The notes under the pieces are model-generated. The model had not been told where the DNA came from. It did not search any database and saw nothing but the letters and a program-made list of their open reading frames with translations. This document shows positions 1 through 64,000 of a DNA stretch of 64,000 nucleotides, piece by piece. The position numbers were made by a program, and so were the translations under genes. Numbering within the stretch: the stretch's first letter is position 1; the number at the start of each line of letters is the position of its first letter. The stretch spans positions 1,869 through 65,868 of the forward strand of contig CALCLY010000031.1 in NCBI GenBank assembly GCA_937966555.1. The letters run 5' to 3'. The stretch is from an uncultured Clostridia bacterium (GTDB lineage: Bacteria; Bacillota; Clostridia; UMGS1883; UMGS1540).

Positions 1-630
1 AAAAGTTCATCGGAAGGAATTATGCGATATAATATAAACTTTAATATTGAAAAAAACGGAATTAAATCTGCTTTTAAACTTTATGAAAAATTGACTTCGG
101 CTTTGCACAAACCGTATGTATTCTTTAATAATGTTCCAACGGTTGATAATACTCTTTCCAACTTGTGCGCTGCCATTGTTCAAAACAATAAATATACAAT
201 TTCGATGCATTTTCATGAATTTATTATAGCCATTCTCGGAATTTCCGATGAGCTGTCTGTTCCTGCGCTGCTTGACGCTGCGGCTTTTGACAGCAATATG
301 ACGAGAATATACAAAATCCACAACGTTATCAATCGAAACTTTACTTCAAAGCTGTCCATAAAACAAATTGCGGACATGCTTTTTTTGAGCACCAGGCAGG
401 TCAACAGAATAATACAGCAGTATTACGGCAAAACATTCCGCGAGCTCATAACACAAATGCGCATGAATGCAGCTTCTGCCCTTCTTTCGGAAACCGATAT
501 GAAGATTTCCACCGTTTCCGCCAAAGTCGGATATAATTCCGTCCGCGGATTTTATACTGCTTTCAGAAAATATTACGGCTGCCTTCCAAGCGAATACAGG
601 GATATGTCAAAAAACGATCCTTTTATTTAA
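1..630 (+). CDS. AraC-family transcriptional regulator, C-terminal HTH part (N-terminus lies upstream of the window)
   Basis: The frame is open from base 1. The C-terminal ~100 aa carry the AraC HTH signature (IKQIADMLFLSTRQVNRIIQQYYGKTFRELITQMRMNAASALL...VGYNSVRGFYTAFRKYYGCLPSEYR). Confidence 0.8.
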   Translation, partial: KSSSEGIMRYNINFNIEKNGIKSAFKLYEKLTSALHKPYVFFNNVPTVDNTLSNLCAAIVQNNKYTISMHFHEFIIAILGISDELSVPALLDAAAFDSNMTRIYKIHNVINRNFTSKLSIKQIADMLFLSTRQVNRIIQQYYGKTFRELITQMRMNAASALLSETDMKISTVSAKVGYNSVRGFYTAFRKYYGCLPSEYRDMSKNDPFI

Positions 631-643
631 TTTTTTGCTCCTA

Positions 644-707
644 TGTGACAACTTAAAAAAATCATGTCACTTCTCTTCATTGATTTTTTTCGTAATTATT
701 ATATAAT
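644..707 (+). promoter_or_regulatory. Candidate sigma-A promoter (TTGATT 680-685, TATAAT 702-707) preceded by the inverted repeat TGTGACA(644-650)...TGTCAC(665-670)
   Basis: -35/-10 hexamers with a 16-nt spacer lie ~45 nt upstream of the 755 start codon. The inverted repeat upstream may be an operator for the adjacent AraC regulator. Confidence 0.4.
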
Positions 708-754
708 TATTTTATAAAAATCAAGCCGCAAAAAACGGCAGAACGGAGAAAAAA

Positions 755-2098
755 ATGATTAAAGCAGGATTTTCAAGATTATGTATTGATCCGCCTTTGT
801 GCACACCTCTGTCGGGTTACTACGAGGCCCGTTACAACCGCGGCGTTTTAGACTCGCTTTATGTGAGCGCGGCCGCGTTTTCTGACGGCGAAAATCAAGC
901 CGTAATAATTACGCTTGATCTTTGCATGCTGACAACGGCTCAGAGTGATTCCTACAGAGAAGCTGCCGCAAAGACATGCGGAATTCCCAAAGAAAGTGTG
1001 TTTCTGACATGCACGCATACGCACACAGGCCCTATGATAGGCAAAGACTTCGCGTCGGAGCTGCACGGATCCGAAACCTATGAGGCTTACCTCGGCACCC
1101 GAATATGCGACGCCGCTCTTTATGCATTTGCCGACCTTCGCGGCGCATCTTTTCAAAGCGCCTCCTCGGGTGTTGAAAACATTTCTTTTATAAGACGTTT
1201 TCGCATGAAGGACGGAAGCGTTCAGACAAATCCCGGGATTGATAACGAGAATATCGCTTCACCTTTAGGCGCTCCCGACAACACCTTAAACCTTTTAAAG
1301 ATTTTAAGAAGCGACGCGGAGGATATTTACATAGTAAACTTCGGCACGCATCCCGACACCATCGGAGGAGAAATGGTAAGCGCGGATTATCCCGGCTTTG
1401 TCCGCTCGACGGTTGAAGGCGCTCTTGAAAATGTAAAATGCATTTTCCTTACCGCTCCGCAGGGAGACGTAAACCACATCAACCCCTTCCCCAAAGACTA
1501 TGACAGGCAGGGCCTTTGCTATGATAGCTTTGACGGTGTTCCGAGAGGCTATGAGCACGCAAAGCACATGGGCAGAGCAATCGGCGGAGAGGTTTTGAAA
1601 ATTTGCGGCAAAGCCCTGCCGCTTGAATGCAACACTTTGAATTTCGCCGAGAAAAGGGTATCGGTTTTTGTAAACAAGGAAAATGACCGTATTAAAGACG
1701 CAGAAAAAATACTTCATCTTCATGAGCTTGGGAGAGATTCGGAGCTTCCGTTCAAAAAAATGGAGCTGACAACCGAGGTTGCCCGTGCAAAACGTATTAT
1801 TGACCTTAAAGACGCTCCAGACACAATAGAAGTAAGTATTTCGTGTATCATTTTGGGCGGCGCCGCTTTTATCGGTTTTCCGGGCGAGCCGTTTGTGGAA
1901 ATCGGACGCAAAATCAGAAAAGGATCTCCATTTAAAACAAATATTCTGTGCTGTCTTACAAACGGCGGAGACTACTACTTTCCAACAGCGTCGGCATATG
2001 ATGAAGGCGGATACGAAGCCGCAACATCCCATCTTAAGCGCGGAACTGCCGAAAAGCTTGCCGAGGAATCGGTAAAGCTTATTACAGAATTAAATTAA
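755..2098 (+). CDS. Neutral/alkaline ceramidase-like hydrolase family protein (447 aa)
   Basis: The N-terminal region (GYYEARYNRGVLDSLYVSAAAF...VIITLDLCML...FLTCTHTHTGP) resembles the neutral ceramidase N-terminal domain with its THTHxGP motif. RBS GGAG sits upstream. First gene of a 4-gene + strand operon. Confidence 0.5.
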   Translation: MIKAGFSRLCIDPPLCTPLSGYYEARYNRGVLDSLYVSAAAFSDGENQAVIITLDLCMLTTAQSDSYREAAAKTCGIPKESVFLTCTHTHTGPMIGKDFASELHGSETYEAYLGTRICDAALYAFADLRGASFQSASSGVENISFIRRFRMKDGSVQTNPGIDNENIASPLGAPDNTLNLLKILRSDAEDIYIVNFGTHPDTIGGEMVSADYPGFVRSTVEGALENVKCIFLTAPQGDVNHINPFPKDYDRQGLCYDSFDGVPRGYEHAKHMGRAIGGEVLKICGKALPLECNTLNFAEKRVSVFVNKENDRIKDAEKILHLHELGRDSELPFKKMELTTEVARAKRIIDLKDAPDTIEVSISCIILGGAAFIGFPGEPFVEIGRKIRKGSPFKTNILCCLTNGGDYYFPTASAYDEGGYEAATSHLKRGTAEKLAEESVKLITELN

Positions 2099-2111
2099 AG
2101 GAGAACAACCC

Positions 2112-2900
2112 GTGAACAAAGGTATTTCGATGTTTGATTTAAGAGGGAAAACTGCCGTTCTTTCGGGCGGGGCAGGTCTTTACGGCAGACAGATTGCCTC
2201 GGCTCTGGCGGAATGCGGCGCAAAGCTTTATATTGCTTCGCGAAACTTTGAAAAGAATCAAAAGCTGGCAGATGAATTAAATTCTCTCGGCTGCGACGTA
2301 CACGCAAAAGAGCTTGACCTTTCTTCCGAAAAAAGCATAATCGCCCTCGCGGAAAGCGTTTTTGAAGAATGCGGCAAAGCAGACATTCTTATTAATAATG
2401 CCGTCATGCGTACAATGCAGGGTTATGACGACACCGCCGAAGCCTTTGACATGAGCATGAAGATAAACGCAACCGGGCTTTTCCTTATTTCACGGGCGTT
2501 CGGCGACAGAATGGCAGAAAAAGGCGGCGGAAACATTATAAATATAGGCTCGTACATGGGATTGCTCGGCCCCGACTATTCTCTTTACGACGGCACCGAC
2601 ATGAATACGCGCGGCTGTCCGCCGGATTATTTCTTTCATAAGGGCGGCATAACAAATTACACGCGTTTTCTCGCATCGCACTACGGAAAAAGCGGAGTAA
2701 GGTGCAACTGCCTTGAGCTCGGCGGACTTTATTCGGGTCAGGATGAAATCTTTGTCAAAAAATACAGCGAAAAAACTATGCTCGGGAGGATGGCAAACGA
2801 AACCGACATTAAAGGCAGCGTTGTATTTTTGGCAAGCGACGCATCCGCTTATATTACAGGCTCTATTATCTGTGTCGACGGCGGATACTCCGCAAAATAA
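2112..2900 (+). CDS. SDR-family short-chain dehydrogenase/reductase
   Basis: N-terminal Rossmann motif TAVLSGGAGLYGRQIA...IASRN, internal NNAV, and an overall 262-aa SDR layout. Start is 14 nt after the upstream stop. Confidence 0.8.
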   Translation: MNKGISMFDLRGKTAVLSGGAGLYGRQIASALAECGAKLYIASRNFEKNQKLADELNSLGCDVHAKELDLSSEKSIIALAESVFEECGKADILINNAVMRTMQGYDDTAEAFDMSMKINATGLFLISRAFGDRMAEKGGGNIINIGSYMGLLGPDYSLYDGTDMNTRGCPPDYFFHKGGITNYTRFLASHYGKSGVRCNCLELGGLYSGQDEIFVKKYSEKTMLGRMANETDIKGSVVFLASDASAYITGSIICVDGGYSAK

Positions 2901-2916
2901 AAAGGAGATAAGAGTT

Positions 2917-3828
2917 TTGGAATACACAGTAAAAAACGATACGAAAATTTCAAAAATCACTTTGGGCACAGCTCAGCTCGGGCAAAGCTACGGCATAAAC
3001 AATACATCCGGAATCCCTGACGGGAAAGAAGCCGAAAACATTTTAAACACGGCGCTTTCTCTCGGGATAAACACTTTTGACACATCAAACGACTACGGTG
3101 ACAGCGAAAAAATAATCGGTGAATTTTTCGGACGCCGTAAAGAATCGCCCGTAATTGTAACAAAAACGGGCGCCGAAGGAAGCAAAGCGGCTCTTTACGA
3201 TATGCTTGCCGAAAACGCGGAGAAGTCGCTTAAGAACCTGAACGTTTCCTCGCTTCCGTGTCTTATGCTTCATCATGAGAAATTCGTTACTGAATACGGC
3301 CGGGCGCTTATTGACGCCATGAACAAGCTTAAATCAAACGGCATTATCAGAAAAACAGGCATATCCTTTTCCGACAAAGCCGATATGAAGAAGATTTTGT
3401 CGGACGGCTCATTTGACTTTGTTCAGTTGCCGATGAATATTTTCGATTGCGAGGAAATATTAAACGGAACTCTCTCAAAGCTTAACAAAAGCGGCATGAC
3501 GGTTTTTATCAGAAGCGTATATCTTCAAGGTCTTTTCTTCAAAGACCCGGATACGCTTCCGAAAAAGCTGAGATCCTCAAAAGAACACCTTTTAAAGCTT
3601 CGCGCACTGTCGGAGAGATACGGCGTATCCGTACAGGCCATGGCATCCGGTTTTATTTACTTCTCGGAGGGGGTGGACAGCGTGCTTGTCGGCTGCAAAA
3701 AAGCCTCGCAGCTTGAAGAAAGCGCGAAGCTGCCTTTACCGCTTCCGAAAAAGCTGACGGAAGAAATATTTGAAATATCACAGAAAATCCCATCGGTTGT
3801 AAAACATCCCTGGGAATGGAATAATTAA
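2917..3828 (+). CDS. Aldo/keto reductase family oxidoreductase (TTG start at 2917 after RBS AAAGGAG at 2901-2907)
   Basis: ITLGTAQLGQSYGINN...GINTFDTSNDYGDSEKIIGEF matches the AKR N-terminus. The longer ORF-track start (2713) would overlap the upstream SDR gene. Here RBS + TTG abut the SDR stop. Confidence 0.75.
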   Translation: MEYTVKNDTKISKITLGTAQLGQSYGINNTSGIPDGKEAENILNTALSLGINTFDTSNDYGDSEKIIGEFFGRRKESPVIVTKTGAEGSKAALYDMLAENAEKSLKNLNVSSLPCLMLHHEKFVTEYGRALIDAMNKLKSNGIIRKTGISFSDKADMKKILSDGSFDFVQLPMNIFDCEEILNGTLSKLNKSGMTVFIRSVYLQGLFFKDPDTLPKKLRSSKEHLLKLRALSERYGVSVQAMASGFIYFSEGVDSVLVGCKKASQLEESAKLPLPLPKKLTEEIFEISQKIPSVVKHPWEWNN

Positions 3829-3842
3829 ACGGAGGTTAGAAA

Positions 3843-4823
3843 ATGATATCATGCACTGAATTTATACCGCTTTACAGCGAATTTTTCAAGTATCTTGACA
3901 AGGACGGCGGACATGATGCCGTTATGGAGTACTGGAATTACCTTTCCGACAAAAACATCGGAGACAAAACAAACCCGAATTCCTTGGGCTACAAATGCGA
4001 GAAATTCGGCGGCTTTGACGGCGCGCGCGCTTATTGGGGGCATACGCTTACAGAAGAAGCCTGCGACCTTTTTGAAATATGCGACAATAAAAACAGATTT
4101 GTTTACGAGCATATGAGACACTGCCCCTCAAGAGGCATGCTAAACGATTTAAAACATATTGAGCCCTACTATGACTACTGCGAGCACTGCAAAGTAATAT
4201 ATTCCCGTGTTTTGGAAAAGTACGGTGTTGTATATGAAAGAGATCATTCAAAAATCAATTCGGCGCAATGCTCATCGATTCTTTATGAAAAAGGTAACAA
4301 ACCCGATATTGATTTTTTCAATATGACAGATGATGAAATAAAAAAATCTGTCGGAACAGAAAATATAACCGTCACCGATCTTAAGACGGAAGACAACAAA
4401 TACCTGCACCGCGACTTTCATCTGCTTTCGGATTTTGCGCTTAAATATTGCGGTGACAAATTCGGTCATGACGCCGTTATAAGCTTTTTAACGGACTACA
4501 CAAAGCACTACTATTCACCTCAAATCGAAAAATTCAGAGCCGAAGGTCTTGCTGCAATCGAAAAATGGATAAAACACATCTATGAAATCGAAGAAGCGCC
4601 CGACGTTCTGCAAACAGAACTTATGAAGGACAGACTTATTGTAAAAATCAAAAAATGTCCCGTTATAGCGTACATGCGCTCACTTAACCAGGAGCCGAGC
4701 GAATACTATATCGAAGAAACAAAAACGCTGTACGGCGTTATTGCCGAAGAAAGCGGATTTAAATTTGCTCTGAAATACTATGATACGGACGGAAAAACAG
4801 AATTTGAATTCCGTGAAAAATAA
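3843..4823 (+). CDS. Hypothetical protein with an internal tandem duplication (GGHDAVMEYWNYL / FGHDAVISFLTDY) and several Cys/His pairs
   Basis: RBS GGAGG lies 8 nt upstream of ATG. No recognisable family. Last gene of the operon; a strong terminator follows. Confidence 0.6.
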   Translation: MISCTEFIPLYSEFFKYLDKDGGHDAVMEYWNYLSDKNIGDKTNPNSLGYKCEKFGGFDGARAYWGHTLTEEACDLFEICDNKNRFVYEHMRHCPSRGMLNDLKHIEPYYDYCEHCKVIYSRVLEKYGVVYERDHSKINSAQCSSILYEKGNKPDIDFFNMTDDEIKKSVGTENITVTDLKTEDNKYLHRDFHLLSDFALKYCGDKFGHDAVISFLTDYTKHYYSPQIEKFRAEGLAAIEKWIKHIYEIEEAPDVLQTELMKDRLIVKIKKCPVIAYMRSLNQEPSEYYIEETKTLYGVIAEESGFKFALKYYDTDGKTEFEFREK

Positions 4824-4833
4824 TGCATTGTTT

Positions 4834-4900
4834 AAAAGGGATGTTAATCTTTGGTTCGGTTTGCCGGTTCCAAAGATTAACATCCCTTTTCTTTTTATTT
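4834..4900. terminator. Bidirectional rho-independent terminator (21-bp perfect stem AAAAGGGATGTTAATCTTTGG / CCAAAGATTAACATCCCTTTT)
   Basis: A perfect long hairpin is followed by CTTTTTATTTT on the + strand and an A/T run on the - strand. It sits between the convergent operon end (4823) and the ispE stop (4895). Confidence 0.75.
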
Positions 4901-5752
4901 TCTGCCCACGGGCTGCGTCACAAAAGAGTTTACACCGCGTTTTAAAAATCTTTTTTTTGCGTTGTATGCGCAGGATCTGTTGTTAAAAATTCCGAAGACT
5001 GCTGAGCCGCTCCCCGTCATGGCGCTGCCCAAAGCTCCGCTCTCAAGCATTATGCCCTTAAAACGGTTAAGTTCTTTATACCGCCCCTTTGCAGCTTCCT
5101 CCAAAACGTTAAACACTCTTACACTTATTCCGTTTAGATCTTTATTTTTTATACAGGAAATAATCTCGTCCGTCAACGGATGTTCTGTAACGGATAACTT
5201 GTCATAAGCTTTGTATGCCGCTTTTGTGTTTATAGACATATCGGGTTTTGCAATAACAATAAAGCAGTCCGGAAACGGCGGCAGCTTTGTAAGGACTTCG
5301 CCAAGTCCCTCCGCAAGATATGTGCCGCCCAGCACACAAAAGGGCACATCTGCGCCGCAAAGCAGCGCGGTTTCCAATATTTCGTCATTTGACAGCGGAA
5401 AATTATACATTCCGTTAAGTGTTTTCAAGACGGTTGCCGCATCTGCGCTTCCGCCGCCGAGTCCGGCACCCATTGGAATTCTTTTATTAATGATTATATC
5501 AACACCATCCGAAATTCCGCTTTTTTCAAAGAAAAGCTCTGCCGCCTTATATACAGTATTTCGCTTGTCGGTTGCCAAAAACGGACAGTCGGAGGAAATA
5601 TTTATACCCTTCTTCGCGTTTTCGACGGTAATGTCATCAAACAGACTAACCGACTGCATAATTGTTTTTATATCGTGATATCCGTTTTCGCGTCTCCCCG
5701 TAATATCAAGCGAAACATTTATTTTCGCATAGGCGCGGAAGCTTTGCCTCAT
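4895..5752 (-). CDS. ispE: 4-diphosphocytidyl-2-C-methyl-D-erythritol kinase
   Basis: GHMP-kinase motif PMGAGLGGGSADAA; N-terminus AKINVSLDITGRRENGYHDIKTIMQSVSLFD is typical of IspE. Confidence 0.85.
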   Translation of the reverse strand: MRQSFRAYAKINVSLDITGRRENGYHDIKTIMQSVSLFDDITVENAKKGINISSDCPFLATDKRNTVYKAAELFFEKSGISDGVDIIINKRIPMGAGLGGGSADAATVLKTLNGMYNFPLSNDEILETALLCGADVPFCVLGGTYLAEGLGEVLTKLPPFPDCFIVIAKPDMSINTKAAYKAYDKLSVTEHPLTDEIISCIKNKDLNGISVRVFNVLEEAAKGRYKELNRFKGIMLESGALGSAMTGSGSAVFGIFNNRSCAYNAKKRFLKRGVNSFVTQPVGRK

Positions 5753-6633
5753 TTCTTTTCTACTCCTCCGTTTGCAACTATTCCTTTAAGATACTGCATA
5801 AAATCGTCTTTTAAATCGTCACGTCTTAAAGCAAACTCAACCGTTGCCTTTAAAAATCCCATTTTGTTTCCCACATCATATCTGTCTCCCTCAAAGTCAT
5901 AAGCATATACGGGCTGTTTATGGGAAAGAGTGCAGAGAGCGTCCGTAAGCTGGATTTCTCCGCCCGCTCCGGGTTTTGTATCACGAAGAATATTAAATAT
6001 CTCCGGAGTTATTATATATCTGCCGAGCACCGCCAAATCGGATGGTGCCTCATCGGGGTCCGGTTTTTCTACCATACCGTTAACCCTGTACAGTCTGTCT
6101 TCTATCTGACCGGCATTTATAATACCGTATTTAGAAAGATCTTTTTTTGCCACACGCTGAACGCCCAACACCGTGCTTGAATATTTATCGTATACATCTA
6201 TCATCTGCTTTAAACACGGAACCTTTGAGCTTACCACATCATCGCCCAGCAAAACAGCAAAAGGTGAATTGCCTATAAAAGACTTTGCACAATATATTGC
6301 ATGACCAAGTCCGAGTGCTTCTTTTTGCCTTACGTAATGGATATTTGCCAGCGAAGAAATCTTTTCAATCATCTCGATATAATCATGCTTACCGGCGCGC
6401 TTAAGCTCGTTTTCAAGCTCATAGGATTTGTCAAAGTGGTCTTCTATTGCGCGTTTTCCCCTGCCCGTAACAATTAAAATATCTTCTATCCCCGAAGCAG
6501 CCGCCTCTTCGATTATATATTGAAGTGTCGGCGTATCAACGATAGGCAGCATTTCCTTGGGAACCGCTTTTGTTGCCGGAAGAAATCTTGTCCCGAGACC
6601 GGCAGCGGGAATAACAGCTTTTGTAATCTTCAT
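5749..6633 (-). CDS. galU: UTP--glucose-1-phosphate uridylyltransferase
   Basis: KAVIPAAGLGTRFLPATKAVPKEMLPIVDTPTLQYIIEEAAASGIEDILIVTGRGKRAIEDHFD is the canonical GalU N-terminus. Overlaps ispE by 4 nt (same operon). Confidence 0.85.
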   Translation of the reverse strand: MKITKAVIPAAGLGTRFLPATKAVPKEMLPIVDTPTLQYIIEEAAASGIEDILIVTGRGKRAIEDHFDKSYELENELKRAGKHDYIEMIEKISSLANIHYVRQKEALGLGHAIYCAKSFIGNSPFAVLLGDDVVSSKVPCLKQMIDVYDKYSSTVLGVQRVAKKDLSKYGIINAGQIEDRLYRVNGMVEKPDPDEAPSDLAVLGRYIITPEIFNILRDTKPGAGGEIQLTDALCTLSHKQPVYAYDFEGDRYDVGNKMGFLKATVEFALRRDDLKDDFMQYLKGIVANGGVEKK

Positions 6634-6826
6634 GAAAAGTCCTCCTTACAGCAGTTTTTATTAAACCTGTTATATACGCGTTTGTATCAGTTTTTTACAA
6701 TGTTTTCATACCGATTTGCTGCAATTATTATACCACAGTTCTTCCTTCATTGTCAATATAAAAGGGCAGTTTGAAAAAGGACTAACTATTAATTTTAATT
6801 TTTTGAGAGAAATTTATAAAATAGCA

Positions 6827-6884
6827 TTGACAAATGTAGCTGACCATGCTATACTGATTACAGTAGCTACGAGTGTAATTACAC
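6827..6884 (+). promoter_or_regulatory. sigma-A promoter (TTGACA 6827-6832, 17-nt spacer, TATACT 6850-6855) plus BlaI/MecI/CopY-type operator TTACAGTAGCTACGAGTGTAATTACAC (6858-6884)
   Basis: Consensus hexamers sit ~70 nt upstream of blaI. The perfect palindrome GTGTAATTACAC and a TACA-N12-TGTA dyad contain the TACA/TGTA half-sites recognised by the penicillinase-repressor family. Confidence 0.5.
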
Positions 6885-6922
6885 TTAACAAAAATCTTAT
6901 GACGCATAAGGGGGCATTTTAT

Positions 6923-7294
6923 ATGTCAAATGCAAAACACACAATTACCGATTCGGAATACAGTATTATGAAAATTTTGTGGAACTCGGAAAAGAAAATG
7001 ACGGTATCCGATGTTGTGGACGCCCTTGACGGAAACGACTGGACGCCGTCCACTGTTTCAACATTTTTGCAGAGATTATTAAAAAAGAATGTTGTATCCT
7101 GCGAAAAAAAGGGGAACACAAATTTATATTATCCGATTTTGAAACAAAATGATTATGATATGTCTGAGACCGAGAGCTTTTTATCAAAAATATATAAAGG
7201 CTCAGTTAAAAATCTTGTTGCGGCACTCTATGAGAACAAAAAGCTTTCCAAAGAGGATATGTCGGAGCTTAAAAGTATGTTTGATTTGGAGTGA
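6923..7294 (+). CDS. BlaI/MecI/CopY-family transcriptional repressor (123 aa)
   Basis: Winged-helix penicillinase-repressor N-terminus (ITDSEYSIMKILWNSEKKMTVSDVVDAL...WTPSTVSTFLQRLLKKNVV). RBS AAGGGGG before ATG 6923. Confidence 0.85.
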   Translation: MSNAKHTITDSEYSIMKILWNSEKKMTVSDVVDALDGNDWTPSTVSTFLQRLLKKNVVSCEKKGNTNLYYPILKQNDYDMSETESFLSKIYKGSVKNLVAALYENKKLSKEDMSELKSMFDLE

Positions 7295-8136
7295 TAAATT
7301 TGTACGATGTTTTCAAAACAGTGCTTATATTAAGCCTGTTCGGTTTTGGGATAACAGCGCTGCTTTTACTCTTAAAGCCCATTACCGCAAAGAGGCTGCC
7401 GGCAAGGTGGCAATACTGCGTATGGATTACCCTGCTGATTTCTATGGTCTTTCCGGCATACAAGCTGATACCGAAAAAAGAGGCTCAAAAACTCTCGATA
7501 GTGCCGCAAAATCAAACGGTGCAGACCACAGTGCAGCCGCATGAGGAAACCCATCCCGATACGGTTGTAACTTATGACACACCGATTGAATATCGAGAGG
7601 TTAATCTATCGCCCAAAATTTCAATACGGCTTTTTGACCTTATCGCATATATATGGGGCGCAGGCGTTCTCATATTTTTGCTTGTTGTCATTATAAGCTA
7701 TTTCAGGTTTTTGTGCCGCAAAAGCAAAAATTCGGTTAAGATTTCCGACAACAAGATATTTTCGGAAGTAAAAAAGGAACTTAAAATTAAAAAGCATATC
7801 AGACTGAAAGCGTCATCGGATATAGGCTCGCCTATACTTGTCGGCGTATTGTTTCCGACAGTATATATTCCCTGCCGGGAAATTCCCGATGACAATATGC
7901 GTATGGTGCTTTTGCACGAGCTGACGCATTACAAGCGAAAGGATTTGCTCATAAAATGGTTTGCGGTTTTGGTAAATGCCGTTCACTGGTTCAATCCGCT
8001 TTGCTATCTTGCCTGTGCAAATCTGAGTGAAGCGTGCGAGGTATCATGCGATATGTCGGTGACAAAAAATATGTCCGAAGATGAACAAAAGCTGTATATG
8101 CAGACAATTCTTAATTTAGCCACGGAAAGGAGCTAA
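7291..8136 (+). CDS. BlaR1/MecR1-like M56 zinc metalloprotease, membrane part only (281 aa; no C-terminal penicillin-binding sensor domain)
   Basis: Several TM helices plus the HEXXH motif (HELTHYKRKDL) of peptidase family M56. GTG start overlaps the blaI stop (GTGA). The protein ends ~300 aa short of a full BlaR1. Confidence 0.8.
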   Translation: MINLYDVFKTVLILSLFGFGITALLLLLKPITAKRLPARWQYCVWITLLISMVFPAYKLIPKKEAQKLSIVPQNQTVQTTVQPHEETHPDTVVTYDTPIEYREVNLSPKISIRLFDLIAYIWGAGVLIFLLVVIISYFRFLCRKSKNSVKISDNKIFSEVKKELKIKKHIRLKASSDIGSPILVGVLFPTVYIPCREIPDDNMRMVLLHELTHYKRKDLLIKWFAVLVNAVHWFNPLCYLACANLSEACEVSCDMSVTKNMSEDEQKLYMQTILNLATERS

Positions 8137-8140
8137 TAAA

Positions 8141-9322
8141 ATGCTTGAAAATTTATACACAACTAAAATGAGTGCAAATAAAAAGACCTTGCAGAACAGG
8201 TTTACAAAGATCCGCAGGAAAAGCGGACGGATTTCAAAAATTATGGCGGCGGTGATGTCCTGCGCCATTGCCGTAACAATGCTTGGCGGAGCTATCGTTA
8301 TGGCGGCGGTCGGCTCGGACGGCTTGGAGCATTTTACAAAAAACGAAATTTATTATAAGGACGGAGTTAAATTTTCCGTAAATGTTTCGGGTAAAAATGT
8401 GCCCGCATGGGTTTATGAAGATGTTGCGGGCGATGACGGTAAAATTGATGTTACCGTAAACCGCTATCAAACCAGAGATTTAAAGGGAGTTGTAAGCAAC
8501 GACCAGGTTATAGAGCTTTCGGGAGACAAGGGTCAAATAAAGCTCGCATCACAAAGTTATTCAATGGCTTATAAGCAAAGCCGCGGAGTTAACGCTCCCG
8601 ATTACTTGTATAACTATCCGTATTACTATTCGGAAATCGATTTTATTGAGTTTAACAACACAGGCTATGCACCCGAATCAATGGCAATAACGGCTTTAAC
8701 AGATAAAAAAGAACCAAAATACAGACGAATTGCAGTTTATTTTGCTTTCGATGATAACAAACAAATGCAAACCGTATTTATAAACTTCGGTATAGCCGAC
8801 AAGAATGACAATCCAGCAAATATGTCATTCGATGGCATGCAGCCTGTTGACGGATTAACGTACATAGGTAACTTCCTTGAAGATTATACAAAGTCTGTTT
8901 GGAATGACAATACCGATAATAATTATTATTTCACAATGTATGAGGATAACTATCAAAACAAAAAAGCAGACGGCATTGACTTTACTATTGAAAAATCGAC
9001 AACAGAAGGTATTGTTATAAACACAAATGTAACTCTTTCGCAGGCTGACCGCATTATAATAGATGTTTACAATAAAGAAGGGAGCCAGATAGCTTTCAGT
9101 CACGAAAAAGACAACACTGCTGCACCGCAATATGTCTTGACACCAGCAAAAGACAAAGTTTATTTGCATACAGGTAACGGTGAACCGCCGAAGCTTATAA
9201 GCGAAACAGCCATTCCCGAAAATCAATTTGTAAGCGGTGAAAAATACCGTGTGTGCATTGTTGTTTTGGATAAGGATTACAATGTTATTTACCGCTGGCA
9301 AAAATATGTAACAATTCAATAA
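8141..9322 (+). CDS. Membrane-anchored exported protein of unknown function (393 aa; cytoplasmic basic N-tail, one TM helix, large extracellular domain)
   Basis: N-terminus KIRRKSGRISKIMAAVMSCAIAVTMLGGAIVMAAVG gives an anti-sigma/sensor-like topology. Starts 5 nt after the BlaR1-like stop (operon). Confidence 0.6.
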   Translation: MLENLYTTKMSANKKTLQNRFTKIRRKSGRISKIMAAVMSCAIAVTMLGGAIVMAAVGSDGLEHFTKNEIYYKDGVKFSVNVSGKNVPAWVYEDVAGDDGKIDVTVNRYQTRDLKGVVSNDQVIELSGDKGQIKLASQSYSMAYKQSRGVNAPDYLYNYPYYYSEIDFIEFNNTGYAPESMAITALTDKKEPKYRRIAVYFAFDDNKQMQTVFINFGIADKNDNPANMSFDGMQPVDGLTYIGNFLEDYTKSVWNDNTDNNYYFTMYEDNYQNKKADGIDFTIEKSTTEGIVINTNVTLSQADRIIIDVYNKEGSQIAFSHEKDNTAAPQYVLTPAKDKVYLHTGNGEPPKLISETAIPENQFVSGEKYRVCIVVLDKDYNVIYRWQKYVTIQ

Positions 9323-9336
9323 GAGGAGGTTTTAAG

Positions 9337-10113
9337 ATGAAAAAAATAATATCTGTATTATTATGCTTAATGTTATGTACAATTACGGCGTTTGCCGAAA
9401 ATAACGAAAAACCCGAGACCGTGGGCGGAAAAATCACCCTTACGCAGTTTTTGGGTGTAAGCCGCGAAGATGCCGAGAACGTGGCAATAACCGTAAACTC
9501 CGAAACAAACTATATTGACAAAAATACGTTTTATGATATAAGCGACAGCTTTATACTCACCTCTTCTTTTGAGCCGAAACAAATGGCAAAAGAAGGAATA
9601 TATATAACAATTAAAAAAACAGACGGAAGTTTTGCATATGCTTTTATTGATTTTAACGGCGGTGTTGACAGATACGGCGCTTTAATGAGCAGAAACCCGT
9701 ACGCACTGTATATGGCTGACGACCTTTCGAAAATAAGCGCAATAACATCACAAGGAAAGCCGCAAATTACCGTAAATGAAAACCTTGATATAAGAGTAAA
9801 CGGGCAAAAAGCCGAATTCACACTCTCTCCGTTTATAACCCAAGAAGGCAGAACACTCGTTCCGGCGCGAGAAATATGCGGATATTTAAATAAAAATATA
9901 ATCTGGCTTGACTCTCCGGCACGAATTTCCGTTTCATCCGGCAGTGACATTCTTGTATGTGCAATCGGTGAAAGTGACTACAGCATTAACGGAAACTTAT
10001 ATGAAACCGATGCGGCGGCACAGCTTATTGACGGACACGCATATATTCCGCTGCGCACCCTTGCTGAGTTTTTAGGGTATAGTATCAGTTTTATTCCTTC
10101 TTCAAATTTATAA
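9337..10113 (+). CDS. Secreted protein with a C-terminal copper-amine-oxidase N-terminal-like domain
   Basis: Signal peptide MKKIISVLLCLMLCTITAFA. C-terminal repeats GRTLVPAREICGYLNKNIIW and GHAYIPLRTLAEFLGYSISF match the Cu_amine_oxidN1 'stalk' domain common in clostridial surface proteins. Confidence 0.7.
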   Translation: MKKIISVLLCLMLCTITAFAENNEKPETVGGKITLTQFLGVSREDAENVAITVNSETNYIDKNTFYDISDSFILTSSFEPKQMAKEGIYITIKKTDGSFAYAFIDFNGGVDRYGALMSRNPYALYMADDLSKISAITSQGKPQITVNENLDIRVNGQKAEFTLSPFITQEGRTLVPAREICGYLNKNIIWLDSPARISVSSGSDILVCAIGESDYSINGNLYETDAAAQLIDGHAYIPLRTLAEFLGYSISFIPSSNL

Positions 10114-10125
10114 ACCATAACATAA

Positions 10126-10155
10126 AATGGGCTGTTTAAACAGCCCATTTTTTTA
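10126..10155. terminator. Bidirectional terminator hairpin ATGGGCTGTTTAAACAGCCCAT + T-run
   Basis: Palindrome GGGCTGTTTAAACAGCCC is flanked by A/T runs between convergent genes (9337-10113 + and 10163-17134 -). The same 18-nt palindrome recurs at 35863-35880. Confidence 0.65.
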
Positions 10156-10162
10156 ATTTTTA

Positions 10163-13100
10163 CTATTTAACAATACCGAGCCAGAGAATCTTTGCTACTT
10201 GTTCTCTCAAAACAAAATTGAGAGGTTTAAGTGTTCCGTCTTCATATCCCGATACTATTTTGTTCTGCGTGAGGAAGCTTACTGCATCCACAGCGTATTC
10301 CGAAACAGAAGCGCCGTCTGAGAACGAAACATTTCCGCTGCCTTTTTCTCCTTCGAAAAATACTCTGTAAACAAGCGTCATAGCATCCTGCCTTGTTATT
10401 TTGTCGGAAAGGTTTGCGGCAATTCCCGTCTGTGTCTTGCTGCCCTGAAGCCAGCCTTTTTTATATGCCGCAGCAGCATAGGGTGCCGCCCATCCGGCAA
10501 TTGAAGACGCGTCCTCAAACATGCTTACATCGCTGTCATCAACATTTTCTCCCATAGCGGCAACAAGAAGCTTTACAAATTCTCCTCTTGTTATTTCGTT
10601 TGAAGGCTTGAAAATTTTAATTCCGTTTTCAATATAGCCGTCTGTAAGTTTTGCAAGTCTTAAGCTTCTTATGTAAAGCGAAGCCCAGTTTCCGTCTATA
10701 TCCGCAAACTCGTCTCCCATGTTCGGGTTTTCTATAACGACATATCTGCCTTCACCGACATAGCCCGCGCTTATCATTTTTCTCTGCGCGTCATAATCTC
10801 CGCCTATATACATCCACTTTCCTATGCTGTCGGCAAAATAGTATACTCCGATATTATCGGTATTTGCATTGTCTTTAACCTCAAGGTCAACAAGCATTGC
10901 AGGTGCTTCCTTAAGCGTTGCCAAAGCGACTACATCGGAACAAATCTTTCCGCCCTGAGGCAAACCTTCAAGATGTGAATTTGTTCCTGTATCCGTTCCG
11001 TGAATTAGATAGTTTTCTTCTTTTATATCACTGCCTTTTGCAAACACCGTATTTCCGCTTTTCTTTGACGTAAAGTCAATACCGGCATACATCTTGCCTG
11101 CGTCAACATCGCTGCCCTCGCCAAGCATTGAAGAAACTTTCTTTATAAGTTCTTTAACTTCCGGAGGAAGTTCCGTTGATACTGCCGATGAGCTGTGTTT
11201 GCCGCCATTGCCCTTACCGCCGCTTTCGGATTGCTCGCCGACTATTCCCGAATCATAAATATCTGTAAGCGTGGTACTTCCTACATTCCATTCCGCACTT
11301 ACGGAGAAGGAATTGTTTCCGTTCGGTATAACAACGGCTCCGCTGTTTCCGCTCTGAACGGTGAGCGCAGCTTCTGACGGGTCTGACACAAGCTTCCACT
11401 TGAGTCTGTCTTTAATAATGTCAATCCCGAGCTCTTTGCCGTTTTCGTCAACACCAACTGCCGTAAGCTCTGTTGCGGTTGTTCCCTCAGGCTTTGTACC
11501 GAGTATTTTAATACCGCTTATTTTAGATACCGCATTGTTTACAACGGTGGCAATATGAGTTGCGCTGTTTCCGTTTACATCTGTTGCAACTATCTTTATT
11601 TCATGCGAATATTTGGGCGCCAAAACTTTAATTGTTCTTTCAAAAGCAAAGTCGGGATTTGCGCCGTTTACGTTTTCAACCACTCCGCCTGCAACTTTTG
11701 TATCATCGAGATATACTTCAACACTCGTTCCTTCGTCTGTAAGGATTTTCACCGGTATTCCGACATTTGGGTCATAAAGCGATCCGTTCTGCGGATAAAG
11801 CACTTTTATGTCTGCCGGGATTGAGTCAACAGAGAATTTGCGTGTTTCAACAGTAACGTCTCCTGCCTTATTTGTAAATACAATATCCACAATATGGTCG
11901 CCGTCCGAAAGATTGAACGCCGCATAGCCGTGACCGCCCGTTGATGAATCGTTTTTCAGCACATCGCCGTACTGTTTTTCGTCAATATCAAATCTTACGC
12001 TTACCTCATCGTTCGGCTCTGCTCCCATGTTTAATATATCATACTCGATAAGTATATTCGAATTTCCTATCTGAGTGTATGATACGTTTCTGTCATCGGT
12101 TTTATTCTTGGCATTGAAAGACGTGATGTTTACGTTTATCTGCGGAGGATTCGGAACAGGAACCATTACATCGGCACTCTGCACCTCGGCACTTCCGTAG
12201 TATCCGCTTCCCTCTTCCGCATTTACGGCTGTTGCTGTAACATAATATGTTTTACCGGGTTCTATAACCGATGTACTTACGGCAGCGCCGCTGCTGTCTA
12301 CCAATGTGCTCTGACCTTTGAAGTAAGTGGAAAGAGTACTCTTTCCTTCTTCCGCCGCAACATATCCGCCTATGCCTTTAAGGCACTCGCTTGTACCGTC
12401 ATCATTTCTTCTGAACACGCGGAAATTAATTCCCGTAGCGTTTTGCGGAACATAGCTTGTTACGTTAATTCTTCCGTCTCCGCCTGCTGTTGCCTGAACG
12501 GCAGGTGCAGCCAGTGTATTCGGATTGTCAAAGTGCATTTTGGCTTTGGAATACACACTTGTGTATACCGAGTCATTCAAAATTGAATCAAGCCTTACAA
12601 TATAGTCTCCGCTCGGAACATTTATTTCAATGTTTTCTCCGGAAGAAGAACCTTTTGCCATTTTTACTATGTATCCTGCATGCTCTGTTGTTGCGGTATT
12701 TCCGTTTTCATCCGTATATTCCGTCATAGCCGGATTTCCGTTTTCATCGCACGGAACAAGCAGAAGAGTTACGTCCGCCTTGTCATCGGCTGTCCATGAT
12801 GTGCTGAGCGTATTGCCCGCAATGCTTGCCGAATCAATTGAAAGTTTGGGCGTTACCGTAGGAATTGAAAGTACGGTATAGTCACTTATTTTTGCACCGT
12901 TTACACTTTCTATTTTCCAGTTGCCGTCCATGAGCATGTTGTTTGAAACATTTACGTATACATACTTTTTAACAGTTCCCGTTTCGGCATCTGTTTTTTC
13001 ACTGAGAAGCATATTGGCTCCTGCAGCATTGTTCTCTTCCTGAGTTTTATCATAATCATATATAACGGTTCCGTATTCCGTACCGTCAGGCTTTGTTACT

Positions 13101-16100
13101 TTAAGCTCGGGCGCTGTGTCACCGTCATAATAAACTCTGTAAACAACATCTTTTCCGGCCATGAGCACCGTATCAACATTATTTTCGAAACTTACAGAAT
13201 TTAAAAGTGTCTGCGGTTTTGCATATGATGAACCGACAGCTCTGTCAACGCTTGTTGCAACAACGCTTGCGCCCTGACCTATACCCATATACTGAATATT
13301 TCCGTTTTCATCCTGTATCTCACGAACCTCAAGGAAACTCATTGTATGCGATGTTGTATCCGAGTTTTCTCCCAAAGCCTCCGTATCAAGGTCTATATCC
13401 TCAAGCTCGTCAACTTCACTTCCCGAAAGCAGTCTGAAATTGCCTTTGTCATAATAATATACAAATCCGCCGCTGAAAATAAATACCTTTATTCCGCCCG
13501 CTATAAACTTATTTGTTATAGCAAGTGTAATGCCTGCGAGTCTTCCGAGTCCCGGAACATTAAGCGAACCGTCAATCTTTCCGAGGAATGCAAATTCCGG
13601 AGTTGTTGTAAACGCCAGTGTTACTCCGCCTTTAACCACTCCCGAGAACAAATCAACCGTGCCCGACAGCCGCATTGTAAACCCTGTTGTCCAATCCATT
13701 TCGGCTTTTGCAATAAACTTTATCTGGTCAAAGTTTGCGGGCGACCCCGTTACGGCAAAGGAAAGTCCGTTTCCTGAGACAGACATATCTCCCTGCAGAT
13801 ACATAACGTTCAATATGTCTATAAGCGCCATAACGCTTACCGTTACGGGCGGTCTTCCTTCTCCCTGATAATTAATGGAGCTTGCCAGATCCGAAATACC
13901 TCCGCCGAGACCGCGTAAATTAAGCGTGCCCGGAACAATCGGAATTACAAATCCTTTTACCTCAAGATATATGCTGTCAAGGCATATCTTACCGTTGTTC
14001 ATTTCGGCAAGGCTCATGCGGAAAGCCGTACTTAAAGGTCCGATGCCGATACCAAGGTCCACGCCGGCATGGAATTCATATGTGTTAAACGAAGCGCCCA
14101 GACTGAACGCCGAAAGTCCGCCCTTGTTCTTGCTTCTTGCATTATCCGCATTCTGATTCTGACCTGCAGCGGTTGTTGCCGCACTGCTTCTTGAAGAAAC
14201 TATCTGAGATGATGTTGGGTTAGCCGCCGCAGCGCCGTTGCTTATCGTGGAATTGTTATTCTGTTTTCCGCCTGCCGGGAACACGGATTTTGGCAATTCC
14301 AGATTAACCGTTGCCGCAACTCCGACAAAGCCGGTTTTTATGTGTGTTGCGTCATTTTTATCCTCATGTTCACCGAAAAGCACGGAATCTATCGAAACAC
14401 CGAGCGAACCGCCGTCTCCGAAAGCTCCTGCTTTTTTTGTGGCGGAATTTCCGTCTTTAAAGACATTTTTCTTGCTTGCGTTATTGTTGTTATTATTGTT
14501 GTTATTGTTGTTATTGTTGTTATTGTTATTATTGCCGCTGTTGTTATTATTGTTGTTTAGATTGTTATTGCGATTATTGTTTTCATTTGAATTTGAAGCG
14601 GTATTCCTGGTTCCCGCAGAAGGTGTTCCCGTTGATGTTCCGGAAGATTCGCCCTGTGAGCCTTCGGACGAACTGTCACCCTTGCTCATGCCGAGCGGGA
14701 ATGAAACCTGACCGCTGAAATCTATCGTATATCTGCCATCCTGACAACCCAAAACACCGTAGTTTAAGTCAAATATGAAACCGCCGAGGTTCTGCAAAAG
14801 CCATCCTCCGCCGAGAAGCTGAAGCTTCGGTGCTTCAACACTGAAGTCATTTGTATCATACGAAAACAGTGCGTCCATGGGAAGTCTTATCATGAACTTA
14901 TGTTTCCATATTGTTGAAGCGCCTATAACGCTGAGATCACCGTCACCTTCAAGCTTCATAACATTAGGCAACCCGTTTGAGCCAAACTCCGCAACCATTC
15001 GAAGCGGAGTGTTTGAATCATAGTAAAGAATCCTGTTTACTTTGATTCCGTCGGAGCCGCCCACGGTTTCAAATCCCAGAAGATCGGGATTATTTTTCTC
15101 TGCACTTGTGCTTATGCAAAATCCTTTTTCTTTATTTGCACTTGCAGCGTCTTTTCCGTCTTTATAAAGAATTTTAAATATGCCTCTTGCCTCCATCAGC
15201 ATTTCGCCGTCTTCGCCGAGAGACTCTTTATATTCCTGAAACTGCTGTTCCACAGACTTTAAGCCGCTTTCACTCATTCCCGTATCAACCGTGAAAAGGC
15301 GCATATCATAATCGCGCTTTTTCGATGTTCTTGCAACAACGGCTATTGAATATCCGCGGTTTTTGTATTTTACGTCATTTGTTGAAGTTATGCGCTGCGA
15401 AGAATCGGAGAATACTATATCCTTCATACCCTCAAGGTTATTCTTGAATTTAATGGTAAGCGTATATTCGCCGAGTCTTCCCTCCATATCAACCAAAAGA
15501 CCGAGCTGCCTGTTTTCGGTGTCAACGGAGCAGCTGAAGCTGTCTATATTTATGACTTCTCCGCTTACAACATCCGTTAAAAACGCTGTCCAGTTTGATT
15601 TGTCCGACAATGCCTTAAAGTTTTGGCCGTAACCCATAACGCTGAAATACGAAGTGCCTTCGTAATATATGGTTGTGGGCTCTATCCCCGTAAACGCGAT
15701 GCTGACTTTTGAATCGCCAAGAGGAGGCATTGTTATAACTTTTGAGCCCACAGTCGGAACGGGAGTTGCGTCACCCGTCAGAGAAAACGTTATTTTCCTT
15801 GTATCTATTGACGTGCGAAGCGTATATCCTTCTTTTGGTTCATAAACAATGTCGGGAGCATCCGCGTCTTTGTTATTCTTATTTTTTTCATATACAGGGC
15901 GCGCTTTAAGCTTAACGGGAATATTTCTCCTGATTTCGCCGCGGTTTATATTTCCTATGCTCAAAACTTCCGATTCTTCCGTTTCGTCCGCCGTCCATAT
16001 TGCCGGCTCCTGTACCATATTAAGCTCGCTGTCCAAAACCTTATCCTGGAAGATCATCTGCAGCTTGCCGTTTATTATGGGACTTGACTCCGCATCGGAA

Positions 16101-17134
16101 TTATCAACCGTAACATACAGTGTTATTTCACCGTCATTTGCATAACCGTCTTTTTTCTCATTTGCTTTCAAAAGCTCTTTCTGAGTAACGGTCATTACAC
16201 AGTGCTCGGGAGAAGACTCCATTCCTCCGAGTTCTCCGACACCGTACATTGTATCAACCGACAGCGTCTCGCCGGCCTCAACCACTTCGGTATCGTATAT
16301 TATGGATACCGCACTGTCCGGATAAAAATACTCGTTATAATAATCGTCAAAATTCATACCCGGGTTCACGGTATAATCCCAAAGTGTATTTGCAAGGTTA
16401 TACCAGTGTGCCATCTGAACCTTATCGGGTGTACGGCGCATAGACTTATGCTGCAAAAGACCGTACGCGGTTGTTGTTGAGAAATTTACACTGTCGGAAA
16501 CGGAATACCATTCGGGTATACTGTCACCTGTAAATTCCGTCTCGCGCGAAATTGCGGTTGTTCCCCCGTTTTTGAAAAACGAACCTGCATCGTTATCCGC
16601 TGTCTTTGTATCAAGCAGAATTCTTATGCCAACCCATACGGCAGAGGAATTTGAATTTGTGTATGAATACTGAATATTTGCATAACCGCCGGATTCGCTT
16701 GCCGTATTTCCGTTTATTATTATATTTTGTGTAACTTCAACACCTTCTACCGCCCATTTTGAAACAATGGCGCGTCTTTCGGAGTCAAGCTGCACAACCT
16801 GCGGAGCTGCGGTAACCTTTCCCGCAGAACTTCCGTAAATATAATCGTGCGTTTCCGCATTAGCCAATCCGGCATTTTTTATGATACGTACTGTTGTATA
16901 TGAAGTTGCAAATTGATCGTCTCCGTCATACAAAAGCGGCTTATCATCGTCAAATCGTTTAGCCGGGATACCCTTTTTTGTATTGATGCCAAAGGAGGAT
17001 CCGTCAGCTTTTGATACAACTTCTATATAGTTGTTGTCAATTTTCAACTCATTATCCGCCAGCGCCGTGCACGGGATAATTCCCGCGCACAGAAGCACTG
17101 CCAGAAGCAAGGATATTATTTTTTTCATGTGCAT
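10163..17134 (-). CDS. Giant cell-surface protein (2323 aa): signal peptide, multiple Ig-like/beta-rich regions, Ser/Gly/Asn low-complexity linker, uncharacterised ~700-aa beta-rich region, three C-terminal SLH domains
   Basis: N-terminus MHMKKIISLLLAVLLCAGIIPCTALA. C-terminal ~190 aa hold three SLH repeats (ITRGEFVKLLVAAMG..., ITRQDAMTLVYRVF..., LREQVAKILWLGIV). RBS AAGGAGGT lies 11 nt after the upstream gene stop, i.e. translational coupling. Confidence 0.85.
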   Translation of the reverse strand: MHMKKIISLLLAVLLCAGIIPCTALADNELKIDNNYIEVVSKADGSSFGINTKKGIPAKRFDDDKPLLYDGDDQFATSYTTVRIIKNAGLANAETHDYIYGSSAGKVTAAPQVVQLDSERRAIVSKWAVEGVEVTQNIIINGNTASESGGYANIQYSYTNSNSSAVWVGIRILLDTKTADNDAGSFFKNGGTTAISRETEFTGDSIPEWYSVSDSVNFSTTTAYGLLQHKSMRRTPDKVQMAHWYNLANTLWDYTVNPGMNFDDYYNEYFYPDSAVSIIYDTEVVEAGETLSVDTMYGVGELGGMESSPEHCVMTVTQKELLKANEKKDGYANDGEITLYVTVDNSDAESSPIINGKLQMIFQDKVLDSELNMVQEPAIWTADETEESEVLSIGNINRGEIRRNIPVKLKARPVYEKNKNNKDADAPDIVYEPKEGYTLRTSIDTRKITFSLTGDATPVPTVGSKVITMPPLGDSKVSIAFTGIEPTTIYYEGTSYFSVMGYGQNFKALSDKSNWTAFLTDVVSGEVINIDSFSCSVDTENRQLGLLVDMEGRLGEYTLTIKFKNNLEGMKDIVFSDSSQRITSTNDVKYKNRGYSIAVVARTSKKRDYDMRLFTVDTGMSESGLKSVEQQFQEYKESLGEDGEMLMEARGIFKILYKDGKDAASANKEKGFCISTSAEKNNPDLLGFETVGGSDGIKVNRILYYDSNTPLRMVAEFGSNGLPNVMKLEGDGDLSVIGASTIWKHKFMIRLPMDALFSYDTNDFSVEAPKLQLLGGGWLLQNLGGFIFDLNYGVLGCQDGRYTIDFSGQVSFPLGMSKGDSSSEGSQGESSGTSTGTPSAGTRNTASNSNENNNRNNNLNNNNNNSGNNNNNNNNNNNNNNNNNNASKKNVFKDGNSATKKAGAFGDGGSLGVSIDSVLFGEHEDKNDATHIKTGFVGVAATVNLELPKSVFPAGGKQNNNSTISNGAAAANPTSSQIVSSRSSAATTAAGQNQNADNARSKNKGGLSAFSLGASFNTYEFHAGVDLGIGIGPLSTAFRMSLAEMNNGKICLDSIYLEVKGFVIPIVPGTLNLRGLGGGISDLASSINYQGEGRPPVTVSVMALIDILNVMYLQGDMSVSGNGLSFAVTGSPANFDQIKFIAKAEMDWTTGFTMRLSGTVDLFSGVVKGGVTLAFTTTPEFAFLGKIDGSLNVPGLGRLAGITLAITNKFIAGGIKVFIFSGGFVYYYDKGNFRLLSGSEVDELEDIDLDTEALGENSDTTSHTMSFLEVREIQDENGNIQYMGIGQGASVVATSVDRAVGSSYAKPQTLLNSVSFENNVDTVLMAGKDVVYRVYYDGDTAPELKVTKPDGTEYGTVIYDYDKTQEENNAAGANMLLSEKTDAETGTVKKYVYVNVSNNMLMDGNWKIESVNGAKISDYTVLSIPTVTPKLSIDSASIAGNTLSTSWTADDKADVTLLLVPCDENGNPAMTEYTDENGNTATTEHAGYIVKMAKGSSSGENIEINVPSGDYIVRLDSILNDSVYTSVYSKAKMHFDNPNTLAAPAVQATAGGDGRINVTSYVPQNATGINFRVFRRNDDGTSECLKGIGGYVAAEEGKSTLSTYFKGQSTLVDSSGAAVSTSVIEPGKTYYVTATAVNAEEGSGYYGSAEVQSADVMVPVPNPPQINVNITSFNAKNKTDDRNVSYTQIGNSNILIEYDILNMGAEPNDEVSVRFDIDEKQYGDVLKNDSSTGGHGYAAFNLSDGDHIVDIVFTNKAGDVTVETRKFSVDSIPADIKVLYPQNGSLYDPNVGIPVKILTDEGTSVEVYLDDTKVAGGVVENVNGANPDFAFERTIKVLAPKYSHEIKIVATDVNGNSATHIATVVNNAVSKISGIKILGTKPEGTTATELTAVGVDENGKELGIDIIKDRLKWKLVSDPSEAALTVQSGNSGAVVIPNGNNSFSVSAEWNVGSTTLTDIYDSGIVGEQSESGGKGNGGKHSSSAVSTELPPEVKELIKKVSSMLGEGSDVDAGKMYAGIDFTSKKSGNTVFAKGSDIKEENYLIHGTDTGTNSHLEGLPQGGKICSDVVALATLKEAPAMLVDLEVKDNANTDNIGVYYFADSIGKWMYIGGDYDAQRKMISAGYVGEGRYVVIENPNMGDEFADIDGNWASLYIRSLRLAKLTDGYIENGIKIFKPSNEITRGEFVKLLVAAMGENVDDSDVSMFEDASSIAGWAAPYAAAAYKKGWLQGSKTQTGIAANLSDKITRQDAMTLVYRVFFEGEKGSGNVSFSDGASVSEYAVDAVSFLTQNKIVSGYEDGTLKPLNFVLREQVAKILWLGIVK
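14473..14585. repeat. Imperfect (GTT/ATT)n trinucleotide microsatellite encoding a poly-Asn tract (NNNNNNSGNNNNNNNNNNNNNNNNN) in the giant SLH protein
   Basis: ~110 nt of gttattgttgttattgtt... on the + strand equals AAC/AAT codons on the - strand. The repeat is in frame, so slippage would change linker length, not reading frame. Confidence 0.6.
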
Positions 17135-17145
17135 TTACCTCCTTC

Positions 17146-20100
17146 TCAGCCTGCAATAAATACATACATTATCTGTGTGTTTCTGTTTTCGGTCTGCATA
17201 AACAGAGTATACATACCGGCTTCTTTCTGTTCAAGCTTAATTTTGGCATTCGGCAGTACAAGCGATTTCATCGAATGTCCTTTAAGCTGTGCTCCGTTGT
17301 AATAACCCTTTACAAAAGCATAAGAAACTTTTTTGCCCGATTTTTCGGCATTTACAAATGTTAAATCAAGCGAATCTGTAATCCAGTAATTTGTCTGCTC
17401 GCCAGGTATCAGAATATTTCCGTTTATTGCCGCAAATACATCGTCCTCACCTATAACCTGAATGTTTCTTGTTATAACCGTTTTATTGCCGGCATTATCC
17501 GTACCCGTTACGGTTACGGCATATCTTCCCGGAACATTTGCGTCAAACGTACCGTAATCTATTTCAGGTGTTTGGCTTACCGCTCCGGACTCCGCGTCAG
17601 AAACCGTCATTTTTTCAAATTCATTCTTATTGAATTCGCCTTTATTCACATAAACATCGCGTGTCCCTTCGTATGTTATCTCAGGAGGCGTAACGTCAAC
17701 ATATTTTACTTCGATATTGTATGTTGCGCTAATACCTGCGTCATTTGTAAGGGCAAACGAATATGTTCCGTTTTCAGTGGGCGTAAAGGTTATTTTGTCG
17801 GATTTTGCGCCGTTCTGAACAATATAAGACCTGATGCCCGATGCTCTCTGTGTTTCGGCAGCTACAGTAATTTCGGGCGGAACATTTGTCCATGATTCGG
17901 GATTTCCGCTGTGCGTAGCCTTCGGCGGCTCTGTGTCAATACACGAAACGCTTGCCGTAAGTGAATTTACATTGCCGGCATCATCCGCAAACTTAATGAG
18001 GTAATTTCCGTTTGATTTAACCGTAATGTATTTTCCGTGTTCGGCGCCCGCAACAGTTATGGTGTCGTTTTCGCCGCCGCTTAAAATATCGCCTGCAGAT
18101 TTTGCGGAAAGAACTATTGTTGCATAGCCGTATGCAGTTTCAAGTGTTCCGCTATCCGTTACAGCCTTGTTAGGTTCAACTGTGTAATCAAGCTCCGGAA
18201 CCGTTTTATCAATATTGTCAACAGACACAGACAACCATTCGGTTTCGTTTCCGCTTGTATCACGGAATTTAAAGAGTGTGATACCGTTATTCTCAAAGCT
18301 GTATGTCACATATGTTGAAAATGCATTTGAATATCCTTTTATAACTGCTCCGTTTTGGTCTGCAACCATATAGTCCGCAAGCTTTGTCAGTGTAATATTA
18401 GCTGTTACATCCGCATTTGTTTTGCGCGTCATATCGGTGCTGTAGGAAATGTACGCCGCAGGAGGTGTTCTGTCTAAATCCTTAACCTCAAGAGAAACCT
18501 CAACCGTATTGCCGACAGCGTCAGCAAATACAAGTTTTGCAAAACCGTTATTTGCAAATTTCAGCGAAGCCGTAAGGTTTTCTCCGCTTCTGTCTATGAA
18601 TACATCGCTTGCGGCAAAATCTTTTCCGCTGCTGTCGCGCCCTGTAACCGATACAAATTTCAGTTCTGAAGCGTTTGTTATGTTATCATTCACGTTAACA
18701 AGCGCCGTAACACTGTCTTTTTCAAGCGGCGTAGCGGAGTTATATATGTAATCCGCATCGGCTTTCGGCGCCTCATTGTCAAACTTGATACCGCTTATCG
18801 TAAGTGTGCTGCGATTGCCCGCTTTTGATGTGTAATCGTAGTGGTATTCGCCGTTATCGGATATTCCGATAATGTCAAGAAGCTTTCCTTCCTTATCATA
18901 TATATATGCTTCTGCTTTTCCTCTGAGGTTTCCTCCGATATACACATAGTTAAATGTGCTGTAAGCATAATCATTCATATCGGCAGTCAAATCAAATTTA
19001 TCAGTTATATCCTCGGTTGCATTCATGATCTTTGCTGTTATCTGAGCAGGTGTTTTATCTATATAATCCACGTTAACCGGAATTTCCTTAACATTTCCCG
19101 CCAAATCGTAAAGCTTAAAAATAACCCAGCCGTTATCATAGAATGTATAATCCGTTTTGCCTTCCATGCGTGTGTACATATCAATACACTCAACTTTAAT
19201 TTCCGATGAAGATGATTTATCATCTTCAATATCGAATATGTTTACCGTAACATCGGTGTTTACAGGCGAACCGTCTGCCGGCTTTTGAGGCGAGTAAATA
19301 ACCTTGCACTCGGGGGCTTCCCTGTCAAAAAAGTCATAAACATATGTCTGCATGCCCTCCGCCTTTTTGTCCGGATCACTTGCGGCTGTCGGGTTAATTA
19401 CCAAAAATTCAAAGCTGCCGTTTTCCGTTACGGTAAGTGTAAACTGTTTGTAAAGCGGCTTTGTACCAGTGTATTCCGCCGGTGCCGTAACTTCTGTACC
19501 CGAAGCTCCTTCGGGCAAATCCGCCAAATAATATTCGTCATATATGCCGCCTGTCGGTACAGTAACGGTTATCTCGGCGCTGTCAGCATTTGTATATTTT
19601 TCAGTAAACTCGCTTCCCATTACATTTATTTTGATATTGTCCTCGGGAATGCTCGGCAATGTAGGATCAATCCATGTAATGTCCACGGGAAGTTCGGTTG
19701 TCCTTCCAAGCTCGTCAAGCAGACTGTAGCGCGCATTTATATTATTTCTGAACTTAAGTATATGATTTGTTGTAAATCCGCTGCCGTCAATGCTCATATA
19801 GCTCTTCATGTATTTCTGCGCTATAAGCTCTGCCGCACTATGTCTTATTGCACAGAGCACACTTGCCGCCGATGGAACTGCGTTTATTTCAGCCAGTGTC
19901 AGTGCATTATCGTACAAATCATTATACGGATTCTCATAAAGCACATAATCTGCAAAGTACGGACGAAGTGCCTCGTTAATTTTATTAAGATCCGCTTCCT
20001 CCTGACCCGCAAACGGCGACTGATAAGCAGTGTCGGTCATTTTGTTCAAAAGCGTTATATCAAAATCGTCACCGAAAAATTCGTAAACTTCACTTTCGGT

Positions 20101-23100
20101 CAGCGTATCTGAGTATAGCGGGTTTCTTATAAGAAGTTTTCCGCTTTCTGCCGGAGTAAGCGAATCGGCAGAAAATTCCGAGAAAGTATAAGAATCAAAC
20201 TCTTCCGGATATGCCAGAACATTAATTCTGTAACCGTCCGCAACAGGGTATTTCGATTCTCCTTCAAAATCTCCGCCCTCTGAAGCAAGCCCTGCTCTGA
20301 GCAATGTAATAATCGCTTCCTGTTCTTCATTTGTATAATCGCCGCGAAGCGAACGCAAATCCGAATATCTCTCATATTCTGTTTCTATTTCACCGGTTTT
20401 GCCGTAATCTGCATTATAGTAACATTCGTTTATAAGATAATCATAAATATCAAGCGTCGGAACATTTGTAGTGTTATATTCAAGATAATCATCCGTTGTC
20501 GGTGAATTTTTGAACACTGCCTTTTCTTCGTCTGTAAGCTCTGTGCCTGCGTTCACCTTCTCTGTTATAGTTTTATACATTGCACAAGCTTCTTCAAAAG
20601 TAATTGTCTTTAAAGCACCTTCATATACGTATGTATATCCTTCGCTTCTCTTTTTCTGAACGCTTTCCTGCATTGCAGAAATATTATCTTCAGAATCAAC
20701 CGTATACTGAAGCAGTGTCGGTATATCGGTTTTCGCCGTCATTGTAACGCTTCCGCCGGTTGCTGTAGACGGAGTGTACGAAGAGAGCAGCTCTGCCGTA
20801 TCGTCGGATGCATTTATGGTTGCAATAAGCTTTGTCTCCACATTGCCCGCTCTGTCTCCTACTCTCACATATACATTATAAGTTCCTGTCGGCAAAGCTC
20901 CGTAAGAAAGTTTATACTGAAGTTCTTTGTCGTTTACTTCACCGGAGGACATATTGTAGCTTTCGGAAATACCGTTTGTCGGTTCAGGTTCATAACTCGG
21001 AGCCGGACTGTATGACGGAACAGGTTCCGAGCTTTCTCCTGATTTTCCTGTCTTTTCAAGCTTAGCATAAGCAAAACCCTTGCTGTCGCCAAAGTATCCG
21101 CCGTTTTCAAAACCTGTCGGATCACCGTTTTCGTCAAACGTTGTCGGTCTTGCGGAAGCTTCTTCCGTGAAGAAATCATTATCCGAAGGTTCACCCTGTG
21201 TTATTGCTGCGCTGAGCACGGTCAGAGAATCATCATCTTTTGCCGTAAACACAAACGATCCGTATTTTGCCGCACCGTTTTTGGGAATCTGAGCCGATGA
21301 GTTGAGCTGAAGTTCTGGAATGTTTCTGTCGAAACAGTTAATATCAACCTGCTTTACGGAACTTCTTCCGGCTTTATCCGAAATCGTTATTTCGACAACG
21401 CCGTTTTCGGATACTTCAATTACGGCTTTCCCCGCACGCGGATGTTCCTTTAAAGTACCGCCCGAAATGCCTATTGTTATCTCCCCGGGTGTTTCATATG
21501 CATCAGTGTTATAATTAATATCAAATGTTACGGTCTTGGCATTTGTCTTACCGGATATGTTTGCTGTATCTACATATGTCACTTCGGGCGCATATTTGTC
21601 AAGCACAAAATCAAGTGATGCCGAAGACATATTGCCCGCCATGTCATATACCTCAAACGTATAACGGTATTTCATTACACCTTTATCGTAAACCACATCA
21701 AAATCATTAACAAGCGGATTTGTTACCGTTGCCGTACATCCATTTGTTACGCGTTTTCTTTCCGTAAACTTAAAACCGTTTTTGCTGCGGACAATATCAA
21801 GCGCATCTTTTGCCTCATCGTCAAAAGCGGCGGAAATGTATTTTAAATCCGCAAAATCTTTTAATATGAATGTTCCGTCACCAAGCTGATTTATGTTTGA
21901 AGGCGCAACAGACAATGATTTTATTTCGGGTTTTGCAAAATCAACGCGCATATCATTGCTCCAGAATGTGCTCTCATGCCCGAATATGTCACGCACGGTT
22001 AATTTAATCTTTGCATTCTGCGCATTTAAATAATCTTCATTTTCGCCGAATTCTTCATTGAAGTTTATCGGCACGGTCTCGTTTATACTGTTTAAAACAT
22101 ATGTTTTGGCAAGTTTGTCTTTAATAAAGAGCTCTGCCTTCGGCGCTCTTGAAGATGAAAAATCAATATTGCCGTTCTTGGCATAAGCTTTGTAAGCGGC
22201 GCCGTCATCATCAAGGATGAATTTAACTTCATAGTTTGAATTCACACCGTCTCTTTTTCCGGTCGTTTCTATTGAAGCTGTGGGCGCTTGTGTATCAAAG
22301 AATACATTTATTGTATAATCCTGTACCTCTCCCTCCGGCTGAAGAATCACACGTGCAAAAAGTGTATATTCTCCCGAAAAACTTCCGCCAAATTGGTTTT
22401 GAATCTCTTCGGAAGCAAAGTCAACGCTGTTTAAGTTTGACGGTGTTAACGTTACGCTCTGCGTTGCATTGTTCAAAGTAGCGGTTGAACCCTTCACCCA
22501 GCCGTAACTTATATCAAACTTTACATCACCGTTTTGAGGAATCTTTACACCTTCTAGTTTTATGCTGTGTTTGTCGGAAAGGGGTGAATAATCGTCAACA
22601 AACCGCAAGTCAAAATCTCTGTCAGCCGTTACAAAATCTTCTGATTTAACGGGCTTTTTTGTTTTATTGTAAAATTTATCATAGAAAGTTGCAGTAACAT
22701 TCCATTTGTTATAACTTCCTTTGTCAGCCATGATGTTTATAACATGATCTGAAGCATCTGTTTTTCTGTTTTGATCCGCTCCGCTTGTAACATCATGAAG
22801 AACATATGTAATAAGAGGAAGAACTGTTCCTTCTCCGGGGTCGGTCACGTCATATTTCACCGCAACGTTTCCGCCGCTTCTTTCGGTGCTCACACTGTTT
22901 ATTACGGGTCCTGTGCTGTCTATGTAGGCTCTTATATCTTTCTTATCCGCATTTGTAAGAGTATTTCCGGCAGCATCATTTATCGAATACTCAATATAAA
23001 CCGGAAGATTTTCGGGGTAATCCGAAATCATTGTAATATCGGAAAGTGAAACTTTCGCCGTATTGCCGCTTGACACGGTTCCGAGCGTAAGTGTTTCCGC

Positions 23101-25050
23101 GGCATTGCTCTGTGACGTGCCTATTTTAAGCTTATGTTTGCCGCCCTCATCATAATATACAAATGAAATCTTCACTCCGTTTGTATCGAATCCACCGGCA
23201 TCGGTAAACGTAATGGTGGAATCGCTTCTGAATTTTGTATCCCAATTGCCGCTTACCTTTGTTCCTTTTACGGAAGGCGCTGCGGTGTCTATCATTATTC
23301 TGCAGTTAAACGGCGCAAGAGTGCTTGCATTTCCTCTGTCAACCTTTATAAGAGAAAAATCTACATCCATATTTGCAATATTTTTAAGTGCGGCGTTTCC
23401 GCATGTAACGGCATCTTTCGTAAATGTAAATGCTCCGGACGAATCAAATTCGCCCGCAAAATTCACATAATACTCGTCAAGTCCCGCTATTTCCTGCGGT
23501 GTGTATTTAAAATACAATTCCGTTGAAGCTTCCGAGTTCATTCCGAAGGCATGTGAATTTTTATCAATACCGACTGTTCTCGCGCTCACAAGCCCGGCAT
23601 AAACATACTTATCGGTAGCTTTTCTCTGTTTATCATAAACCCTGAGCTTAAGTTTTGTATCTCCGGCTCTGAGACTGTTTTTCTGAATCTCGTCATTAAG
23701 CACTATTCTAAAAATCGGACCGGTTGTGCTCTTTCCGAAAATAACAGGCTGAAGCTCTGTTTTGCTGCTGTTTGTTTTTATCTCGGAAGGCAATGTTGCT
23801 CCGAACAAATTGCAATCGGCATTTTTGTTTGTCTTTGTGGGATAAAACTTTCTGTCAGTGAAAGAATCGCTTGCAAGAAGAGTTTTTGTATCGTCCACAA
23901 TTTTATTCTTGTTCTCTTCTATTGAAGCTATCGAGCTGTCGGCGATATTATTTCCGGCAACGTCTGTGATACAGTCTTTGCTGTTTAAAATAAGACCGAC
24001 AGGCTGAGCATAAACGTCAAGCTTTACCTTGTTTTGTGTATTGTCGGGAATTTTAAACTCAAATATAGCTCTGTATCCTTCGGCACTGTTTCCCGATAGT
24101 CCCGTGCAGTTTGCCGTGAAATAGCCGTCCTTTTCGGGATTTCCTTTGATTTTAAGCTTAATGTCATTCTTCTTTTTAAGAACAACTTTTTCATCGAAAT
24201 CCACATAGAATTTAATTGTATCCCCTATTGCCGCATACTTTGCAGAACCTGCAACATTTGAGCGGAATGTAAATCCGTCATCAAGCACACCTGCCTTTGT
24301 TGCCTTAGGTCCCTGCACATCACGCAAAAATACCCTTACCTTCTGAACAGAGCTTTTATTGAACTTTTTAAGTCCTTTTCTCTCCGAACGCAGGTCCATA
24401 TGAAATCTGTTTATATCTTTATTAACCGATATCCAGCCGTCGGACACTTCTCTTGTTCCTCCGTACCAGTTGGACTCTGTTGTAAGCTCCTGCTGAATTG
24501 CTGATTTTCCCGAAGCGTAAAGACGCAGATTTGCAATGCCGACATGCTTGTTGGTTGTTCCCTTGTAGTTATTCGTCTCTGCGGCTATCGCCATCTCAAG
24601 GTCGCCCTTTCGAACGAGCTTTAAAATATCTTCGCTGAATTTTCCGGAAAAGTCAACCTTATAGTTTTTCTTGTTATTTGACGGATTATATATAGCATAA
24701 AAATATTTTCCTTTATCGAGATATGCACCGTAATCCGTCTGAGACGTATCATAAACAAACACCATTCCGTCGCTGGCGTAGTCATACATATCTTTACCTC
24801 TGTTAAAACGCATCTGGTTAAAAACAGAACGGCTTGCGGAAATACTTCCTATATTCTTGTCATACTCTCCCTTTTTCAGAATCTTTCCGCTTTGAAGGTT
24901 TACGGTACCTGTTTTGCCCTTTGGCACATTTGCCCAGTTTACTTCGCTTCTGCCGCCGAAAGACATAGTGTCCGCAAATGCACCGGCGGGTATAAGCGTA
25001 AGTCCTATAAAAAGGGCCATCGCTGCACTTAAAAACCTCATTTTTTTCAA
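17146..25050 (-). CDS. Giant secreted/surface protein (~2634 aa from TTG 25050; alternative ATG at 25041): signal peptide then many Ig-like/cadherin-like beta domains; no recognisable wall anchor
   Basis: Signal peptide KKMRFLSAAMALFIGLTLIPAGAFA. RBS GGAGG (25062-25058) lies 7 nt before TTG 25050. Beta-domain boundary motifs recur (DTTAPE..., DKTAPQITA, DNEAPKAD, DRTPPAAYI, DKTVPELD, DTEPPKAT, DVTPPEIT), suggesting >=10 tandem Ig-like modules, plus a Pro/Ser/Tyr-rich segment YSPAPSYEPEPT. Stop is 11 nt before the next gene's RBS. Confidence 0.8.
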   Translation of the reverse strand: MKKMRFLSAAMALFIGLTLIPAGAFADTMSFGGRSEVNWANVPKGKTGTVNLQSGKILKKGEYDKNIGSISASRSVFNQMRFNRGKDMYDYASDGMVFVYDTSQTDYGAYLDKGKYFYAIYNPSNNKKNYKVDFSGKFSEDILKLVRKGDLEMAIAAETNNYKGTTNKHVGIANLRLYASGKSAIQQELTTESNWYGGTREVSDGWISVNKDINRFHMDLRSERKGLKKFNKSSVQKVRVFLRDVQGPKATKAGVLDDGFTFRSNVAGSAKYAAIGDTIKFYVDFDEKVVLKKKNDIKLKIKGNPEKDGYFTANCTGLSGNSAEGYRAIFEFKIPDNTQNKVKLDVYAQPVGLILNSKDCITDVAGNNIADSSIASIEENKNKIVDDTKTLLASDSFTDRKFYPTKTNKNADCNLFGATLPSEIKTNSSKTELQPVIFGKSTTGPIFRIVLNDEIQKNSLRAGDTKLKLRVYDKQRKATDKYVYAGLVSARTVGIDKNSHAFGMNSEASTELYFKYTPQEIAGLDEYYVNFAGEFDSSGAFTFTKDAVTCGNAALKNIANMDVDFSLIKVDRGNASTLAPFNCRIMIDTAAPSVKGTKVSGNWDTKFRSDSTITFTDAGGFDTNGVKISFVYYDEGGKHKLKIGTSQSNAAETLTLGTVSSGNTAKVSLSDITMISDYPENLPVYIEYSINDAAGNTLTNADKKDIRAYIDSTGPVINSVSTERSGGNVAVKYDVTDPGEGTVLPLITYVLHDVTSGADQNRKTDASDHVINIMADKGSYNKWNVTATFYDKFYNKTKKPVKSEDFVTADRDFDLRFVDDYSPLSDKHSIKLEGVKIPQNGDVKFDISYGWVKGSTATLNNATQSVTLTPSNLNSVDFASEEIQNQFGGSFSGEYTLFARVILQPEGEVQDYTINVFFDTQAPTASIETTGKRDGVNSNYEVKFILDDDGAAYKAYAKNGNIDFSSSRAPKAELFIKDKLAKTYVLNSINETVPINFNEEFGENEDYLNAQNAKIKLTVRDIFGHESTFWSNDMRVDFAKPEIKSLSVAPSNINQLGDGTFILKDFADLKYISAAFDDEAKDALDIVRSKNGFKFTERKRVTNGCTATVTNPLVNDFDVVYDKGVMKYRYTFEVYDMAGNMSSASLDFVLDKYAPEVTYVDTANISGKTNAKTVTFDINYNTDAYETPGEITIGISGGTLKEHPRAGKAVIEVSENGVVEITISDKAGRSSVKQVDINCFDRNIPELQLNSSAQIPKNGAAKYGSFVFTAKDDDSLTVLSAAITQGEPSDNDFFTEEASARPTTFDENGDPTGFENGGYFGDSKGFAYAKLEKTGKSGESSEPVPSYSPAPSYEPEPTNGISESYNMSSGEVNDKELQYKLSYGALPTGTYNVYVRVGDRAGNVETKLIATINASDDTAELLSSYTPSTATGGSVTMTAKTDIPTLLQYTVDSEDNISAMQESVQKKRSEGYTYVYEGALKTITFEEACAMYKTITEKVNAGTELTDEEKAVFKNSPTTDDYLEYNTTNVPTLDIYDYLINECYYNADYGKTGEIETEYERYSDLRSLRGDYTNEEQEAIITLLRAGLASEGGDFEGESKYPVADGYRINVLAYPEEFDSYTFSEFSADSLTPAESGKLLIRNPLYSDTLTESEVYEFFGDDFDITLLNKMTDTAYQSPFAGQEEADLNKINEALRPYFADYVLYENPYNDLYDNALTLAEINAVPSAASVLCAIRHSAAELIAQKYMKSYMSIDGSGFTTNHILKFRNNINARYSLLDELGRTTELPVDITWIDPTLPSIPEDNIKINVMGSEFTEKYTNADSAEITVTVPTGGIYDEYYLADLPEGASGTEVTAPAEYTGTKPLYKQFTLTVTENGSFEFLVINPTAASDPDKKAEGMQTYVYDFFDREAPECKVIYSPQKPADGSPVNTDVTVNIFDIEDDKSSSSEIKVECIDMYTRMEGKTDYTFYDNGWVIFKLYDLAGNVKEIPVNVDYIDKTPAQITAKIMNATEDITDKFDLTADMNDYAYSTFNYVYIGGNLRGKAEAYIYDKEGKLLDIIGISDNGEYHYDYTSKAGNRSTLTISGIKFDNEAPKADADYIYNSATPLEKDSVTALVNVNDNITNASELKFVSVTGRDSSGKDFAASDVFIDRSGENLTASLKFANNGFAKLVFADAVGNTVEVSLEVKDLDRTPPAAYISYSTDMTRKTNADVTANITLTKLADYMVADQNGAVIKGYSNAFSTYVTYSFENNGITLFKFRDTSGNETEWLSVSVDNIDKTVPELDYTVEPNKAVTDSGTLETAYGYATIVLSAKSAGDILSGGENDTITVAGAEHGKYITVKSNGNYLIKFADDAGNVNSLTASVSCIDTEPPKATHSGNPESWTNVPPEITVAAETQRASGIRSYIVQNGAKSDKITFTPTENGTYSFALTNDAGISATYNIEVKYVDVTPPEITYEGTRDVYVNKGEFNKNEFEKMTVSDAESGAVSQTPEIDYGTFDANVPGRYAVTVTGTDNAGNKTVITRNIQVIGEDDVFAAINGNILIPGEQTNYWITDSLDLTFVNAEKSGKKVSYAFVKGYYNGAQLKGHSMKSLVLPNAKIKLEQKEAGMYTLFMQTENRNTQIMYVFIAG

Positions 25051-25114
25051 TGCAATTCCTCCTTTTGGTTTCATTTTTTTTGCATCCGTTGTGTTGTAAT
25101 TGATTATTTGTTCA

Positions 25115-25144
25115 ATTATATCACAAAAACCACTCCTCGTCAAG
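25115..25144 (-). promoter_or_regulatory. Consensus sigma-A promoter for the giant-protein operon (TTGACG at 25144-25139, 18-nt spacer, TATAAT at 25120-25115)
   Basis: Read on the - strand: TTGACGaggagtggtttttgtgaTATAAT, ~55 nt upstream of the start codon at 25050. Confidence 0.5.
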
Positions 25145-25182
25145 CTGTTCAACAAATTATTTCATATTTTGGAATATATACA

Positions 25183-25228
25183 AAAACCGAAGAAAAGCAA
25201 AATAAAAATTGCTCCTTCGGCTTTTCAA
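25183..25228 (-). terminator. Rho-independent terminator (stem CCGAAGGAGCAA...TTGCTTTTCTTCGG + U-run), palindromic and likely bidirectional
   Basis: The hairpin at 25187-25220 is followed by TTTTTG on the - strand. It terminates the small-ORF transcript and copZA read-through, immediately upstream of the giant-operon promoter. Confidence 0.7.
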
Positions 25229-25320
25229 TTCCCGATCAAGGGAATACCTTTCTGTATATAATTCACCCGAAAAAAACTTCTCGCATACAAGTACCCAAAC
25301 AATGTAAGCAATATGCCCAT
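25225..25320 (-). CDS. Putative small hydrophobic protein, 31 aa (MGILLTLFGYLYARSFFRVNYIQKGIPLIGN)
   Basis: Not in the ORF track (<60 aa). ATG at 25320 is preceded by RBS ACGGAGGGA with 7-nt spacing. The stop sits directly against the terminator hairpin, and a dedicated consensus promoter lies upstream. Confidence 0.4.
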   Translation of the reverse strand: MGILLTLFGYLYARSFFRVNYIQKGIPLIGN

Positions 25321-25358
25321 AAAAGTTCCCTCCGTAACAAAATTGTAATCTTATTTAA

Positions 25359-25387
25359 AGTATACCATTTTTTTTACGAAAGGTCAA
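25359..25387 (-). promoter_or_regulatory. Consensus sigma-A promoter (TTGACC 25387-25382, 17-nt spacer, TATACT 25364-25359) driving the 31-codon ORF
   Basis: - strand: TTGACCtttcgtaaaaaaaatggTATACT, located just downstream of the copZ stop. Confidence 0.45.
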
Positions 25388-25393
25388 TAGTTT

Positions 25394-25648
25394 TTACTTC
25401 AAAAATCCAAAAAAACCTTTTTTCTCATACGGCTCTTCTTTTACGCTCTCTAAAGTATATCCAAGAGATTTAACCGTTTCCTCAAGTTTCGTCTCATCAA
25501 GCGCATCGGCACTTATTATTTCGGTCTCTCCTTTCGAATGTGAAGACGTAACTTTCTTCACTTTAAATACGCTTCTTATAGCGTCATTTACATGCGCCTC
25601 GCACATTCCGCACATCATACCATCAATTTTAAGTATTGTTTTAATCAT
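25394..25648 (-). CDS. copZ: Heavy-metal-associated (HMA) copper chaperone
   Basis: GMMCGMCEAHV metal-binding motif in an 84-aa ferredoxin-like fold, directly downstream of copA. Confidence 0.85.
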   Translation of the reverse strand: MIKTILKIDGMMCGMCEAHVNDAIRSVFKVKKVTSSHSKGETEIISADALDETKLEETVKSLGYTLESVKEEPYEKKGFFGFLK

Positions 25649-25655
25649 TATAAAT

Positions 25656-27890
25656 CTACTCCTTTTTAAAAAAATTTAATCTTAAAGCGTTTGTCACAAC
25701 ACAAAAGCTTGAAAGGCTCATTGCAGCAGCTGCAATCATGGGATTTAAAGTCAATCCCAATCCGACAAAACACCCTGCCGCAACAGGTATTCCCAAAACA
25801 TTGTAGAAAAATGCCCAAAAAAGATTTTCGTGTATATTACGCAATGCCGCTTTACTGAGTTTTATTGCCGTCGATACATCTTTTAATGTGCTTTTCATCA
25901 AAACAATATCGGCAGCATCAATTGCAACGTCGGTACCGGCGCCTATTGCAATGCCGATGTCGGCACGTGTAAGAGCCGGTGCATCATTTATTCCGTCACC
26001 TACCATAGCTGTTTTTCCTTCTTTAATCAGCTTGCGAACCGCCTCTTCTTTGCCGCTCGGCAAAACATCTGAAATCACTTCGTCAACCCCGGCAGCTTTT
26101 CCGATAGCTTTTGCCGTTTTTTCATTGTCACCTGTCAGCATTATAACTCGTATACCCATTTTTTTAAGTTCGGAAATTGCCTCCGCACTGTCAGGCTTAA
26201 TTGTATCGGCGATTGCTATAATGCCGCACAGTTTTTTGTCGGCCGCAAAGAATACAGGTGTTTTACCCTGAGATGCATATTCTTCCGCATGTCTCTCCGC
26301 TTCATTTGAAATGCATATTTTTTCGCTTATAAAAGCCAGATTTCCGCCGAGAATTTCCTTGCCTTCAAGCATTGCCCGAATTCCGTTTCCCGGAAGCGCC
26401 TCAAACTCCGAAGTCTCCAAAACTTTGATGCCTTCATCGAGTACTTTCTCTGTCACGGCGCGTGCAAGAGGATGTTCGCTTTTCGCTTCGGCAGCCGCGG
26501 CTATGGCGAGAAACTCTTTTTTATCAAATCCCTCCGCCGCTTCAATATCCGTAACACGCGGTTTACCCTCTGTTATTGTTCCTGTTTTATCAAGCGCGGC
26601 AATTTTTATTTTACCGGTATTTTCAAGCGTTGCGGCTGTTTTAAACAAAATTCCGTTTTTGGCACCGACTCCGCTTCCGACCATAACCGCAACAGGTGTT
26701 GCCAGTCCCAAAGCGCACGGACAGCTTATCACAAGTACCGATATTCCTCTTGCCAAGGCAAAACTTATATCTCTTCCCAGAAATAGCCATACAATTGTTG
26801 TTATCGCAGCAATCGCAATAACTGTCGGAACAAAAATGCCCGAAACTTTATCGGCTGTTTTCGCTATAGGTGCCTTTCCTGCGGCAGCATCGCTCACCAT
26901 TGCGATGATTTTCGAAAGTGTGGTATCTTCACCGACGCGTGTGGCGCGGCATTTTATAAAACCCGACTGGTTTATGGTAGCTCCCGAAACAGTGTCCCCG
27001 GGTTCTTTATCAACCGGAATACTTTCTCCCGTAAGCGCCGACTCATTGACCGCCGTGCTGCCCTCAGTTATAACTCCGTCAACCGGAATGCTTTCTCCGG
27101 GTCTTACAACAAAAATATCATCCTTTTTTACTTCTTCTATCGGAACTTTAATTTCTTTTCCGTCTCTTAAAAGCACAGCACTTTGAGGCGCCAAATTCAT
27201 AAGCGCACGCAGTGCATCGGTTGTTTTTCCTTTTGAGCGCGCCTCAAGCATCTTTCCAACCGTTATCAGCGTCAAAATCATACCGGCGGACTCAAAATAA
27301 AATTCGTCCATATATTTCATAACCGCCTGCATATCTCCCGAAACCTGTGCGCCGCTCATGGCAAAAAGAGCGTAAACACTCCAGATATAGGAAGCCGCCG
27401 AGCCTAAAGCCACAAGTGTGTCCATATTCGGCGCACGGTTTGCAAGCGCTTTAAATCCGCTTATAAAGAACTTTTGGTTTATTACCATTATAATTCCCGC
27501 CAAAATAAGCTGCACAAGTCCCATTGCTATGTGGTTTCCGTCAAACCACGACGGCAGAGGAAATCCCCACATCATGTGACCCATCGAAAAATACATCAGA
27601 ATCACTAAAAAAACAACTGACCAGATAAGCCGCTTTTTCAGCTGCTTTATCTCGCCGTCCGAGTCCGATTCATCGCTTTCGGCTTTTTCCGCACCCTTTT
27701 TCTTTATTCCGTAACCGGCATTGCGAACGGCTTTTTCTATTGCTTTTGAATCGGCAGTTCCCTCCACCGTCATAGAATTTGTCAGCAAATTTACGGAGCA
27801 TTCCGTAACTCCCGCAACGCCCGACACAGCTTTTTCAACTCTCGCCGAGCACGCCGCGCAGCTCATTCCTTTAATACTGTAATGTTCCAT
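25656..27890 (-). CDS. copA: Copper-translocating P1B-type ATPase
   Basis: N-terminal HMA ([15 protein letters not shown]), CPC motif ([11 protein letters not shown]), phosphorylation site DKTGTITEG, hinge GDGINDAP; 744 aa. Confidence 0.9.
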
Positions 27891-27939
27891 TTAAAACACC
27901 TCTCTTCCCAATGTTTTATTTTTCCCGATTTTTAAATTT

Positions 27940-28239
27940 TTACTTCATAAGTTTTTGTATTGTGGCAGTGAGCTCATCTATTATTTCATCCTTGCCGTCT
28001 CTGATATCTTTCACAACACAGCTTCTTATGTGATTTGCAAGTATTTCGCGGTTAAACGCATTCACGGCAGCCCCTACAGCGGCGGACTGAATTAATATGT
28101 CATTGCAATATGCGTCCCGTTCCACCATCGACTGCAATCCGCGGATTTGTCCTTCTATTCTCTTAAGCCTGTTAAGCAAACTTTTTTTCTGTTCTTCACC
28201 TCTTACGGTATGTCTTTCACAGCAGCACTGTTTTTCCAT
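27940..28239 (-). CDS. csoR: CsoR-family copper-sensing transcriptional repressor (99 aa; ATG 28239 after RBS GGAAGGAGG)
   Basis: LLNRLKRIEGQIRGLQSMVERDAYCNDILIQSAAVGAAVNAFNREILANHIRSCV matches the CsoR/RcnR fold with the conserved Cys/His. The longer ORF-track N-terminus lacks an RBS. Confidence 0.85.
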   Translation of the reverse strand: MEKQCCCERHTVRGEEQKKSLLNRLKRIEGQIRGLQSMVERDAYCNDILIQSAAVGAAVNAFNREILANHIRSCVVKDIRDGKDEIIDELTATIQKLMK

Positions 28240-28257
28240 AATTGCCTCCTTCCTGTT

Positions 28258-28307
28258 ATACCCCCGCAGGGTATTTATATTATATACCCTCTCGGGGTAT
28301 TTGTCAA
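28258..28307 (-). promoter_or_regulatory. cop operon promoter (TTGACA 28307-28302; TATAAT 28284-28279) with two CsoR-type operators ATACCCCCGCAGGGTAT (28258-28274) and ATACCCTCTCGGGGTAT (28284-28300)
   Basis: Two GC-rich pseudo-palindromes of the ATACCC-N5-GGGTAT type: one lies in the -35/-10 spacer, the other just downstream of the -10. This matches the known CsoR operator architecture. Confidence 0.6.
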
Positions 28308-28319
28308 TACCTTTTAGCA

Positions 28320-28357
28320 AAAAAACGGCCGGCAATATTTCGCCGACCGTTTTTCCC
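28320..28357 (-). terminator. Rho-independent terminator after mrp (stem ACGGTCGGC...GCCGGCCGT + U7)
   Basis: - strand: GGGAAAAACGGTCGGCGAAATATTGCCGGCCGTTTTTTTGC, immediately after the mrp stop at 28358. Confidence 0.6.
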
Positions 28358-29176
28358 TTAAAAAATTTTATTTGTTATATTATCAAGCCATTTTCCGTCA
28401 ATTTCATATGCCTTGCCGGCATCACACAATGCGGCTATCTCAGGCTGCATCGGTATTTTTGCAATCAAGTCTATTCCGCAGCGTTTTGCTACTTCTTCAA
28501 CGCGGCTTTCTCCGAATACACGAATTTCTTTTCCGCAATCGGGGCACACAACATAACTCATGTTTTCAACAATACCGAGTATAGGTATATTCATCATATT
28601 TGCCATGTTGACAGCCTTTTCAACAATCATTGAAACAAGCTCCTGAGGAGACGTCACTATTACAATACCGTCCACAGGAACGGACTGAAATACAGTCAGC
28701 GGAACATCACCCGTTCCGGGAGGCATATCTATAAGCATCACATCAACGTCTCCCCACATAACCTCTGTCCAAAATTGTTTTACGGTTCCGGCAATAACAG
28801 GTCCTCTCCATACTACGGGCGAAGTCTCATCAGGCAGAAGCAAATTGAGCGACATAAGCTTTATACCCTCTTCTGTTTCTACGGGATAAATACCTTCATC
28901 ACAGCCTTCCGCTCTTTTATGAACGCCAAACATTTTCGGAATTGAAGGTCCCGTAATATCAGCGTCAAGCACTGCAGTTTTTTTGCCCTGTTTTTTTGCG
29001 GCAGAAGCAAGAAGCGCTGTTACAAGCGATTTTCCGACGCCGCCCTTGCCGCTTACAACTCCTACAACCTTTTTTATATGTGATTTTTCGTGCGGCTGTT
29101 CAATAAAACTTTTAGGATCTCCGGATCCACAGCTTTGCGAGCAGTTGCCGCAATCGTGATTACATGATTCACTCAT
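28358..29176 (-). CDS. apbC: Mrp/NBP35-family Fe-S cluster carrier ATPase
   Basis: Walker A GKGGVGKS; N-terminal Cys-rich segment; 272 aa. Confidence 0.85.
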   Translation of the reverse strand: MSESCNHDCGNCSQSCGSGDPKSFIEQPHEKSHIKKVVGVVSGKGGVGKSLVTALLASAAKKQGKKTAVLDADITGPSIPKMFGVHKRAEGCDEGIYPVETEEGIKLMSLNLLLPDETSPVVWRGPVIAGTVKQFWTEVMWGDVDVMLIDMPPGTGDVPLTVFQSVPVDGIVIVTSPQELVSMIVEKAVNMANMMNIPILGIVENMSYVVCPDCGKEIRVFGESRVEEVAKRCGIDLIAKIPMQPEIAALCDAGKAYEIDGKWLDNITNKIF

Positions 29177-29954
29177 CTTTATTTTCTCCTTTCAAAATCT
29201 TTTTCTGCTTTTGCGGAGGACATCCAGGCTCACCGCTTTCAAGCAGTTTTATATCTTCACGGCTAAGCGTGACCGAATCAAACATATCGGGTCTTTTCTC
29301 TTTAGTGCGCACAAGTGACATATATCTGCGCCACTGACTGATTTTTGCAGCATGCCCCGAAAGCAAAATCGGCGGTACCTCTTTCCCGTGAAACACAGGC
29401 GGTCTCGTATATTGCGGATATTCGAGCAATCCGTCCGTGTGAGATTCCGCCACGGTATTTCCGTTCTGCACTACGCCCGGAACCATTCTTGCAGTGGCAT
29501 CTATCACTGCCATGGCAGGAATTTCACCGCCCGTCAATACATAGTCGCCTATTGAAATTTCCTCATCCACCAGCTCCTCAAGAATTCTTTCGTCTACACC
29601 TTCATAGTGGCCGCATAAAATTACAAGATGCTCTTTTTTTGCAAGTTCACGAGCTTTTTGCTGATTAAAAACCTTTCCCTGCGGTGACATATATATAACA
29701 TGCGGCTTTCCCTCCGCATTTATTACAACGCTTCTGTATGCATCAAAAATCGGCTGTGCCGCCATAACCATGCCTCCGCCGGCACCGTACGGATAATCAT
29801 CAACCTTGCCATGTTTGTTTTCCGTATACTTTCTTATATCGGTAAACGTTAAATCCAGAAGTCCTTTTTCACGTGCACGGCCTATCACGCTGTCTCCTAA
29901 AGTATGTTCAAACATCTCCGGAAATAATGTAAGTACATCAATCCGCATCGTCAA
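29169..29954 (-). CDS. trmD: tRNA (guanine37-N1)-methyltransferase
   Basis: MRIDVLTLFPEMFE...GLLDLTFTDIRKY N-terminus and SPOUT fold. The start may be the 3rd codon (MRIDVL). Confidence 0.9.
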   Translation of the reverse strand: MTMRIDVLTLFPEMFEHTLGDSVIGRAREKGLLDLTFTDIRKYTENKHGKVDDYPYGAGGGMVMAAQPIFDAYRSVVINAEGKPHVIYMSPQGKVFNQQKARELAKKEHLVILCGHYEGVDERILEELVDEEISIGDYVLTGGEIPAMAVIDATARMVPGVVQNGNTVAESHTDGLLEYPQYTRPPVFHGKEVPPILLSGHAAKISQWRRYMSLVRTKEKRPDMFDSVTLSREDIKLLESGEPGCPPQKQKKILKGENKDE

Positions 29955-30438
29955 TCAGCCCTTCTATAGGCGTTATATCTATTCGTCCGCCTTTGATATC
30001 TATATTTTTAACGACTTCATCAATTACGGGAATATAGAAGTGTTTACCGTTTTCGTTTAACACATCATAAACATCGTTACTGCCTGTTGCAAACACATCC
30101 GAAACTTTTCCTAATAAGCTTCCGTTATCAAGGTAAACATAAAGCCCGATAATATCCTTAATATAATACCTTCCCACGGGAAGCGGTGGAGCATCTTCTC
30201 TTTTGATGTATACATCCATATTCTTAAGTTTTTCGGCTTTTTCAATAGAATCTATTCCGTCAGTGCGCAAAATAAGCGCCCCTTTATGAGGTTTAACGCT
30301 TTTAACTTTAAGTTCTTCGCCGTTTTTCAAATAAAGCTTTTTTACATTTGAAAAAAAATCAGGAGAATCGGCATAATAAAGCATTTTAATTTCACCGCCG
30401 ATTCCGTGCGTGTTTACAATTTTTCCGCAATGAAGCAT
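29938..30438 (-). CDS. rimM: 16S rRNA processing protein RimM (ATG 30438 after RBS GGGAGG)
   Basis: LHCGKIVNTHGIGGEIKM N-terminus and PRC barrel C-terminus. Start trimmed from the ORF-track start (30516) to the RBS-supported ATG. Confidence 0.8.
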   Translation of the reverse strand: MLHCGKIVNTHGIGGEIKMLYYADSPDFFSNVKKLYLKNGEELKVKSVKPHKGALILRTDGIDSIEKAEKLKNMDVYIKREDAPPLPVGRYYIKDIIGLYVYLDNGSLLGKVSDVFATGSNDVYDVLNENGKHFYIPVIDEVVKNIDIKGGRIDITPIEGLIDDAD

Positions 30439-30512
30439 CTGTACTCTTCCTCCCTTTTTGAACAAACAGGGACTGTCCTTTTGGTACAGCCCCTTGCTCA
30501 ATTTCTCCGACA

Positions 30513-30740
30513 TCATATAATGTCAACTATAACTTTTGTGTTTCTTTTGCCTGCTGCAGCCTTCATTACAGAGCGGATAGCTTTTGCAATTTTGCCTTGT
30601 TTTCCGATTACCTTACCCATATCATCTTCATGAACATGCAATTCCAAAAGTACGGAATCTTCACGTTCTGTTTCTGTAACTTCAACAGCTTCGGGATGTT
30701 CAACAAGGGATTTTGCAATAAAAATAAGTAATTCCTTCAT
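30513..30740 (-). CDS. KH-domain RNA-binding protein (YlqC/UPF0109 family)
   Basis: GKVIGKQGKIAKAIRSVMKAA KH motif; conserved position between rpsP and rimM. Confidence 0.8.
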   Translation of the reverse strand: MKELLIFIAKSLVEHPEAVEVTETEREDSVLLELHVHEDDMGKVIGKQGKIAKAIRSVMKAAAGKRNTKVIVDII

Positions 30741-30758
30741 TGTTCAGCTTCCTCCAAA

Positions 30759-31004
30759 TTACTCTGTAATACCACTTCTCTTAAGAAGCGATTTTACGCT
30801 GTCTGTAGGCTGTGCACCTGTAGCCATCCACTTTTTAGCTTTCTCGGCGTCGATGCTTATCGAAGCGGGATTTGTCATAGGATTATATGTTCCGATTTCC
30901 TCGATAAATCTGCCGTCACGCGGATAACGCGAATCAGCAACAACTACTCTGTAAAAGGGACTTTTTTTAGCGCCCATTCTTCTGAGTCTGATTTTAACTG
31001 CCAT
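30759..31004 (-). CDS. rpsP: 30S ribosomal protein S16
   Basis: [52 protein letters not shown] before ATG 31004. Confidence 0.9.
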
Positions 31005-31067
31005 TATTGTCACCTCCAAAAACATAGTCTGTATAATAAATTCAGAAAGAAATTATTACCTTAAATT

Positions 31068-32399
31068 TTATTTCAAGCCAAATCTTGCAAGTTTTTTCTT
31101 TGCACCCTTGCCCGTAAACTGTTTCATCATTTTCTGCATATCTTCAAACTGCCTCAAAAGTCTGTTTACGTCCTGAACCTGCATTCCGCAGCCGGCGGCA
31201 ATTCTTTGTTTTCTGCTTGAATTTATAATTGACGGGTTTTCCCTTTCCCCCGGTGTCATTGACTTTATTATTGCCGCAACCCTGTCCATTTGTTTATCGT
31301 CGATATTTGCATTTGCAAGAGCTTTTTGATTGAGTCCCGGGATCATACCTGCAATTGAACTCAGCGAACCGAGATTTTTCATCTGCTCCATCTGACCCAA
31401 AAAGTCATTTAGGTCAAACCTCTGCTGACGTATCTTCTTTTCAAGCTCAATAGCCTGTTTCTCGTCAAAAGCCTCCTGCGCTTTGTCGATAAGCGTTAAA
31501 ACATCACCCATGCCCAAAATTCTTGAAGCCATTCTGTCAGGATAAAAAGGCTCAATATCCGTAAGTTTTTCTCCTATACAGGAAAACATAATAGGTTTTC
31601 CGCACACAGCCTTGACAGATATTGCGGCGCCGCCGCGCGTGTCGCCGTCAAGCTTACTTAAGATTACGCCGTCAATTCCTACAGCTTCGTTAAAGCCTTT
31701 TGCTATGTTTACCGAATCCTGCCCTGTCATTGCATCCACAACAAGGAGTACGGCATCGGGTGTTGTAACTTCTTTTATATTTGCCAGTTCTTCCATAAGT
31801 TCTTCATCTATCTGAAGTCTGCCGGCAGTATCAATTATAAGCGTGTCGTAAAGTGAAGTATCACAGTCTTCAATACTCTTTTTAGCAATTACAACAGGAT
31901 TTGTCTCTCCGTCAATTTTATATACTGGAACACCTACGCTCTCGCCCACTACCTCCAGCTGTTTAACAGCTGCGGGTCTGTACACATCGCACGCTACAAG
32001 CAGAGGTCTTTTTCCCTGTTTCTTTAAAAGTCCGGCAAGCTTTCCGCTTGTGGTGGTTTTTCCGGCACCGTTTAAACCTGCCATAAGTATAACTGTCGGC
32101 GGTTTCGGAGCCACAGGCAGTTTTGCTTCGCCTCCGCCCATAAGCTCAGTCAGCTCATCTCTCACTATCTTTATGATTTGCTGAGCCGGTGTAAGGCTTT
32201 CAAGTACTTCTGCGCCGAGCGCTTTTTCGGATATTTTGTTTATAAGTTCTTTAGCAACTTTAAAGTTAACATCGGCTTCCAAAAGCGCCATACGCACTTC
32301 GCGCATAGCATCTTTAATATCTTTTTCGGAAACTTTTCCTTTGCCGCGTATCTTCTTAAAAGTTGCCTGCAGCTTTTCGCTTAAACCTTCAAACGCCAT
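31068..32399 (-). CDS. ffh: Signal recognition particle protein Ffh
   Basis: NG domain GLNGAGKTTTSGKLA, DTAGR, and an M-domain Met-rich C-terminus; 443 aa. Confidence 0.95.
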   Translation of the reverse strand: MAFEGLSEKLQATFKKIRGKGKVSEKDIKDAMREVRMALLEADVNFKVAKELINKISEKALGAEVLESLTPAQQIIKIVRDELTELMGGGEAKLPVAPKPPTVILMAGLNGAGKTTTSGKLAGLLKKQGKRPLLVACDVYRPAAVKQLEVVGESVGVPVYKIDGETNPVVIAKKSIEDCDTSLYDTLIIDTAGRLQIDEELMEELANIKEVTTPDAVLLVVDAMTGQDSVNIAKGFNEAVGIDGVILSKLDGDTRGGAAISVKAVCGKPIMFSCIGEKLTDIEPFYPDRMASRILGMGDVLTLIDKAQEAFDEKQAIELEKKIRQQRFDLNDFLGQMEQMKNLGSLSSIAGMIPGLNQKALANANIDDKQMDRVAAIIKSMTPGERENPSIINSSRKQRIAAGCGMQVQDVNRLLRQFEDMQKMMKQFTGKGAKKKLARFGLK

Positions 32400-32401
32400 A
32401 A

Positions 32402-32791
32402 TTAAAACTCCATAATATCATTTATAGCCGTCACGCTTTTTCGGATTATATCCTCTGCCTCGCAAAGTTCTTTTTCGGATTTTCGCGGAAGAAAATCAAC
32501 TGCTGACATAATCTTTTCAGTTTCGGCAATAACCGCTTCGAATTTTCTGCAAAGTCCTGCCTTTCCTTCAAAGGCAATCAAATGCGCTTCTCCTTTTTTT
32601 ATAAAATCGCGGACACATTGACGTGTGACACCGATATTTTCCGCAATTTCAGCCAGAGAAAGATCCATGTTATAATACATTTCCAGTGCGTTTTTTTGCT
32701 TCTCCGTAAGAAGTTCACCATAAAAATCAAGCAGTAAACTTATATTTCCGTCCTGTTTCAAAAAGAGCACCTCACAGCCACTGTAAAACAT
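32402..32791 (-). CDS. ylxM: YlxM/p13-family putative DNA-binding protein (UPF0122)
   Basis: LLLDFYGELLTEKQKNALEMYYNMDLSLAEIAENIGVTRQCVRDFIKKG is the sigma-70 region-4-like YlxM signature, upstream of ffh. The true start may be internal. Confidence 0.75.
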   Translation of the reverse strand: MFYSGCEVLFLKQDGNISLLLDFYGELLTEKQKNALEMYYNMDLSLAEIAENIGVTRQCVRDFIKKGEAHLIAFEGKAGLCRKFEAVIAETEKIMSAVDFLPRKSEKELCEAEDIIRKSVTAINDIMEF

Positions 32792-32811
32792 TTTTGCTTT
32801 ACACCTTGAAT

Positions 32812-32892
32812 ATTATAACCCTTTTTATATTATTTGTCAAGTGTTTTTTTTAATTCAACAAAAAAAGCGGCGCAAATTCATATGCACCGCTT
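32812..32892 (-). promoter_or_regulatory. NhaC terminator hairpin (32859-32892) followed by a sigma-A promoter (TTGACA 32840-32835, TATAAT 32817-32812) for the ylxM-ffh-rpsP-rimM-trmD operon
   Basis: - strand: AAGCGGTGCATATGAATTTGCGCCGCTTTTTTTG, then cacTTGACAaataatataaaagggtTATAAT. Confidence 0.5.
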
Positions 32893-32909
32893 AATTTATT
32901 TGTGTTAAA

Positions 32910-34739
32910 TTATGCTCTTTTTTTGCTTGTTGCAGCTTTTATAACAAAAAGTGTCAAAAGCATTACAACAATACCGATAGGAAGAACAATCAGCCAGTTT
33001 TGTATAAATCCCGCAACAATGTAAATCACAAACGATACCGCAGCAACGGTAAGTGCATATGGCAGCTGCGTCGAAACGTGATTCAAGTGATTGCACTGCG
33101 CACCTGCGGAAGCCATAATTGTTGTGTCCGAAATAGGTGAGCAATGGTCACCGCAGACAGCACCTGCCATGCAGGCAGAAATTGCAATGATGCTGATTTC
33201 TTTATCGATCGAACCGCCGAATACAGCCAAAACAATCGGGATAAGTATTCCGAATGTTCCCCACGATGTTCCGGTTGCAAACGAAAGTCCAACGCCGATA
33301 AGGAATACAATTGCGGGAAGAAGCGGAATAAACGCGCTTGCATCATTTCTTACAAATTCAGCAATAAATATTTTAGCACCGAGACTGTCTGTCATCGTCT
33401 TAAGCGTCCACGCACAAACAAGAATAAGTATTGCCGGAACCATTGCCTTAAAGCCTTCCGGAATCGAATCCATACAGTCCTTAAAATTCATAACACGTCT
33501 TAACATAAAGTAAATTACCGCGAAAATGAGTCCCGCAAACGAACCGATTACAAGTCCTACAGACGCATCGGCGCCGGAAAATGCATTTACAAAGTCATGA
33601 TATGTATCACCTGCTGTAAAGAAACCGCCGGAATACAAAAGACCAAACATGCATGTTATGATGAGTACCGCAACAGGAGCCACCAGATCCCATACGCTTC
33701 CCTTTGTATTTTCGGTGCGTTCCTGAACTTCTTCAACGCGTTTTCTTCCTTCTTCCGAGAAAAGGTCGCCGTCTTTCGCATTGTCTTCATGTTTTTTCAT
33801 CGGACCGTAATCAAACTTCATCAAAGCAATTGCAATCATCATAACAATTGTCAGAAGTGCATAAAAATTATATGGAATTGCTCTTATGAAAAGCTCAAGT
33901 CCGCCTATCTGCTCCTCGGATACAAAACCGGCAACTGCCGCCGCCCATGAAGAAATCGGGGCAATAATACAAACAGGTGCTGCGGTAGCGTCTATAAGAT
34001 AAGAAAGCTTTGAGCGCGAAACGTTAAACTTATCGGTAACGGGACGCATTACAGAGCCTACTGTAAGACAATTGAAGTAATCGTCTACAAATATGAGCAC
34101 ACCGAGAGCTATTGTAGCAAGCTGAGCGCCGACTCTTGATTTAATATGCTCTGAAGCCCATCTTCCGAATGCTGCGGAACCGCCCGATTTATTCATTAAA
34201 GCAACAATGGTGCCGAGAACAACCAGGAAAAACAGAATACCTATATTATATGAATCCGCAACCGATGCAATGAAACCGCCCGAAAAAAGGTGATCAACAG
34301 TGCCCATAAAATTAAAATTGGAATAAAGCAGAGAACCTACTAAAATACCTATAAAAAGCGAGGAATACACTTCTTTTGTAATAAGCGCAAGAGCTATTGC
34401 AATAATCGGAGGCAACAGCGCAAGCCATGTGGCATATGGATGCACTTCATCGCGTTTGGCATCAAGTGCCTTATCTAAATTCTCCGTGAAATTTTCCTCT
34501 TTTACATTTGAGGAATAGTTATCAATAAATGTTGAAGCCGCCGTTTGGTAGTTTTCAATTTCTTCTTCCGACATAGAATCGGGCGTATAAGCCGGGCTGT
34601 CAGCCATAAACTCAACTGCCGCATCATTATCTGTCAAATCAACTTCATCCGCAAATGCCGTAAATGACGTAATCATGCAGATGGTCATCATTGAAATCAG
34701 AATTGCCGCAAGAATTTTTTTCTTCTTTAGTTGATGCAT
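32910..34739 (-). CDS. NhaC-family Na+/H+ antiporter-type transporter with N-terminal signal/extracytoplasmic extension (609 aa); likely a lysine-regulated amino-acid transporter
   Basis: The NhaC core (GSAAFGRWASEHIKSRVGAQLATIALGVLIFVDDYFNCLTVGSVMRPVTD...) spans many TM helices. It is preceded by a lysine riboswitch. Confidence 0.8.
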   Translation of the reverse strand: MHQLKKKKILAAILISMMTICMITSFTAFADEVDLTDNDAAVEFMADSPAYTPDSMSEEEIENYQTAASTFIDNYSSNVKEENFTENLDKALDAKRDEVHPYATWLALLPPIIAIALALITKEVYSSLFIGILVGSLLYSNFNFMGTVDHLFSGGFIASVADSYNIGILFFLVVLGTIVALMNKSGGSAAFGRWASEHIKSRVGAQLATIALGVLIFVDDYFNCLTVGSVMRPVTDKFNVSRSKLSYLIDATAAPVCIIAPISSWAAAVAGFVSEEQIGGLELFIRAIPYNFYALLTIVMMIAIALMKFDYGPMKKHEDNAKDGDLFSEEGRKRVEEVQERTENTKGSVWDLVAPVAVLIITCMFGLLYSGGFFTAGDTYHDFVNAFSGADASVGLVIGSFAGLIFAVIYFMLRRVMNFKDCMDSIPEGFKAMVPAILILVCAWTLKTMTDSLGAKIFIAEFVRNDASAFIPLLPAIVFLIGVGLSFATGTSWGTFGILIPIVLAVFGGSIDKEISIIAISACMAGAVCGDHCSPISDTTIMASAGAQCNHLNHVSTQLPYALTVAAVSFVIYIVAGFIQNWLIVLPIGIVVMLLTLFVIKAATSKKRA

Positions 34740-34799
34740 AAATAGAACTCCTTTTCATTTTTATTTTGCTTGAACAACAAAAAACGATTGAAGCAAGCA

Positions 34800-34998
34800 T
34801 GCCACAACCGTTTTAATGCCACATATATCGGTTATGATAGCGCTCCACTTTTTTGTGACAGTACACGGCATATTCTGCCGTATCCCAACCCGCACGGGAC
34901 GGAAACCCCGCGAAGATTTCGGCGGTCAAGCCTAACGCCGTACAACATTTCCGTGTTATATGTACGGCGGTCTTCTTAAACCGCGCCTCTATCAAACA
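34800..34998 (-). ncRNA. Lysine riboswitch (L-box) in the 5' leader of the NhaC-family transporter gene
   Basis: - strand leader: UGAUAGAGGCGCGG...GUACGGCGUUAGGCUUGACCGCCGAAAUCUUCGCGGGGUUUCC...GGGUUGGGAUACGGCAGAAUAUGCCGUGUACUGUCACAAAAAAGUGGAGCGCUAUCA. It has the L-box hallmarks: AGAGGCGC start, GCCGAA, GGGG, UGUCA, and closing GGAGCGCUAUC pairing back to the 5' end. L-box control of NhaC-type genes is established in Firmicutes. Confidence 0.7.
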
Positions 34999-35003
34999 AA
35001 TAT

Positions 35004-35032
35004 ATTATATTCTATTAGTTTTATCTTGTCAA
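35004..35032 (-). promoter_or_regulatory. sigma-A promoter for the lysine riboswitch transcript (TTGACA 35032-35027, 17-nt spacer, TATAAT 35009-35004)
   Basis: - strand: TTGACAagataaaactaatagaaTATAAT, then ~8 nt to the riboswitch 5' end. Confidence 0.5.
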
Positions 35033-35106
35033 TACTTTTTTGCAAATTTATGTAATTTTTTAAATAAAAATGTCTAAAAATACAAAATCTTGTTTAATTA
35101 ATACTC

Positions 35107-35781
35107 TTACACTATATAAAATAAAATGCAAAACATATGCAATAAGCTGCCCAAAACAACAAATATATGAAATATCGAATGCATAAATCTCTTTTTTTTC
35201 TGCAATATATAAAAAACAGCACCTATACTGTATGCAATTCCTCCCGTTATAAGAAAAATTATTCCTCCATGCGCTATTGATGCGGTTGTTGCGCTCCACG
35301 CAAACACAATGCACCACCCCATTGCCAAATAACATACTACCGAAATTTTTTCAAAAGACTTTAAGTCTATTGAATTAAGTGTAATACCTATTGCGGCAGC
35401 AGCCCAGACAACGCCAAAAACAGTCCAGCCTACAGCCGGAGAATACTCTCTGAGTGCTGCAAGGCAAATCGGCGTATATGTGCCTGCTATAAGCAAAAAT
35501 ATGGAGCAGTGATCTATAACCTGAAAAACTTTTTTGGCTTTCAAGCCCGGTTTCAGACCGTGGTAAATGCTTGACATTGTGTAAAGTACAATCATTGATG
35601 CTCCATATATTGCACTTCCCACAACAGCATATGTATTCTTATGTATTGCCGCAAAAATCACACAAAGACAAAGAGCAACAAGTCCGACACCTCCGCCCAC
35701 AATGTGAGTTGTCATATTAAAAATCTCTTCCCCTTTTGTATAATCAGGCAGCTTTCTTTCAGAAAGTTTTTCTCTTTTCAT
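35107..35781 (-). CDS. Hemolysin-III / PAQR-family membrane protein
   Basis: 7-TM protein with the HxxxH-type motifs of the YqfA/hemolysin III family (TTHIVGGGVGL..., SSIYHGLKP..., IDHCSIFLLIAGTYTP). Confidence 0.85.
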   Translation of the reverse strand: MKREKLSERKLPDYTKGEEIFNMTTHIVGGGVGLVALCLCVIFAAIHKNTYAVVGSAIYGASMIVLYTMSSIYHGLKPGLKAKKVFQVIDHCSIFLLIAGTYTPICLAALREYSPAVGWTVFGVVWAAAAIGITLNSIDLKSFEKISVVCYLAMGWCIVFAWSATTASIAHGGIIFLITGGIAYSIGAVFYILQKKKRFMHSIFHIFVVLGSLLHMFCILFYIV

Positions 35782-35859
35782 ATTAACACTCCATTCAACA
35801 TCTGTTTTTCAATACCATGTTATCACAGTTTGCATACTATGTCAAGTGTTATATAAAAA

Positions 35860-35886
35860 AAGGGCTGTTTAAACAGCCCTCTAAAT
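35860..35886. terminator. Bidirectional terminator hairpin GGGCTGTTTAAACAGCCC flanked by A/T runs (terminates rpsF-ssb-rpsR)
   Basis: Same 18-nt palindrome as at 10128-10145; an A7 run upstream and a T-rich tract downstream. Confidence 0.7.
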
Positions 35887-35892
35887 TTAAAA

Positions 35893-36141
35893 TTATTCAG
35901 CCGAATACGGTAAAAGAGCAATATGACGAGCTCTCTTAATCTCCGTTGTAAGCTGGCGCTGATGTTTAGCACATGTTCCTGTTATACGGCGGGGAAGAAT
36001 CTTAGCTCTTTCCGAAATATAACGGCGGAGATGCGCTACATCTTTATAATCAATATGCTCAACTTTGTCAGCACAGAACTGGCAGACTTTTTTCTTAGCT
36101 TTGCGGCTGCGAAAAGTCTTTTCTGTTCTTTCCTTTTCCAT
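35893..36141 (-). CDS. rpsR: 30S ribosomal protein S18
   Basis: [67 protein letters not shown]. Confidence 0.9.
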
Positions 36142-36207
36142 GGATAAAACTCCTTTCAAAAATCATTCTTGCTGCGCACATATACGCAGCGCCCATAGAA
36201 ATCAAAC

Positions 36208-36636
36208 TCAGAAAGGCAAATCGTCGTCAATGGCGTCTGCTCCGAACTCTGTCGGAAGCTCAGGCAAAGTATCAGCCGTTTCTGCATGCTGTTGAGCTGC
36301 TCCGCCTTCCATTTCACGTTTGCTTTCAATAAAGCCTGCGTCATTTGCTATAACTTCCGTTACATAGTGACGTTTTCCTTCGTTATCATCATAAGTACGG
36401 GTCTGTATTGCTCCGTCTATGGAAATCATGTTTCCCTTATGAAAATACTTGGAAATAAAATCTGCCGTATTGCGGAACGCAACACAGTTTATAAAGTCAC
36501 TCTGACGCTCTCCGTTCTGGTCTTTATATTTTCTTGTGACAGCAACGGTGAAATTGAGAACGGAAATACCCGCTGCCGTACTTTTGATTTCAGGGTCCTT
36601 AGTAAGTCTTCCGACCAGGATTACTTTGTTTACCAT
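36208..36636 (-). CDS. ssb: Single-stranded DNA-binding protein
   Basis: MVNKVILVGRLTKDPE OB-fold N-terminus and acidic C-terminal tail DDDLPF. Confidence 0.9.
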   Translation of the reverse strand: MVNKVILVGRLTKDPEIKSTAAGISVLNFTVAVTRKYKDQNGERQSDFINCVAFRNTADFISKYFHKGNMISIDGAIQTRTYDDNEGKRHYVTEVIANDAGFIESKREMEGGAAQQHAETADTLPELPTEFGADAIDDDLPF

Positions 36637-36646
36637 TCTTATCCTC

Positions 36647-36949
36647 CTACTCTTCGTCGCGGCGAACGATAATCGTGCGGAGCACGCCTTCCGTTATGCC
36701 GTAAACACGCTCGAGTTCTTTCGGAAAATCGGGCGAGCTTGTGAAGTTTACAAGAACATAGTATCCTTCTGTCTTGTAATTGATGGGATATGCCAAACGG
36801 CGCTTGCCCCATACGTCAACGCTTTCTACCTCACCGGACTTTGCGATAAGAGCTGTAAACTTGTCCTGTAATGCCGTGGTCTCCTCTTCTGAAAGGGCCG
36901 CGTCAAGAACAAAAATAGTTTCATACTTGTTTACGAGTTCTGTCATCAT
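36647..36949 (-). CDS. rpsF: 30S ribosomal protein S6
   Basis: KYETIFVLDAALSEEETTALQDKFTALI...VWGKRRLAYPI. RBS GGAGG is immediately upstream; start trimmed to ATG 36949. Confidence 0.9.
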   Translation of the reverse strand: MMTELVNKYETIFVLDAALSEEETTALQDKFTALIAKSGEVESVDVWGKRRLAYPINYKTEGYYVLVNFTSSPDFPKELERVYGITEGVLRTIIVRRDEE

Positions 36950-37007
36950 ATACACCTCCTTTTGGACTAATGGCTCTTTTTACCTAAAAGAGCAAGGATA
37001 CTTTGAT

Positions 37008-37088
37008 ATTATATCCGAATTATTACGATTTGTCAAGGACTTTTTCGTAAAAAAGGGCTTGCAGTTTAAATCACTGCAGACCCTTTTT
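37008..37088 (-). promoter_or_regulatory. rplL terminator hairpin (37053-37088, GGGTCTGCAGT...ACTGCAAGCCC + U6) followed by a consensus promoter for rpsF-ssb-rpsR (TTGACA 37036-37031, 17-nt spacer, TATAAT 37013-37008)
   Basis: - strand: AAAAGGGTCTGCAGTGATTTAAACTGCAAGCCCTTTTTTACG, then gtccTTGACAaatcgtaataattcggaTATAAT. Confidence 0.6.
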
Positions 37089-37107
37089 CAATTAGGTTCG
37101 AAAATAA

Positions 37108-37476
37108 TTACTTAAGTTCGATCTTAGCGCCAACTTCTTCGAATTTAGCTTTCATAGCTTCAGCGTCTTCCTTGGATACGCCTTCTTTGATAGCCTTAGG
37201 AGCAGCTTCAACGAGATCTTTAGCTTCTTTAAGTCCGAGACCTGTGATCTCACGAACTACTTTTATAACTTTAATCTTCTCAGCGCCTGCTTCAGCGAGA
37301 ACAACGTCAAACTCTGTCTTCTCTGCTGCAGCAGCACCTGCGTCACCTGCAACTGCAACCGCAACGGGAGCAGCAGCGCTTACGCCAAACTCTTCTTCCA
37401 TCATTTTAACGAGTTCAGCAACTTCCAAAAGCTTTAATTCTTTAATTTCAGCAATAATGCCTTCTAAATTTGCCAT
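37108..37476 (-). CDS. rplL: 50S ribosomal protein L7/L12
   Basis: [32 protein letters not shown]...Ala-rich hinge...[40 protein letters not shown]. Confidence 0.95.
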
Positions 37477-37512
37477 TTAAGTTTACCTCCAATAAAATTA
37501 ATTTTATGTTAA

Positions 37513-38103
37513 TTATTCAGCTGCGGGAGCTTCCTCAGCCGATGCCTCTGCCGAAGCTTCCTCTGCGGGAGCTGCGTCAGCTGCTTTTTTTGCCGCGAGT
37601 TCAGCAGGCTCTGTTCCTGTATCTACTATAGCCTGAAGCAAGCGAACAAGATCTGAAGCGGGAGCATTGAGGCTTCCCATAATCTTCGCAATAAGAGTAT
37701 CTCTTGACGGTGTGGAAGCAAGAGTTTTGATTTCATCCATTGAAAGAACCTTGCCATCCATAAAGCCTGCCTTGATTTCAAGCTGCTCATTGTCCTTTGC
37801 AAAGTCTGCAAGAATCTTTGCGGGAGCAACCGGATCTTCAACGCTGACAGCCAATGATGTAGGTCCGTTCAATATGGAATCAAGCTCATTCATGCCCAAC
37901 TCGTCTACAGCGAAACGACAAAGAGTATTCTTTATAACTTTGTACTCAACGTTTGCTTCACGAAGCTTTGCACGAAGCTCTGTATCCTGAGCCACCGTAA
38001 GTCCTCTGTAGTCAACAAAGATACCTGTTGCCGCATTTTTAATTTTTTCCGTAAGTTCTGCGACAATCTGCTGTTTTTCCTTTAATACCGATGCGCTTGG
38101 CAT
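37513..38103 (-). CDS. rplJ: 50S ribosomal protein L10 (with an unusual Ala/Glu-rich C-terminal tail)
   Basis: MPSASVLKEKQQIVAELTEKIKNAATGIFVDYRGLTVAQDTELRAKLREANVEYKVIKNTL; ATG 38103. The C-terminus ends AAKKAADAAPAEEASAEASAEEAPAAE. Confidence 0.9.
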   Translation of the reverse strand: MPSASVLKEKQQIVAELTEKIKNAATGIFVDYRGLTVAQDTELRAKLREANVEYKVIKNTLCRFAVDELGMNELDSILNGPTSLAVSVEDPVAPAKILADFAKDNEQLEIKAGFMDGKVLSMDEIKTLASTPSRDTLIAKIMGSLNAPASDLVRLLQAIVDTGTEPAELAAKKAADAAPAEEASAEASAEEAPAAE

Positions 38104-38127
38104 ATTGTAACACCTCCTCAGTTTCAA

Positions 38128-38274
38128 TATAAACCCAAAATTAAAGGTTCTCTGCCCGCAGACAAAGAACCTCTTAAAATCTTCAGAAGTATCCCTCGGC
38201 AGGATTTATTCTTGTACCTGCTGTCTGCGGAACGAGAGTATTATATCATAATATAAATAGTTTGTCAAGTAAAA
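38128..38274 (-). promoter_or_regulatory. rplJ-rplL promoter (TTGACA-N17-TATAAT on the - strand near 38262-38234) and structured L10-leader-type 5' UTR
   Basis: - strand: cTTGACAaactatttatattatgaTATAAT, followed by ~110 nt containing a long stem (GUUCUUUGUCUGCGGGCAGAGAACC). Position and structure fit the autoregulatory L10 leader of Firmicutes; not verified against a covariance model. Confidence 0.45.
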
Positions 38275-38970
38275 TCAGCCAACAAATTTTGCGCCGTTTA
38301 CTTTCACGCCCGGTCCCATTGTGGATGCAACCGCAACGCTCTTTAAATACTGACCCTTAGCTGCCGAAGGTTTAGCCTTAACGATAGCGTTCATAAGAGT
38401 TGTAAAGTTATCTACAAGCTTTTCATCTCCGAAAGAAACCTTTCCGATGGGGCAGTGAATAATGTTTGTTTTGTCAAGACGGTATTCAATTTTACCGGCT
38501 TTAATATCCTGTACGGCACGTGTTACGTCCATTGTAACCGTTCCCGCCTTGGGGTTAGGCATAAGACCTTTAGGTCCGAGCACACGGCCTATACGACCTA
38601 CAAGACCCATCATATCGGGTGTTGCCACTACAACGTCAAAATCAAACCAGTTTTCAGACTGAATTTTCTGTACAAGCTCTTCAGCTCCTACAAAATCCGC
38701 ACCGGCAGCCTCAGCTTCCGTTGCTTTTTCGCCTTTCGCGAAAACCAAAACTCTGATTTTTTTACCTGTTCCGTGGGGCAGTACAACCGCACCTCTAACC
38801 TGCTGATCCGCGTGACGCGAGTCAACACCGAGTTTGATATGTGCTTCAACTGTTTCGTCAAATTTAGCTTTTGACGCGCTTATAACGAGTTTCATTGCTT
38901 CGGAAGCATCATAAAGCTGCGATCTGTCGATGAGCTTTGCGCTTTCGATGTAATTCTTACCTCTTTTCAA
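38275..38970 (-). CDS. rplA: 50S ribosomal protein L1
   Basis: [29 protein letters not shown]...; 231 aa. Confidence 0.95.
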
Positions 38971-39017
38971 TTAAAAAACCTCCTTGTGGTAAGCGGATTA
39001 AAAATCCTCCCACTTGC

Positions 39018-39443
39018 TTAATCTTCAACAACAATACCCATACTTCTTGCCGTACCTGCAATCATGCTGATAGCAGAATCAATGTTAGCGGCATTCAAAT
39101 CGGGCATTTTAAGCTCAGCTATTTCTTTAAGCTGTGCACGGGTAACGGTTGCAACCTTTGTCTTATTCGGTACACCGGAACCGCTGTCGATTTTGCAGGC
39201 CTTTTTGAGCAGTACCGCTGCAGGCGGAGTCTTTGTTATAAAAGTGAAAGATCTATCCGCATAAACGGTAATAACTACCGGGATAATAAGTCCTGCATCT
39301 TTTGCTGTTTTTTCGTTAAATTCCTTGGTAAACTGTACAATGTTAACACCATACTGACCGAGTGCAGGACCTACCGGGGGTGCCGGCGTAGCTTTACCTG
39401 CAGGAATTTGCAGTTTTATATAACCTGTGATTTTCTGTGCCAT
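39018..39443 (-). CDS. rplK: 50S ribosomal protein L11
   Basis: [43 protein letters not shown]. Confidence 0.95.
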
Positions 39444-39554
39444 TGTGTGTTACACCTCCTTGCCATAATTGTGGTAATTGGCGAGCCTTAAAGCTCTCCC
39501 ACCCGCAGTGCTTTCCTGATGCACCGCGTTTTCTATAACAAACCCAAAGGTTTA

Positions 39555-40094
39555 TTATCTTAAAACTTCCACCTGATGGAACTCAAGTTCCACCGGCGTT
39601 TCTCTGCCAAACATTGAAACACATACACGCAGCTTTTGCTTTTCGAGGTTTATTTCTTCAACAACCCCTATAAAGCTTTCAAGCGGGCCGTAAGTAATGC
39701 GGACATTGTCTCCTACTTCAAAGTCGACTTTCACAACACGCGTTTCAACGCCCATTTTCTCAACTTCCGCTTCCGAAAGCGGAACCGGTTTTGAGCCGGG
39801 ACCGACAAAGCCCGTTACGCCGCGCGTATTACGCACAACATACCAGCTTTCGTCCGTCATCTGCATTTTTATAAACACATAACCCGGATATATTTTGCGT
39901 GAAACAACTTTCTGAGAAACCGCGCCGCTTTCTTCGTCAGTTTTATTTTCAACAACTTCCTCCATGGGAACCTTGATATCAACAAACAAATCCTGCATTC
40001 CGCGATTTTCAATTGTCTTTTCAATGTTGGCTTTAACCTTGTTTTCGTAACCGGAGTACGTGTGAGCCACGTACCATTTTGCATTCACAGCCAT
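39555..40094 (-). CDS. nusG: Transcription termination/antitermination factor NusG
   Basis: KWYVAHTYSGYENKVKANIEKTIE NGN domain and C-terminal KOW (GDNVRITYGPLESFIGVVEEIN). Confidence 0.95.
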   Translation of the reverse strand: MAVNAKWYVAHTYSGYENKVKANIEKTIENRGMQDLFVDIKVPMEEVVENKTDEESGAVSQKVVSRKIYPGYVFIKMQMTDESWYVVRNTRGVTGFVGPGSKPVPLSEAEVEKMGVETRVVKVDFEVGDNVRITYGPLESFIGVVEEINLEKQKLRVCVSMFGRETPVELEFHQVEVLR

Positions 40095-40136
40095 AATTCC
40101 AAGGAACCGTGGTTCCTCCTCCTTCTCAAGATATTG

Positions 40137-40343
40137 TTATTTGGAAATAATTTGTTTTACTCCCCAGCCGAAAACGGCGTCAAGCACCCAAATAATTATG
40201 CCGATAAAAATAACGCATGCCAAAACAACAACGGTATTGTTCTTTATCTGATCCCATGTGGGCCAAACAACCTTCTTGAGTTCAACTTTTATCTCTCTGA
40301 AAAATTTTGCAATTTTTGCAAAGAACTTGCCGATTGCTTTCAT
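40137..40343 (-). CDS. secE: Preprotein translocase subunit SecE
   Basis: 68-aa single-TM protein KFFREIKVELKKVVWPTWDQIKNNTVVVLACVIFIGIIIWVLD, upstream of nusG. Confidence 0.85.
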   Translation of the reverse strand: MKAIGKFFAKIAKFFREIKVELKKVVWPTWDQIKNNTVVVLACVIFIGIIIWVLDAVFGWGVKQIISK

Positions 40344-40376
40344 ATCGCTCCACTCCTAAACTCTGAATAATCTGAA

Positions 40377-40526
40377 TTATTTTGTTTCTCTGTGCAGAGT
40401 GTGTTTTCTGCAGAACCTGCAGTACTTTTTCATTTCCAAACGGTCGGGGCTGTTTTTCTTGTTCTTCATAGTATTATAATTGCGCTGTTTGCACTCTGAA
40501 CAAGCCAATGTAATTTTAACTCTCAT
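40377..40526 (-). CDS. rpmG: 50S ribosomal protein L33 (ATG 40526 after RBS AGGAGGTG)
   Basis: [49 protein letters not shown] with four Cys zinc ribbon. Confidence 0.9.
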
Positions 40527-40584
40527 AATGACACCTCCTATTTTTTCACACACAAAAAAAGACTTCTGTAAGAAGTACAACCAT

Positions 40585-40625
40585 TGTAACACATAACGTC
40601 AAAAAAGTCAATGGTTTTTTTCACT
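40585..40625 (-). promoter_or_regulatory. Candidate promoter for rpmG-secE-nusG-rplKA (TTGACT-N16/17-TACAAT), followed by a short hairpin ACTTCTTACAGAAGT + U7 in the leader
   Basis: - strand: cattgacttttttgacgttatgtgTTACAATggttgtACTTCTtacAGAAGTctttttttgtg. The short hairpin + U-tract may act as a leader attenuator. Confidence 0.35.
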
Positions 40626-40665
40626 TTTTTATATTATTTATCATTTTATGTATATTCCGAGCGGA

Positions 40666-41457
40666 TTATTTCTTTATATAGAGCATACCAACAAGCTTAT
40701 TAACCGTCCGGCACGGGAGCACTTTAAAAAGAAAGTCGAAAAATTTATATTTTAAACCGGGTGTGTAAAGCGGCTTAACTTTTTTCTTTTCCGCAATCTT
40801 TTTTATAAATGCGGCTATATCTTCCGGAGCCTCCCCGTTTTTCTCGTCATGTTCCATTACGGCAACGGACTTTTGAATTGTTCCTCCGTACAAGCTCTCT
40901 CCGTCATCGTTTTTTATTCTTGCGGCGGTAAAACCCGTTTTAACGTCCCCGGGAGTTACCGCGCATACACTCACGCCGAATCTTGCCGCCTCATTTGCAA
41001 GGCAAAGCGTAAGTGAGTTGACAGCCGATTTTGACGCCGAATAAAACCCCTGATACGGAATTGAAAAACGCGCCGCCTCGGAGCTTACGTTGATAATTCT
41101 GCCGTGGGTATTTCTAAGCAGCGGCAGTGCATATTTCGCAGTCAGAAATGTTCCGTAAAAGTTAACGTCAAAAATGGATTTCGCATCCGACAGGTTTGTA
41201 AACTCAATGGCGCCCGATATTCCGTAACCCGCGCAATTTACAAGCAAATCAAGTTTCCCCTCTTTGAGCTTTATTTCTTCAAAAGCCGTTTTAACCGAAA
41301 TTTCGTCCGATACATCCGTTTTTATATTGCAAACTCCTTCGGCACATGATGACCTGCGGCTTAAATTATAAACAGTAAATTCACGGCTTAAAAGTTTTGC
41401 CAGGGCACTCCCTATTCCGCCCGAAGCGCCCGTTATTGCTGCTGTTTTCTTATTCAT
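40666..41457 (-). CDS. SDR-family oxidoreductase (candidate 3-keto-amine / 3-ketosphinganine-type reductase), translationally coupled to the upstream alpha-oxoamine synthase
   Basis: TAAITGASGGIGSALAKLL Rossmann motif; 263 aa. Start overlaps the stop of the upstream gene by 8 nt. Confidence 0.75.
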   Translation of the reverse strand: MNKKTAAITGASGGIGSALAKLLSREFTVYNLSRRSSCAEGVCNIKTDVSDEISVKTAFEEIKLKEGKLDLLVNCAGYGISGAIEFTNLSDAKSIFDVNFYGTFLTAKYALPLLRNTHGRIINVSSEAARFSIPYQGFYSASKSAVNSLTLCLANEAARFGVSVCAVTPGDVKTGFTAARIKNDDGESLYGGTIQKSVAVMEHDEKNGEAPEDIAAFIKKIAEKKKVKPLYTPGLKYKFFDFLFKVLPCRTVNKLVGMLYIKK

Positions 41458-42625
41458 ACTCCGAAAGCACTTCCTTAATAATGTCCATCGCCTCGTCCAA
41501 AAGCTGCTCGGTATGAGTTGCCATAAGACTTGTCCTTATCAGGCATTCCGAAGGAGCAGTAGCCGGCGGCAGCACCGGATTTACATAAACACCTTTTTCA
41601 AATAATTTTTTTGAGATTTCAAGTGTTTTAATATCATTATATGTATAAATCGGAATTATAGGTGCTGCGGAATCTTTTATTTTTATGCCGCGCGCCTTAA
41701 GCCCGTTTCTCATATAATCCGCCAGCGAAAGAAGACGCGAAACGCGTTCCGGTTCATGCTTTATAATCTCAAGGGATTTTCTTGCCGCCGCACAGTTTCC
41801 GGGAGGAATGGACGCAGAAAAAATAAATGATCTTGCCGAATGTCTGAGGTATTCTATTATTCTTTCGGATGCCACGGCATATCCGCCAAGGCTTGCAAGA
41901 GATTTGCTGAATGTTCCCATAATAATGTCAACTTCATCAGTAAGTCCGAAATGACTTGCCGTTCCTCTTCCGCCCTTGCCTATAACGCCGAGTCCGTGCG
42001 CATCGTCAACCATGACTCCGGCATCAAATTCGCGCGCTATTTCAACAATATCGGGCAGCTTGCATATATCGCCGCTCATGCTGAAAACACCGTCCGTCAC
42101 AATAAGCTTACCTGCTTTTTCGGGTATCTCTTTAAGCTTTTTTCTCAAATCGTCCATGTCGCTGTGCTTATATCTCACGGCGTTTGCATAGCTTAATTTA
42201 CAGCCGTCATATATGCTTGCATGGTTTTCCTTATCGTTTATAATATAATCATGTCTTGCCGTTATACCGCTTATGATACCGAGGTTTGACTGATATCCCG
42301 TTGAAAACGTCATTGCGGATTCCTTGCCGAGAAAATCAGCAAGTTCGTGTTCAAGCTTTATGTGCATATCAAGCGTGCCGTTTAAAAACCTTGAACCGCT
42401 GCATCCGGTTCCGTATTGTTTAACGGCATTTTCCGCCGCTTCCATGACCTCCGGGTGTACCGTAAGACCGAGATAGTTATTTGAGCCTAGCATTATTTTG
42501 CGTCCGCCCTCCATCATAACCTCAACATCCTGTCTCGATTCAAGCTCGTGAAAATAAGGATATATTCCCTTCTCTTTGTATTCGCGCGCCACGCTTGCCG
42601 CATCGCATTTATCAAACAAAGACAT
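41450..42625 (-). CDS. Serine-palmitoyltransferase-like alpha-oxoamine synthase (PLP-dependent, 391 aa; ATG 42625 after RBS AAGGAGT)
   Basis: By recalled sequence, closest to bacterial SPT rather than Kbl/BioF: GSRFLNGTLDMHIKLEHELADFLGKESAMTFSTGYQSNLGIISGI, NHASIYDGC, PLP-lysine motif MGTFSKSLASLGGY, YVNPVLPPATAPSECLIRTSL. Confidence 0.75.
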   Translation of the reverse strand: MSLFDKCDAASVAREYKEKGIYPYFHELESRQDVEVMMEGGRKIMLGSNNYLGLTVHPEVMEAAENAVKQYGTGCSGSRFLNGTLDMHIKLEHELADFLGKESAMTFSTGYQSNLGIISGITARHDYIINDKENHASIYDGCKLSYANAVRYKHSDMDDLRKKLKEIPEKAGKLIVTDGVFSMSGDICKLPDIVEIAREFDAGVMVDDAHGLGVIGKGGRGTASHFGLTDEVDIIMGTFSKSLASLGGYAVASERIIEYLRHSARSFIFSASIPPGNCAAARKSLEIIKHEPERVSRLLSLADYMRNGLKARGIKIKDSAAPIIPIYTYNDIKTLEISKKLFEKGVYVNPVLPPATAPSECLIRTSLMATHTEQLLDEAMDIIKEVLSEYE

Positions 42626-42789
42626 TGCTTTTACTCCTTTAAATGAAAATATGTATAAATTATACACTTAATTTTAAAAAAATGCAAGCATTATTTAATT
42701 TATCCTTTTTATAAATTCCAAATCCGTTGATTTAATATGAATTTTGATATATAATAAATAAATAGAACTTTTGAAAGGACTGTGATTTT

Positions 42790-43269
42790 ATGAATGAGCT
42801 CCTTGAGCTTTTGGAAAAAAACTCTTCTTACTCGACAGAGCAGCTTGCCGTGATGCTTAATATGACAAAAGACGATATTGAAAGCGCAATAAAAAAATAC
42901 AAGGAAGACGGGATAATTATTGCCGAAAAAGCTCTTATCGACTGGGAAAAAGCCGGTTCGCAGAAGGTCACCGCCTTCATTGAGCTTAAAATTACGCCTC
43001 AATACGGCCTGGGCTTTGACAAGATTGCCGAGCGGCTGTATGAATATGACGAAATAAAAACAATCTGGCTTATGTCGGGCGCCTTTGACCTTGCTCTTAT
43101 AATAGAAGGGAAAACCATGAAGGAGGTTGCGCTTTTTGTTGCCGAAACGCTCGCTCCCATGGAACAGGTTTTAAGCACCTCCACAAGCTTTGTTCTTAAG
43201 ACCTACAAAGACTGCGGATTTGTTTTCAAACCGCAGAAGAAAGACGAAAGAGGTTTTGTTTCGCTATGA
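42790..43269 (+). CDS. Lrp/AsnC-family transcriptional regulator
   Basis: N-terminal HTH (ELLELLEKNSSYSTEQLAVMLNMTKDDIESAIKKYKEDGII) and C-terminal RAM domain. Divergent from the SPT-like operon. Confidence 0.85.
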   Translation: MNELLELLEKNSSYSTEQLAVMLNMTKDDIESAIKKYKEDGIIIAEKALIDWEKAGSQKVTAFIELKITPQYGLGFDKIAERLYEYDEIKTIWLMSGAFDLALIIEGKTMKEVALFVAETLAPMEQVLSTSTSFVLKTYKDCGFVFKPQKKDERGFVSL

Positions 43270-44435
43270 TAGACACTAAAAAGCTTATAAACGAAAAAGT
43301 GGCTGCCATTCCCCCGTCAGGGATACGCAGATTCTTTGATATAGCCGCAGAAATGAAAGACGCAATATCTCTCGGCGTGGGAGAGCCGGACTTTGTAACG
43401 CCATGGCATATAAGAGACGCCGGAATACGCGCTTTGCGCGACGGTCACACATACTATACATCAAACAGCGGTCTCTCTGAATTGAGGCAGGAAATTGCCG
43501 CTTATCTTGAGCGCCGCTTTTCACTAAGCTACCGACCCGACGGCGAAATTCTCGTAACTGTCGGCGGAAGCGAGGCAATCGACCTGCTTTTGCGAACCGT
43601 TATATCAGAAGGTGACGAAGTTTTAATACCGGAGCCGTCTTTTGTTTGTTATTCTCCGTGCACGCGCCTTGCCGGCGGAACTCCCGTTCCGATAGTAACG
43701 CGCGAAGAAGATGAATTTCGCTTAACCGCAAAAGCTCTGAAGGACGCTATAACTCCGCGCACAAAACTTCTTATACTGCCTTTCCCGAACAATCCCACAG
43801 GAGCAATAATGCCTCGAAAAAGCCTTGAAGAAATAGCCGATGTGTTAAAAGATACGAACATCCTTGTTATGAGTGATGAAATTTATGCCGAGCTTACTTA
43901 CGAAGGAAGACATATTTCCATCGCCAAAATCCCCGGCATGCAGGAGCGCACCGTACTTGTAAGCGGCTTTTCAAAAGCATATGCCATGACCGGATGGAGA
44001 CTCGGCTATGCCTGCGGCCCCGCCCCGCTGGTTGCCGCAATGACAAAAATTCACCAGTTTGGCATAATGAGCGCTCCGACAACGAGTCAGTATGCGGCAA
44101 TAGAAGCCATGCGGCGCGGAGATAATGATATCGAATCCATGAAACGCGAATATAATTACCGCAGACGTGTAATAGTTGACGGATTCCGCTCCATGGGGCT
44201 TTCGTGCTTTGAACCGCGCGGCGCATTTTATGTTTTTCCTTCCATCAAACGGACCGGTATGAAATCCCTTGAATTTGCGGAAAAACTTCTCATGAGCGAA
44301 AAAATTGCCGTTGTACCGGGCGACGCTTTCGGTGAAAGCGGAGAAGGCTTCATAAGATGCTCTTATGCATATTCAATTGACAGTATAAATGAGGCTCTGA
44401 GCAGAATAGAACACTTTGTGAAAAAAAACTTATAA
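43266..44435 (+). CDS. Class I/II PLP-dependent aminotransferase (aspartate/aromatic aminotransferase-like)
   Basis: SFSKAYAMTGWRLGY (PLP-Lys), ...NNPTGA...; 389 aa. Start overlaps the Lrp stop by 4 nt. Confidence 0.85.
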   Translation: MIDTKKLINEKVAAIPPSGIRRFFDIAAEMKDAISLGVGEPDFVTPWHIRDAGIRALRDGHTYYTSNSGLSELRQEIAAYLERRFSLSYRPDGEILVTVGGSEAIDLLLRTVISEGDEVLIPEPSFVCYSPCTRLAGGTPVPIVTREEDEFRLTAKALKDAITPRTKLLILPFPNNPTGAIMPRKSLEEIADVLKDTNILVMSDEIYAELTYEGRHISIAKIPGMQERTVLVSGFSKAYAMTGWRLGYACGPAPLVAAMTKIHQFGIMSAPTTSQYAAIEAMRRGDNDIESMKREYNYRRRVIVDGFRSMGLSCFEPRGAFYVFPSIKRTGMKSLEFAEKLLMSEKIAVVPGDAFGESGEGFIRCSYAYSIDSINEALSRIEHFVKKNL

Positions 44436-44441
44436 TATCAA

Positions 44442-44486
44442 AACACTTCGAAAACAGATACTTGCAGTTTCCGAAGTGTTTTTTGT
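44442..44486. terminator. Bidirectional terminator (CACTTCGAAAAC...GTTTCCGAAGTG + T6) between aminotransferase and mgtE
   Basis: Hairpin then TTTTTTG on the + strand; A-run on the other side. Confidence 0.65.
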
Positions 44487-44496
44487 TATTGTTAAA

Positions 44497-45831
44497 TTAT
44501 AATCCCATAAATGCTTTTGCAACCGCAAAATAAATGGAAAGTGCACACGCGTCAACAATTGTCGTTATAATGGGAGACGCAGCAACCGCCGGATCGAGTC
44601 CGACTTTTTTAACGGCTATCGGCAAAAGACAGCCGATTGACTGCGCTATTATTACCGTTGCGTAAAGGCTGAGCGAAACGGTGACGGAAAGCCTGATATT
44701 TCCGCCGTTTAAAAAATAAGTTTTTAATATGCTTACAGCTGCCAGTGCGGCGCCGAGAATGAGTGATACGGCTATTTCGTGCCACCATACACGCAGCACG
44801 TCGCGGCCTTCAATCTCACCAAGCGCCATACCGCGTATAATAAGCGTAGATGTCTGTGAACCGGAATTACCGCCCGTATCCATAAGCATGGGAATAAACG
44901 CGACAAGCACAGGAATCACCTTAAAAGCGTCTTCAAAACTTGAAATTATTGCCCCCGTAAACGTTGCCGAAATCATAAGCACCATAAGCCACACAATACG
45001 GTGCTTTGCATGCTCGAAAATACTTGTCTTAAGGTACGGACGTTCAGACGGCATAATAGCTGCCATTTTTTCAAAATCCTCGGTATTTTCTTCTTCCATA
45101 ACGTCCATAGCATCGTCAAACGTTACAATGCCGACAAGACGTTTCTCTTTATCCACCACGGGAAGCGACATGAAATCGTATTTATGGAAAATATGCGCTA
45201 CATCTTCTTTGTCTTCATCCGTTGTTGCATATATAATATTCGTATCCATAATATCGCCGACAATATCGGAAGGCGCAGCCAAAAGCAAATCCTTTACCGT
45301 TATAACACCTTCCAGAACTCTGTTGGCATCAATAACGTAACACGTATAAATCGTTTCTTTGTCAACACCGGTTTTTCTGATATGTTCGAAAGCTTTTTCG
45401 ACAGTCATTTCCTTTTTAAGGTCAACAAATTCTATTGTCATAATACTGCCTGCAGAATCTTCTTTATACTGAAGAAATCTGTTTATAAGGCTTCGTTTCT
45501 CACCGAATGTATTTGCAAGCACTTTTTTTACAACGCTTGCCGGCATTTCTTCTATAAGGTCGACCGTATCGTCAAGAAACAACTCGTCAATAATACCGGA
45601 AAGTTCTCTGTCGGTCATGGATTCAACAATATTTTTCTGCGCTTCGCTTGACATATAACTGAATGTTTCTGCCGCAACTTCCTTGGGAAGAAGCCTGAAA
45701 ACACGTATAACGTCTTCTTCATCAAGTTCTTCAAACATTTGTGCAATATCAACAGGATTTGCATCGCTCAAAAGCTTTCTTATTTCGGCAAATTTTCTGC
45801 CGGTCAAAAGCTCACTTATTTTTTCGTACAA
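44497..45831 (-). CDS. mgtE: Magnesium transporter MgtE
   Basis: N-domain, tandem CBS domains, C-terminal 5-TM MgtE channel domain (GNSGSQTSTLIIRGMALGEI); TTG start with a GGGGG RBS. Confidence 0.9.
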   Translation of the reverse strand: MYEKISELLTGRKFAEIRKLLSDANPVDIAQMFEELDEEDVIRVFRLLPKEVAAETFSYMSSEAQKNIVESMTDRELSGIIDELFLDDTVDLIEEMPASVVKKVLANTFGEKRSLINRFLQYKEDSAGSIMTIEFVDLKKEMTVEKAFEHIRKTGVDKETIYTCYVIDANRVLEGVITVKDLLLAAPSDIVGDIMDTNIIYATTDEDKEDVAHIFHKYDFMSLPVVDKEKRLVGIVTFDDAMDVMEEENTEDFEKMAAIMPSERPYLKTSIFEHAKHRIVWLMVLMISATFTGAIISSFEDAFKVIPVLVAFIPMLMDTGGNSGSQTSTLIIRGMALGEIEGRDVLRVWWHEIAVSLILGAALAAVSILKTYFLNGGNIRLSVTVSLSLYATVIIAQSIGCLLPIAVKKVGLDPAVAASPIITTIVDACALSIYFAVAKAFMGL

Positions 45832-46083
45832 AAAAAAGACCCCCTTCTTAAATAAAGAGCGGTCTCAATTTATCAGGGAACATCAAATAATGAACCGCTC
45901 AATAATATTTTTCTTGCTACTTCGCCCCGGATGAGCGTCCATTATCCGTCACTTCCTTTTAAAAAATTTCACTATTATTTTACTCCAAAAAATCAATTTT
46001 GTAAATACCTTTTTTATTTTTTACAAAAAAATGTTTCCGGAAAAACAAAATTTCCCGGAAACACATCTGAATTTTTAAAATTA

Positions 46084-47247
46084 TTAAAAGCATTCTTTTA
46101 ATACATTTAATATATCCTCGGCGTTCATTTTCTTGTATCCGCCGCCCAAAACCGTTGAATTTGCAATTTTCGGAAGCATCTCTTCCGTAGCTCCGAGTTC
46201 GCGCAGAGTGCTCGGCATACCGATTGATTTTATAAAGTCAGCCAGCTTTTCAATTCCGGCTTCGGCTGCTTTCTCTCCACTCATACCGCTTGTATCGATT
46301 CCCCATACATTCTTTGCAAAACGTGCAAATTTCTCGATTCCGTACGGGCAAATATATTTATAATACGGAACAGAAATTGCCGCAAGTCCTGCGCCGTGTG
46401 CACAGTCCGTATATGCTCCGAGCTGATGCTCAATCATATGCACTTCCCAGTCCTGCTCTTTTGAAAGCCCGGTTATTGTATTCAAACCAATTGTCGCACA
46501 CCACATTATATTGCTTCTTGCTTCGTAATCTTTCGGATTCTTTACCGCTTTTGCCGCACTGTGTATAAGCGAACGCATAACTCCCTCGAGAATATAATCG
46601 GTAGTATTGTCATCCGTACCTGAAAAATACTGTTCCATAAGGTGTGACATTGTGTCGAATATACCGCTTGCCATCTGATATTCCGGCACGGTAAATGTGT
46701 ATTCGGGATTTAATATTGAAAATTTGGGGTTTACTTCCGCCGGGAAAACTCTTCCGTTTTTAATCATTGCGTCCTCATTTGTTATAACCGAGCCGCCGTT
46801 CATTTCGGAGCCGGTGCCCGCCATTGTCAGAACCGCTCCCACGGGAACAATTTTGTTATCAATATTTTCAAAATCAATCCAGTATTTTTTCCACGGATCT
46901 CCTACGCAGTATGCCGAAACCGAAATTCCTTTTGAACAGTCTATAACCGAACCGCCGCCAACTGCCAAAATCAGATCAACGTTATTTTCACGAACCAGAC
47001 GTGCCCCCTCGAGAAGCTGCGCGTATGTCGGGTTTGATTTGATACCCGCAAGTTCTGTTACTTTTTTTCCGCAATCTTTTAAAATTCCTATAATTTCATC
47101 ATAAAGTCCGCTTTTTTTCACAGAGCCTTTTCCGTATACCAAGAGTACATTTTCACCGTATTCCGAAACCTCCGAAGCAAGGCTTGACAGAGCATTTTTT
47201 CCGAAATGAATCCTGGTAGGGTTAAAATAAGTGAAATCATACTTCAT
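46084..47247 (-). CDS. Iron-containing (group III) alcohol dehydrogenase
   Basis: Fe-ADH signatures GGGSVIDCSKGI, ...HxxxH metal site (HMIEHQLGAYTDCAHGAGLA); 387 aa. Confidence 0.85.
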   Translation of the reverse strand: MKYDFTYFNPTRIHFGKNALSSLASEVSEYGENVLLVYGKGSVKKSGLYDEIIGILKDCGKKVTELAGIKSNPTYAQLLEGARLVRENNVDLILAVGGGSVIDCSKGISVSAYCVGDPWKKYWIDFENIDNKIVPVGAVLTMAGTGSEMNGGSVITNEDAMIKNGRVFPAEVNPKFSILNPEYTFTVPEYQMASGIFDTMSHLMEQYFSGTDDNTTDYILEGVMRSLIHSAAKAVKNPKDYEARSNIMWCATIGLNTITGLSKEQDWEVHMIEHQLGAYTDCAHGAGLAAISVPYYKYICPYGIEKFARFAKNVWGIDTSGMSGEKAAEAGIEKLADFIKSIGMPSTLRELGATEEMLPKIANSTVLGGGYKKMNAEDILNVLKECF

Positions 47248-47317
47248 AATTTAATCAGTTCCTTTCTGCAATTAATTGACAAATAAGGTTTTTTGTGTTA
47301 CAATAAATTTGTCTCTT

Positions 47318-47367
47318 TATTGAATACATATATATTTTACAACTTAAAGTTAACTTTAAGTCAAGAC
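47318..47367 (-). promoter_or_regulatory. MerR-type divergent promoter: perfect 20-bp palindrome ACTTAAAGTTAACTTTAAGT (47342-47361) inside a TTGACT-N19-TAAAAT promoter reading toward the Fe-ADH gene
   Basis: - strand: cTTGACTtaaagttaactttaagttgTAAAATatatatg. A 19-bp spacer containing a dyad is the hallmark of MerR-family activated promoters. Confidence 0.45.
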
Positions 47368-47398
47368 TTTTTTGAAAATTTCGGGAGATTAAATTACA

Positions 47399-47842
47399 AT
47401 GAACTATACTATAGGCGAAATGGCAAAAAAAATCGGTGTTGCTCCTTCTGCGCTTCGGTATTATGATAAAGAAGGACTTCTCCCCTTTGTTGAGAGAAGC
47501 GAAGGCGGCATAAGAATGTTTAAAGACAGCGATATCGAATGGCTCAACATAATAGAATGTCTTAAAAAAACAGGTATGTCCATAAAAGAAATAAAAAAAT
47601 TTATAGACTGGTGCATTGAAGGCGATTCGACAATTGACAAGCGACTTGCACTCATAGACAAGCAGCGCAAAAATGTTATACTGCAAATACGCCGTATGCG
47701 CGAAACGCTCGCCCTTTTAAACTACAAACACTGGTACTATGAAACGGCAAAAGCCGCCGGAACATGCGCTATACATAAAGAAATGAACTTTTCGGATATT
47801 CCGGAGGAATTTCGGGCAGCCAAAGAAAAAATCATCAGTTAA
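47399..47842 (+). CDS. MerR-family transcriptional regulator, AdhR-like (single conserved Cys near residue 54)
   Basis: YTIGEMAKKIGVAPSALRYYDKEGLL HTH. Short coiled-coil. NIIECLKKTG has a Cys at the position of the redox-/aldehyde-sensing Cys of AdhR-type regulators. Confidence 0.75.
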   Translation: MNYTIGEMAKKIGVAPSALRYYDKEGLLPFVERSEGGIRMFKDSDIEWLNIIECLKKTGMSIKEIKKFIDWCIEGDSTIDKRLALIDKQRKNVILQIRRMRETLALLNYKHWYYETAKAAGTCAIHKEMNFSDIPEEFRAAKEKIIS

Positions 47843-48299
47843 TCAAATAAACGGCAAAATTAAGATAACCGGCAAAAGCTGTCCATATTATATAAGGAAT
47901 CTGAATATATGCGGCAATCTTTGAAATTTTAAAAAAACACACAGTCATTGCAATTATAAAACCCAGCATTATGCAAAGCCATATGAAGGCAAATAAAAAA
48001 GCATTAACTTTAAAAAACCAAATGCTCCACATAAAATTAAAAAGCAGCTGTATCACATAAATAGTTATACACAGACCCTTTTCGTTATCATCTCCGCCGG
48101 ATGTTATAATTATCGACACACCGACAGCCATCAAAACATAAAGAACAGTCCATACTATCGGGAACAAAGCGGAAGGCGGCGTTAAAAAAGGCTTGCGTAT
48201 TTGTTCAAACGACGTCATATTGCCCGAAAGCCATGCCGAAATCCCTCCCGCCGCAAGCGTGAGAATAATGCTCAGTATAAAAACGTTTCTTTTTTTCAT
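47835..48299 (-). CDS. TspO/MBR (tryptophan-rich sensory protein) family membrane protein
   Basis: FEQIRKPFLTPPSALFPIVWTVLYVLMAVGV and following Trp-rich helices; 154 aa. Confidence 0.85.
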   Translation of the reverse strand: MKKRNVFILSIILTLAAGGISAWLSGNMTSFEQIRKPFLTPPSALFPIVWTVLYVLMAVGVSIIITSGGDDNEKGLCITIYVIQLLFNFMWSIWFFKVNAFLFAFIWLCIMLGFIIAMTVCFFKISKIAAYIQIPYIIWTAFAGYLNFAVYLIN

Positions 48300-48437
48300 G
48301 ACATTCTCCTTTTTTACCCTTTTTCTTCATAATCTTATTATATGATTTGTTTTAATTTTTTATTATTTAATTTTTCTACATAAAAAAATATATTTGTGCA
48401 ATACTATGTTTGAAATTCAAACGGGGTGCTTATATTT

Positions 48438-49112
48438 ATGAAAAGAAAGCAAAAAATAATTTCATTAATTGCATCAGCGGTTTTGGTGTGTTCATTTGCG
48501 GCAAACAGTCCCAAAACGCGTGAAGCTTTGTCAAAATTCGGCTCTACAGGAGCGGAAGTTACAAATATACAAAAAAAGCTTTCCGCCTGGGGTTATTACA
48601 GCGGCAGCATAGACGGAATATACGGTTCCGGAACAATGAATGCGGTAAAAAAATTTCAGTCCAAAAACGGCCTCACGCCCGACGGAATTGCGGGACCCGC
48701 AACCCTAAGCAAAATGGGAATTCAAAGTTCCTCCGGCACAGGATCTCAGAATTCCTCGCAAAGTTCAACCGTAAATCTTCTTGCCATGGCCATAAACGGC
48801 GAAGCACGCGGAGAGCCGTATATAGGGCAGGTTGCGGTCGGCGCGGTTATTTTAAACCGTGTAGAACATTCCTCTTTTCCGAATACGGTGGCAGGCGTAA
48901 TCTATCAGCCGGGAGCTTTTACAGCAGTATCAGACGGGCAGATAAACGCGGCAATGACCGACAGCTGTATTCGTGCCGCACAGGACGCTTTAAACGGCTG
49001 GGACCCCGTTGGAGGCGCTATATACTATTATAACCCGGTTACTGCCACAAACAAATGGATACGCACAAGACCGGTTATAACCACAATAGGAAAGCATGTA
49101 TTTTGTAATTAA
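48438..49112 (+). CDS. SleB-like cell-wall hydrolase with N-terminal peptidoglycan-binding domain
   Basis: PG_binding_1 (GAEVTNIQKKLSAWGYYSGSIDGIYGSGTMNAVKKFQSKNGLTPDGIAGPATL) + Hydrolase_2/SleB domain (NGEARGEPYIGQVAVGAVILNRVEHSSFPNTVAGVIYQPGAFTAV). Confidence 0.8.
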   Translation: MKRKQKIISLIASAVLVCSFAANSPKTREALSKFGSTGAEVTNIQKKLSAWGYYSGSIDGIYGSGTMNAVKKFQSKNGLTPDGIAGPATLSKMGIQSSSGTGSQNSSQSSTVNLLAMAINGEARGEPYIGQVAVGAVILNRVEHSSFPNTVAGVIYQPGAFTAVSDGQINAAMTDSCIRAAQDALNGWDPVGGAIYYYNPVTATNKWIRTRPVITTIGKHVFCN

Positions 49113-49129
49113 AAAGGAGATTTAAGCTT

Positions 49130-49303
49130 ATGTCAAAAAACGGATTTGTTGTAGGACTTATTTCAGGAGCCGTTGTAGGCTCGGTTGTAGGCATGGTTGC
49201 CGACCCCATCAAAGATAAGCAGAGCAAAGCTCTCAAAAAAGGTACCACAAAAGCATTTAAAACGCTTGGAAGCGTAATAGATACGATAATAGATTCTAAC
49301 TGA
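49130..49303 (+). CDS. Small glycine-zipper membrane protein, 57 aa (MSKNGFVVGLISGAVVGSVVGMVADPIKDKQSKALKKGTTKAFKTLGSVIDTIIDSN)
   Basis: Missed by the ORF track (<60 aa). Strong RBS AAAAAGGAGA lies 8 nt upstream of ATG, and a terminator follows. Confidence 0.5.
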   Translation: MSKNGFVVGLISGAVVGSVVGMVADPIKDKQSKALKKGTTKAFKTLGSVIDTIIDSN

Positions 49304-49349
49304 CAAAAAAACCGGCATAAGGGGATGTTAAAAAACTCCCGAACGTCTA

Positions 49350-49390
49350 AAAAATGGGTAGTGGCATTAGCCACAGCCCATTTTTTGTTT
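49350..49390 (+). terminator. Rho-independent terminator AAAATGGGTAGTGGCATTAGCCACAGCCCATTTTTTGTTTT
   Basis: Nested stem (GUGGC/GCCAC inside AUGGG/CCCAU) followed by U6-GUUUU. Confidence 0.7.
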
Positions 49391-49438
49391 TGCAACAGCC
49401 AAATCCTTTTTTAAAAAAGAGCAATTTAACACTTGACT

Positions 49439-49467
49439 TGTTACTTTTTTTCATGTATAATATATTT
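49439..49467 (+). promoter_or_regulatory. Consensus sigma-A promoter (TTGACT 49439-49444, 17-nt spacer, TATAAT 49462-49467) for the DeoR / dehydrogenase cluster
   Basis: Perfect -10 and near-perfect -35, ~55 nt upstream of the DeoR TTG start. Confidence 0.5.
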
Positions 49468-49523
49468 GTGTGTTAAAAATTATCAAATTCTATGTTACAA
49501 AATGTTCTTTGGGGGTGTAAGTT

Positions 49524-50279
49524 TTGAAAGACAGACGTGAAAAAATCAACAAGTACATAATCTCAAAGGGCTTTGTAACACTTACGGAACTTTCCTCTCT
49601 GTTCCCGGAGGTTTCGACAATGACTTTAAGGCGCGATCTCGAATATCTCGAAGACGCGGGAGAAATCATAAGAACACGCGGCGGAGCAAAAAGCATAATG
49701 CACCTTTCAATGAAAAAGGAAGAAGCGTATAACAGACGCGAATTCGTAAATCCTTCGCTTAAAGCGGAGATAGGCAAAAAAGTTGCCGGACTTATTGAAG
49801 ACAACAGCTGCGTTTTTTTTGACGCCGGAAGCACAGTAATGCAGGTTGCAAAAGAAATGGGGCAAAAACCTCTTTTTGCAATTACAAGCGGTCCGAATAT
49901 CGCAATGGAACTTACTAAAAACAAGAACTGCGACATAAGCGTTGTATGCGGCCATCTTAATCCCGACAACATTTCGCTTTCGGGTCTTCATTCGGTTGAG
50001 TTTTTAAAAGGTCTTAACATAGGTACTGCGATTATAGCCGCATCGGGTTTTACAAAAAACTGCGGTTTTACATGCGGCAGCTATGACGAATGCGAATTAA
50101 AGCGCGCCGCTGTGCAAATGGCAAGCCGCGTTATAATAGTGATGGACAGCACAAAGCTCGGTAAAAGCCATCCTTTTACTTTTGCAGAACCGTCGGATGC
50201 AGACTATTTTGTAACCGATGACGGATTTGATAAAAAAACCGCCGAAAATCTTACACAGATCGGCGTTAAAGTTTTGTGA
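49524..50279 (+). CDS. DeoR/GlpR-family transcriptional regulator
   Basis: N-terminal HTH (KINKYIISKGFVTLTELSSLFPEVSTMTLRRDLEYLEDAGEIIRTRGGA) + DeoR C-terminal sugar-phosphate-binding domain. Confidence 0.85.
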   Translation: MKDRREKINKYIISKGFVTLTELSSLFPEVSTMTLRRDLEYLEDAGEIIRTRGGAKSIMHLSMKKEEAYNRREFVNPSLKAEIGKKVAGLIEDNSCVFFDAGSTVMQVAKEMGQKPLFAITSGPNIAMELTKNKNCDISVVCGHLNPDNISLSGLHSVEFLKGLNIGTAIIAASGFTKNCGFTCGSYDECELKRAAVQMASRVIIVMDSTKLGKSHPFTFAEPSDADYFVTDDGFDKKTAENLTQIGVKVL

Positions 50280-50316
50280 AAAACAAATAATAATATATTT
50301 TAGGAGTTGAACTATT

Positions 50317-51576
50317 ATGAAAACAAAAGCGCTGAGGCTCTACGGAAAAAACGATTTGCGTCTTGAAGAATTTGAGCTTCCGGAAATCCGCGACGATGAA
50401 ATACTCGCCAAAGTTGTTTCGGACTCTATCTGCATGTCGTCTTACAAAGCGACCATACAGGGCGCAGACCACAAGCGCGTTCCGAACGACGTAAGCGAAA
50501 ATCCGATAATCATCGGTCACGAATTCTGCGGAGAAATAATTAAGACAGGCAGCAAATGGGCAGACGAATGGAAACCGGGACAGCGTTTCTCAATCCAGCC
50601 CGCAATAAACTATAAAGGCAGTCTTGCCGCTCCGGGATATTCATATAAATACATAGGCGGTCAGGCTACATACGTAATAATCCCTCACGAATTCATGGAA
50701 ATGAGTTGCCTCCTTCACTATGCGGGCGATGCATTTTTCTACGGTTCTCTTGCTGAGCCGATGAGCTGTATCGTTGGCGGCTACCACGCTCAGTATCATA
50801 CGGAAAACGGCTGCTATGTTCACAAGATGGGCATTGTTGAAGGCGGAAACATGGCAATTCTGGCCGGCGCAGGCCCCATGGGTATGGGAGCGATAGACTA
50901 TGCAATACACGGTCCTCGCAAGCCGAAAATGCTCGTTGTTACGGACATAGATGATGCAAGACTTAACCGTGCCGCAAGCATTCTGACACCCGAAGATGCT
51001 GCCAAAAACGGAGTTGAGCTTATTTATCTCAACACTTCCGACAAGACTGCGGCAGATATGCGCGCCATGACAGACGGAAAAGGTTTTGACGATGTTTATG
51101 TTTATGCGCCCGTTCGCCCCGTTGTTGAAATGGGTAACGATATTTTGGGCAAAGACGGCTGTCTGAACTTCTTTGCAGGTCCGACAAACCCTGATTTTAA
51201 AGCAGAATTTAACTTTTATAATGTTCACTATGCATCAACTCATATTGTAGGAACATCGGGCGGCAACACGGACGATATGAAAGAAGCTTTGTCGCTTATG
51301 GAAAAAGGTCTTGTAAACCCCGCCGCTATGATCACTCACATAGGCGGACTTGACGCAGCCGGCGAAGCCACGCAGCATCTCCCCGAAATCAAAGGCGGCA
51401 AAAAGCTTATATACACACATATAAGCCTTCCCCTTACGGCAATTTCGGATTTTGAAGAACTCGGTAAAACAAATGAGCTTTTCAAAAATCTTGCAGAAAT
51501 AGTTAAAAGATATAACGGTCTCTGGAACACGGAAGCCGAAAAGTATTTACTTTCGCACTTGGCGGAAACTGAGTAA
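50317..51576 (+). CDS. Zn-dependent medium-chain alcohol/polyol dehydrogenase (butanediol/sorbitol DH-like) with ~60-aa C-terminal extension
   Basis: GHEFCGEI catalytic-zinc motif. Structural-zinc Cys absent/modified. NAD Rossmann GAGPMGMGAIDYA. 419 aa vs a typical ~350. Confidence 0.8.
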   Translation: MKTKALRLYGKNDLRLEEFELPEIRDDEILAKVVSDSICMSSYKATIQGADHKRVPNDVSENPIIIGHEFCGEIIKTGSKWADEWKPGQRFSIQPAINYKGSLAAPGYSYKYIGGQATYVIIPHEFMEMSCLLHYAGDAFFYGSLAEPMSCIVGGYHAQYHTENGCYVHKMGIVEGGNMAILAGAGPMGMGAIDYAIHGPRKPKMLVVTDIDDARLNRAASILTPEDAAKNGVELIYLNTSDKTAADMRAMTDGKGFDDVYVYAPVRPVVEMGNDILGKDGCLNFFAGPTNPDFKAEFNFYNVHYASTHIVGTSGGNTDDMKEALSLMEKGLVNPAAMITHIGGLDAAGEATQHLPEIKGGKKLIYTHISLPLTAISDFEELGKTNELFKNLAEIVKRYNGLWNTEAEKYLLSHLAETE

Positions 51577-51647
51577 TCCCAATACAAAAACAATTCATCA
51601 TTAGCTCGTGATGATATTAAAAATTTGAGCAGGAAAGGATTTTTTTA

Positions 51648-52952
51648 ATGGCAACACCAATTATTATGCCAAAGCAGGGACAATCGGTTGAAAGCTGTAT
51701 TATCTCTAAATGGCACAAACAGAAAGGCGATAAAGTCAATATCGGCGATATGCTGTTTTCTTACGAAACCGACAAAGCCGCTTTCGATGAAGAAGCAAGC
51801 GTTGAAGGCACTCTTCTTGACGTTTTCTTTGAAGAAGGCGACGATGTGCCCTGTCTCACAAACGTATGTGTTATAGGCAATGACGGGGAAAGCACTGCCG
51901 AATTCAAGCCTGCGTCCGAAGACGATGACGATGCTCCGGCAGTTGCTGAAAGCACGCCCGAAGCAGAATCCGAAAAACCGGCTGTAACGGTTAATACAAG
52001 CGGAGACACAAAAGCCTCCCCCAGAGCACGTGCATTGGCAGACGCTAAAGGCATTGACATTTCCGCCGTTGCACCGACAGGTCCTTACGGAAGAATTATA
52101 GAAAGAGATGTTCGCGCATATGCCGAAAGCGGTGTCGGCGCTGTTATGGGAAGCGACATTGCCGGCGTTTCCGGCACGGGAATCGGCGGAAAAGTCCGTA
52201 TAGAAGATCTCGGCAAGGCTGCTCCCGTTGCCGCTGCGGCTCCGGTTGCTGCGGAAGCTGAAATTACGGAAGTTCCGATTTCTAACATCCGCAAAGTTAT
52301 TGCAAAGAGCATGCATGCTTCTCTCTCCGAAATGGCACAGCTTACCTTGAACACTTCGTTTGACGCAACAGAAATCATGGCATTTCGTGCAAAGGTTAAA
52401 GCGGCAGGCGAAAAACTCGGTCTTGCAAATATCACATTGAACGACATTATCCTTTATGTTGTTTCAAGAGTGCTTTTAAACCACAAAGACTTAAATGCGC
52501 ACTTCACAGGTACTTCAATGAAATATTTCAGCAAAGTAAACCTCGGTGTTGCCGTTGATACTCCGCGCGGTCTTATGGTTCCCACAATTTTTGCAGCTTC
52601 CGATAAATCACTCAACGAAATTGCAAAAGAAAGCAAAGAACTTGCATCGGCTGCCCAGAGCGGCACCATCAGCCCCGACCTTTTAACCGGCGGTTCATTC
52701 ACCGTTACAAACTTAGGCTCAATGGGCATAGAGTCGTTTACACCTGTAATAAATCCGCCTCAGACGGGAATTTTGGGTGTTGACGGCATAACAACAGGCA
52801 TTAAGGAAGTAAACGGAGAAATAAAGACATACAAGAAAATGGGTCTTTCTCTCACATTCGATCACAGAGCGGTTGACGGCGCTCCCGCCGCAAAAATGCT
52901 TCGTGATGTTGCATTCGGGCTCGAAAACTTCAGCCTGATGCTTTCAAAATAA
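51648..52952 (+). CDS. Dihydrolipoamide acyltransferase (E2) of a 2-oxoacid/acetoin dehydrogenase complex
   Basis: Lipoyl domain (ETDKAAFDEEASVEGTLL), Ala/Pro-rich linkers, E3-binding domain, catalytic domain with DHRAVDGA. Confidence 0.9.
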   Translation: MATPIIMPKQGQSVESCIISKWHKQKGDKVNIGDMLFSYETDKAAFDEEASVEGTLLDVFFEEGDDVPCLTNVCVIGNDGESTAEFKPASEDDDDAPAVAESTPEAESEKPAVTVNTSGDTKASPRARALADAKGIDISAVAPTGPYGRIIERDVRAYAESGVGAVMGSDIAGVSGTGIGGKVRIEDLGKAAPVAAAAPVAAEAEITEVPISNIRKVIAKSMHASLSEMAQLTLNTSFDATEIMAFRAKVKAAGEKLGLANITLNDIILYVVSRVLLNHKDLNAHFTGTSMKYFSKVNLGVAVDTPRGLMVPTIFAASDKSLNEIAKESKELASAAQSGTISPDLLTGGSFTVTNLGSMGIESFTPVINPPQTGILGVDGITTGIKEVNGEIKTYKKMGLSLTFDHRAVDGAPAAKMLRDVAFGLENFSLMLSK

Positions 52953-52972
52953 TAAAAGCGAGGTAATTTGTC

Positions 52973-54337
52973 ATGAAATATGATTTAATAGTTCTCGGCG
53001 GAGGTCCTGCCGGATACTTGGCGGGAGAACGTGCCGCACATGCGGGACTTAAAACCCTTGTTATAGAAGAACGTGCTTTCGGCGGTGTTTGCTTAAACGA
53101 AGGCTGCGTTCCCTCAAAGTCCCTTCTTTACTGCGCCAAGGCATATGACTACACAAAACATGCAAAAGATTACGGCATTACCGTTTCGGAATCTTCAATA
53201 GATCAAAAAGCTGTTGTGGAAAGAAAAAACAAGGTTGTAAAAACTCTTGTTTCGGGAATTGAAATGCAACTTAAAGCATGCAAGTGCGATACACTTAAGG
53301 CACGCGGTAAAATAACCGGCAAAAGCTCCGAAGGATATACGGTTGATGCCGACGGAAAAACATACACATGCGCAAAGCTTCTCATTGCAACGGGAAGCGA
53401 AGCAATTGTTCCCCCCATTGACGGTGTTGCGGACGGAGTGAAGAGCGGTCATGTCCTCACAAACCGTGAAATCCTGGATCTTACCGAAATCCCGAAAACG
53501 CTTGTTGTTGTTGGCGGCGGTGTAATAGGTCTTGAAATGGCTTCGTATTTTAATTCCGTGGGAACGGAAGTTACGGTTGTTGAAATGCTTGATCATATTG
53601 CAGGTCCCACAGACAGCGACATAAGCTCGATACTTCAGAAAAACTACGAAAAGAAAGGCATAAAATTCAATCTCGGCGCAAAAGTCACACGCGTTACACC
53701 TGATGCGGTTGAATTTGAAAAAGGCGGCAAAACCGAGTCTGTTTCCGCCGAAAAAGTTCTCCTTTCCATCGGAAGACGCGCAAGAACGCGTGACATCGGT
53801 CTTGAAACAATCGGCGTTTTGCTTGACAGAGGCAAGATTGTAACAGACGAATACATGAAAACAAATATTCCCGGCGTATATGCGACAGGCGATGTAAACG
53901 GCAAAATCATGCTTGCTCACACGGCGTACAGAGAAACCGAAGTTGCAATAAACAATATGCTCGGCAAACGCGATATTATGCGTTATGACGCAATTCCTTC
54001 GGTTATATACACAAATCCCGAAGTAGGCTCCGTAGGTCTTACGGAAAAAGCCGCAAAAGATGCGGGATACGATATAGCGGTTGTTAAAACTCCCATGGCT
54101 TACAGCGGCAGATACATTGCCGAAGGCGGCGGAGACGGAATCTGCAAACTTGTTGTAGACAAGAAATATAACAGACTTTTGGGTGTTCATGTAATAGGTA
54201 ACTATGCTTCGGAATTCATTGTTGCAGCTTCAATTCTCGTTGAAACTCAGATGAGAATCGATGACATAAAAGAACTTGTATTCCCCCACCCCACAGTTTG
54301 TGAAATCATAAAAGAAGCAATATTTCAGCTTAAATAG
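52973..54337 (+). CDS. lpdA: Dihydrolipoyl dehydrogenase (E3)
   Basis: FAD motif VLGGGPAGY, redox disulfide GGVCLNEGCVPSK, NAD motif, C-terminal His-Pro-x-x-x-x-Glu (HPHPTVCE). Confidence 0.95.
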   Translation: MKYDLIVLGGGPAGYLAGERAAHAGLKTLVIEERAFGGVCLNEGCVPSKSLLYCAKAYDYTKHAKDYGITVSESSIDQKAVVERKNKVVKTLVSGIEMQLKACKCDTLKARGKITGKSSEGYTVDADGKTYTCAKLLIATGSEAIVPPIDGVADGVKSGHVLTNREILDLTEIPKTLVVVGGGVIGLEMASYFNSVGTEVTVVEMLDHIAGPTDSDISSILQKNYEKKGIKFNLGAKVTRVTPDAVEFEKGGKTESVSAEKVLLSIGRRARTRDIGLETIGVLLDRGKIVTDEYMKTNIPGVYATGDVNGKIMLAHTAYRETEVAINNMLGKRDIMRYDAIPSVIYTNPEVGSVGLTEKAAKDAGYDIAVVKTPMAYSGRYIAEGGGDGICKLVVDKKYNRLLGVHVIGNYASEFIVAASILVETQMRIDDIKELVFPHPTVCEIIKEAIFQLK

Positions 54338-54364
54338 CATTTGATTAGAAAGGATTGATTAAAA

Positions 54365-56839
54365 GTGACAAAGTCATTATTCGTTGACCCTAATGAAGTC
54401 AGAAAACCCGGCAAAATCAAATTTACGGATATTCCCGTAAACCAGTACAAAAAAACAATTAAAGAGGAAAGCAGCAATTATTCAAATGCGGATTTCATGC
54501 GTATCTACCGCGATATGCGCATAATCCGTGAATTTGAAACAATGCTTTACAACATCAAAACAGCAGGAAATTATAACGAGATTGAATATAACAATCCCGG
54601 TCCCGCCCACCTTTCCATGGGCCAGGAGGCTTCAGCTGTAGGCCAGGCATATCTGCTTGACAAAGATGATAATATTTTCGGTTCACACAGAAGCCACGGC
54701 GAAATACTTGCAAAAGGTCTTTCCGCAATTGAAAAACTTTCCGATGATGAACTTATTTCAATTATGGAAAGCTTCTTGGGCGGCGCAACACTTCGCGTTG
54801 TTGAAGGCAAACAGAAAGACAAATCAAATGTTAAAGAACTCGCTATGGACTTCCTTCTCTACGGAGCGCTTGCAGAAGTATTCGCAAGAGAAACCGGATT
54901 TAACAAAGGTTTCGGCGGCTCAATGCACGCTTTCTTTACTCCCTTCGGAATTTATCCGAACAACGCTATAGTAGGCGGCTCGGCAACAATTGCAATGGGT
55001 GCTGCACTCTATAAGAGAGTAAACAAAAAAAGCGGCATAGTAATTTCCAATGTCGGAGACGCTTCCATGGGATGCGGTCCTGTTTGGGAAGCTCTTAATA
55101 TGTCCGCAATGGATCAGTATAAAACTCTTTGGGAAAAGGGTTATGACGCAGGTCTGCCGATTATCTTCAACTTCTTCAACAACTTCTACGGAATGGGCGG
55201 TCAGACATTCGGCGAGACAATGGCTTATCACTTCCTCGCACGTGTCGGTGCAGGTGTTAACCCCGAACAGATGCATGCCGAAAGAATCGACGGATACAAT
55301 CCTCTTGCAGTTATTGACGCTATGCGCCGCAAGATTGATATTATCAAAGAAAACAAGGGTCCCGTTCTTCTCGATACGGTTACATATCGTATGGCAGGTC
55401 ACTCACCGTCCGATGCTGACAGCTACAGAACAAAAGAAGAGAAAGACGCATGGGCGGAGCATGATGTACTTGTAAATTACAAAGCTAAACTTATCGACGC
55501 AGGCGTTGCAAAAGAAGAAGACTTTGCCGCAGCCGATGCTGATATCATTGAAAGAATGATGAAAGTTTGCCGTCTTGCAATAGATGACGAAGTTTCACCG
55601 CGCATCGACTTAAACCGCGATCCCGCCGCTATCGAAAGACTCATGTTCTCTAACGAGACTGTAGAAAAATTCGATGACAGGGAGCCCGAAGTTTTAATGC
55701 CCCTGGAAGAGAATCCCAGAGTTCAGCAGATTGCTAAACGTTCGCGCTGGGGATTTGACGCCAAAGGCAAACCTGTTTCAAAGAACAAAGTGTTCCAGCT
55801 GCGTGACGGTCTTTTTGAAGCTATTATAGACAGATTCTATAAAGATCCCACATTGGTTGCATACGGAGAGGACAACCGTGACTGGGGCGGCGCATATGCT
55901 GTTTACCGCGGACTTACGGAGGCTCTTCCCTACCACCGCTTCTTCAATGCTCCGATTTCCGAGGCAGCAATTGTCGGCAGCGCCGTAGGTTATGCAATGA
56001 GCGGCGGACGCGTGCTTGCCGAAATCATGTACTGCGACTTTATAGGCCGTGCCGGCGACGAAATATTCAACCAGCTTGCAAAATGGCAGTCAATGAGTGC
56101 AGGTATACTCAAAATGCCTGTGGTTATCCGTGTTTCCGTTGGAAGCAAATACGGCGCTCAGCACTCTCAGGACTGGACTTCGATTTGCGCTCATATACCC
56201 GGACTTAAAGTTGCGTTCCCCGCAACTCCTTATGACGCTAAGGGTCTTATGGCTTCGGCTCTTTCCGGAACCGACCCCGTTATATTCTTTGAAAGTCAGA
56301 GAATATATGACGTCGGCGAGCAGTTCCACGAGGGCGGCGTTCCCGAAGGTTATTATGAAATCCCCTTCGGCGAACCGGATGTCAAACGCACAGGTTCGGA
56401 TGTAACAATCCTCACAATCGGTGCAACTCTTTACAGAGCACTTAAAGCTGCCGATGTGCTGAAAGAAAAATACGGCATCAGCGCCGAAGTTATAGACGCT
56501 CGCTCAATAGTTCCCTTTAACTATGAAAAGGTATTGGAAAGCGTTAAAAAGACAGGCAGAATCGTTCTTGCAAGTGATGCTTGCGAACGCGGCTCTCACC
56601 TCAAAGACATTGCTCAGAACATAAGCGAAATGGCGTTTGATTATCTTGACGCTCCTCCCGTTGTTGTAGGTGCGCGCAACTGGATAACACCCGCCCATGA
56701 GCTTGAAAACTTCTTCTTCCCGCAGCCCGAATGGATTATTGACGCTATAAACGAAAAAATTCTTCCTCTTCCGGGTCATGTTGCAACAGAAAACTTCACT
56801 TCTGTTGAACAGGAAAGAAGAAACAAACTAGGTGTTTGA
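54365..56839 (+). CDS. Fused E1 alpha-beta component (TPP-dependent 2-oxoacid/acetoin dehydrogenase E1, 824 aa)
   Basis: The N-terminal half is an E1-alpha dehydrogenase with TPP motif GDASMGCG...N. A ~50-aa linker follows, then an E1-beta transketolase-like pyrimidine-binding and C-terminal domain ([18 protein letters not shown]...). Confidence 0.85.
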
Positions 56840-56927
56840 TAACAGCTTGTCGGACAAGGCGGAATGAATAATCTGTATTTTATAAAAAATACGGGATTAA
56901 ACTGAAGCTGTGCGAGATATAAAAAGC

Positions 56928-56990
56928 AAACGGCCGCTCGCATCGCCCGGAAATCCGGGTTACTGCGAGCAGCCGTTTATTCGTTTTTAA
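56928..56990 (+). terminator. Rho-independent terminator (15-bp stem AAACGGCCGCTCGCA / TGCGAGCAGCCGTTT with nested CCCGGAAATCCGGG) + ATTCGTTTTT
   Basis: Long stem-loop ~90 nt after the E1 stop. Confidence 0.7.
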
Positions 56991-57247
56991 GACACAGACT
57001 TTGCGACCTCTGCGCATTGTATGCGTATGTGCGGCTTGAATAATCGTATCCGCAGGCCGTTCATACACAAAACGGTGATGTCGCTGTGCGACTGCATTAC
57101 AGATTACAAAATAAAAAGAGCGAAAAATCAGCTTTTAAAAACCAATCTTTCGCAGCAATGCGCTAAAATGCCCGTTAACAGAGCACGTACATAAGTTAAA
57201 CGCAAAACCCGCCTCCGTGTCGGATTTAAAAAAAAATTTTTTCTTCC

Positions 57248-57838
57248 TTAATTGCCAAGATAAGAAGTCGAAATTACGTCTGCAAACAGCCCTGTAAAGG
57301 TTTGTCTTCCGAGTCTCCAATTGTAAAATTTTTTATAAAACATTACTTTGTTCACGTATTTTCGGGTTTCGGCAAACGGAATATCGTGCAAATTCTCTCC
57401 GTCTTTTGAAAAATTTTCATCAGACAGCCATTTATCCACATTTCCATGACCGGCATTGTACGCGGCTACGGCATTTTTTTCATTACCGCATTTTTCAAGA
57501 AGATACGAAATGTAAAAAGCTCCGATTTTAATATTATCCTCCGGATCAAACAAATCATATTCATCTATGCCGGCTTTATTTGCGCACCATTCAGCCGTAT
57601 CATCCATTATCTGCATAAGTCCTTTTGCACCTTTTGACGACTCAGCATTTTTATTAAAATTACTTTCCGCCTTAATAACCGCAAAAAGAAGCGCTTTGTC
57701 TACATCGTACTCTTTTGAATACTTCTCGACAAAAAGATTGTAATTATAAGGAAAATACCATTCTATAATGCGCGGTATGTATGATATAATTGCCGCTATC
57801 AGGGCTATGAACAAAACAAATTTAAATAATTTTTTCAT
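57248..57838 (-). CDS. Lytic transglycosylase (SLT domain) with N-terminal membrane anchor
   Basis: AVIKAESNFNKNAESSKGAKGLMQIM...AYNAGHGNVDKW SLT catalytic motifs; signal anchor MKKLFKFVLFIALIAAIISYI. Confidence 0.8.
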   Translation of the reverse strand: MKKLFKFVLFIALIAAIISYIPRIIEWYFPYNYNLFVEKYSKEYDVDKALLFAVIKAESNFNKNAESSKGAKGLMQIMDDTAEWCANKAGIDEYDLFDPEDNIKIGAFYISYLLEKCGNEKNAVAAYNAGHGNVDKWLSDENFSKDGENLHDIPFAETRKYVNKVMFYKKFYNWRLGRQTFTGLFADVISTSYLGN

Positions 57839-58409
57839 CTATACACCATTTTTTTACTTTATTTTCAACTTCGCTGATATCGCCGTCATTTATGAATACT
57901 TCGTCAGCAATTTTTATATAGTAGTCTTCATCATTCTGGGACGATATTCTGCTTTTTGCCTGCTCTACGGATATTCCGTCTCTCTCACAAATACGCTTTA
58001 CACGCACATCGGGCGGCGCTGTTATAAGCAGCACTTTATCGCACTTTATAAACCCGTCGGGAGGCAAAGGCGCGTCAAATACTATCGCACCATCAGCGCT
58101 TTCCGCATATTGCATAAGTTCTTTTTTAATATATTTGTGAGTGATCGCATTTAATACATGAAGTTTTTCGGTATCCGAAAAAACAGCTTCACCGAGTTTT
58201 CTCCTGTCTATCTCACCGTCGGGCTGCAAAAAACCGTATCCGAATTTTTCTACTGTTTCAAAATATGCCGGTTTCCCCGGTTGCAAAATATCGCGTGCAA
58301 TTTTATCACAGTCAACCACAAATAATCCGAGCGAACGTAAATATGCGGAAACCGTGCTCTTTCCGCTTCCGCTGCCGCCCGTAAGCCAAATCACTTTACT
58401 TTGCATCAT
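57822..58409 (-). CDS. coaE: Dephospho-CoA kinase (ATG 58409 after RBS AGGAG)
   Basis: VIWLTGGSGSGKSTVSAYL P-loop and CoaE fold. Overlaps the polA stop region. Confidence 0.85.
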   Translation of the reverse strand: MMQSKVIWLTGGSGSGKSTVSAYLRSLGLFVVDCDKIARDILQPGKPAYFETVEKFGYGFLQPDGEIDRRKLGEAVFSDTEKLHVLNAITHKYIKKELMQYAESADGAIVFDAPLPPDGFIKCDKVLLITAPPDVRVKRICERDGISVEQAKSRISSQNDEDYYIKIADEVFINDGDISEVENKVKKWCIDEKII

Positions 58410-60900
58410 ACCAACTCCTGCCGTATCCCATATCCACTTTAAGCGGTACGGAAAGAGGAAACGCATTTTCCATTTCTTCTCTTAAAATGTTTTTAACCTC
58501 TTCGAGTTCGCTTTTATGCGCTTCTATAATAAGCTCATCGTGCACCTGCAATATAAGTTTGGACTTCATATTATTCTCGCTTAAACGTCTGTACACATTT
58601 ACCATGGCAAGTTTGATAATGTCTGCCGCCGTACCCTGAATCGGTGCATTAAGCGCCACCCTCTCTCCGAAAGCTTTAACCATATGGTTTGAAGAATTAA
58701 TTTCAGGAATATATCTTCTTCTTCCCAGAAGAGTTTTAACATATCCGTATTTCTTTGCAAAAACAACAATATCCTTCATGTAGCGCGACACGCCGTCAAA
58801 GCTTTTTAAATAGCGCTCTATATACTCTTTTGCTTCTTTTCTTGTTACGCCTATATCCTGAGCCAGAGAAAACTCACCTATTCCGTATACAATTCCGAAA
58901 TTGACCGCCTTTGCGCGTCTGCGCATTTCGTCCGTAACCATGAAATCCGCAACACCGAAAACTTCGGACGCCGTTTTGGTGTGTATATCCACACCGCTTT
59001 TAAATGCTTTCTGCATATTTTTGTCATCAGCCACAGCAGCAAGGACCCTAAGCTCAATCTGCGAATAATCGGCGTCAACCAAAATATAATTATCGTCTCT
59101 GGCAACGAAAACTTTTCGAAATTCTCTTCCCAAATCGGTTCTTACGGGGATATTCTGCAAATTCGGGTTTGTTGAGCTGATTCGTCCCGTAGCAGTAACG
59201 GTTTGGTTAAAACTTGAGTGAATTCTGCCCGTTTTTTCATTTATCACCGTTAAAAGTCCGTCCGCATAAGTTGATTTAAGTTTAGTCAAATGTCTGTATT
59301 CAAGAATTTTTCCGGCTATTTCGTGCTTTGACTTAAGTTTTTCCAATATATCAACATTTGTGGAATAACCGGTCTTTGTCTTCTTGGCAAAAGGAAGCTG
59401 CATTTTTTCAAATAATATTATACCGAGCTGTTTCGGTGAATTTATGTTAAATTCTTCTCCCGCAAGCTCGAATATTTCCGCTTCAAGCTTTTGAGCTCTG
59501 CCGCTTAAAAGCTCTGAAAACCGCTTAAGCATATCGCTGTCTGCCTTAAAGCCTTCTTTCTGCATATCTGCCAGAACGCTTATAAGAGGCAGTTCAATTT
59601 TGTAATAAAGTTCTGACTGTTCATGCGCACGCATTTCATTGTCAAGCGCGGCATGAAGTTCGGGTAAAGCGCATACGGCATTTTCTTCGGTATAATTTTT
59701 ATTTAAAATATCGTTTGTAAGCGCCGATAGAGAAAAATCCGTGCGCTGCGGGTTAATAACATATGCAGCAATAGCCGTGTCAAATGCCAAATTCGAAAGA
59801 TTAATACCTTTTTTACTCAATGCAAGTATTTCGTCCTTTGCATTGTTTGTTATTTTTTTGATTTCTTTGTTCTCAAATATATCTGAAAGTTCGTCTGTTT
59901 TGCTTTGCACAAATTTTTCGCCGCACAAAAACAAAACATCATCGCCCTTTGTCTCAAAATAAAATGTATCGCCTATAAGAGACAAATCCGCATTGCCTGT
60001 CTCAGCCTTTACGGCTATTTCCGCTTTTTCGTCATCTTCGTTTAAATCAAGTTTGTTTAAAAAAGATGTAAATTCAAGACTTTTAAAAAGAGGAACCAAA
60101 TCCTGTGAATACGGTTTTCTCGAAAAATCCTCTATACTGTACGAAATCGGAACATCGCGCACAATTTTTCCGAGTTCACGGCTCATAAAAGCGGACTCGC
60201 GTCCGTTTTCCAATTTAGTCAGAAGGGCGCCTTTCATATCTGAAAGATTTTCATAAACACCGTCAAGAGTTTTATATTTTGATATAAGTGACAGTGCCGT
60301 TTTTTCGCCTATTCCGGCAACACCGGGTATATTGTCGGAGCTGTCTCCCATAAGCCCCTTCACTTCAATAAGCGCTTCGGGTTTTACACCGTATTTTTCA
60401 AAAACCGCTTTGGGGTCATAACACACGGTGTCCGTTTTACCCTGTGCGGTAACTGTCAGCAAAACATTTGTGTTTTCGGAAACAAGCTGCAAATCATCGC
60501 GGTCTCCGGTTAAAATTCTGCATATTATTCCGTTTTCATCGCATATTTTTGAAACGGTTCCTATAAGGTCATCCGCTTCATAACCTTCCTGCTCAATCCA
60601 GCTTATTCCCAAAGCGTCAAGCACATCGTGCAGAACGGGCATTTGCTCCGCAAGCTCCGGCGGCATGCCCTTTCGCTGTGCTTTGTATCCTTCAAATATT
60701 TTATGTCTGAAAGTTTTTGCGCGCATGTCAAAGGCAACAACTGTATAGTCGGTGTTTTCATTCTGCATTGTCTTTGTCATTATATTTAAAAAACCGTAAA
60801 TACCGTTGGTATTAAGACCGCTGCGCGTTGAAAGGTTTCTGATAGCATAAAAAGCTCTGTTTATTATACTGTTTCCGTCTATTATAAGAAGTTTTTTCAT
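58396..60900 (-). CDS. polA: DNA polymerase I
   Basis: 5'-3' exonuclease N-domain (LLIIDGNSIINRAFYA...), polymerase motifs A/B/C (DYSQIELR..., ...RRAKAVNFGIVYG..., QVHDELI); 834 aa. Confidence 0.95.
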   Translation of the reverse strand: MKKLLIIDGNSIINRAFYAIRNLSTRSGLNTNGIYGFLNIMTKTMQNENTDYTVVAFDMRAKTFRHKIFEGYKAQRKGMPPELAEQMPVLHDVLDALGISWIEQEGYEADDLIGTVSKICDENGIICRILTGDRDDLQLVSENTNVLLTVTAQGKTDTVCYDPKAVFEKYGVKPEALIEVKGLMGDSSDNIPGVAGIGEKTALSLISKYKTLDGVYENLSDMKGALLTKLENGRESAFMSRELGKIVRDVPISYSIEDFSRKPYSQDLVPLFKSLEFTSFLNKLDLNEDDEKAEIAVKAETGNADLSLIGDTFYFETKGDDVLFLCGEKFVQSKTDELSDIFENKEIKKITNNAKDEILALSKKGINLSNLAFDTAIAAYVINPQRTDFSLSALTNDILNKNYTEENAVCALPELHAALDNEMRAHEQSELYYKIELPLISVLADMQKEGFKADSDMLKRFSELLSGRAQKLEAEIFELAGEEFNINSPKQLGIILFEKMQLPFAKKTKTGYSTNVDILEKLKSKHEIAGKILEYRHLTKLKSTYADGLLTVINEKTGRIHSSFNQTVTATGRISSTNPNLQNIPVRTDLGREFRKVFVARDDNYILVDADYSQIELRVLAAVADDKNMQKAFKSGVDIHTKTASEVFGVADFMVTDEMRRRAKAVNFGIVYGIGEFSLAQDIGVTRKEAKEYIERYLKSFDGVSRYMKDIVVFAKKYGYVKTLLGRRRYIPEINSSNHMVKAFGERVALNAPIQGTAADIIKLAMVNVYRRLSENNMKSKLILQVHDELIIEAHKSELEEVKNILREEMENAFPLSVPLKVDMGYGRSWYDAK

Positions 60901-61718
60901 TAAACAGTCTCCTTTACGAGAGTCTTTATATTTACGTCAACACGGTTTACATTTATTGCCGTACTGTTATCAACGGCACTTCTCACAGCAGCCATTACAT
61001 CTTTCCCGATATTTTTCAGATTTCTTCCGAGTTTTGCCGCAATATCTATTTTCACGTCAATTCCGTTTTCCTTTTCGCGCACGGAACATGAAATGCACTT
61101 TGCCACATTCTGAACTTTTGAAGCTTCATACATGCATATCTGCACCAAAGCCGCATTTGAAATAATAAACTCGCCCAAATAGCTGAATGTTGGTCTCACA
61201 ACTGTTTTTTCCGAAGGCTTCTGAATAGTTTTTGAAGAACCGGTTATTTTTTTCAGCGCGTCCATCCAGTATCCCGAAAAATCCTTTTTCACCTCAAATG
61301 TCGGTACCGGAATAACATGCTTGCCTTGTTTTCTCCGAATTTCTCTGGCGCGTTTAATTTCTTCTTCCGTTGCAACATCAGTAATTTCTATAAATTCAGA
61401 TACTTTCGGAAGATCAAGCGCACTTGCAATTTTTTCTATCATTGCGTGCGATGTTCCGAGTATCATAATGCTTTCGGGTTTTTCCTTATCTATTGCTTTT
61501 TTTACCTCAGCCGCCTGCCTTTCATCAAAAAAAAGAGCGCACCTGACAGACGCCAGGCGCGTGTGCTCCTTTTTTGCGGAGCGACCGGCAATAACTCGGC
61601 TTGCGGAAATAAGCAATCCGTCGTCAATTATATATTTAATTCCGCGGGCTCCTGCAACTTCAGGTGCTCTGTAGCTCTTACCGCTGCCGCTGATGCCCAC
61701 AAATCCGAATGTTTTCAA
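60900..61718 (-). CDS. Two-domain protein: N-terminal P-loop NTPase-like region (GISGSGKS) fused to a C-terminal Asp23/Gls24-family (alkaline shock protein) domain
   Basis: Walker-A-like FGFVGISGSGKSY at residues 4-16. The C-terminal ~110 aa (GEFIISNAALVQICMYEASKVQNV...VDVNIKTLV) match the Asp23 fold. The stop overlaps the polA start (ATGA). Confidence 0.55.
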   Translation of the reverse strand: MKTFGFVGISGSGKSYRAPEVAGARGIKYIIDDGLLISASRVIAGRSAKKEHTRLASVRCALFFDERQAAEVKKAIDKEKPESIMILGTSHAMIEKIASALDLPKVSEFIEITDVATEEEIKRAREIRRKQGKHVIPVPTFEVKKDFSGYWMDALKKITGSSKTIQKPSEKTVVRPTFSYLGEFIISNAALVQICMYEASKVQNVAKCISCSVREKENGIDVKIDIAAKLGRNLKNIGKDVMAAVRSAVDNSTAINVNRVDVNIKTLVKETV

Positions 61719-61723
61719 TTATT

Positions 61724-62356
61724 TTACCTGCCTTCCGCTATTGCGTGCGACAGCGTCATCAGACTGTCGCTTAAATGAACATTTTCAATTTTTACGCCGT
61801 CGGGAACTTTCAGTTCCTTGTGCGAAAAATTCCAGATTCCGCGGATTCCGAGCGCACAAACCTTATCAGTGATGCTTTGTGCCACATCTTTCGGAATTGT
61901 CAGCACGGCTATATCAGGTGAATACGTTTTGAAAACCTCGTCCATTTCATCAATCGGCATAACGCGGATTCCGTTTATAACATTGCCGCAAACGCCTTTA
62001 TCCTCATCAAAAATGCCGACAAGTTTAAAACCGCGTTTTTCAAATCCGTGATAATTTGCTATCGCATGGCCGAGATTTCCCGCTCCGATTATAACCGTCT
62101 TATGTCCCTTGTCAAGACCGAGTATTTTGCTTATTGTGACGTAAAGCTCGCTGACATTATAACCGTATCCCTGCTGCCCGAAACCGCCGAAACAGTTAAA
62201 GTCCTGCCTTATTTGTGAAGCGGTTACATTCATTCTTTTCGCAAGCTCCATAGAAGAAATTCTATCTTTTCCTTCCGCTTCAAGCTCCGCGAGATACCTA
62301 TAGTATCTCGGGAGTCTTCTTACAACAACCTGTGAAACTTTTTTATTTGTTTCCAT
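61724..62356 (-). CDS. rex: Redox-sensing transcriptional repressor Rex
   Basis: VVRRLPRYYRYLAELEAEGKDRISSMELAKRMNVTASQIRQDFNCFGGFGQQGYGYNV + Rossmann GAGNLG. Confidence 0.9.
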   Translation of the reverse strand: METNKKVSQVVVRRLPRYYRYLAELEAEGKDRISSMELAKRMNVTASQIRQDFNCFGGFGQQGYGYNVSELYVTISKILGLDKGHKTVIIGAGNLGHAIANYHGFEKRGFKLVGIFDEDKGVCGNVINGIRVMPIDEMDEVFKTYSPDIAVLTIPKDVAQSITDKVCALGIRGIWNFSHKELKVPDGVKIENVHLSDSLMTLSHAIAEGR

Positions 62357-62383
62357 TATAGATTAAGTTCCTTTTCTTATAAA

Positions 62384-63544
62384 TTAAAGAGACTTTATAG
62401 TATCCATTATATAATCTGCATATTCGGCAGAGGTTGCGCCGTTGTCTCGTCCTGTCATAACAAGTTTCTTTTCTTCATACATGCAAATATCAAGAGCTCT
62501 TGCAAGTTTATCTGCTTTTTCCTGGTATCCGATATGCGAAAGAAGCATAACCGCAGCTCTTATAATGCTTGAAGGATCGGCATATTTATCTCTGCCTTCG
62601 GCAACCATTCTCGGAGCGCTTCCGTGAATAGCTTCAAACATTGCATATCTCTTACCGAGGTTTGCACTGCCCGCAGTTCCTACGCCGCCCTGAAACTCTG
62701 CCGCTTCGTCCGTGATAATATCACCGTAAAGATTGGGAAGAACAACAACCTGGAAGCCTGTGCGGCGTTTTTCGTCAACCAGTTTTGCCGTCATTATATC
62801 TATATACCAATCGTCGAAATCTATTCCTTCATATTCGGAAGCAACTTTTCCGCATATTTCAAGGAATTTACCGTCGGTTGTCTTTATTACATTAGCTTTT
62901 GTAACACATGTAACTCTTGTTTTGCCGTTTTTCTTTGCATAATCGAAAGCGGCTCTGGCAATTCTTTCCGTACCCTCTGTTGTGGTAACGCAGAAGTCTA
63001 TTGCAAGTTCGTCCGTTACATTTACGCCGTCGCTTCCAACAGCATAAGAACCCTCCGTATTTTCACGGAAGAAAGTCCAATCAATCCCTTTTTCCGGAAC
63101 CTTAACAGGGCGAACATTTGCAAAAAGGTCAAGCTCTTTTCTCATTGCAACATTGGCGCTTTCTATATTCGGCCACGGATCGCCCTTGCGCGGTGTGGTT
63201 GTAGGTCCTTTCAAAATAACATGACACTCTTTAAGTTCCGCAAGAACATCATCCGGAATTGCTTTCATTGCTTTAACTCTGTTTTCGATTGTAAGACCGT
63301 CTATTACTTTAAATTCCACTTTACCGCTTTTAACTTCATCCGCTAAAAGGAATTCAAGTATTCTGTGCGCTTCATGCGTGATTGCCGGGCCGATACCGTC
63401 ACCTCCGGCAACACCGATTATTATTTTCGGGAGATTTTCAAAATCAAGAAAATCCTTCTGCGCTTTTATTCTTTCGTTGCGTTCCATTTGCTTTTCAAGT
63501 ACTTTTGCAAACTTATCGGCAGCAAGTTTTATTGCTTCGTTCAT
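62384..63544 (-). CDS. Isocitrate/isopropylmalate dehydrogenase-family enzyme, most likely NAD(P)-dependent isocitrate dehydrogenase
   Basis: IIIGVAGGDGIGPAITHEA..., GSAPRMVAEGRDKYADPSSIIRAAVMLL; placed downstream of an aconitase-family gene. Confidence 0.75.
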   Translation of the reverse strand: MNEAIKLAADKFAKVLEKQMERNERIKAQKDFLDFENLPKIIIGVAGGDGIGPAITHEAHRILEFLLADEVKSGKVEFKVIDGLTIENRVKAMKAIPDDVLAELKECHVILKGPTTTPRKGDPWPNIESANVAMRKELDLFANVRPVKVPEKGIDWTFFRENTEGSYAVGSDGVNVTDELAIDFCVTTTEGTERIARAAFDYAKKNGKTRVTCVTKANVIKTTDGKFLEICGKVASEYEGIDFDDWYIDIMTAKLVDEKRRTGFQVVVLPNLYGDIITDEAAEFQGGVGTAGSANLGKRYAMFEAIHGSAPRMVAEGRDKYADPSSIIRAAVMLLSHIGYQEKADKLARALDICMYEEKKLVMTGRDNGATSAEYADYIMDTIKSL

Positions 63545-63556
63545 CTTTTTTCTCCT

Positions 63557-64000
63557 TTATCTTTTATTCATAGCTCTCATAAAGTTTATGAGACCGCCTT
63601 CAAGGATAATTTCGCGAAGTCTGTCAGAAAGCGAAATATCCGTTTTAAAATCAAATCCCTTTGTCTTGTTTGTAACCGTAACAACATCCCCGGCTTTAAT
63701 CTGAGCCGCCGCGTCTTTTATAACAAGCTCGTCACCCTCGTCAATTCTGTCATAGTCGCTCTCATTTTGGAAGGTAAGCGGCAATATACCGGAATTTATA
63801 AGATTTGCCATATGTATTCTTGCAAAGCTCTTTGTAATTACGGCGCGCACACCGAGGTACAGAGGAGCAAGAGCAGCATGTTCACGCGATGAACCCTGAC
63901 CGTAGTTTGAGCCGCCCACAATAATTCCGCCGCCGTTTTCTTTAGCTCTCTTCGGGAAATCCGGGTCACAGGGCGTGAGACAGAAATCCGCAAGATGAGG
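63557..64000 (-). CDS. Aconitase-family protein, C-terminal swivel domain (N-terminus lies beyond the window end)
   Basis: GGSNYGQGSSREHAALAPLYLGVRAVITKSFARIHMANLINSGILPL is the aconitase C-terminal domain signature. The frame is open to base 64000. Confidence 0.7.
   Translation of the reverse strand, partial: PHLADFCLTPCDPDFPKRAKENGGGIIVGGSNYGQGSSREHAALAPLYLGVRAVITKSFARIHMANLINSGILPLTFQNESDYDRIDEGDELVIKDAAAQIKAGDVVTVTNKTKGFDFKTDISLSDRLREIILEGGLINFMRAMNKR

Follow-up and report, generated by a model that had tools for sequence, protein, structure and literature searches.

Organization of the locus

The operon lies on the forward strand of the window (the whole 64-kb stretch of DNA that was analyzed) and consists of four open reading frames, in the order blaI, short M56 protease gene, X, and the gene of a secreted Cu_amine_oxidN1 protein. 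Its features are the following:

6827..6855, + strand: promoter, with the -35 element TTGACA (6827-6832), a 17-nt spacer, and the extended -10 element TG-n-TATACT (6850-6855)
6835..6848, + strand: remnant of operator 1, TGTAGCTGACCATG, in the promoter spacer between -35 and -10 (family consensus TGTAGCTACAnnTG)
6863..6884, + strand: operator 2, GTAGCTACGAGTGTAATTACAC, 22 nt, approximately +1 to +22 of the transcript
6896..6914, + strand: 5'UTR hairpin CTTATG-ACG-CATAAG, from direct reading of the sequence
6923..7294, + strand: blaI, 123 aa, winged-helix repressor of the BlaI/MecI/CopY type (PF03965, E=6.5e-33)
7291/7300..8136, + strand: M56 protease (PF05569, E=8e-48), with HELTH at 7915-7929
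8141..9322, + strand: X gene, 393 aa, single-pass membrane protein
8141..8239, + strand: X residues 1-33, Lys/Arg-rich cytoplasmic tail MLENLYTTK/MSANKKTLQNRFTKIRRKSGRISK (the slash marks the predicted scissile bond), from the alignment to 8EXP/8EXS
8240..8311, + strand: X residues 34-57, single transmembrane (TM) helix, counterpart of the last BlaR1 TM helix (alpha10)
8312..9322, + strand: X residues 58-393, beta-rich ectodomain of about three subdomains, the last of which (~279-391) is FN3/Ig-like
9337..10113, + strand: secreted partner protein, 258 aa, with a signal peptide and Cu_amine_oxidN1 at residues 154-252
10124..10151, + strand: intrinsic terminator, a 12-bp stem followed by a T run, at the operon end

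The promoter is sigma-70-like, matches the consensus at 11 of 12 positions, and is kept across all 53 aligned family loci. The 5'UTR hairpin recurs in roughly half of the related loci, and its 3' arm covers part of the Shine-Dalgarno sequence of blaI, AAGGGGG (6908-6914). The terminator also serves the convergent gene for a 2323-aa SLH protein. The operon, limited to its four genes, contains neither a beta-lactamase nor a PBP2a gene.

The gene content and the coordinates of the four open reading frames agree with the first-pass annotation, which had described an M56 protease with HEXXH but without the penicillin-binding sensor, a protein with a basic cytoplasmic tail, one TM helix and a large ectodomain, and a secreted protein with a Cu-amine-oxidase N-domain. 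Two details of spacing are different. The M56 and X reading frames, which are not in the same frame, are separated by 4 nt (TAA taaa ATG) and not by the 5 nt given there, and X has its own ribosome-binding site, GGAAAGGAG. The M56 gene has two possible starts, GTG 7291 (281 aa) and TTG 7300 (278 aa). The former does overlap the blaI stop codon, as had been proposed, yet its use is uncertain because gene callers on identical contigs choose TTG 7300, with GGAG located 8 nt upstream. The start is more probably TTG 7300, which gives a protein of 278 aa.

Operators

Operator 2 contains the classic BlaI/MecI/CopY core TACR-AG-TGTA along with the palindrome GTGTAATTACAC (6873-6884), and shows one mismatch to the family consensus GTAGCTACAAGTGTAATTACAC. 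It is conserved in all 53 promoters compared. The TACAnnTGTA pattern required for repressors of the BlaI/MecI/CopY type is met by TACGAGTGTA inside 6863-6884 (family consensus TACAAGTGTA), although no binding data are available. A second copy of the TACAnnTGTA type occupies the promoter spacer of most relatives, with TGTAGCTACA present at the operator 1 site in about 40 of the 53 loci. In the window's own subclade this site is degenerate and reads TGTAGCTGAnC, both in the window and in ~12 close relatives. No further operator copies are found elsewhere in the 64-kb window (the rest of the genome was outside the scope of the search).

An autoregulatory BlaI-type operator with a TACA-N12-TGTA dyad had been suggested previously at this promoter. 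The operator itself is supported by the comparison, again without binding data, and the palindrome is present, but its spacing is N11, and the element conserved in all 53 promoters is the dual TACAnnTGTA-type operator rather than the 12-nt palindrome alone. Neither the operator nor the gene arrangement is a chance pattern, since operator 2 occurs once in 64 kb against 0 expected and the arrangement recurs in dozens of species-level genomes.

The repressor and the short M56 protease

In the BlaI homologue, PF03965 spans residues 8-120 of 123, in agreement with the family pattern of an N-terminal winged-helix DNA-binding domain and a C-terminal dimerisation helix region in ~120-130 aa. Residues 1-120 align with MecI (1SD6/1OKR) and BlaI (1SD4/1XSD), without gaps near the cleavage site. 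The N101-F102 bond of MecI/BlaI corresponds in this alignment to A101-L102 (7223-7228), which is the predicted position of the cut, and L102 is invariant in 52/52 family members. The aligned site, NLVAA/LYENKK, resembles the tail of X on the P' side (L-Y-E-N-K-K versus M-S-A-N-K-K). The Asn101-Phe102 signature is not fulfilled; the P1' residue, although still hydrophobic, is Leu and not the nearly invariant Phe of the characterised BlaI proteins, and the site is thus unproven.

The M56 protein folds, judging from its sequence, into three N-terminal hydrophobic helices followed by a cytoplasmic gluzincin domain, and ends just past the helix aligned to alpha8 of BlaR1. Taken alone, it covers only positions 3-269 of the 296 in the Pfam profile. 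Against the NCBIfam model blaR1_generic, it scores 138 bits (cut-off 400), with a match confined to positions 10-272 of 585. Pfam and NCBIfam show neither a transpeptidase nor a PBP domain in it. Residues H209/E210/H213, E250, D254, Y269 and I273, equivalent to H201/E202/H205, E242, D246, Y261 and I265 of BlaR1, are invariant in 59/59 short M56 proteins, and the window protein satisfies the gluzincin definition (HEXXH, Glu as the third zinc ligand, and Asp246). The short proteins stop 5-21 residues past I273 (8 in the window). The autocleavage loop, Arg294 of alpha9 and the last TM helix are missing from the M56 protein, and their counterparts are residues 1-57 of X.

Protein X

X matches no Pfam or NCBIfam family. 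Its tail aligns to the autocleavage loop and helix alpha9 of BlaR1, and the alignment extends through the TM helix into BlaR1 residues ~300-315. M10 of X is aligned to F284, identified via the F284A entry 8EXS, residues Y6-T7-T8-K9/M10 to positions P4-P1' (L280-S283/F284), and R20 (8198-8200) to Arg294. In BlaR1, the 271-289 loop lies in the cleft in both its intact and its cleaved form and has to move out before BlaI can be cut, a bulky hydrophobic residue is preferred at P1', and Arg294, on helix alpha9, which is swapped, forms a pair with Asp246 and helps to make up the active site (PMC9834060). The predicted scissile bond of X is K9-M10 (8165-8170). This mapping, like that of R20, rests on colinear alignments with moderate posterior support, because matches of the tail alone are weak: hhalign of the tail profile agrees in register at E=0.1, which is not significant by itself, and a tail-only profile search of the PDB did not retrieve BlaR1. 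The tail motif is near-invariant in 100 clusters (at most 50% identical overall) and in 113 locus-encoded proteins, with M10 conserved at 96%, Y/F6 at 100%, and R20 at 99-100%. The correspondence of the tail to the autocleavage loop and catalytic-arginine helix had not been noted in the first-pass annotation.

By the positive-inside rule, X is expected to be oriented N-in/C-out. The AlphaFold2 model (36-sequence alignment) has a pLDDT of 79 and a pTM of 0.77, with the ectodomain mostly above 85 and the tail at low confidence in the monomer. Structure prediction of the ectodomain, which had been proposed as a check for a PBP fold, gives a beta-rich protein with an FN3/Ig-like end. A Foldseek search of the model against the PDB returned only FN3/Ig-like domains, matching the C-terminal ~115 residues, and a profile search with the X family found no PDB relative. 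No PBP or beta-lactamase fold or domain was detected in any of the four proteins with Pfam (including PF00905) and NCBIfam, or in the X model with Foldseek. The fold of the ectodomain gives no clue to a ligand.

A receptor probably divided between two genes

The missing part of the M56 protein is restored when X is added to it. Joined end to end, the two sequences cover positions 3-295 of 296 in the Pfam profile and give a colinear alignment to residues 4-315 of S. aureus BlaR1 (8EXP). Homologues in which both parts form a single protein of 650-680 aa also exist: P0137, P0139, P0151 and P0210 contain a full M56 domain followed by the X ectodomain, while P0183 is composed of M56, Cu_amine_oxidN1 and the X ectodomain. 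All five carry the complete PF05569 (positions 3-296 of 296). Residues 6-392 of X align to residues 288-677 of P0137 (E=2.8e-52), and P0139, in its M56 part, shares 38% identity with the window protein over 277 aa.

The neighborhood is conserved as well. BlaI and a short M56 gene are located directly upstream of the first X-type gene(s) in 57/60 informative loci (those with at least 1.4 kb upstream), and, with one exception, the gap between M56 and the first X-type gene lies between -31 and +39 nt. X-type genes, one to four per locus in tandem, share the ~33-residue tail and the membrane helix and differ in their ectodomains (Cu_amine_oxidN1, M23, DUF4829, or the type found in X). The M23, DUF4825, Cu_amine_oxidN1 and X types are also found fused to M56 as the C-terminal domain of the receptor. 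Locus L048 holds an orphan X-type gene with its own copy of both operators. L059, which speaks against a split receptor, has a BlaI with an X-type gene and no M56 nearby. The arrays of up to four alternative sensor subunits in the relatives had gone unnoticed before.

The fourth protein has a conserved N-domain of ~115 residues (~22-136), which follows a gene with the X-type ectodomain in 18/25 loci, versus 2/41 for the other sensor types. Among its 18 homologues, the C-terminal part is SLH in 10 and Cu_amine_oxidN1 in 8. It is a partner specific to the X-type ectodomain, with its role inferred; the partnership was not part of the earlier description of the fourth protein.

The suggestion of the first-pass annotation that a sensor is supplied in trans to the truncated protease, for a signal other than beta-lactams, is thus supported by four independent lines of computational inference: the fusions, the domain continuity, the gene order, and the absence of a detectable PBP or beta-lactamase fold or domain. 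The idea was to be abandoned if the X neighborhood was not conserved with M56 proteases or if the ectodomain matched an unrelated housekeeping family, and neither is the case.

Proposed mechanism and alternatives

We consider it likely, from the computational evidence, that the operon encodes a repressor-cutting system of the BlaI/BlaR type, with the membrane receptor split into protease and sensor subunits. Gene order, fusions, domain continuity, and the conservation of tail, operator and catalytic residues are observed computationally; complex formation, the placement of the tail in the cleft, the two cleavage sites, what the signal is, and what the fourth protein does are inferred and have no experimental evidence.

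The receptor would be genetically split where S. aureus BlaR1 cuts itself. The M56 protein would form the membrane-embedded zinc-protease core (three TM helices and the gluzincin domain up to alpha8), and X would supply the substrate-like tail, alpha9 with the invariant Arg20, the last TM helix and the extracellular sensor. As the counterpart of Arg294, Arg20 of X may complete the M56 active site. The two proteins would assemble in the membrane, probably as 2+2, similarly to the domain-swapped BlaR1 dimer. The X tail would fill the cleft of the protease, inhibit it as a (pseudo)substrate, and maybe be clipped at K9-M10. An extracellular cue, in the reception of which the co-conserved, wall-anchored fourth protein is possibly involved, would act on the beta-rich, FN3-ended ectodomain and move the tail out of the cleft. 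The freed protease could then cut the BlaI-like repressor at A101-L102, and the cleaved repressor would leave the two promoter-overlapping TACAnnTGTA-type operators, so that the operon is derepressed and the switch autoregulated. In related genomes, one protease core would serve one to four tandem sensor subunits, with orphans elsewhere. Taken as a whole, this split-receptor switch is the probable explanation of the locus, which then shows, in uncultured gut Clostridia, a modular variant of the familiar resistance switch that does not serve antibiotic resistance.

The X-type proteins could also be clients or effectors of the protease, with the tail as a recognition or cleavage tag. The sensor-less M56 would then process, anchor or degrade M23 hydrolases, Cu_amine_oxidN1 proteins and X, and BlaI cleavage would be governed otherwise, or by competition from the amount of client. 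The catalytic motifs HxxxD and HxH are kept in 15/16 of the M23-type subunits, thus some X-type proteins may be enzymes instead of, or besides, sensors; X-type genes, including the L048 orphan, are under the BlaI operator like output genes, with up to four per operon; and some sensor-less BlaR proteins, namely CenR, mycobacterial BlaR and PvmS, are known to work with no large ectodomain. This possibility is nevertheless regarded as unlikely: the same ectodomains occur fused to M56 in the receptor position, and the tail brings the Arg294 counterpart and the last TM helix that the short M56 lacks, which makes X a structural part of the enzyme and not merely a substrate.

Quite improbable, in our view, is that BlaI and the short M56 constitute a complete sensor-less pair (mycobacterial, Pseudomonas or CenIR-like), with X and the fourth protein as co-transcribed cargo of the regulon that is not physically connected to the protease. 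BlaR proteins of the atypical kind, which have no extracellular sensor, occur widely and work at least in part, and the window M56 has HEXXH, E250 and D254; however, the atypical proteins keep the stabilising arginine and the last TM helix in one polypeptide, while here both reside on X. Co-transcription would also leave unexplained the fusions, the Pfam continuity, and a tail that stays near-invariant across more than 100 divergent proteins whose ectodomains are unrelated. That blaR is in decay or was assembled wrongly, with a nonsense mutation, a frameshift or a recoding site at the break, could be imagined from two frames lying only 4 nt apart, but can hardly be maintained. In 76 loci from ~70 assemblies the break point and Met1 of X are kept, the gaps between the genes differ in both length and frame, every X-type gene has its own start codon (the window copy also its own ribosome-binding site), tandem arrays hold two to four such genes, and the identical protein is present on 9 independent metagenome contigs. 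Such a decayed or mis-assembled gene is effectively refuted by these comparative data.

The split-receptor switch may be extended to a plug-in BlaR of an uncultured gut Clostridia clade, in which a catalytically incomplete M56 core would be completed and gated by interchangeable sensors, up to four in tandem plus orphans under the same operator, docking via a pseudo-substrate tail that donates the active-site arginine. We put this extension forward tentatively, as the evidence falls somewhat short of tipping the balance in its favor. If it is correct, a single repressor would integrate several cell-envelope signals, and covalent continuity of sensor and protease would be dispensable for BlaR-type transmembrane signalling.

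Comparison with known systems

As in S. aureus BlaR1/BlaI and MecR1/MecI (8EXP-8EXT), the gene of a winged-helix repressor precedes that of an M56 zinc protease. The catalytic residues (HEXXH, E and D) and the TACAnnTGTA operators overlapping the promoter are shared with the BlaR1/BlaI system. Also shared with BlaR1 are a segment resembling the autocleavage loop, whose P1' residue is bulky and hydrophobic, an arginine in the helix that follows, and a last TM helix that leads to an ectodomain. Unlike BlaR1, the window receptor is made of two polypeptides, split ~9 residues upstream of the residue aligned to the self-cleavage site, and has neither a penicillin-binding sensor nor a beta-lactamase or PBP2a gene in its operon; it scores far below the NCBIfam BlaR1 cut-offs. 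The predicted P1' residue of the repressor is Leu, not Phe as in S. aureus BlaI.

Non-canonical BlaIR-like systems are defined by an M56 protein that lacks a transpeptidase domain and is encoded only a few genes from a BlaI-like repressor (PMC13492132), and the window fits this definition, with blaI directly upstream, either coupled in translation or at a distance of 5 nt. This composition is shared by C. difficile CenIR, M. tuberculosis/M. abscessus BlaIR and P. aeruginosa PvmSR, and a role other than beta-lactam sensing, probably related to the cell envelope, is presumed for them as for the window system. In CenIR, BlaIR and PvmSR the receptor is one polypeptide, which includes the arginine helix and the last TM helix, whereas in the window family these elements and the ectodomain are on a separate product, with several alternatives per protease in the relatives. 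The CenIR-type feature of a sensing region in the C-terminal part of the M56 protein itself is not met; this region is encoded by separate gene(s). A 2026 survey of ~15,000 M56 proteins classified the architecture of each protein by itself and contains no mention of split receptors, and no description of a split, multi-sensor BlaIR layout was found in the literature searched.

Also comparable are the metagenomic M56-X fusions (P0137, P0139, P0151, P0210) and P0183, which belong to the same M56 clade (38% identity) and ectodomain family and have the LTTAMS…RRF tail motif at the same place. These proteins, which are uncharacterised, differ in that a single chain of 650-765 aa holds all parts.

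An analogy may be drawn with paralogous sensor arrays such as the anti-sigma factors (RsgI) of cellulolytic clostridia, in which many single-pass membrane sensors likewise have a conserved cytoplasmic module, diverse ectodomains and regulated proteolysis. RsgI arrays act on a sigma factor as output, with a separate partner for every sensor, whereas in the window family several sensors appear to share one protease and one repressor. In general, the system is probably a split receptor with a multi-sensor layout, a variant within the BlaIR family.

Organization of the operon

Four tightly packed genes, preceded by a near-consensus promoter and closed by an intrinsic terminator, make up the operon:

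6827-6855, + strand: near-consensus promoter (TTGACA, 17 nt, TATACT with a preceding TG)
6923-7294, + strand: gene 1, BlaI/MecI/CopY repressor, 123 aa (PF03965, E=6.5e-33)
ending at 8136, + strand: gene 2, M56 metalloprotease (PF05569, E=8e-48; HELTH at 7915-7929)
8141-9322, + strand: gene 3, encoding X, 393 aa (Lys/Arg-rich N-terminal tail, one hydrophobic helix, large C-terminal part)
9337-10113, + strand: gene 4, 258 aa (signal peptide; Cu_amine_oxidN1 at residues 154-252)
10124-10151, + strand: intrinsic terminator

The first-pass annotation, which had recognized a BlaI repressor, an M56 protease without a sensor, X and a Cu_amine_oxidN1 protein, described the operon correctly save for four small corrections, concerning the M56 start, one intergenic distance, and the spacing and extent of the operator. 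The GTG at 7291, read there as the M56 start, does overlap the blaI stop, but the public gene calls on identical metagenome contigs use TTG 7300, with GGAG 8 nt upstream. The gap between the M56 and X genes is 4 nt (not 5 nt), and the ribosome-binding site of X, GGAAAGGAG, sits within the final M56 codons (8113-8136, …GAA AGG AGC TAA). The M56 C-terminus, …L[AV]xERS, is kept in the closest relatives of the window, and distant short M56 proteins end earlier (…DLVE in the related locus L045).

Against the BlaR1 model, the window M56 aligns only at positions 10-272 of 585, scoring 138 bits versus a cut-off of 400. The Pfam and NCBIfam searches assigned no family to X; a weak match to CdiI (E=0.009), below the cut-off, was judged to be noise.

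Two very large predicted surface proteins, encoded on the - strand at 10163-25155, converge on the operon. One, of 2323 aa, combines a long poly-Asn tract with an SLH domain at the C-terminus, and its gene shares the operon terminator; the other (2669 aa) shows only a sub-threshold match to a bacterial Ig-like domain (Big_13). No BlaI-type operator was found upstream of these two genes within the window.

Promoter and operators

When the regions upstream of 53 blaI genes are aligned at their -35 hexamers, the consensus is TTGACA-aa-TGTAGCTACA-nn-TGnTATACT, N5-8, (A/T)GTAGCTACAAGTGTAATTACAC. Both operator copies hold the classic BlaI/MecI/CopY core, TACA-nn-TGTA. The upstream copy occupies the promoter spacer, extending into the -10 hexamer, and the downstream one spans the transcript from approximately +1 to +22. 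The window carries a downstream operator (6863-6884) with one mismatch, TACG, common to several relatives, and an upstream copy that is degenerate (TGTAGCTGAC), as it is in about a dozen close relatives. The 6863-6884 operator is unique in the 64 kb (0 expected by chance), and a search for further copies in the window found none. The dyad reported initially, GTGTAATTACAC, is real and is contained in the conserved 22-mer as its 3' portion, but the true operator is larger, and the dyad spacing is N11 rather than N12. Since the operators are conserved, the autoregulation of the operon by the BlaI homologue, as first proposed, is a well supported inference, albeit without binding data.

The public gene calls on identical contigs give a BlaI of 192 aa, starting at TTG 6716 (6716-7294). 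This call is almost certainly wrong, as such a gene would read through its own promoter and operators. The 5' untranslated region of blaI contains a hairpin (CTTATG-ACG-CATAAG, 6896-6914), the 3' arm of which shares bases with the Shine-Dalgarno sequence AAGGGGG. Roughly half of the 53 related promoters have such a hairpin, varying in sequence yet still self-complementary (e.g. loci L018 and L015); it may be a translational or mRNA-stability element.

X as the detached half of a receptor

A query of X against 1.84 billion representative proteins returned 153 hits, five of which are proteins of 650-765 aa whose C-terminal half aligns to X residues ~6-392 (residues 288-677 of P0137, E=2.8e-52; residues 285-669 of P0139). 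All five carry a complete N-terminal M56 domain (Pfam positions 3-296 of 296), and in one of them, P0183, the order is M56, Cu_amine_oxidN1, X ectodomain. The alignment with the fused homologues is unbroken across the position where the window genes split, and over 277 residues the M56 portion of P0139 shares 38% identity with that of the window. The window M56 alone covers the Pfam M56 family to position 269 of 296, and its concatenation with X reaches 295, with the score rising from 163.5 to 169.5 bits. The fused homologues and the restored coverage support the earlier suggestion that the extracellular domain may be supplied in trans to the protease, and X is, with strong support from these comparisons, inferred to be the C-terminal half of an M56 receptor.

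The concatenated M56 and X are colinear with residues 4-315 of S. aureus BlaR1 (8EXP), interrupted only by a one-residue gap where the two proteins are joined. Exactly one aligned column distinguishes the F284A mutant structure (8EXS) from 8EXP, which fixes the BlaR1 numbering.

Residues of the window proteins and their BlaR1 counterparts, as inferred by alignment
M56 H209, E210, H213: BlaR1 H201, E202, H205
M56 E250: BlaR1 E242
M56 D254: BlaR1 D246
M56 Y269: BlaR1 Y261
M56 I273: BlaR1 I265
X Y6: BlaR1 L280
X K9-M10 bond: BlaR1 S283-F284 bond
X R20: BlaR1 R294

All seven M56 residues are invariant in the 59 short M56 proteins of the related loci, which terminate 5-21 residues past I273. In BlaR1, the autocleavage loop comprises residues 271-289, between α8 and the domain-swapped α9; the scissile bond is S283-F284, with L280 in S4 and F284 in S1', where a bulky hydrophobic residue is preferred (PMC9834060). 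According to this cryo-EM study, Arg294 of α9, paired with Asp246, helps to form the active site, and helix α10 is the last transmembrane helix (PMC9834060). By the alignment, the gene break falls ~9 residues upstream of the residue matched to the self-cleavage site; the arginine helix is absent from the protease subunit and carried by X, whose hydrophobic helix comes after the tail (residues 1-33), where the last BlaR1 helix lies. In respect to single residues, the mapping of the tail on BlaR1 is an alignment inference of only moderate strength, because a tail-only profile did not retrieve BlaR1 from the PDB and hhalign of the tail against BlaR1 198-315, while giving the same register (M10=F284, R20=R294), was not significant (E=0.1).

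Tail module and putative sensor arrays in related genomes

About 100 representative clusters (at most 50% identical overall) start with M[LF]E[NK]xYTTKMSxxKKxLQxRFxKIRSKxG[RK]xSK followed by a transmembrane helix, beyond which their C-terminal parts are unrelated to one another. Within the tail, T8 is conserved in 100% of the clusters, R20 in 99%, T7 and F21 in 97%, M10 in 96%, S11 in 94%, and Y6 in 85% (the rest Phe). Scanning the tail alignment over 185,579 species genomes gave 88 matches, kept as 76 loci, the open reading frames of which were all searched with the four window proteins. Most of the loci come from genome bins of uncultured Clostridia, Oscillospiraceae or 'Ruminococcus'; the exceptions are two contigs filed as Roseburia faecis and a few known only as uncultured Firmicutes or 'bacterium', and one record is Candidatus Ornithomonoglobus. 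The named sample sources include goat, sheep, deer and rabbit gut, as well as human gut datasets.

Gene co-occurrence, proposed earlier as a check, is confirmed for BlaI, M56 and the tail-bearing genes: in 57 of the 60 loci with at least 1.4 kb before the first tail-bearing gene, the genes directly upstream encode a BlaI of ~123 aa and an M56 that is short (272-287 aa in most). Two homologues of X with 51-54% identity, found in very different neighbourhoods, both still follow BlaI and an M56 of 273-275 aa. The distance from the M56 stop to the X start ranges from -31 to +39 nt, with one locus excepted. Of the loci, 39 have a single tail-bearing gene, 29 have two, 5 have three and 3 have four; the order in L027, for instance, is BlaI, M56, and genes of 288, 503, 369 and 345 aa. 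The ectodomains of the 113 tail-bearing proteins are of the Cu_amine_oxidN1 type (49), the X type without a Pfam family (about 36), Peptidase_M23 (16), DUF4829 (7), DUF4825 (1) and Big_14 (1).

Several assemblies carry two loci. L048:4925-6086 is an orphan tail-bearing gene of the Cu_amine_oxidN1 type with its own promoter and both family operators; no BlaI or M56 occurs within 5 kb of it, and the same bin (JAGBHE01) also holds a complete locus, L031. In L059:4436-6149, an X-type sensor gene comes directly after a BlaI gene that has the dual operator, the M56 gene is absent from the 10-kb locus, and the bin (CALXWJ01) holds the complete locus L052. Both cases fit sensor subunits acting in trans on a protease encoded elsewhere. 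In L040:59-2334, a conventional pair of BlaI and a 630-aa M56-Cu_amine_oxidN1 protein stands immediately upstream of a split BlaI-M56-X-X-partner locus, thus fused and split systems coexist side by side.

Ectodomain and the fourth protein

The AlphaFold2 model of X, built from a 36-sequence alignment, has a pLDDT of 79.4 and a pTM of 0.77, with residues 60-393 mostly above 85 and the tail and transmembrane helix below 50; prediction from the single sequence was uninformative (pLDDT 45). The alignment remained shallow, as only one further subfamily came out of a second protein search, made with a profile built from distant relatives of X. The modeled ectodomain is β-rich and comprises about three subdomains. 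A Foldseek search of the PDB gave only FN3/Ig-like matches, to the last ~115 residues (e.g. 7Y8I_D, target-normalised TM-score 0.68, rmsd 3.7 Å); whole-chain TM-scores were below 0.2, and no PBP or β-lactamase fold, for which the first-pass annotation had advised looking, was found. A profile of the X family retrieved no relative among PDB sequences, and that of the fourth-protein family matched SLH only.

The conserved region of the fourth protein is its N-terminal ~136 residues, i.e. the signal peptide and a ~115-residue domain. It follows a gene with the X-type ectodomain in 18 of 25 loci, as compared with 2 of 41 for the other sensor types, and the C-terminal part of its homologues is SLH (10/18) or Cu_amine_oxidN1 (8/18). 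On these grounds the fourth protein would seem to be a partner of the X ectodomain, associated with the wall or the surface; whether it serves as ligand, co-receptor or output is speculative.

Repressor cleavage site, alternatives and proposed mechanism

Residues 1-120 of the window repressor align to the PDB entries of MecI and BlaI without gaps near the cleavage site, so N101-F102 of BlaI would correspond to A101-L102. Leu102 is invariant in 52/52 family repressors. On their P' side, the two presumed substrates resemble each other, the repressor having L-Y-E-N-K-K and the X tail M-S-A-N-K-K; this fits the inference that they may compete for the same protease cleft. In BlaR1 the loop fills the cleft whether cleaved or uncleaved, and must exit before BlaI is cut (PMC9834060).

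The separation of M56 and X could in principle reflect a frameshift, a pseudogene or programmed recoding; these are excluded, given that gap lengths and frames vary, Met1 is conserved, and tandem arrays exist. The same gene order and the identical X protein appear on each of 9 independent contigs. A PBP-like sensor was rejected from the Pfam/NCBIfam domain searches and Foldseek of the X model. Two observations weaken the two-protein receptor model. Some of the 'sensors' may be active enzymes or clients of the protease, because 15 of the 16 M23-type subunits (L001:5356-5979 and L027:8566-9600 belong to this type) retain the catalytic HxxxD and HxH motifs; judged by these motifs, they may hydrolyse peptidoglycan while tethered to the protease core. 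The predicted P1' residue of the repressor, moreover, is Leu102 instead of the canonical Phe.

The most likely mechanism, a computational inference at every step without experimental data, is that M56 and X would assemble in the membrane, with X contributing the last transmembrane helix, α9 with its Arg20, and a tail that resembles a substrate, is autoinhibitory and is perhaps cut at the predicted K9-M10 site. An extracellular, probably envelope-related cue on the ectodomain would displace the tail, and the freed protease would cut the repressor at the predicted A101-L102 site, derepressing the operon. In relatives, one core would be common to several sensors.

Comparison with known systems

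BlaR1/MecR1 signalling underlies β-lactam resistance in MRSA, and both the passage of the signal across the membrane and the purpose of the autocleavage are still debated. A receptor that nature has divided between two proteins, with the break at the autocleavage loop, offers a ready-made test of BlaR1 signalling. With the catalytic arginine and the autoinhibitory segment on the putative sensor piece, one can ask whether the receptor works in its cleaved, non-covalent state; the architecture bears on the purpose of the autocleavage and the domain swap, and the split layout permits trans-complementation experiments. The BlaIR family, recently recognized as mostly unrelated to antibiotics, can apparently be modular: one protease and one repressor would serve several swappable sensors (M23, Cu_amine_oxidN1, DUF4829, the new β-rich/FN3 domain), in a multi-input version of the pathway that occurs in abundant, uncultured gut Clostridia. 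The motif M[LF]E[NK]xYTTKMSxxKKxLQxRFxKIR lets annotation pipelines recognize such 'hypothetical' sensor subunits.

A 2026 survey found the transpeptidase domain in only about 6% of roughly 15,000 'BlaR' proteins, listed two of the ectodomain types seen here, M23 and DUF4825, among the C-terminal domains of single-chain M56 proteins, and did not mention split receptors (PMC13492132). Our literature search, with most subscription journals outside its scope, met no described split BlaR receptor or multi-sensor array, an absence which is not proof. The window system is a member of the broad BlaIR family, and its mode of action is inferred to resemble that of BlaR1/BlaI. Unlike true BlaR1/MecR1, it has neither a PBP sensor nor a linked β-lactamase, and no single polypeptide that contains the loop, the arginine and TM4. 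It differs also from CenIR, the mycobacterial BlaIR and PvmSR, all of which are single-chain systems with the stabilising arginine kept in the protease chain.

Follow-up and report, generated by a model that had tools for sequence, protein, structure and literature searches.

Paired genes for giant surface proteins in Clostridia, one product SLH-anchored and carrying a predicted barrel-like domain

Two giant genes, here called A and B, lie back to back on the minus strand of the window, the 64-kb stretch of DNA analysed as a whole. They are accompanied by the following elements:

25182..25225, minus strand: intrinsic terminator, a hairpin with a downstream U-run (RNA fold dG -19.8 kcal/mol, z -5.2, 0/200 shuffles as stable)
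25115..25143, minus strand: promoter of sigma-A type that carries an extended-10 TG (TTGACG-17 nt-TATAAT; 11/12 consensus positions matched)
17146..25050, minus strand: gene A, coding for a giant secreted protein of 2634 aa without a recognisable anchor (TTG start, RBS GGAGG)
17135..17145, minus strand: intercistronic spacer with the RBS GAAGGAGGT, from the sequence
10163..17134, minus strand: gene B, coding for a giant SLH-anchored protein, 2323 aa by ORF translation (2321 aa from the likely true start, ATG 17128)
10124..10151, both strands: bidirectional terminator hairpin between B and a convergent gene (12-bp stem; dG -17.4 and z -4.2 on the minus strand)

A and B form a single minus-strand transcription unit, a tightly coupled two-gene operon as proposed in the preliminary description, with a promoter, a short RBS-containing spacer and flanking terminators. 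The unit is discrete, since one terminator lies upstream of the promoter and another just past the B stop; the former closes an upstream copZ/small-ORF unit and insulates the A-B operon. The consensus promoter previously placed directly upstream was recovered at 25143..25115, approximately 65 nt 5' of the TTG start of A. Its -10 box (25120-25115) falls inside the maximal A open reading frame (17146..25155, minus strand; 2669 aa), and a GGAGG motif at 25062-25058 lies 7 nt 5' of TTG 25050, the most likely start, which yields the 2634-aa product. The RBS of B, formerly assigned to the last codons of A, is instead located in the spacer immediately after the A stop codon: TGA occupies 17148-17146, GAAGGAGGT the adjoining 17145-17137, and there are ATG codons at 17134 and 17128. 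The latter appears the likelier start of B, as its distance from the RBS is 8 nt (versus 2 nt for ATG 17134) and the residues M3 and K4 are nearly invariant in relatives; the spacer measures 11-17 nt depending on which start is used. With this adjustment to the start of B, the coordinates first given for both reading frames hold.

Sec signal peptides, as first noted, are visible in the translations of both A and B (MKKMRFLSAAMALFIGLTLIPAGAFA and MKKIISLLLAVLLCAGIIPCTALA, each followed by D). Protein A has 73 full-length homologues sharing 41-99% identity, and four of its regions can be delimited:

24973..25050, minus strand: signal peptide, residues 1-26, ending AFA before D, read from the translation
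24151..24972, minus strand: N-terminal domain, residues 27-300, the best-conserved part of A in the close family (58% mean identity)
19651..20700, minus strand: central acidic stretch, residues ~1451-1800, not Ig-like and the least conserved part of A (35% mean identity)
17149..17790, minus strand: C-terminal cap, residues ~2421-2634, delimited by the A-family HMM and alignment

The preliminary description regarded A as a long string of Ig-like modules lacking an anchor. Ig-like modules are probably present, with Pfam matches that all fall below cutoffs (Big_13 24.6 bits, Bact_surface_Ig-like 19.4), in families that recur in 8 to 12 of 12 scanned relatives; eight DxAGN...D..P module-junction motifs also occur, with none between residues 1225 and 1982, and BLAST detected no internal repeats. 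The absence of an anchor likewise stands: Pfam and NCBIfam searches found no LPXTG, SLH, CWB, choline-binding or T1SS retention module, and the protein ends in ...MYVFIAG without a sorting signal. However, A is not purely Ig-like. It also contains a conserved N-terminal domain of ~270 aa that has no Pfam or PDB match, the poorly conserved acidic stretch (~1450-1800), and a conserved two-domain cap composed of a Bact_surface_Ig-like domain and a terminal ~100-aa domain ending ..YTLFMQTENR..MYVFIAG. The N-terminal domain and the cap are the most conserved regions of A; mean identity across the interior is 35-48%.

Protein B has 34 homologues, with 13 genome loci, and is organized as follows:

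16220..17056, minus strand: N-terminal head, residues 27-305, of galactose-mutarotase-like supersandwich fold
14990..16219, minus strand: residues 306-715, all-beta Ig-like modules (AF2 secondary structure, pLDDT mostly 75-90)
13415..14989, minus strand: barrel-like beta-meander domain, residues ~716-1240, with ~22 long amphipathic antiparallel strands
14408..14689, minus strand: loop insertion 1 of the barrel-like domain, residues 816-909, Ser/Gly/Asn-rich and disordered (pLDDT 22-40; 25% identity among relatives)
14123..14293, minus strand: insertion 2 of the barrel-like domain, residues 948-1004, low-complexity with short predicted helices (pLDDT <50)
11210..13309, minus strand: stalk, residues ~1276-1975, presumed tandem beta-sandwich modules (Ig-like Pfam matches in relatives)
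10715..11209, minus strand: Gly/Ser linker and ~150-aa pre-SLH region, residues 1976-2140 (44% identity among relatives)
10166..10714, minus strand: three SLH repeats forming the cell-wall anchor, residues ~2141-2323 (Pfam SLH 57 bits, cutoff 20.8)

The SLH anchor was originally attributed to B alone, as three C-terminal repeats, and both the Pfam match and profile comparison agree, with the B family profile spanning the whole SLH module of Bacillus anthracis Sap (6bt4/3pyw; ~175 residues, E 1e-28). TRAE-type motifs, which SLH modules require to bind the secondary cell-wall polymer, can be read from the translation of repeats 1 to 3 (ITRGEF, ITRQDA and VLREQV), and R2183, R2248 and R2310 within the repeats vary little or not at all. 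A scan of ~30 ORFs in the 64-kb window gave no csaB-like gene, CsaB being associated with pyruvylation of that polymer. The pre-SLH region returned no family match. Ig-like Pfam families (Big_13, Glucodextran_B, Big_2/4) were detected in relatives of B by a search that does not give their positions along the protein; in the long representative P0175, the Ig-like matches that could be located lie C-terminal to its barrel-like domain. The best-conserved parts of B are the supersandwich head and the barrel-like domain, the latter above all.

The head (27-305) conforms in its predicted structure to the supersandwich, a beta fold of ~250-300 residues, though it shares only 7-13% identity with galactose-mutarotase-like domains and has no Pfam match. 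It lies at approximately residue 35 in 107/109 long representatives with the barrel-like domain. Invariant residues in B include H243, E198, D175, D182, R171 and W244. Supersandwich domains can be non-binding structural modules.

The beta-rich region downstream of the head had been described as unassignable to any known domain, with structure prediction and family searches suggested as a check. Neither as a single sequence nor as a profile does it match Pfam, NCBIfam or the PDB, including their outer-membrane protein families, and no assignment to known families such as Big_2 or cadherin emerged; these searches place the region in no described family. AF2 predicts an antiparallel meander of ~22 strands, for which the nearest structural analogues are outer-membrane barrels, at moderate confidence (mean pLDDT 62, pTM 0.40, 27-sequence alignment). 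On this model the region is not the beta-solenoid that had been put forward, whereas 'pore-like' would be a fair description of the predicted fold. An Asn repeat was also thought to act as an interdomain linker preceding ~700 aa of beta sequence. The Asn run exists, at residues 860-885, but the domain (~720-1240) begins before it, so the run belongs to a loop insertion (insertion 1) rather than to a linker between domains. Insertion 2 is conserved despite low model confidence (61% identity among relatives). A large conserved domain whose predicted fold recalls an outer-membrane barrel is present in these bacteria although they have no outer membrane.

Conservation of the gene pair, proposed earlier as a check, was borne out across related genomes. 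In 12/12 related Clostridia MAG loci that include upstream sequence, the gene immediately 5' of the B homologue, in the same orientation, is a homologue of A, even where A identity drops to 30%. Where a B-like gene occurs at a distant locus, its upstream giant partner shares with A only the C-terminal ~215 aa (5/5 examined): the A-family HMM matches just the cap region in partners from Paenibacillus, Bacilliculturomica, L016, L018 and L021 (iE 1e-8 to 1e-18). The genes flanking the pair differ between loci. The one short relative without the barrel-like domain (P0032) also lacks an A-like partner, at a single locus. This pattern supports a functional link between A and B.

Anchoring also varies within the B family. 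SLH repeats are fused to the protein in some members, encoded by a separate ORF after the gene in Bacilliculturomica, and replaced in L021 by a dockerin and a cohesin-like SLH protein. The L021 locus is an overlapping three-gene operon: the family member P0156 ends in a type I dockerin, and its gene overlaps by 4 nt the next one, which encodes a 543-aa SLH protein with a cohesin-like N-terminus. To judge from these gene arrangements, the B-like family uses standard Gram-positive wall-tethering modules interchangeably, as would be expected of a wall-tethered complex. Relatives with the barrel-like domain occur in monoderm spore-forming Firmicutes (Paenibacillus and Bacilliculturomica); the 64-kb window itself encodes a SleB-type spore cortex hydrolase, and no outer-membrane genes were seen in it.

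The preferred reading, given an even chance of being correct, is that the operon encodes a conserved two-protein, wall-anchored surface appendage or fibre of spore-forming gut Clostridia. B would serve as the wall-anchored base, its C-terminal triple-SLH module binding a cell-wall polymer and its ~700-residue beta-sandwich stalk projecting outward a distal unit formed by the barrel-like meander, further Ig-like modules and the carbohydrate-binding-type supersandwich head. A, exported by Sec, would be held on B through its conserved two-domain cap, with its variable Ig-like array and conserved N-terminal domain pointing outward as a functional tip that probably adheres to glycans or other cells. 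While B presumably tethers A physically in this arrangement, A could instead escape into the medium or be retained by another receptor.

The two products might alternatively act independently, as giant adhesins or S-layer-associated proteins that share no more than a transcript and form no complex, with A shed or attached to the wall or S-layer in some unrecognised way. A and B indeed share no sequence similarity, no A-B fusion protein occurs among 147 representatives, and A has its own signal peptide and conserved N-terminal domain. Yet the pairing persists from Clostridia to Bacilli until only the A cap is recognisable, while neighbouring genes change, and co-regulation alone would not keep just the C-terminal 215 aa of a partner; independence is accordingly considered doubtful. 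On the side of the two-protein appendage, a more specific and distinctly speculative proposal concerns residues 716-1240 of B, which may form a closed ~22-strand barrel that works outside membranes in monoderm Firmicutes, as a socket capturing the A cap in the manner of a LapA/LapE-style plug in a barrel, here set in a wall-anchored stalk. Such a barrel could also descend from the outer-membrane barrels of a diderm Firmicute ancestor, re-used after loss of the outer membrane.

Other explanations of the barrel-like domain are less probable again. It could be a membrane-inserting or pore-forming module, as the preliminary description had suggested, that is carried on a long stalk and enters a host or competitor cell membrane or the bacterium's own envelope, thereby anchoring the fibre or delivering something. 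This is improbable given that relatives occur in monoderm spore-formers without BAM machinery, that the domain occupies an internal position between soluble Ig-like modules, and that the model reaches Foldseek TM-scores of only <=0.44, with a putative closure and no aromatic girdles evident in the strand listing. Among the Foldseek matches are the ApoB100 beta-belt and the lipid transporter LptD, and nearly every strand is aliphatic on one face; both features favour an open groove or belt (of beta-taco or ApoB type) that binds lipid, lipoglycan or another hydrophobic polymer and is neither A socket nor pore, a reading considered equally improbable. The fold could even be a modelling artefact, with 716-1240 comprising several ordinary small beta-sandwich modules whose divergence hides them from Pfam and the operon encoding an ordinary giant Ig-repeat pair. 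Its overall confidence scores, shallow alignment and low TM-scores are in keeping with this, as is a covariation analysis that did not confirm the strand pairings. Against it, strand pLDDT is 70-87 over ~400 residues, strands of 10-18 residues exceed typical Ig length, and the region, as an indivisible unit of ~240+ aa, keeps a fixed position across 437 clusters and is the most conserved part of B, making an artefact very improbable.

Among known systems, B resembles the SLH-bearing S-layer and S-layer-associated proteins (B. anthracis Sap, EA1 and Bsl; Geobacillus stearothermophilus SbsB) in combining a Sec signal peptide, a triple SLH module with TR[AGQ][ED]-like motifs and a large, beta-rich remainder; its profile matches the SLH structures of Sap (6bt4 and 3pyw, E 1e-28) and SbsB (4aq1, E 2e-12). 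In contrast to the N-terminal SLH modules of those proteins, that of B is C-terminal, and B is a ~2300-aa protein with an obligate giant partner gene; the barrel-like domain and supersandwich head are found in no characterised member of this type. The dockerin of P0156 and its cohesin-like SLH neighbour in L021 recall cellulosome anchoring, in which a dockerin protein is held by a cohesin-SLH anchor such as SdbA or OlpB, whereas the B of this window has fused SLH repeats, no dockerin and no glycoside hydrolase catalytic domains. Galactose-mutarotase-like domains constitute aldose 1-epimerases, which have a catalytic His/Glu pair, and occur at the N-terminus of polysaccharide lyases and of GH94, GH15 and GH65 enzymes; the B head differs in not being joined to a catalytic (alpha/alpha)6 or TIM domain.

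SLH modules are combined with beta-barrels in OmpM of Negativicutes and SlpA of Deinococcus, the outer-membrane tethers of diderm Terrabacteria (PMC10628300, PMC9388160). Those proteins have an N-terminal SLH module, a coiled coil and a C-terminal barrel, whereas the order in B is reversed (barrel-like 716-1240, SLH 2141-2323), with ~900 residues between the two modules, no predicted coiled coil and no sequence similarity. As the relatives of B live in monoderm spore-formers, there would be no outer membrane in which to embed, and a tether of the OmpM/SlpA type was rejected on these grounds. LapA/LapE and MpIBP of Gram-negative bacteria are giant Ig-repeat adhesins retained by a barrel; such systems depend on type I secretion, an outer-membrane TolC-like pore and an N-terminal retention module. 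Like these adhesins, A is probably a very long Ig-like array that lacks its own anchor and carries a conserved terminal module, and a separate barrel-type protein could hold it; it differs in being exported by Sec, in its conserved cap being C-terminal, and in its putative socket lying within wall-anchored B. By analogy, LapA/LapE-type retention is the closest parallel for how the A-B system might work.

The two giant ORFs reported for this minus-strand operon are real, and lie at the positions first assigned to them. Gene B, the downstream gene, encodes the SLH-anchored protein (2323 aa), and gene A, the upstream gene, encodes a secreted protein of 2634 aa if the start favoured here is used. 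The elements of the operon, with the ORFs taken from translation, are:

10163..17134, minus strand: gene B ORF, 2323 aa
17146..25155, minus strand: gene A maximal ORF, 2669 aa
17148-17146, minus strand: TGA stop codon of gene A
17145-17137, minus strand: ribosome-binding site GAAGGAGGT, read from the sequence directly after the gene A stop
17134 and 17128, minus strand: candidate ATG start codons of gene B

The TTG at 25050, which would yield the 2634-aa product, is most likely the start of gene A, given a GGAGG 7 nt upstream and a promoter -10 box that falls inside the longer ORF. For gene B, the second ATG (17128) appears to be the better start, since it lies 8 nt from the ribosome-binding site and M3/K4 are nearly invariant among relatives. 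The tight spacing of the cistrons in the preliminary description is thus retained, with its 11-nt gap widened to 11-17 nt, while the ribosome-binding site is found in the spacer and not within the last codons of gene A. The sigma-A promoter noticed upstream is upheld (TTGACG-17-TATAAT with an extended-10 TG; 11 of 12 positions match), as are the signal peptides, which are of typical Sec type in both A (AFA-D) and B (ALA-D). A strong terminator hairpin precedes the promoter (dG -19.8, z -5.2), and a 12-bp bidirectional terminator follows the gene B stop.

The surrounding DNA is chromosomal, with a GC content of ~42%, and encodes ffh, trmD, rimM, rplA, rplJ and nusG; these housekeeping genes, together with a SleB-type spore cortex hydrolase, indicate that the host is a spore-forming Firmicute. 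Other features of the window are:

6716-10113, plus strand, convergent with gene B: BlaI-like repressor and 281-aa short BlaR1 M56 peptidase-domain protein, then two more genes
25225-25320, minus strand, between copZ and the operon promoter: hydrophobic small ORF of 31 aa (MGILLTLFGYLYARSFFRVNYIQKGIPLIGN) with a ribosome-binding site
25394-27890, minus strand, immediately upstream of the operon: CopZ-like HMA chaperone and CopA-type P-type ATPase
48426-49112, plus strand: SleB-like spore cortex-lytic enzyme (PG_binding_1 and Hydrolase_2)

The small ORF, with its terminator, lies between the CopZ/CopA genes and the operon; this ORF has its own promoter-like site (25387..25359; 10/12 matches) and the strong terminator lies directly 3' of it. 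Of the two genes 3' of the BlaI/BlaR1-like pair, one encodes a 393-aa product that matches no family and the other a product of 258 aa carrying a Cu_amine_oxidN1 domain. BlaI/BlaR1-like genes, then an SLH protein, also lie 3' of the A-B pair at two other loci (L007 and L020).

Relatives of A and B are labelled only 'hypothetical protein' in the collections searched, cluster members included. Full-length relatives of A number 73 (39-99% identity). For B, 34 relatives are detectable, of which 17 are full-length (~2300-2500 aa, 45-99% identity) and derive almost entirely from gut metagenome assemblies; more distant ones belong to Bacilliculturomica massiliensis and to several species of Paenibacillus. 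When one genome per species was scanned with an alignment of the 11 closer B sequences, 13 loci were recovered, all in MAGs assigned to uncultured Clostridia, Clostridiales or Eubacteriales; these come from human gut (Hadza and Nepali), the caecum of buffalo and a digester. For 12 of these loci the contig extends 5' of the B homologue, and in every one an A homologue directly precedes it on the same strand, so the two genes are indeed conserved together. The pairing persists with A identity as low as 30%, and the flanking genes are otherwise not conserved across loci. At one Eubacteriales locus (L019), a PMT-family protein O-mannosyltransferase-like gene lies 5' of the pair and a GT2 glycosyltransferase 3' of it (146-1927; 17619-18590), which hints that surface proteins of the A/B type are O-glycosylated.

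The association extends to five distant loci (Bacilliculturomica L014, Paenibacillus L015, L016 and L018, and the dockerin variant L021), where the B-like gene is in every case directly preceded by a gene for another giant protein (1764-2563 aa; for L018 the contig holds only the C-terminal 248 aa). In these partners the A-family HMM match is confined to the C-terminal ~215 aa (iE 1e-8 to 1e-18). This A cap aligns as a Bact_surface_Ig-like domain followed by a terminal domain of ~100 aa ending in ..G.YT..VQT..R....VFI, and a profile search with it returned only short metagenomic fragments without names. In a single case (P0032), a short relative with the B head and SLH repeats and without the barrel-like domain has no A-like partner. 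The Paenibacillus-type loci L015 and L016 carry a 7TMR-DISM sensor kinase and a BTAD-type response regulator 5' of the pair, accompanied in L015 by a small trypsin-like protease. Both also encode a third giant protein 3' of the pair, unrelated to A and to B; that of L015 has 3171 aa and SLH, that of L016 2495 aa and no SLH match.

B consists of a galactose-mutarotase-like supersandwich head, Ig-like modules, a barrel-like beta-meander domain, a stalk and the C-terminal SLH module. The SLH anchor previously proposed is confirmed (Pfam SLH, 57 bits; family profile against the Sap SLH module, E 1e-28) and is the only part of B with a sequence-level assignment: no Pfam or NCBIfam model covers either the head or the barrel-like domain. 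Anchor type varies within the family: SLH is fused in the window protein and supplied by a separate ORF 3' of the gene at L014, while the L021 protein ends in a dockerin and the next gene, overlapping by 4 nt, encodes a cohesin-like SLH protein. A lipoprotein anchor for B was rejected: neither LLC nor IPC fits a lipobox, and conservation does not extend to the Cys residues. A profile of the barrel-like domain (residues 1005-1245), searched against 1.84 billion representatives, matched 437 clusters (151 with E of at most 1e-30); the domain nearly always occupies residues ~850-1150 in proteins of 2000-2600 aa. Among 109 long barrel-containing representatives, 107 have the supersandwich at ~residue 35, 73 have SLH by HMM and none has LPXTG. 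Altogether, ~440 protein clusters (50% identity) share a set architecture, and their partner gene is obligate. The supersandwich also occurs at residues 1240-1490 of an alpha-2-macroglobulin-like protein (P0033, 3311 aa; A2M_BRD, MG2, PKD and CARDB domains), and is thus a mobile module not restricted to the A-B operon.

A was initially read as a long string of Ig-like modules with no recognisable anchor. No anchor motif is present, and BiPBP_C, Bact_surface_Ig-like, Big_13 and Big_3_2 give weak recurring matches in 8-12 of 12 A relatives, none reaching threshold for A itself; eight DxAGN...D..P junction motifs mark module boundaries. The string is not uniform, however, since residues ~1450-1800, an acidic stretch unlike Ig modules in appearance, show the lowest conservation in A (35%), against 58% for residues 27-300, the highest, and 54% for the cap. 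BLAST self-comparison detected no repeats, the modules being too divergent to count in this way, and no similarity between A and B; a PDB sequence search with the A-family profile gave nothing meaningful.

The best-supported reading is that A and B form a two-component wall-anchored surface fibre. B would be tethered to the wall through SLH, displaying the barrel-like domain and the carbohydrate-binding-type head at the end of its stalk, while A would be held by its conserved cap, with its variable Ig array and N-terminal domain facing outward. Three observations underlie the inferred docking of A: distant partners retain nothing recognisable of A but the cap, pairing outlasts the change of neighbours, and anchors are interchangeable. 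The first two also weigh against A and B being independent adhesins that are merely co-transcribed, an arrangement that their separate signal peptides would allow; this is the strongest of the rivals and rather unlikely.

The remaining alternatives concern the barrel-like domain. In the AlphaFold2 model of residues 640-1300 (mean pLDDT 62), ~22 long antiparallel strands of 10-18 residues span ~723-1237 at pLDDT 70-87, broken by two low-confidence insertions (811-909 and 948-1021). These long hairpins do not coil, so the beta-solenoid suggested in the preliminary description was rejected. Its Asn-repeat linker is likewise a loop within the domain, which starts before the repeat: the N-run belongs to the Ser/Gly/Asn insertion 811-909, 25% conserved among relatives. 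The second insertion includes a segment that may serve as a plug of the lumen or as a tract for glycosylation:

14123-14293, minus strand: low-complexity Ala/Ser/Thr/Asn/Gln segment, B residues 948-1004, modelled at pLDDT <50; conservation among relatives is nevertheless 61%

On each strand, an aliphatic face alternates with a small or polar one. The G..YY[WY] motif (1220-1229), with invariant Y1226 and Y1227 on the penultimate modelled strand (1220-1227), resembles the signal on the terminal strand of outer-membrane proteins; in B, however, it is internal. By sequence, B belongs to no outer-membrane protein family. A membrane-inserting or pore-forming module is improbable, ranking next after independent adhesins. 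An open lipid-binding groove, with which the aliphatic face would agree, is placed just below it and is similarly improbable. A more radical reading, in which the domain would be a genuine barrel working as an extramembrane socket and perhaps left over from a diderm ancestor, is unlikely. Least probable of the rivals is that the fold is a modelling artefact. Foldseek against the PDB gave weak matches only, a PDB sequence search with the barrel profile nothing meaningful, and the top couplings in a mean-field DCA of the barrel region (162 sequences, Neff ~148), aimed at strand pairing and closure, were low-complexity or block-gap artefacts even after masking; the domain is nonetheless the most conserved part of B (67-70% identity versus 53% for the stalk), with a GLGGGI.DLA.TI...PP.T motif at its middle (alignment A6).

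Giant surface proteins largely set the attachment of gut Clostridia to fibre, mucus and neighbouring cells, and the A-B pair occurs commonly in gut metagenomes, both human (Hadza, Nepali) and animal (buffalo caecum). If the domain is truly a barrel, it would represent an unusual use of this fold in bacteria without an outer membrane, and a concrete means of holding an unanchored giant fibre on a Gram-positive wall. Whichever reading holds, the pairing of A cap and B core provides a useful annotation rule.

Literature searches on SLH, barrel, monoderm and giant proteins found no description of the A-B system, only work on diderm OmpM/SlpA and unrelated Paenibacillus enzymes. B is not an OmpM/SlpA family member, differing from those proteins in the order of its domains, in having no predicted coiled coil and in the envelope of the host. 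Giant SLH-anchored surface protein systems of Gram-positive bacteria are already known as a kind; what is new here is, first and foremost, a conserved family of barrel-like domains that lacks annotation and occurs in lineages of which some are monoderm; the supersandwich head, likewise unannotated, and the obligate partner gene are new too.

Follow-up and report, generated by a model that had tools for sequence, protein, structure and literature searches.

Does the mini transcription unit of about 170 nt between the csoR-copA-copZ operon and the giant-protein operon of this uncultured Clostridia bacterium encode a small protein, or are its expression signals kept for another reason? We analyzed the unit within a stretch of 64,000 nt (the window) and compared it with the matching locus of a sister lineage and with public sequence collections. 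At a probability of roughly 50%, we read it from the sequence as a lineage-restricted orphan gene for a small protein, predicted to be hydrophobic, helical and membrane-associated.

Architecture of the mini-unit

The preliminary description placed here, on the minus strand, a TTGACC-N17-TATACT promoter, a ribosome binding site and a 31-aa ORF directly before a strong hairpin terminator. Promoter, ORF and hairpin are where it put them, and the promoter also has an extended -10 element. The ribosome binding site is present as well, but its GGAGGGA motif ends 6 nt before the ATG and not 7, a trivial difference. The features of the unit and its surroundings are as follows.

28307-28279: cop promoter, a perfect consensus, followed by the CsoR-type operator
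28258-28274: CsoR-type operator ATACCCCCGCAGGGTAT
25394-25648, minus strand: copZ, 84 aa with an HMA domain, the final annotated gene of the csoR-copA-copZ operon
25387-25359, minus strand: promoter P1, -35 TTGACC, 17-nt A-rich spacer, TG-extended -10 TATACT
25387-25382 and 25364-25359, minus strand: the -35 and -10 hexamers of P1, the latter preceded by TGg
25353-25321, minus strand: 5′ UTR of about 33 nt, from the predicted transcription start, holding the conserved block TTGTTACGGAGGG
25333-25328, minus strand: Shine-Dalgarno (SD) sequence GGAGGG, upstream of the ATG at 25320
25320-25225, minus strand: small ORF, 31 codons plus stop (ATG at 25320, TGA at 25227-25225), translated as MGILLTLFGYLYARSFFRVNYIQKGIPLIGN
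25225-25182, minus strand: intrinsic terminator, an A-tract, a 17-bp stem with a 2-nt bulge, an 8-nt loop and U5
25143-25115, minus strand: promoter P2 of the giant-protein operon, TTGACG-N17-TATAAT with TG, about 40 nt beyond the terminator

The -35 element of P1 begins 7 nt after the copZ stop codon (25396-25394), and P1 scores 10/12 with the TG in a promoter consensus scan. P2 scores 11/12 with the TG in the same scan and is followed by the giant gene, for which the TTG at 25050 is the likely start. Because P2 sits downstream of the terminator, the giant gene appears to be independent of P1. The CsoR-type operator is found only after the cop promoter; P1 has none. The terminator hairpin of the window is stable (-19.8 kcal/mol, z = -4.9), and the A of the TGA stop is its first paired base. 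Its sole SNP within the species, at 25201, is in the loop.

There is no terminator between copZ and the small ORF, and no hairpin before 25225; in a scan of 25150-28500, terminator-like sites on the minus strand occur only inside copA. The cop operon should therefore read through the ORF, and the terminator of the unit should end cop transcripts too. The window holds seven promoter-like sites, not above the 5.2 expected from shuffled sequence, so the window by itself is no proof that the unit is more than a chance arrangement.

Conserved signals around a diverging reading frame

Relatives of CopZ show a gap in identity between 99% and 81%. The 81% protein (P0008) is encoded on a contig of a second lineage, L102, which is fully syntenic (rimM-trmD-parA-csoR-copA-copZ-[small ORF]-giant gene) and has a called 59-aa gene at the position of the small ORF. 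We used the neighboring genes as a neutral yardstick (dS 0.95-1.6 and dN/dS about 0.1 between the window and L102). From these dS values, neutral DNA is expected to be about 55-62% identical, and 60% was used in the tests. The comparisons with L102 are as follows.

copZ: dN 0.11, dS 1.59, third-position identity 0.55, 81% amino acid identity
copA: dN 0.12, dS 1.22, third-position identity 0.55
Giant gene: dN 0.11, dS 0.95, third-position identity 0.62
P1, spacer included: 33/35 identical (94%), P = 5e-6 against neutral 60%
Variable part of the 5′ UTR (first 18 nt): 9/18, not above neutral
SD to ATG: 20/23 (87%), SD-ATG spacing unchanged, P = 0.005
ORF body: 50/88 (57%), not above neutral
Stop and terminator: 34/44 (77%), P = 0.012
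Spacer between terminator and P2: 22/34 (65%), not above neutral, the least conserved flank

The scan finds both promoters in L102, P1 as TTGACC-17-TATACT with TG and P2 as TTGACT-17-TATAAT with TG, so P2 is conserved too; its spacer has diverged. The L102 terminator is a perfect stem (-30.7 kcal/mol, z = -6.8) with changes in both arms relative to the window, and the stop codon precedes the hairpin's first paired A by 3 nt and its GCC core by 7 nt. Since the signals are well above neutral identity in L102, the unit is not a product of chance. The idea that the ensemble is a deliberately expressed unit, which had come from the window alone, is supported at the level of its expression signals by the identity of P1 and of the SD-to-ATG stretch and by the terminator stem kept in both lineages. 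On this sequence comparison, purifying selection acts on promoter, SD, start codon and terminator across the two lineages, whose synonymous sites are saturated. Two lineages are the whole comparison base, which gives it little power.

From the conserved ATG the frame stays open to within a few nucleotides of the terminator, over 31 codons in the window and 59 in L102 (probability in dinucleotide shuffles 0.157 and 0.038, respectively). Neither of the two indels inside the ORF, of 87 nt and 3 nt, shifts the frame, which leaves the homologous C-terminal parts in the same register in both lineages. The 31-codon ORF corresponds to the C-terminal half of the L102 ORF.

The 59-aa version looks protein-coding and membrane-like from its sequence. 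It has codon periodicity (chi-square p = 0.0007; position 2 is 75% pyrimidine and 3% G), its hydrophobicity is specific to the frame (GRAVY 1.10 vs 0.35 and -0.07), and four of the six frames are stop-free, a state reached by 0 of 20,000 shuffles. The window ORF has no codon periodicity (p = 0.75) and a GRAVY of 0.69 vs 0.75 in another frame, so its hydrophobicity is not frame-specific. AlphaFold2 predicts one helix in the 31-aa peptide (residues 2-25, pLDDT 81.5), which is weakly indicative of a membrane-associated helix. The earlier proposal was a transmembrane helix with a basic tail. Calling the helix transmembrane was generous: the best 19-residue Kyte-Doolittle window reaches 1.16 in the window ORF and 1.66 in the 59-aa ORF, against a customary threshold of 1.6.

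The substitution pattern against L102 gives no sign of coding constraint. Over 30 alignable codons dN is 0.71 and dS is 1.02 (dN/dS about 0.7), and identity by codon position (0.50/0.47/0.60) is the reverse of a constrained coding pattern. The peptides share 9/24 residues in frame 0 (BLOSUM 35), no better than the 7/23 and 8/23 of frames 1 and 2 (BLOSUM 27 and 43). In this comparison of dN/dS and frames between the window and L102, amino-acid-level constraint was not detected. We therefore read the locus, from sequence, as encoding a small hydrophobic protein whose residues are barely constrained; what is maintained appears to be only its general character (open frame, hydrophobic and helical) and not its residue sequence. 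On the other strand, ORFs of 121 aa (window, plus strand) and 113 aa (L102) were rejected as genes; they resemble each other only where they run over copZ and the conserved promoter, and Pfam gives no significant match for them.

If the unit is such a gene, P1, a near-consensus promoter of the housekeeping type, would drive constitutive transcription of the small ORF. Under copper stress the ORF would additionally be read as the last cistron of the csoR-copA-copZ transcript. The strong SD and ATG would start translation, and the one intrinsic terminator would end transcripts from both P1 and the cop promoter. The product would be a short, membrane-associated peptide, hydrophobic and helical. 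In L102 it is predicted to have 59 aa and two hydrophobic segments; the version of the window species, 29 codons shorter in frame, would keep only the second hydrophobic segment and the basic tail, and may be drifting towards loss of function.

No relatives are found outside the two lineages. A HMMER profile of both peptides recovered only its two input sequences from 1.84 billion representative proteins, and a k-mer search with the 59-aa protein matched only itself. Sequence searches of Pfam, NCBIfam, PADLOC, PHROGs and PDB with the peptides gave no significant match; the best family match is YmcE_antitoxin (E = 0.11, 13 bits against a cut-off of 27 bits). No Rfam 15 match overlaps 25183-25387 at the gathering score, and the best relaxed one, rli40, has 11.7 bits against a gathering score of 100. 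BLAST searches of plasmid and phage collections gave no match to the unit, and the 64-kb window holds no paralogue of the small ORF. In viral contigs the P1 pattern has 0 matches; the SD-to-ATG pattern has 41, apparently by chance, since no similar ORF comes after any of them.

We also looked at the flanking genes in other genomes. At least 80 copZ loci of other Clostridia (up to 73% identity) and seven at 74-76% have no BLAST or nhmmer match to the unit, and of the roughly 75 listed copZ loci whose downstream sequence is long enough, none has a small hydrophobic ORF with an SD after copZ. The window species itself is not among the 80. Four of the CopZ relatives at 74-76% (P0007, P0015, P0017 and P0030) were set aside as non-syntenic: their copA has two HMA domains, and an AMP-binding gene lies downstream. 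A protein search with the N-terminus of the giant protein gave one 48% match, on a 2.1-kb contig (L111) with no upstream intergenic DNA. A metagenome scan with the same N-terminus gave two loci of the same species, L111 again, and five loci at 50% identity, in which BLAST and nhmmer find no copy of the unit. One of these five, L108, was read in detail and has tRNA genes upstream, with neither a cop operon nor a small ORF. By these sequence searches the gene is an orphan of two lineages, with a general tie to neither cop operons nor the giant-protein family.

A role for the peptide as modulator of a membrane protein such as CopA, close to the membrane-protein regulator that the preliminary description gave as another example, is a weak candidate. 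Small hydrophobic proteins of similar size are well established as acting on membrane transporters; they include KdpF (29 aa, with KdpABC), MgtS (31 aa, with MgtA) and AcrZ (49 aa, with AcrB) (PMC12648545). Like these, the product here would have 31-59 aa and a single predicted helix, and the small ORF adjoins a P-type ATPase operon (copA), with which the sequence predicts co-transcription. Unlike the known partners, the peptide matches no PDB chain at E of 10 or below, by profile or single sequence, in a database that includes structures holding such subunits. The gene also differs from KdpF/MgtS-type partners in having its own CsoR-independent promoter and no residue-level conservation, and it does not co-occur with copA and copZ outside the two lineages (about 75 other listed copZ loci). 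Membership in transporter-partner families failed every sequence and co-occurrence test, in PDB and at the copZ loci.

Alternative explanations

The unit may instead be a cis-acting transcription module, an unlikely reading. The ORF would be at most a leader cistron that modulates termination, and its peptide would be functionless. Under the same unlikely reading, the terminator would be conserved to end the cop operon and insulate it from the giant-protein operon, and P1 would be a tandem upstream promoter whose transcripts partly read into the latter. A peptide without function would explain why the ORF body evolves at a neutral rate between a conserved P1, SD-to-ATG stretch and terminator. 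The cop operon runs into the unit with no intervening terminator. The stop codon abuts the hairpin, overlapping its first paired base in the window and preceding it by 3 nt in L102. Given the size of its footprint, a ribosome terminating there would overlie part of the 5′ arm. Conservation of the P1 spacer goes well past the needs of a promoter (only two differences over the whole element), while the P2 spacer has diverged, which hints at regulator binding.

Other observations argue against this module. The giant gene has its own strong conserved P2 after the terminator in both species, both hairpins are strong (-19.8 and -30.7 kcal/mol), and giant-protein homologues at 50% identity lack the unit wholly. 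No antiterminator is conserved: the minimum-free-energy folds of the two species share the terminator only, and their upstream stems differ. The ORF has no run of regulatory codons, and the protein-like periodicity of the 59-aa ORF is unexpected of a pure spacer. The layout resembles leader-peptide attenuators of the trp and pyrBI type, with a promoter, a short ORF, a terminator at or just after the stop and a large operon downstream on the same strand. Unlike in these attenuators, the downstream operon does not depend on read-through, having its own conserved promoter; there is no conserved antiterminator or regulatory codon run; and the length of the ORF varies two-fold between sister lineages.

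That the window copy is a relic, in which an ancestral two-segment gene of about 59 aa lost 29 codons and left a non-functional 31-codon ORF, is a rather doubtful reading. So is its corollary that the signals linger through recency or through other roles, such as termination of the cop operon. The 31-aa version may have been truncated or be decaying. The missing codon periodicity and frame-specific hydrophobicity of the window ORF, both of which the L102 ORF has, fit a relic. So does variation within the species, where 20 non-redundant copies are almost identical. Diversity along the locus peaks in the UTR-to-SD stretch (pi 0.024), and SD variants segregate (GAAGGG, which weakens the SD, in 2/20 copies and GGAGGA in 1/20). 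The peptide variants seen (G9V, and A13E and I29S from the cluster at 90% identity) are all non-conservative and are singletons or doubletons.

Against a relic, the deletion preserves the frame exactly, and no stop interrupts it before the terminator. P1 and the SD-to-ATG stretch are conserved as in a functional gene across a dS of about 1 or more. In the 20 copies only 2 sites segregate over the 93 nt of the ORF (the synonymous TTG>TTA and G9V) vs about 6 expected from the roughly 9 sites in 141 nt of noncoding flanks; by our own estimate the Poisson probability of this deficit is about 0.07, and diversity within the species is too low for it to measure selection. The T-A-F-[FI] motif occurs in both halves of the L102 ORF, which could have gained a segment instead.

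We regard as improbable a third possibility, a young and perhaps de novo-born cistron kept for being transcribed and translated, its translation tuning leak into the operon of the giant surface protein. Selection would then hold the promoter, SD, ATG, open frame and stop-at-terminator geometry while the peptide drifts and its length changes two-fold. Translation up to the hairpin would tune leakage of both cop-operon and P1 transcripts into the giant operon. If true, copper stress would be linked to expression of a surface protein.

A type I toxin, which the preliminary description gave as an example, is a highly improbable reading. The ORF would encode a membrane-damaging peptide whose mRNA is checked by an antisense or trans-acting antitoxin RNA. 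Its length of 31-59 aa, hydrophobic N-terminus and basic C-terminal tail are generic features of such toxins in Firmicutes (Fst, TxpA, BsrG, SprA1/PepA1 and the C. difficile CD0977.1 type; PMC7699646, PMC10730256), and further likenesses are the stand-alone transcription unit, the fast divergence and a stem that may occlude the SD in one of the two species. In the fold predicted for the window, the SD pairs in a 13-bp stem with a U-rich stretch of the ORF (-19.9 kcal/mol, z = -3.0). This stem is absent from the fold predicted for L102, and the idea of an SD-sequestering stem conserved between the lineages was therefore rejected. Type I toxins commonly diverge fast and lack relatives, as the unit does.

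The antitoxin side and the genomic context speak against the toxin. A consensus promoter scan, which a weak or trans-encoded antitoxin could escape, detects no sigma-70-like site on the opposite strand, inside the unit or in its immediate neighborhood, in either species. The spacer between terminator and P2, where the promoter of a convergent antitoxin would be expected, is the least conserved flank. Unlike the Firmicutes toxins, the ORF has just one copy in the 64-kb window, does not occur in the phage, plasmid and viral collections searched, and has no significant Pfam, NCBIfam or PADLOC match. A near-consensus promoter with a strong SD, signals that predict constitutive expression, would make an unopposed toxin lethal, and a 29-codon deletion that takes one hydrophobic segment is tolerated. 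With no opposite-strand promoter, paralogue or phage or plasmid link, the toxin is not supported.

Copies in human-gut assemblies

If the proposed orphan gene is expressed, it would be one more lineage-specific small hydrophobic protein in the large and mostly uncharacterized pool of gut Clostridia. It has no bearing on any long-standing open question, and the evidence comes from two lineages. The unit sets conserved signals (94% in the promoter, 87% from SD to ATG) against an open ORF body that has diverged like neutral DNA and whose length varies by a factor of two. This makes it a clean natural case for asking whether mini-genes persist because of what they encode or because they are expressed.

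Families of small ORFs that lacked annotation have been cataloged from human-gut metagenomes (Sberro et al., bioRxiv 10.1101/494179), and GMSC is a catalog of small protein families (PMC11364881). The 31-codon ORF resembles the gut-metagenome families in having no more than 50 codons, being hydrophobic with no known domain, and recurring in gut assemblies. It differs from cataloged families in that the gene occurs in two lineages only and has no measurable amino acid constraint.

The expectation that most annotation pipelines would miss the ORF needs qualifying, since not all of them do. In a public assembly index, 81 blocks contain contigs on which gene callers predicted precisely this 31-aa ORF; these calls, together with a peptide that hardly varies within the species, speak for the small-protein gene. 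The sources are all human-gut metagenomes or MAGs (Hadza, Nepal and others), and the gene order is rimM-trmD-parA-csoR-copA-copZ-ORF-giant gene in all indexed copies.

Promoters of the cop operon and the small gene

The csoR-copA-copZ copper-resistance operon, which lies upstream of the 31-codon small ORF, is preceded by a promoter that matches the consensus perfectly, with an inverted repeat directly after it:

28307-28279, minus strand: consensus promoter, TTGACA-N17-TATAAT
28258-28274, minus strand: inverted repeat, ATACCCCCGCAGGGTAT

The repeat resembles a CsoR-type operator. The promoter very likely drives copper-regulated transcription of csoR-copA-copZ. No repeat like ATACCCCCGCAGGGTAT was found at P1, the promoter of the small ORF. 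We compared P1 with its counterpart in L102, a syntenic contig from a sister lineage that carries a 59-codon version of the small gene:

25365-25381, minus strand: P1 spacer, TTTCGTAAAAAAAATGG, kept along its whole length in L102
L102 5285-5320: near-perfect palindrome, GATATACTGTATACAGTAATATC, in the small-gene 5′ UTR

The P1 spacer is identical in L102 at 15/17 nt, whereas the neighboring promoter P2, of the giant-protein operon, retains its hexamers and has a diverged spacer. This difference suggests an additional constraint on P1, for example an A-tract bend or a regulator site. The L102 palindrome overlaps the -10 element and the transcription start of the small gene and is not present in the window species; it might serve as an operator or form a 5′ stem-loop.

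Antisense ORFs across the small gene

Both species have a long ORF antisense to the small gene, which also covers P1 and the copZ 3′ end:

Window 25108-25473, plus strand: antisense ORF, 121 aa
L102 5112-5453, minus strand: antisense ORF, 113 aa

Similarity between the two is confined to stretches of conserved underlying DNA, and neither has a significant match in Pfam. Both probably arise as by-products of a sequence composition poor in stop codons.

Possible spread of the cop cassette

Among the matches listed (loci L021-L100), the CopZ-like chaperones are highly similar (84 aa, 60-76% identity), and their source labels include Lachnospiraceae, Oscillospiraceae/Ruminococcaceae, Christensenellaceae, and even Bacteroidaceae and “actinobacterium” bins. 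The genes 3′ of copZ differ between these loci. This pattern suggests that the cassette has spread horizontally or that bins are contaminated.

Giant-protein genes and structured RNAs

10163-25050, minus strand: two tandem giant ORFs, ~2634 aa and ~2323 aa
25074-25081: homopolymeric A tract in the giant-gene 5′ UTR
34830-34999, minus strand: lysine riboswitch (Rfam, 78.8 bits)
38131-38248, minus strand: ribosomal protein L10 leader (Rfam, 52.9 bits)

The N-terminus of the first giant ORF is signal-peptide-like, and the only domain matches to this ORF are faint ones to Ig-like families (Big_13, Bact_surface_Ig-like). Homologues of its N-terminal 365 aa occur at 50% identity in other metagenomic lineages, where the genomic surroundings differ and tRNA genes adjoin (L108, one such locus, was read in detail). 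The gene is broken into 773 + 1861 aa in one same-species contig, L002. The A tract is A7, A8, or A9 across same-species contigs; these differences could reflect slipped-strand variation with an effect on giant surface protein expression, or else noise from assembly or sequencing. Elsewhere in the window, the riboswitch and the L10 leader both pass the Rfam gathering score.
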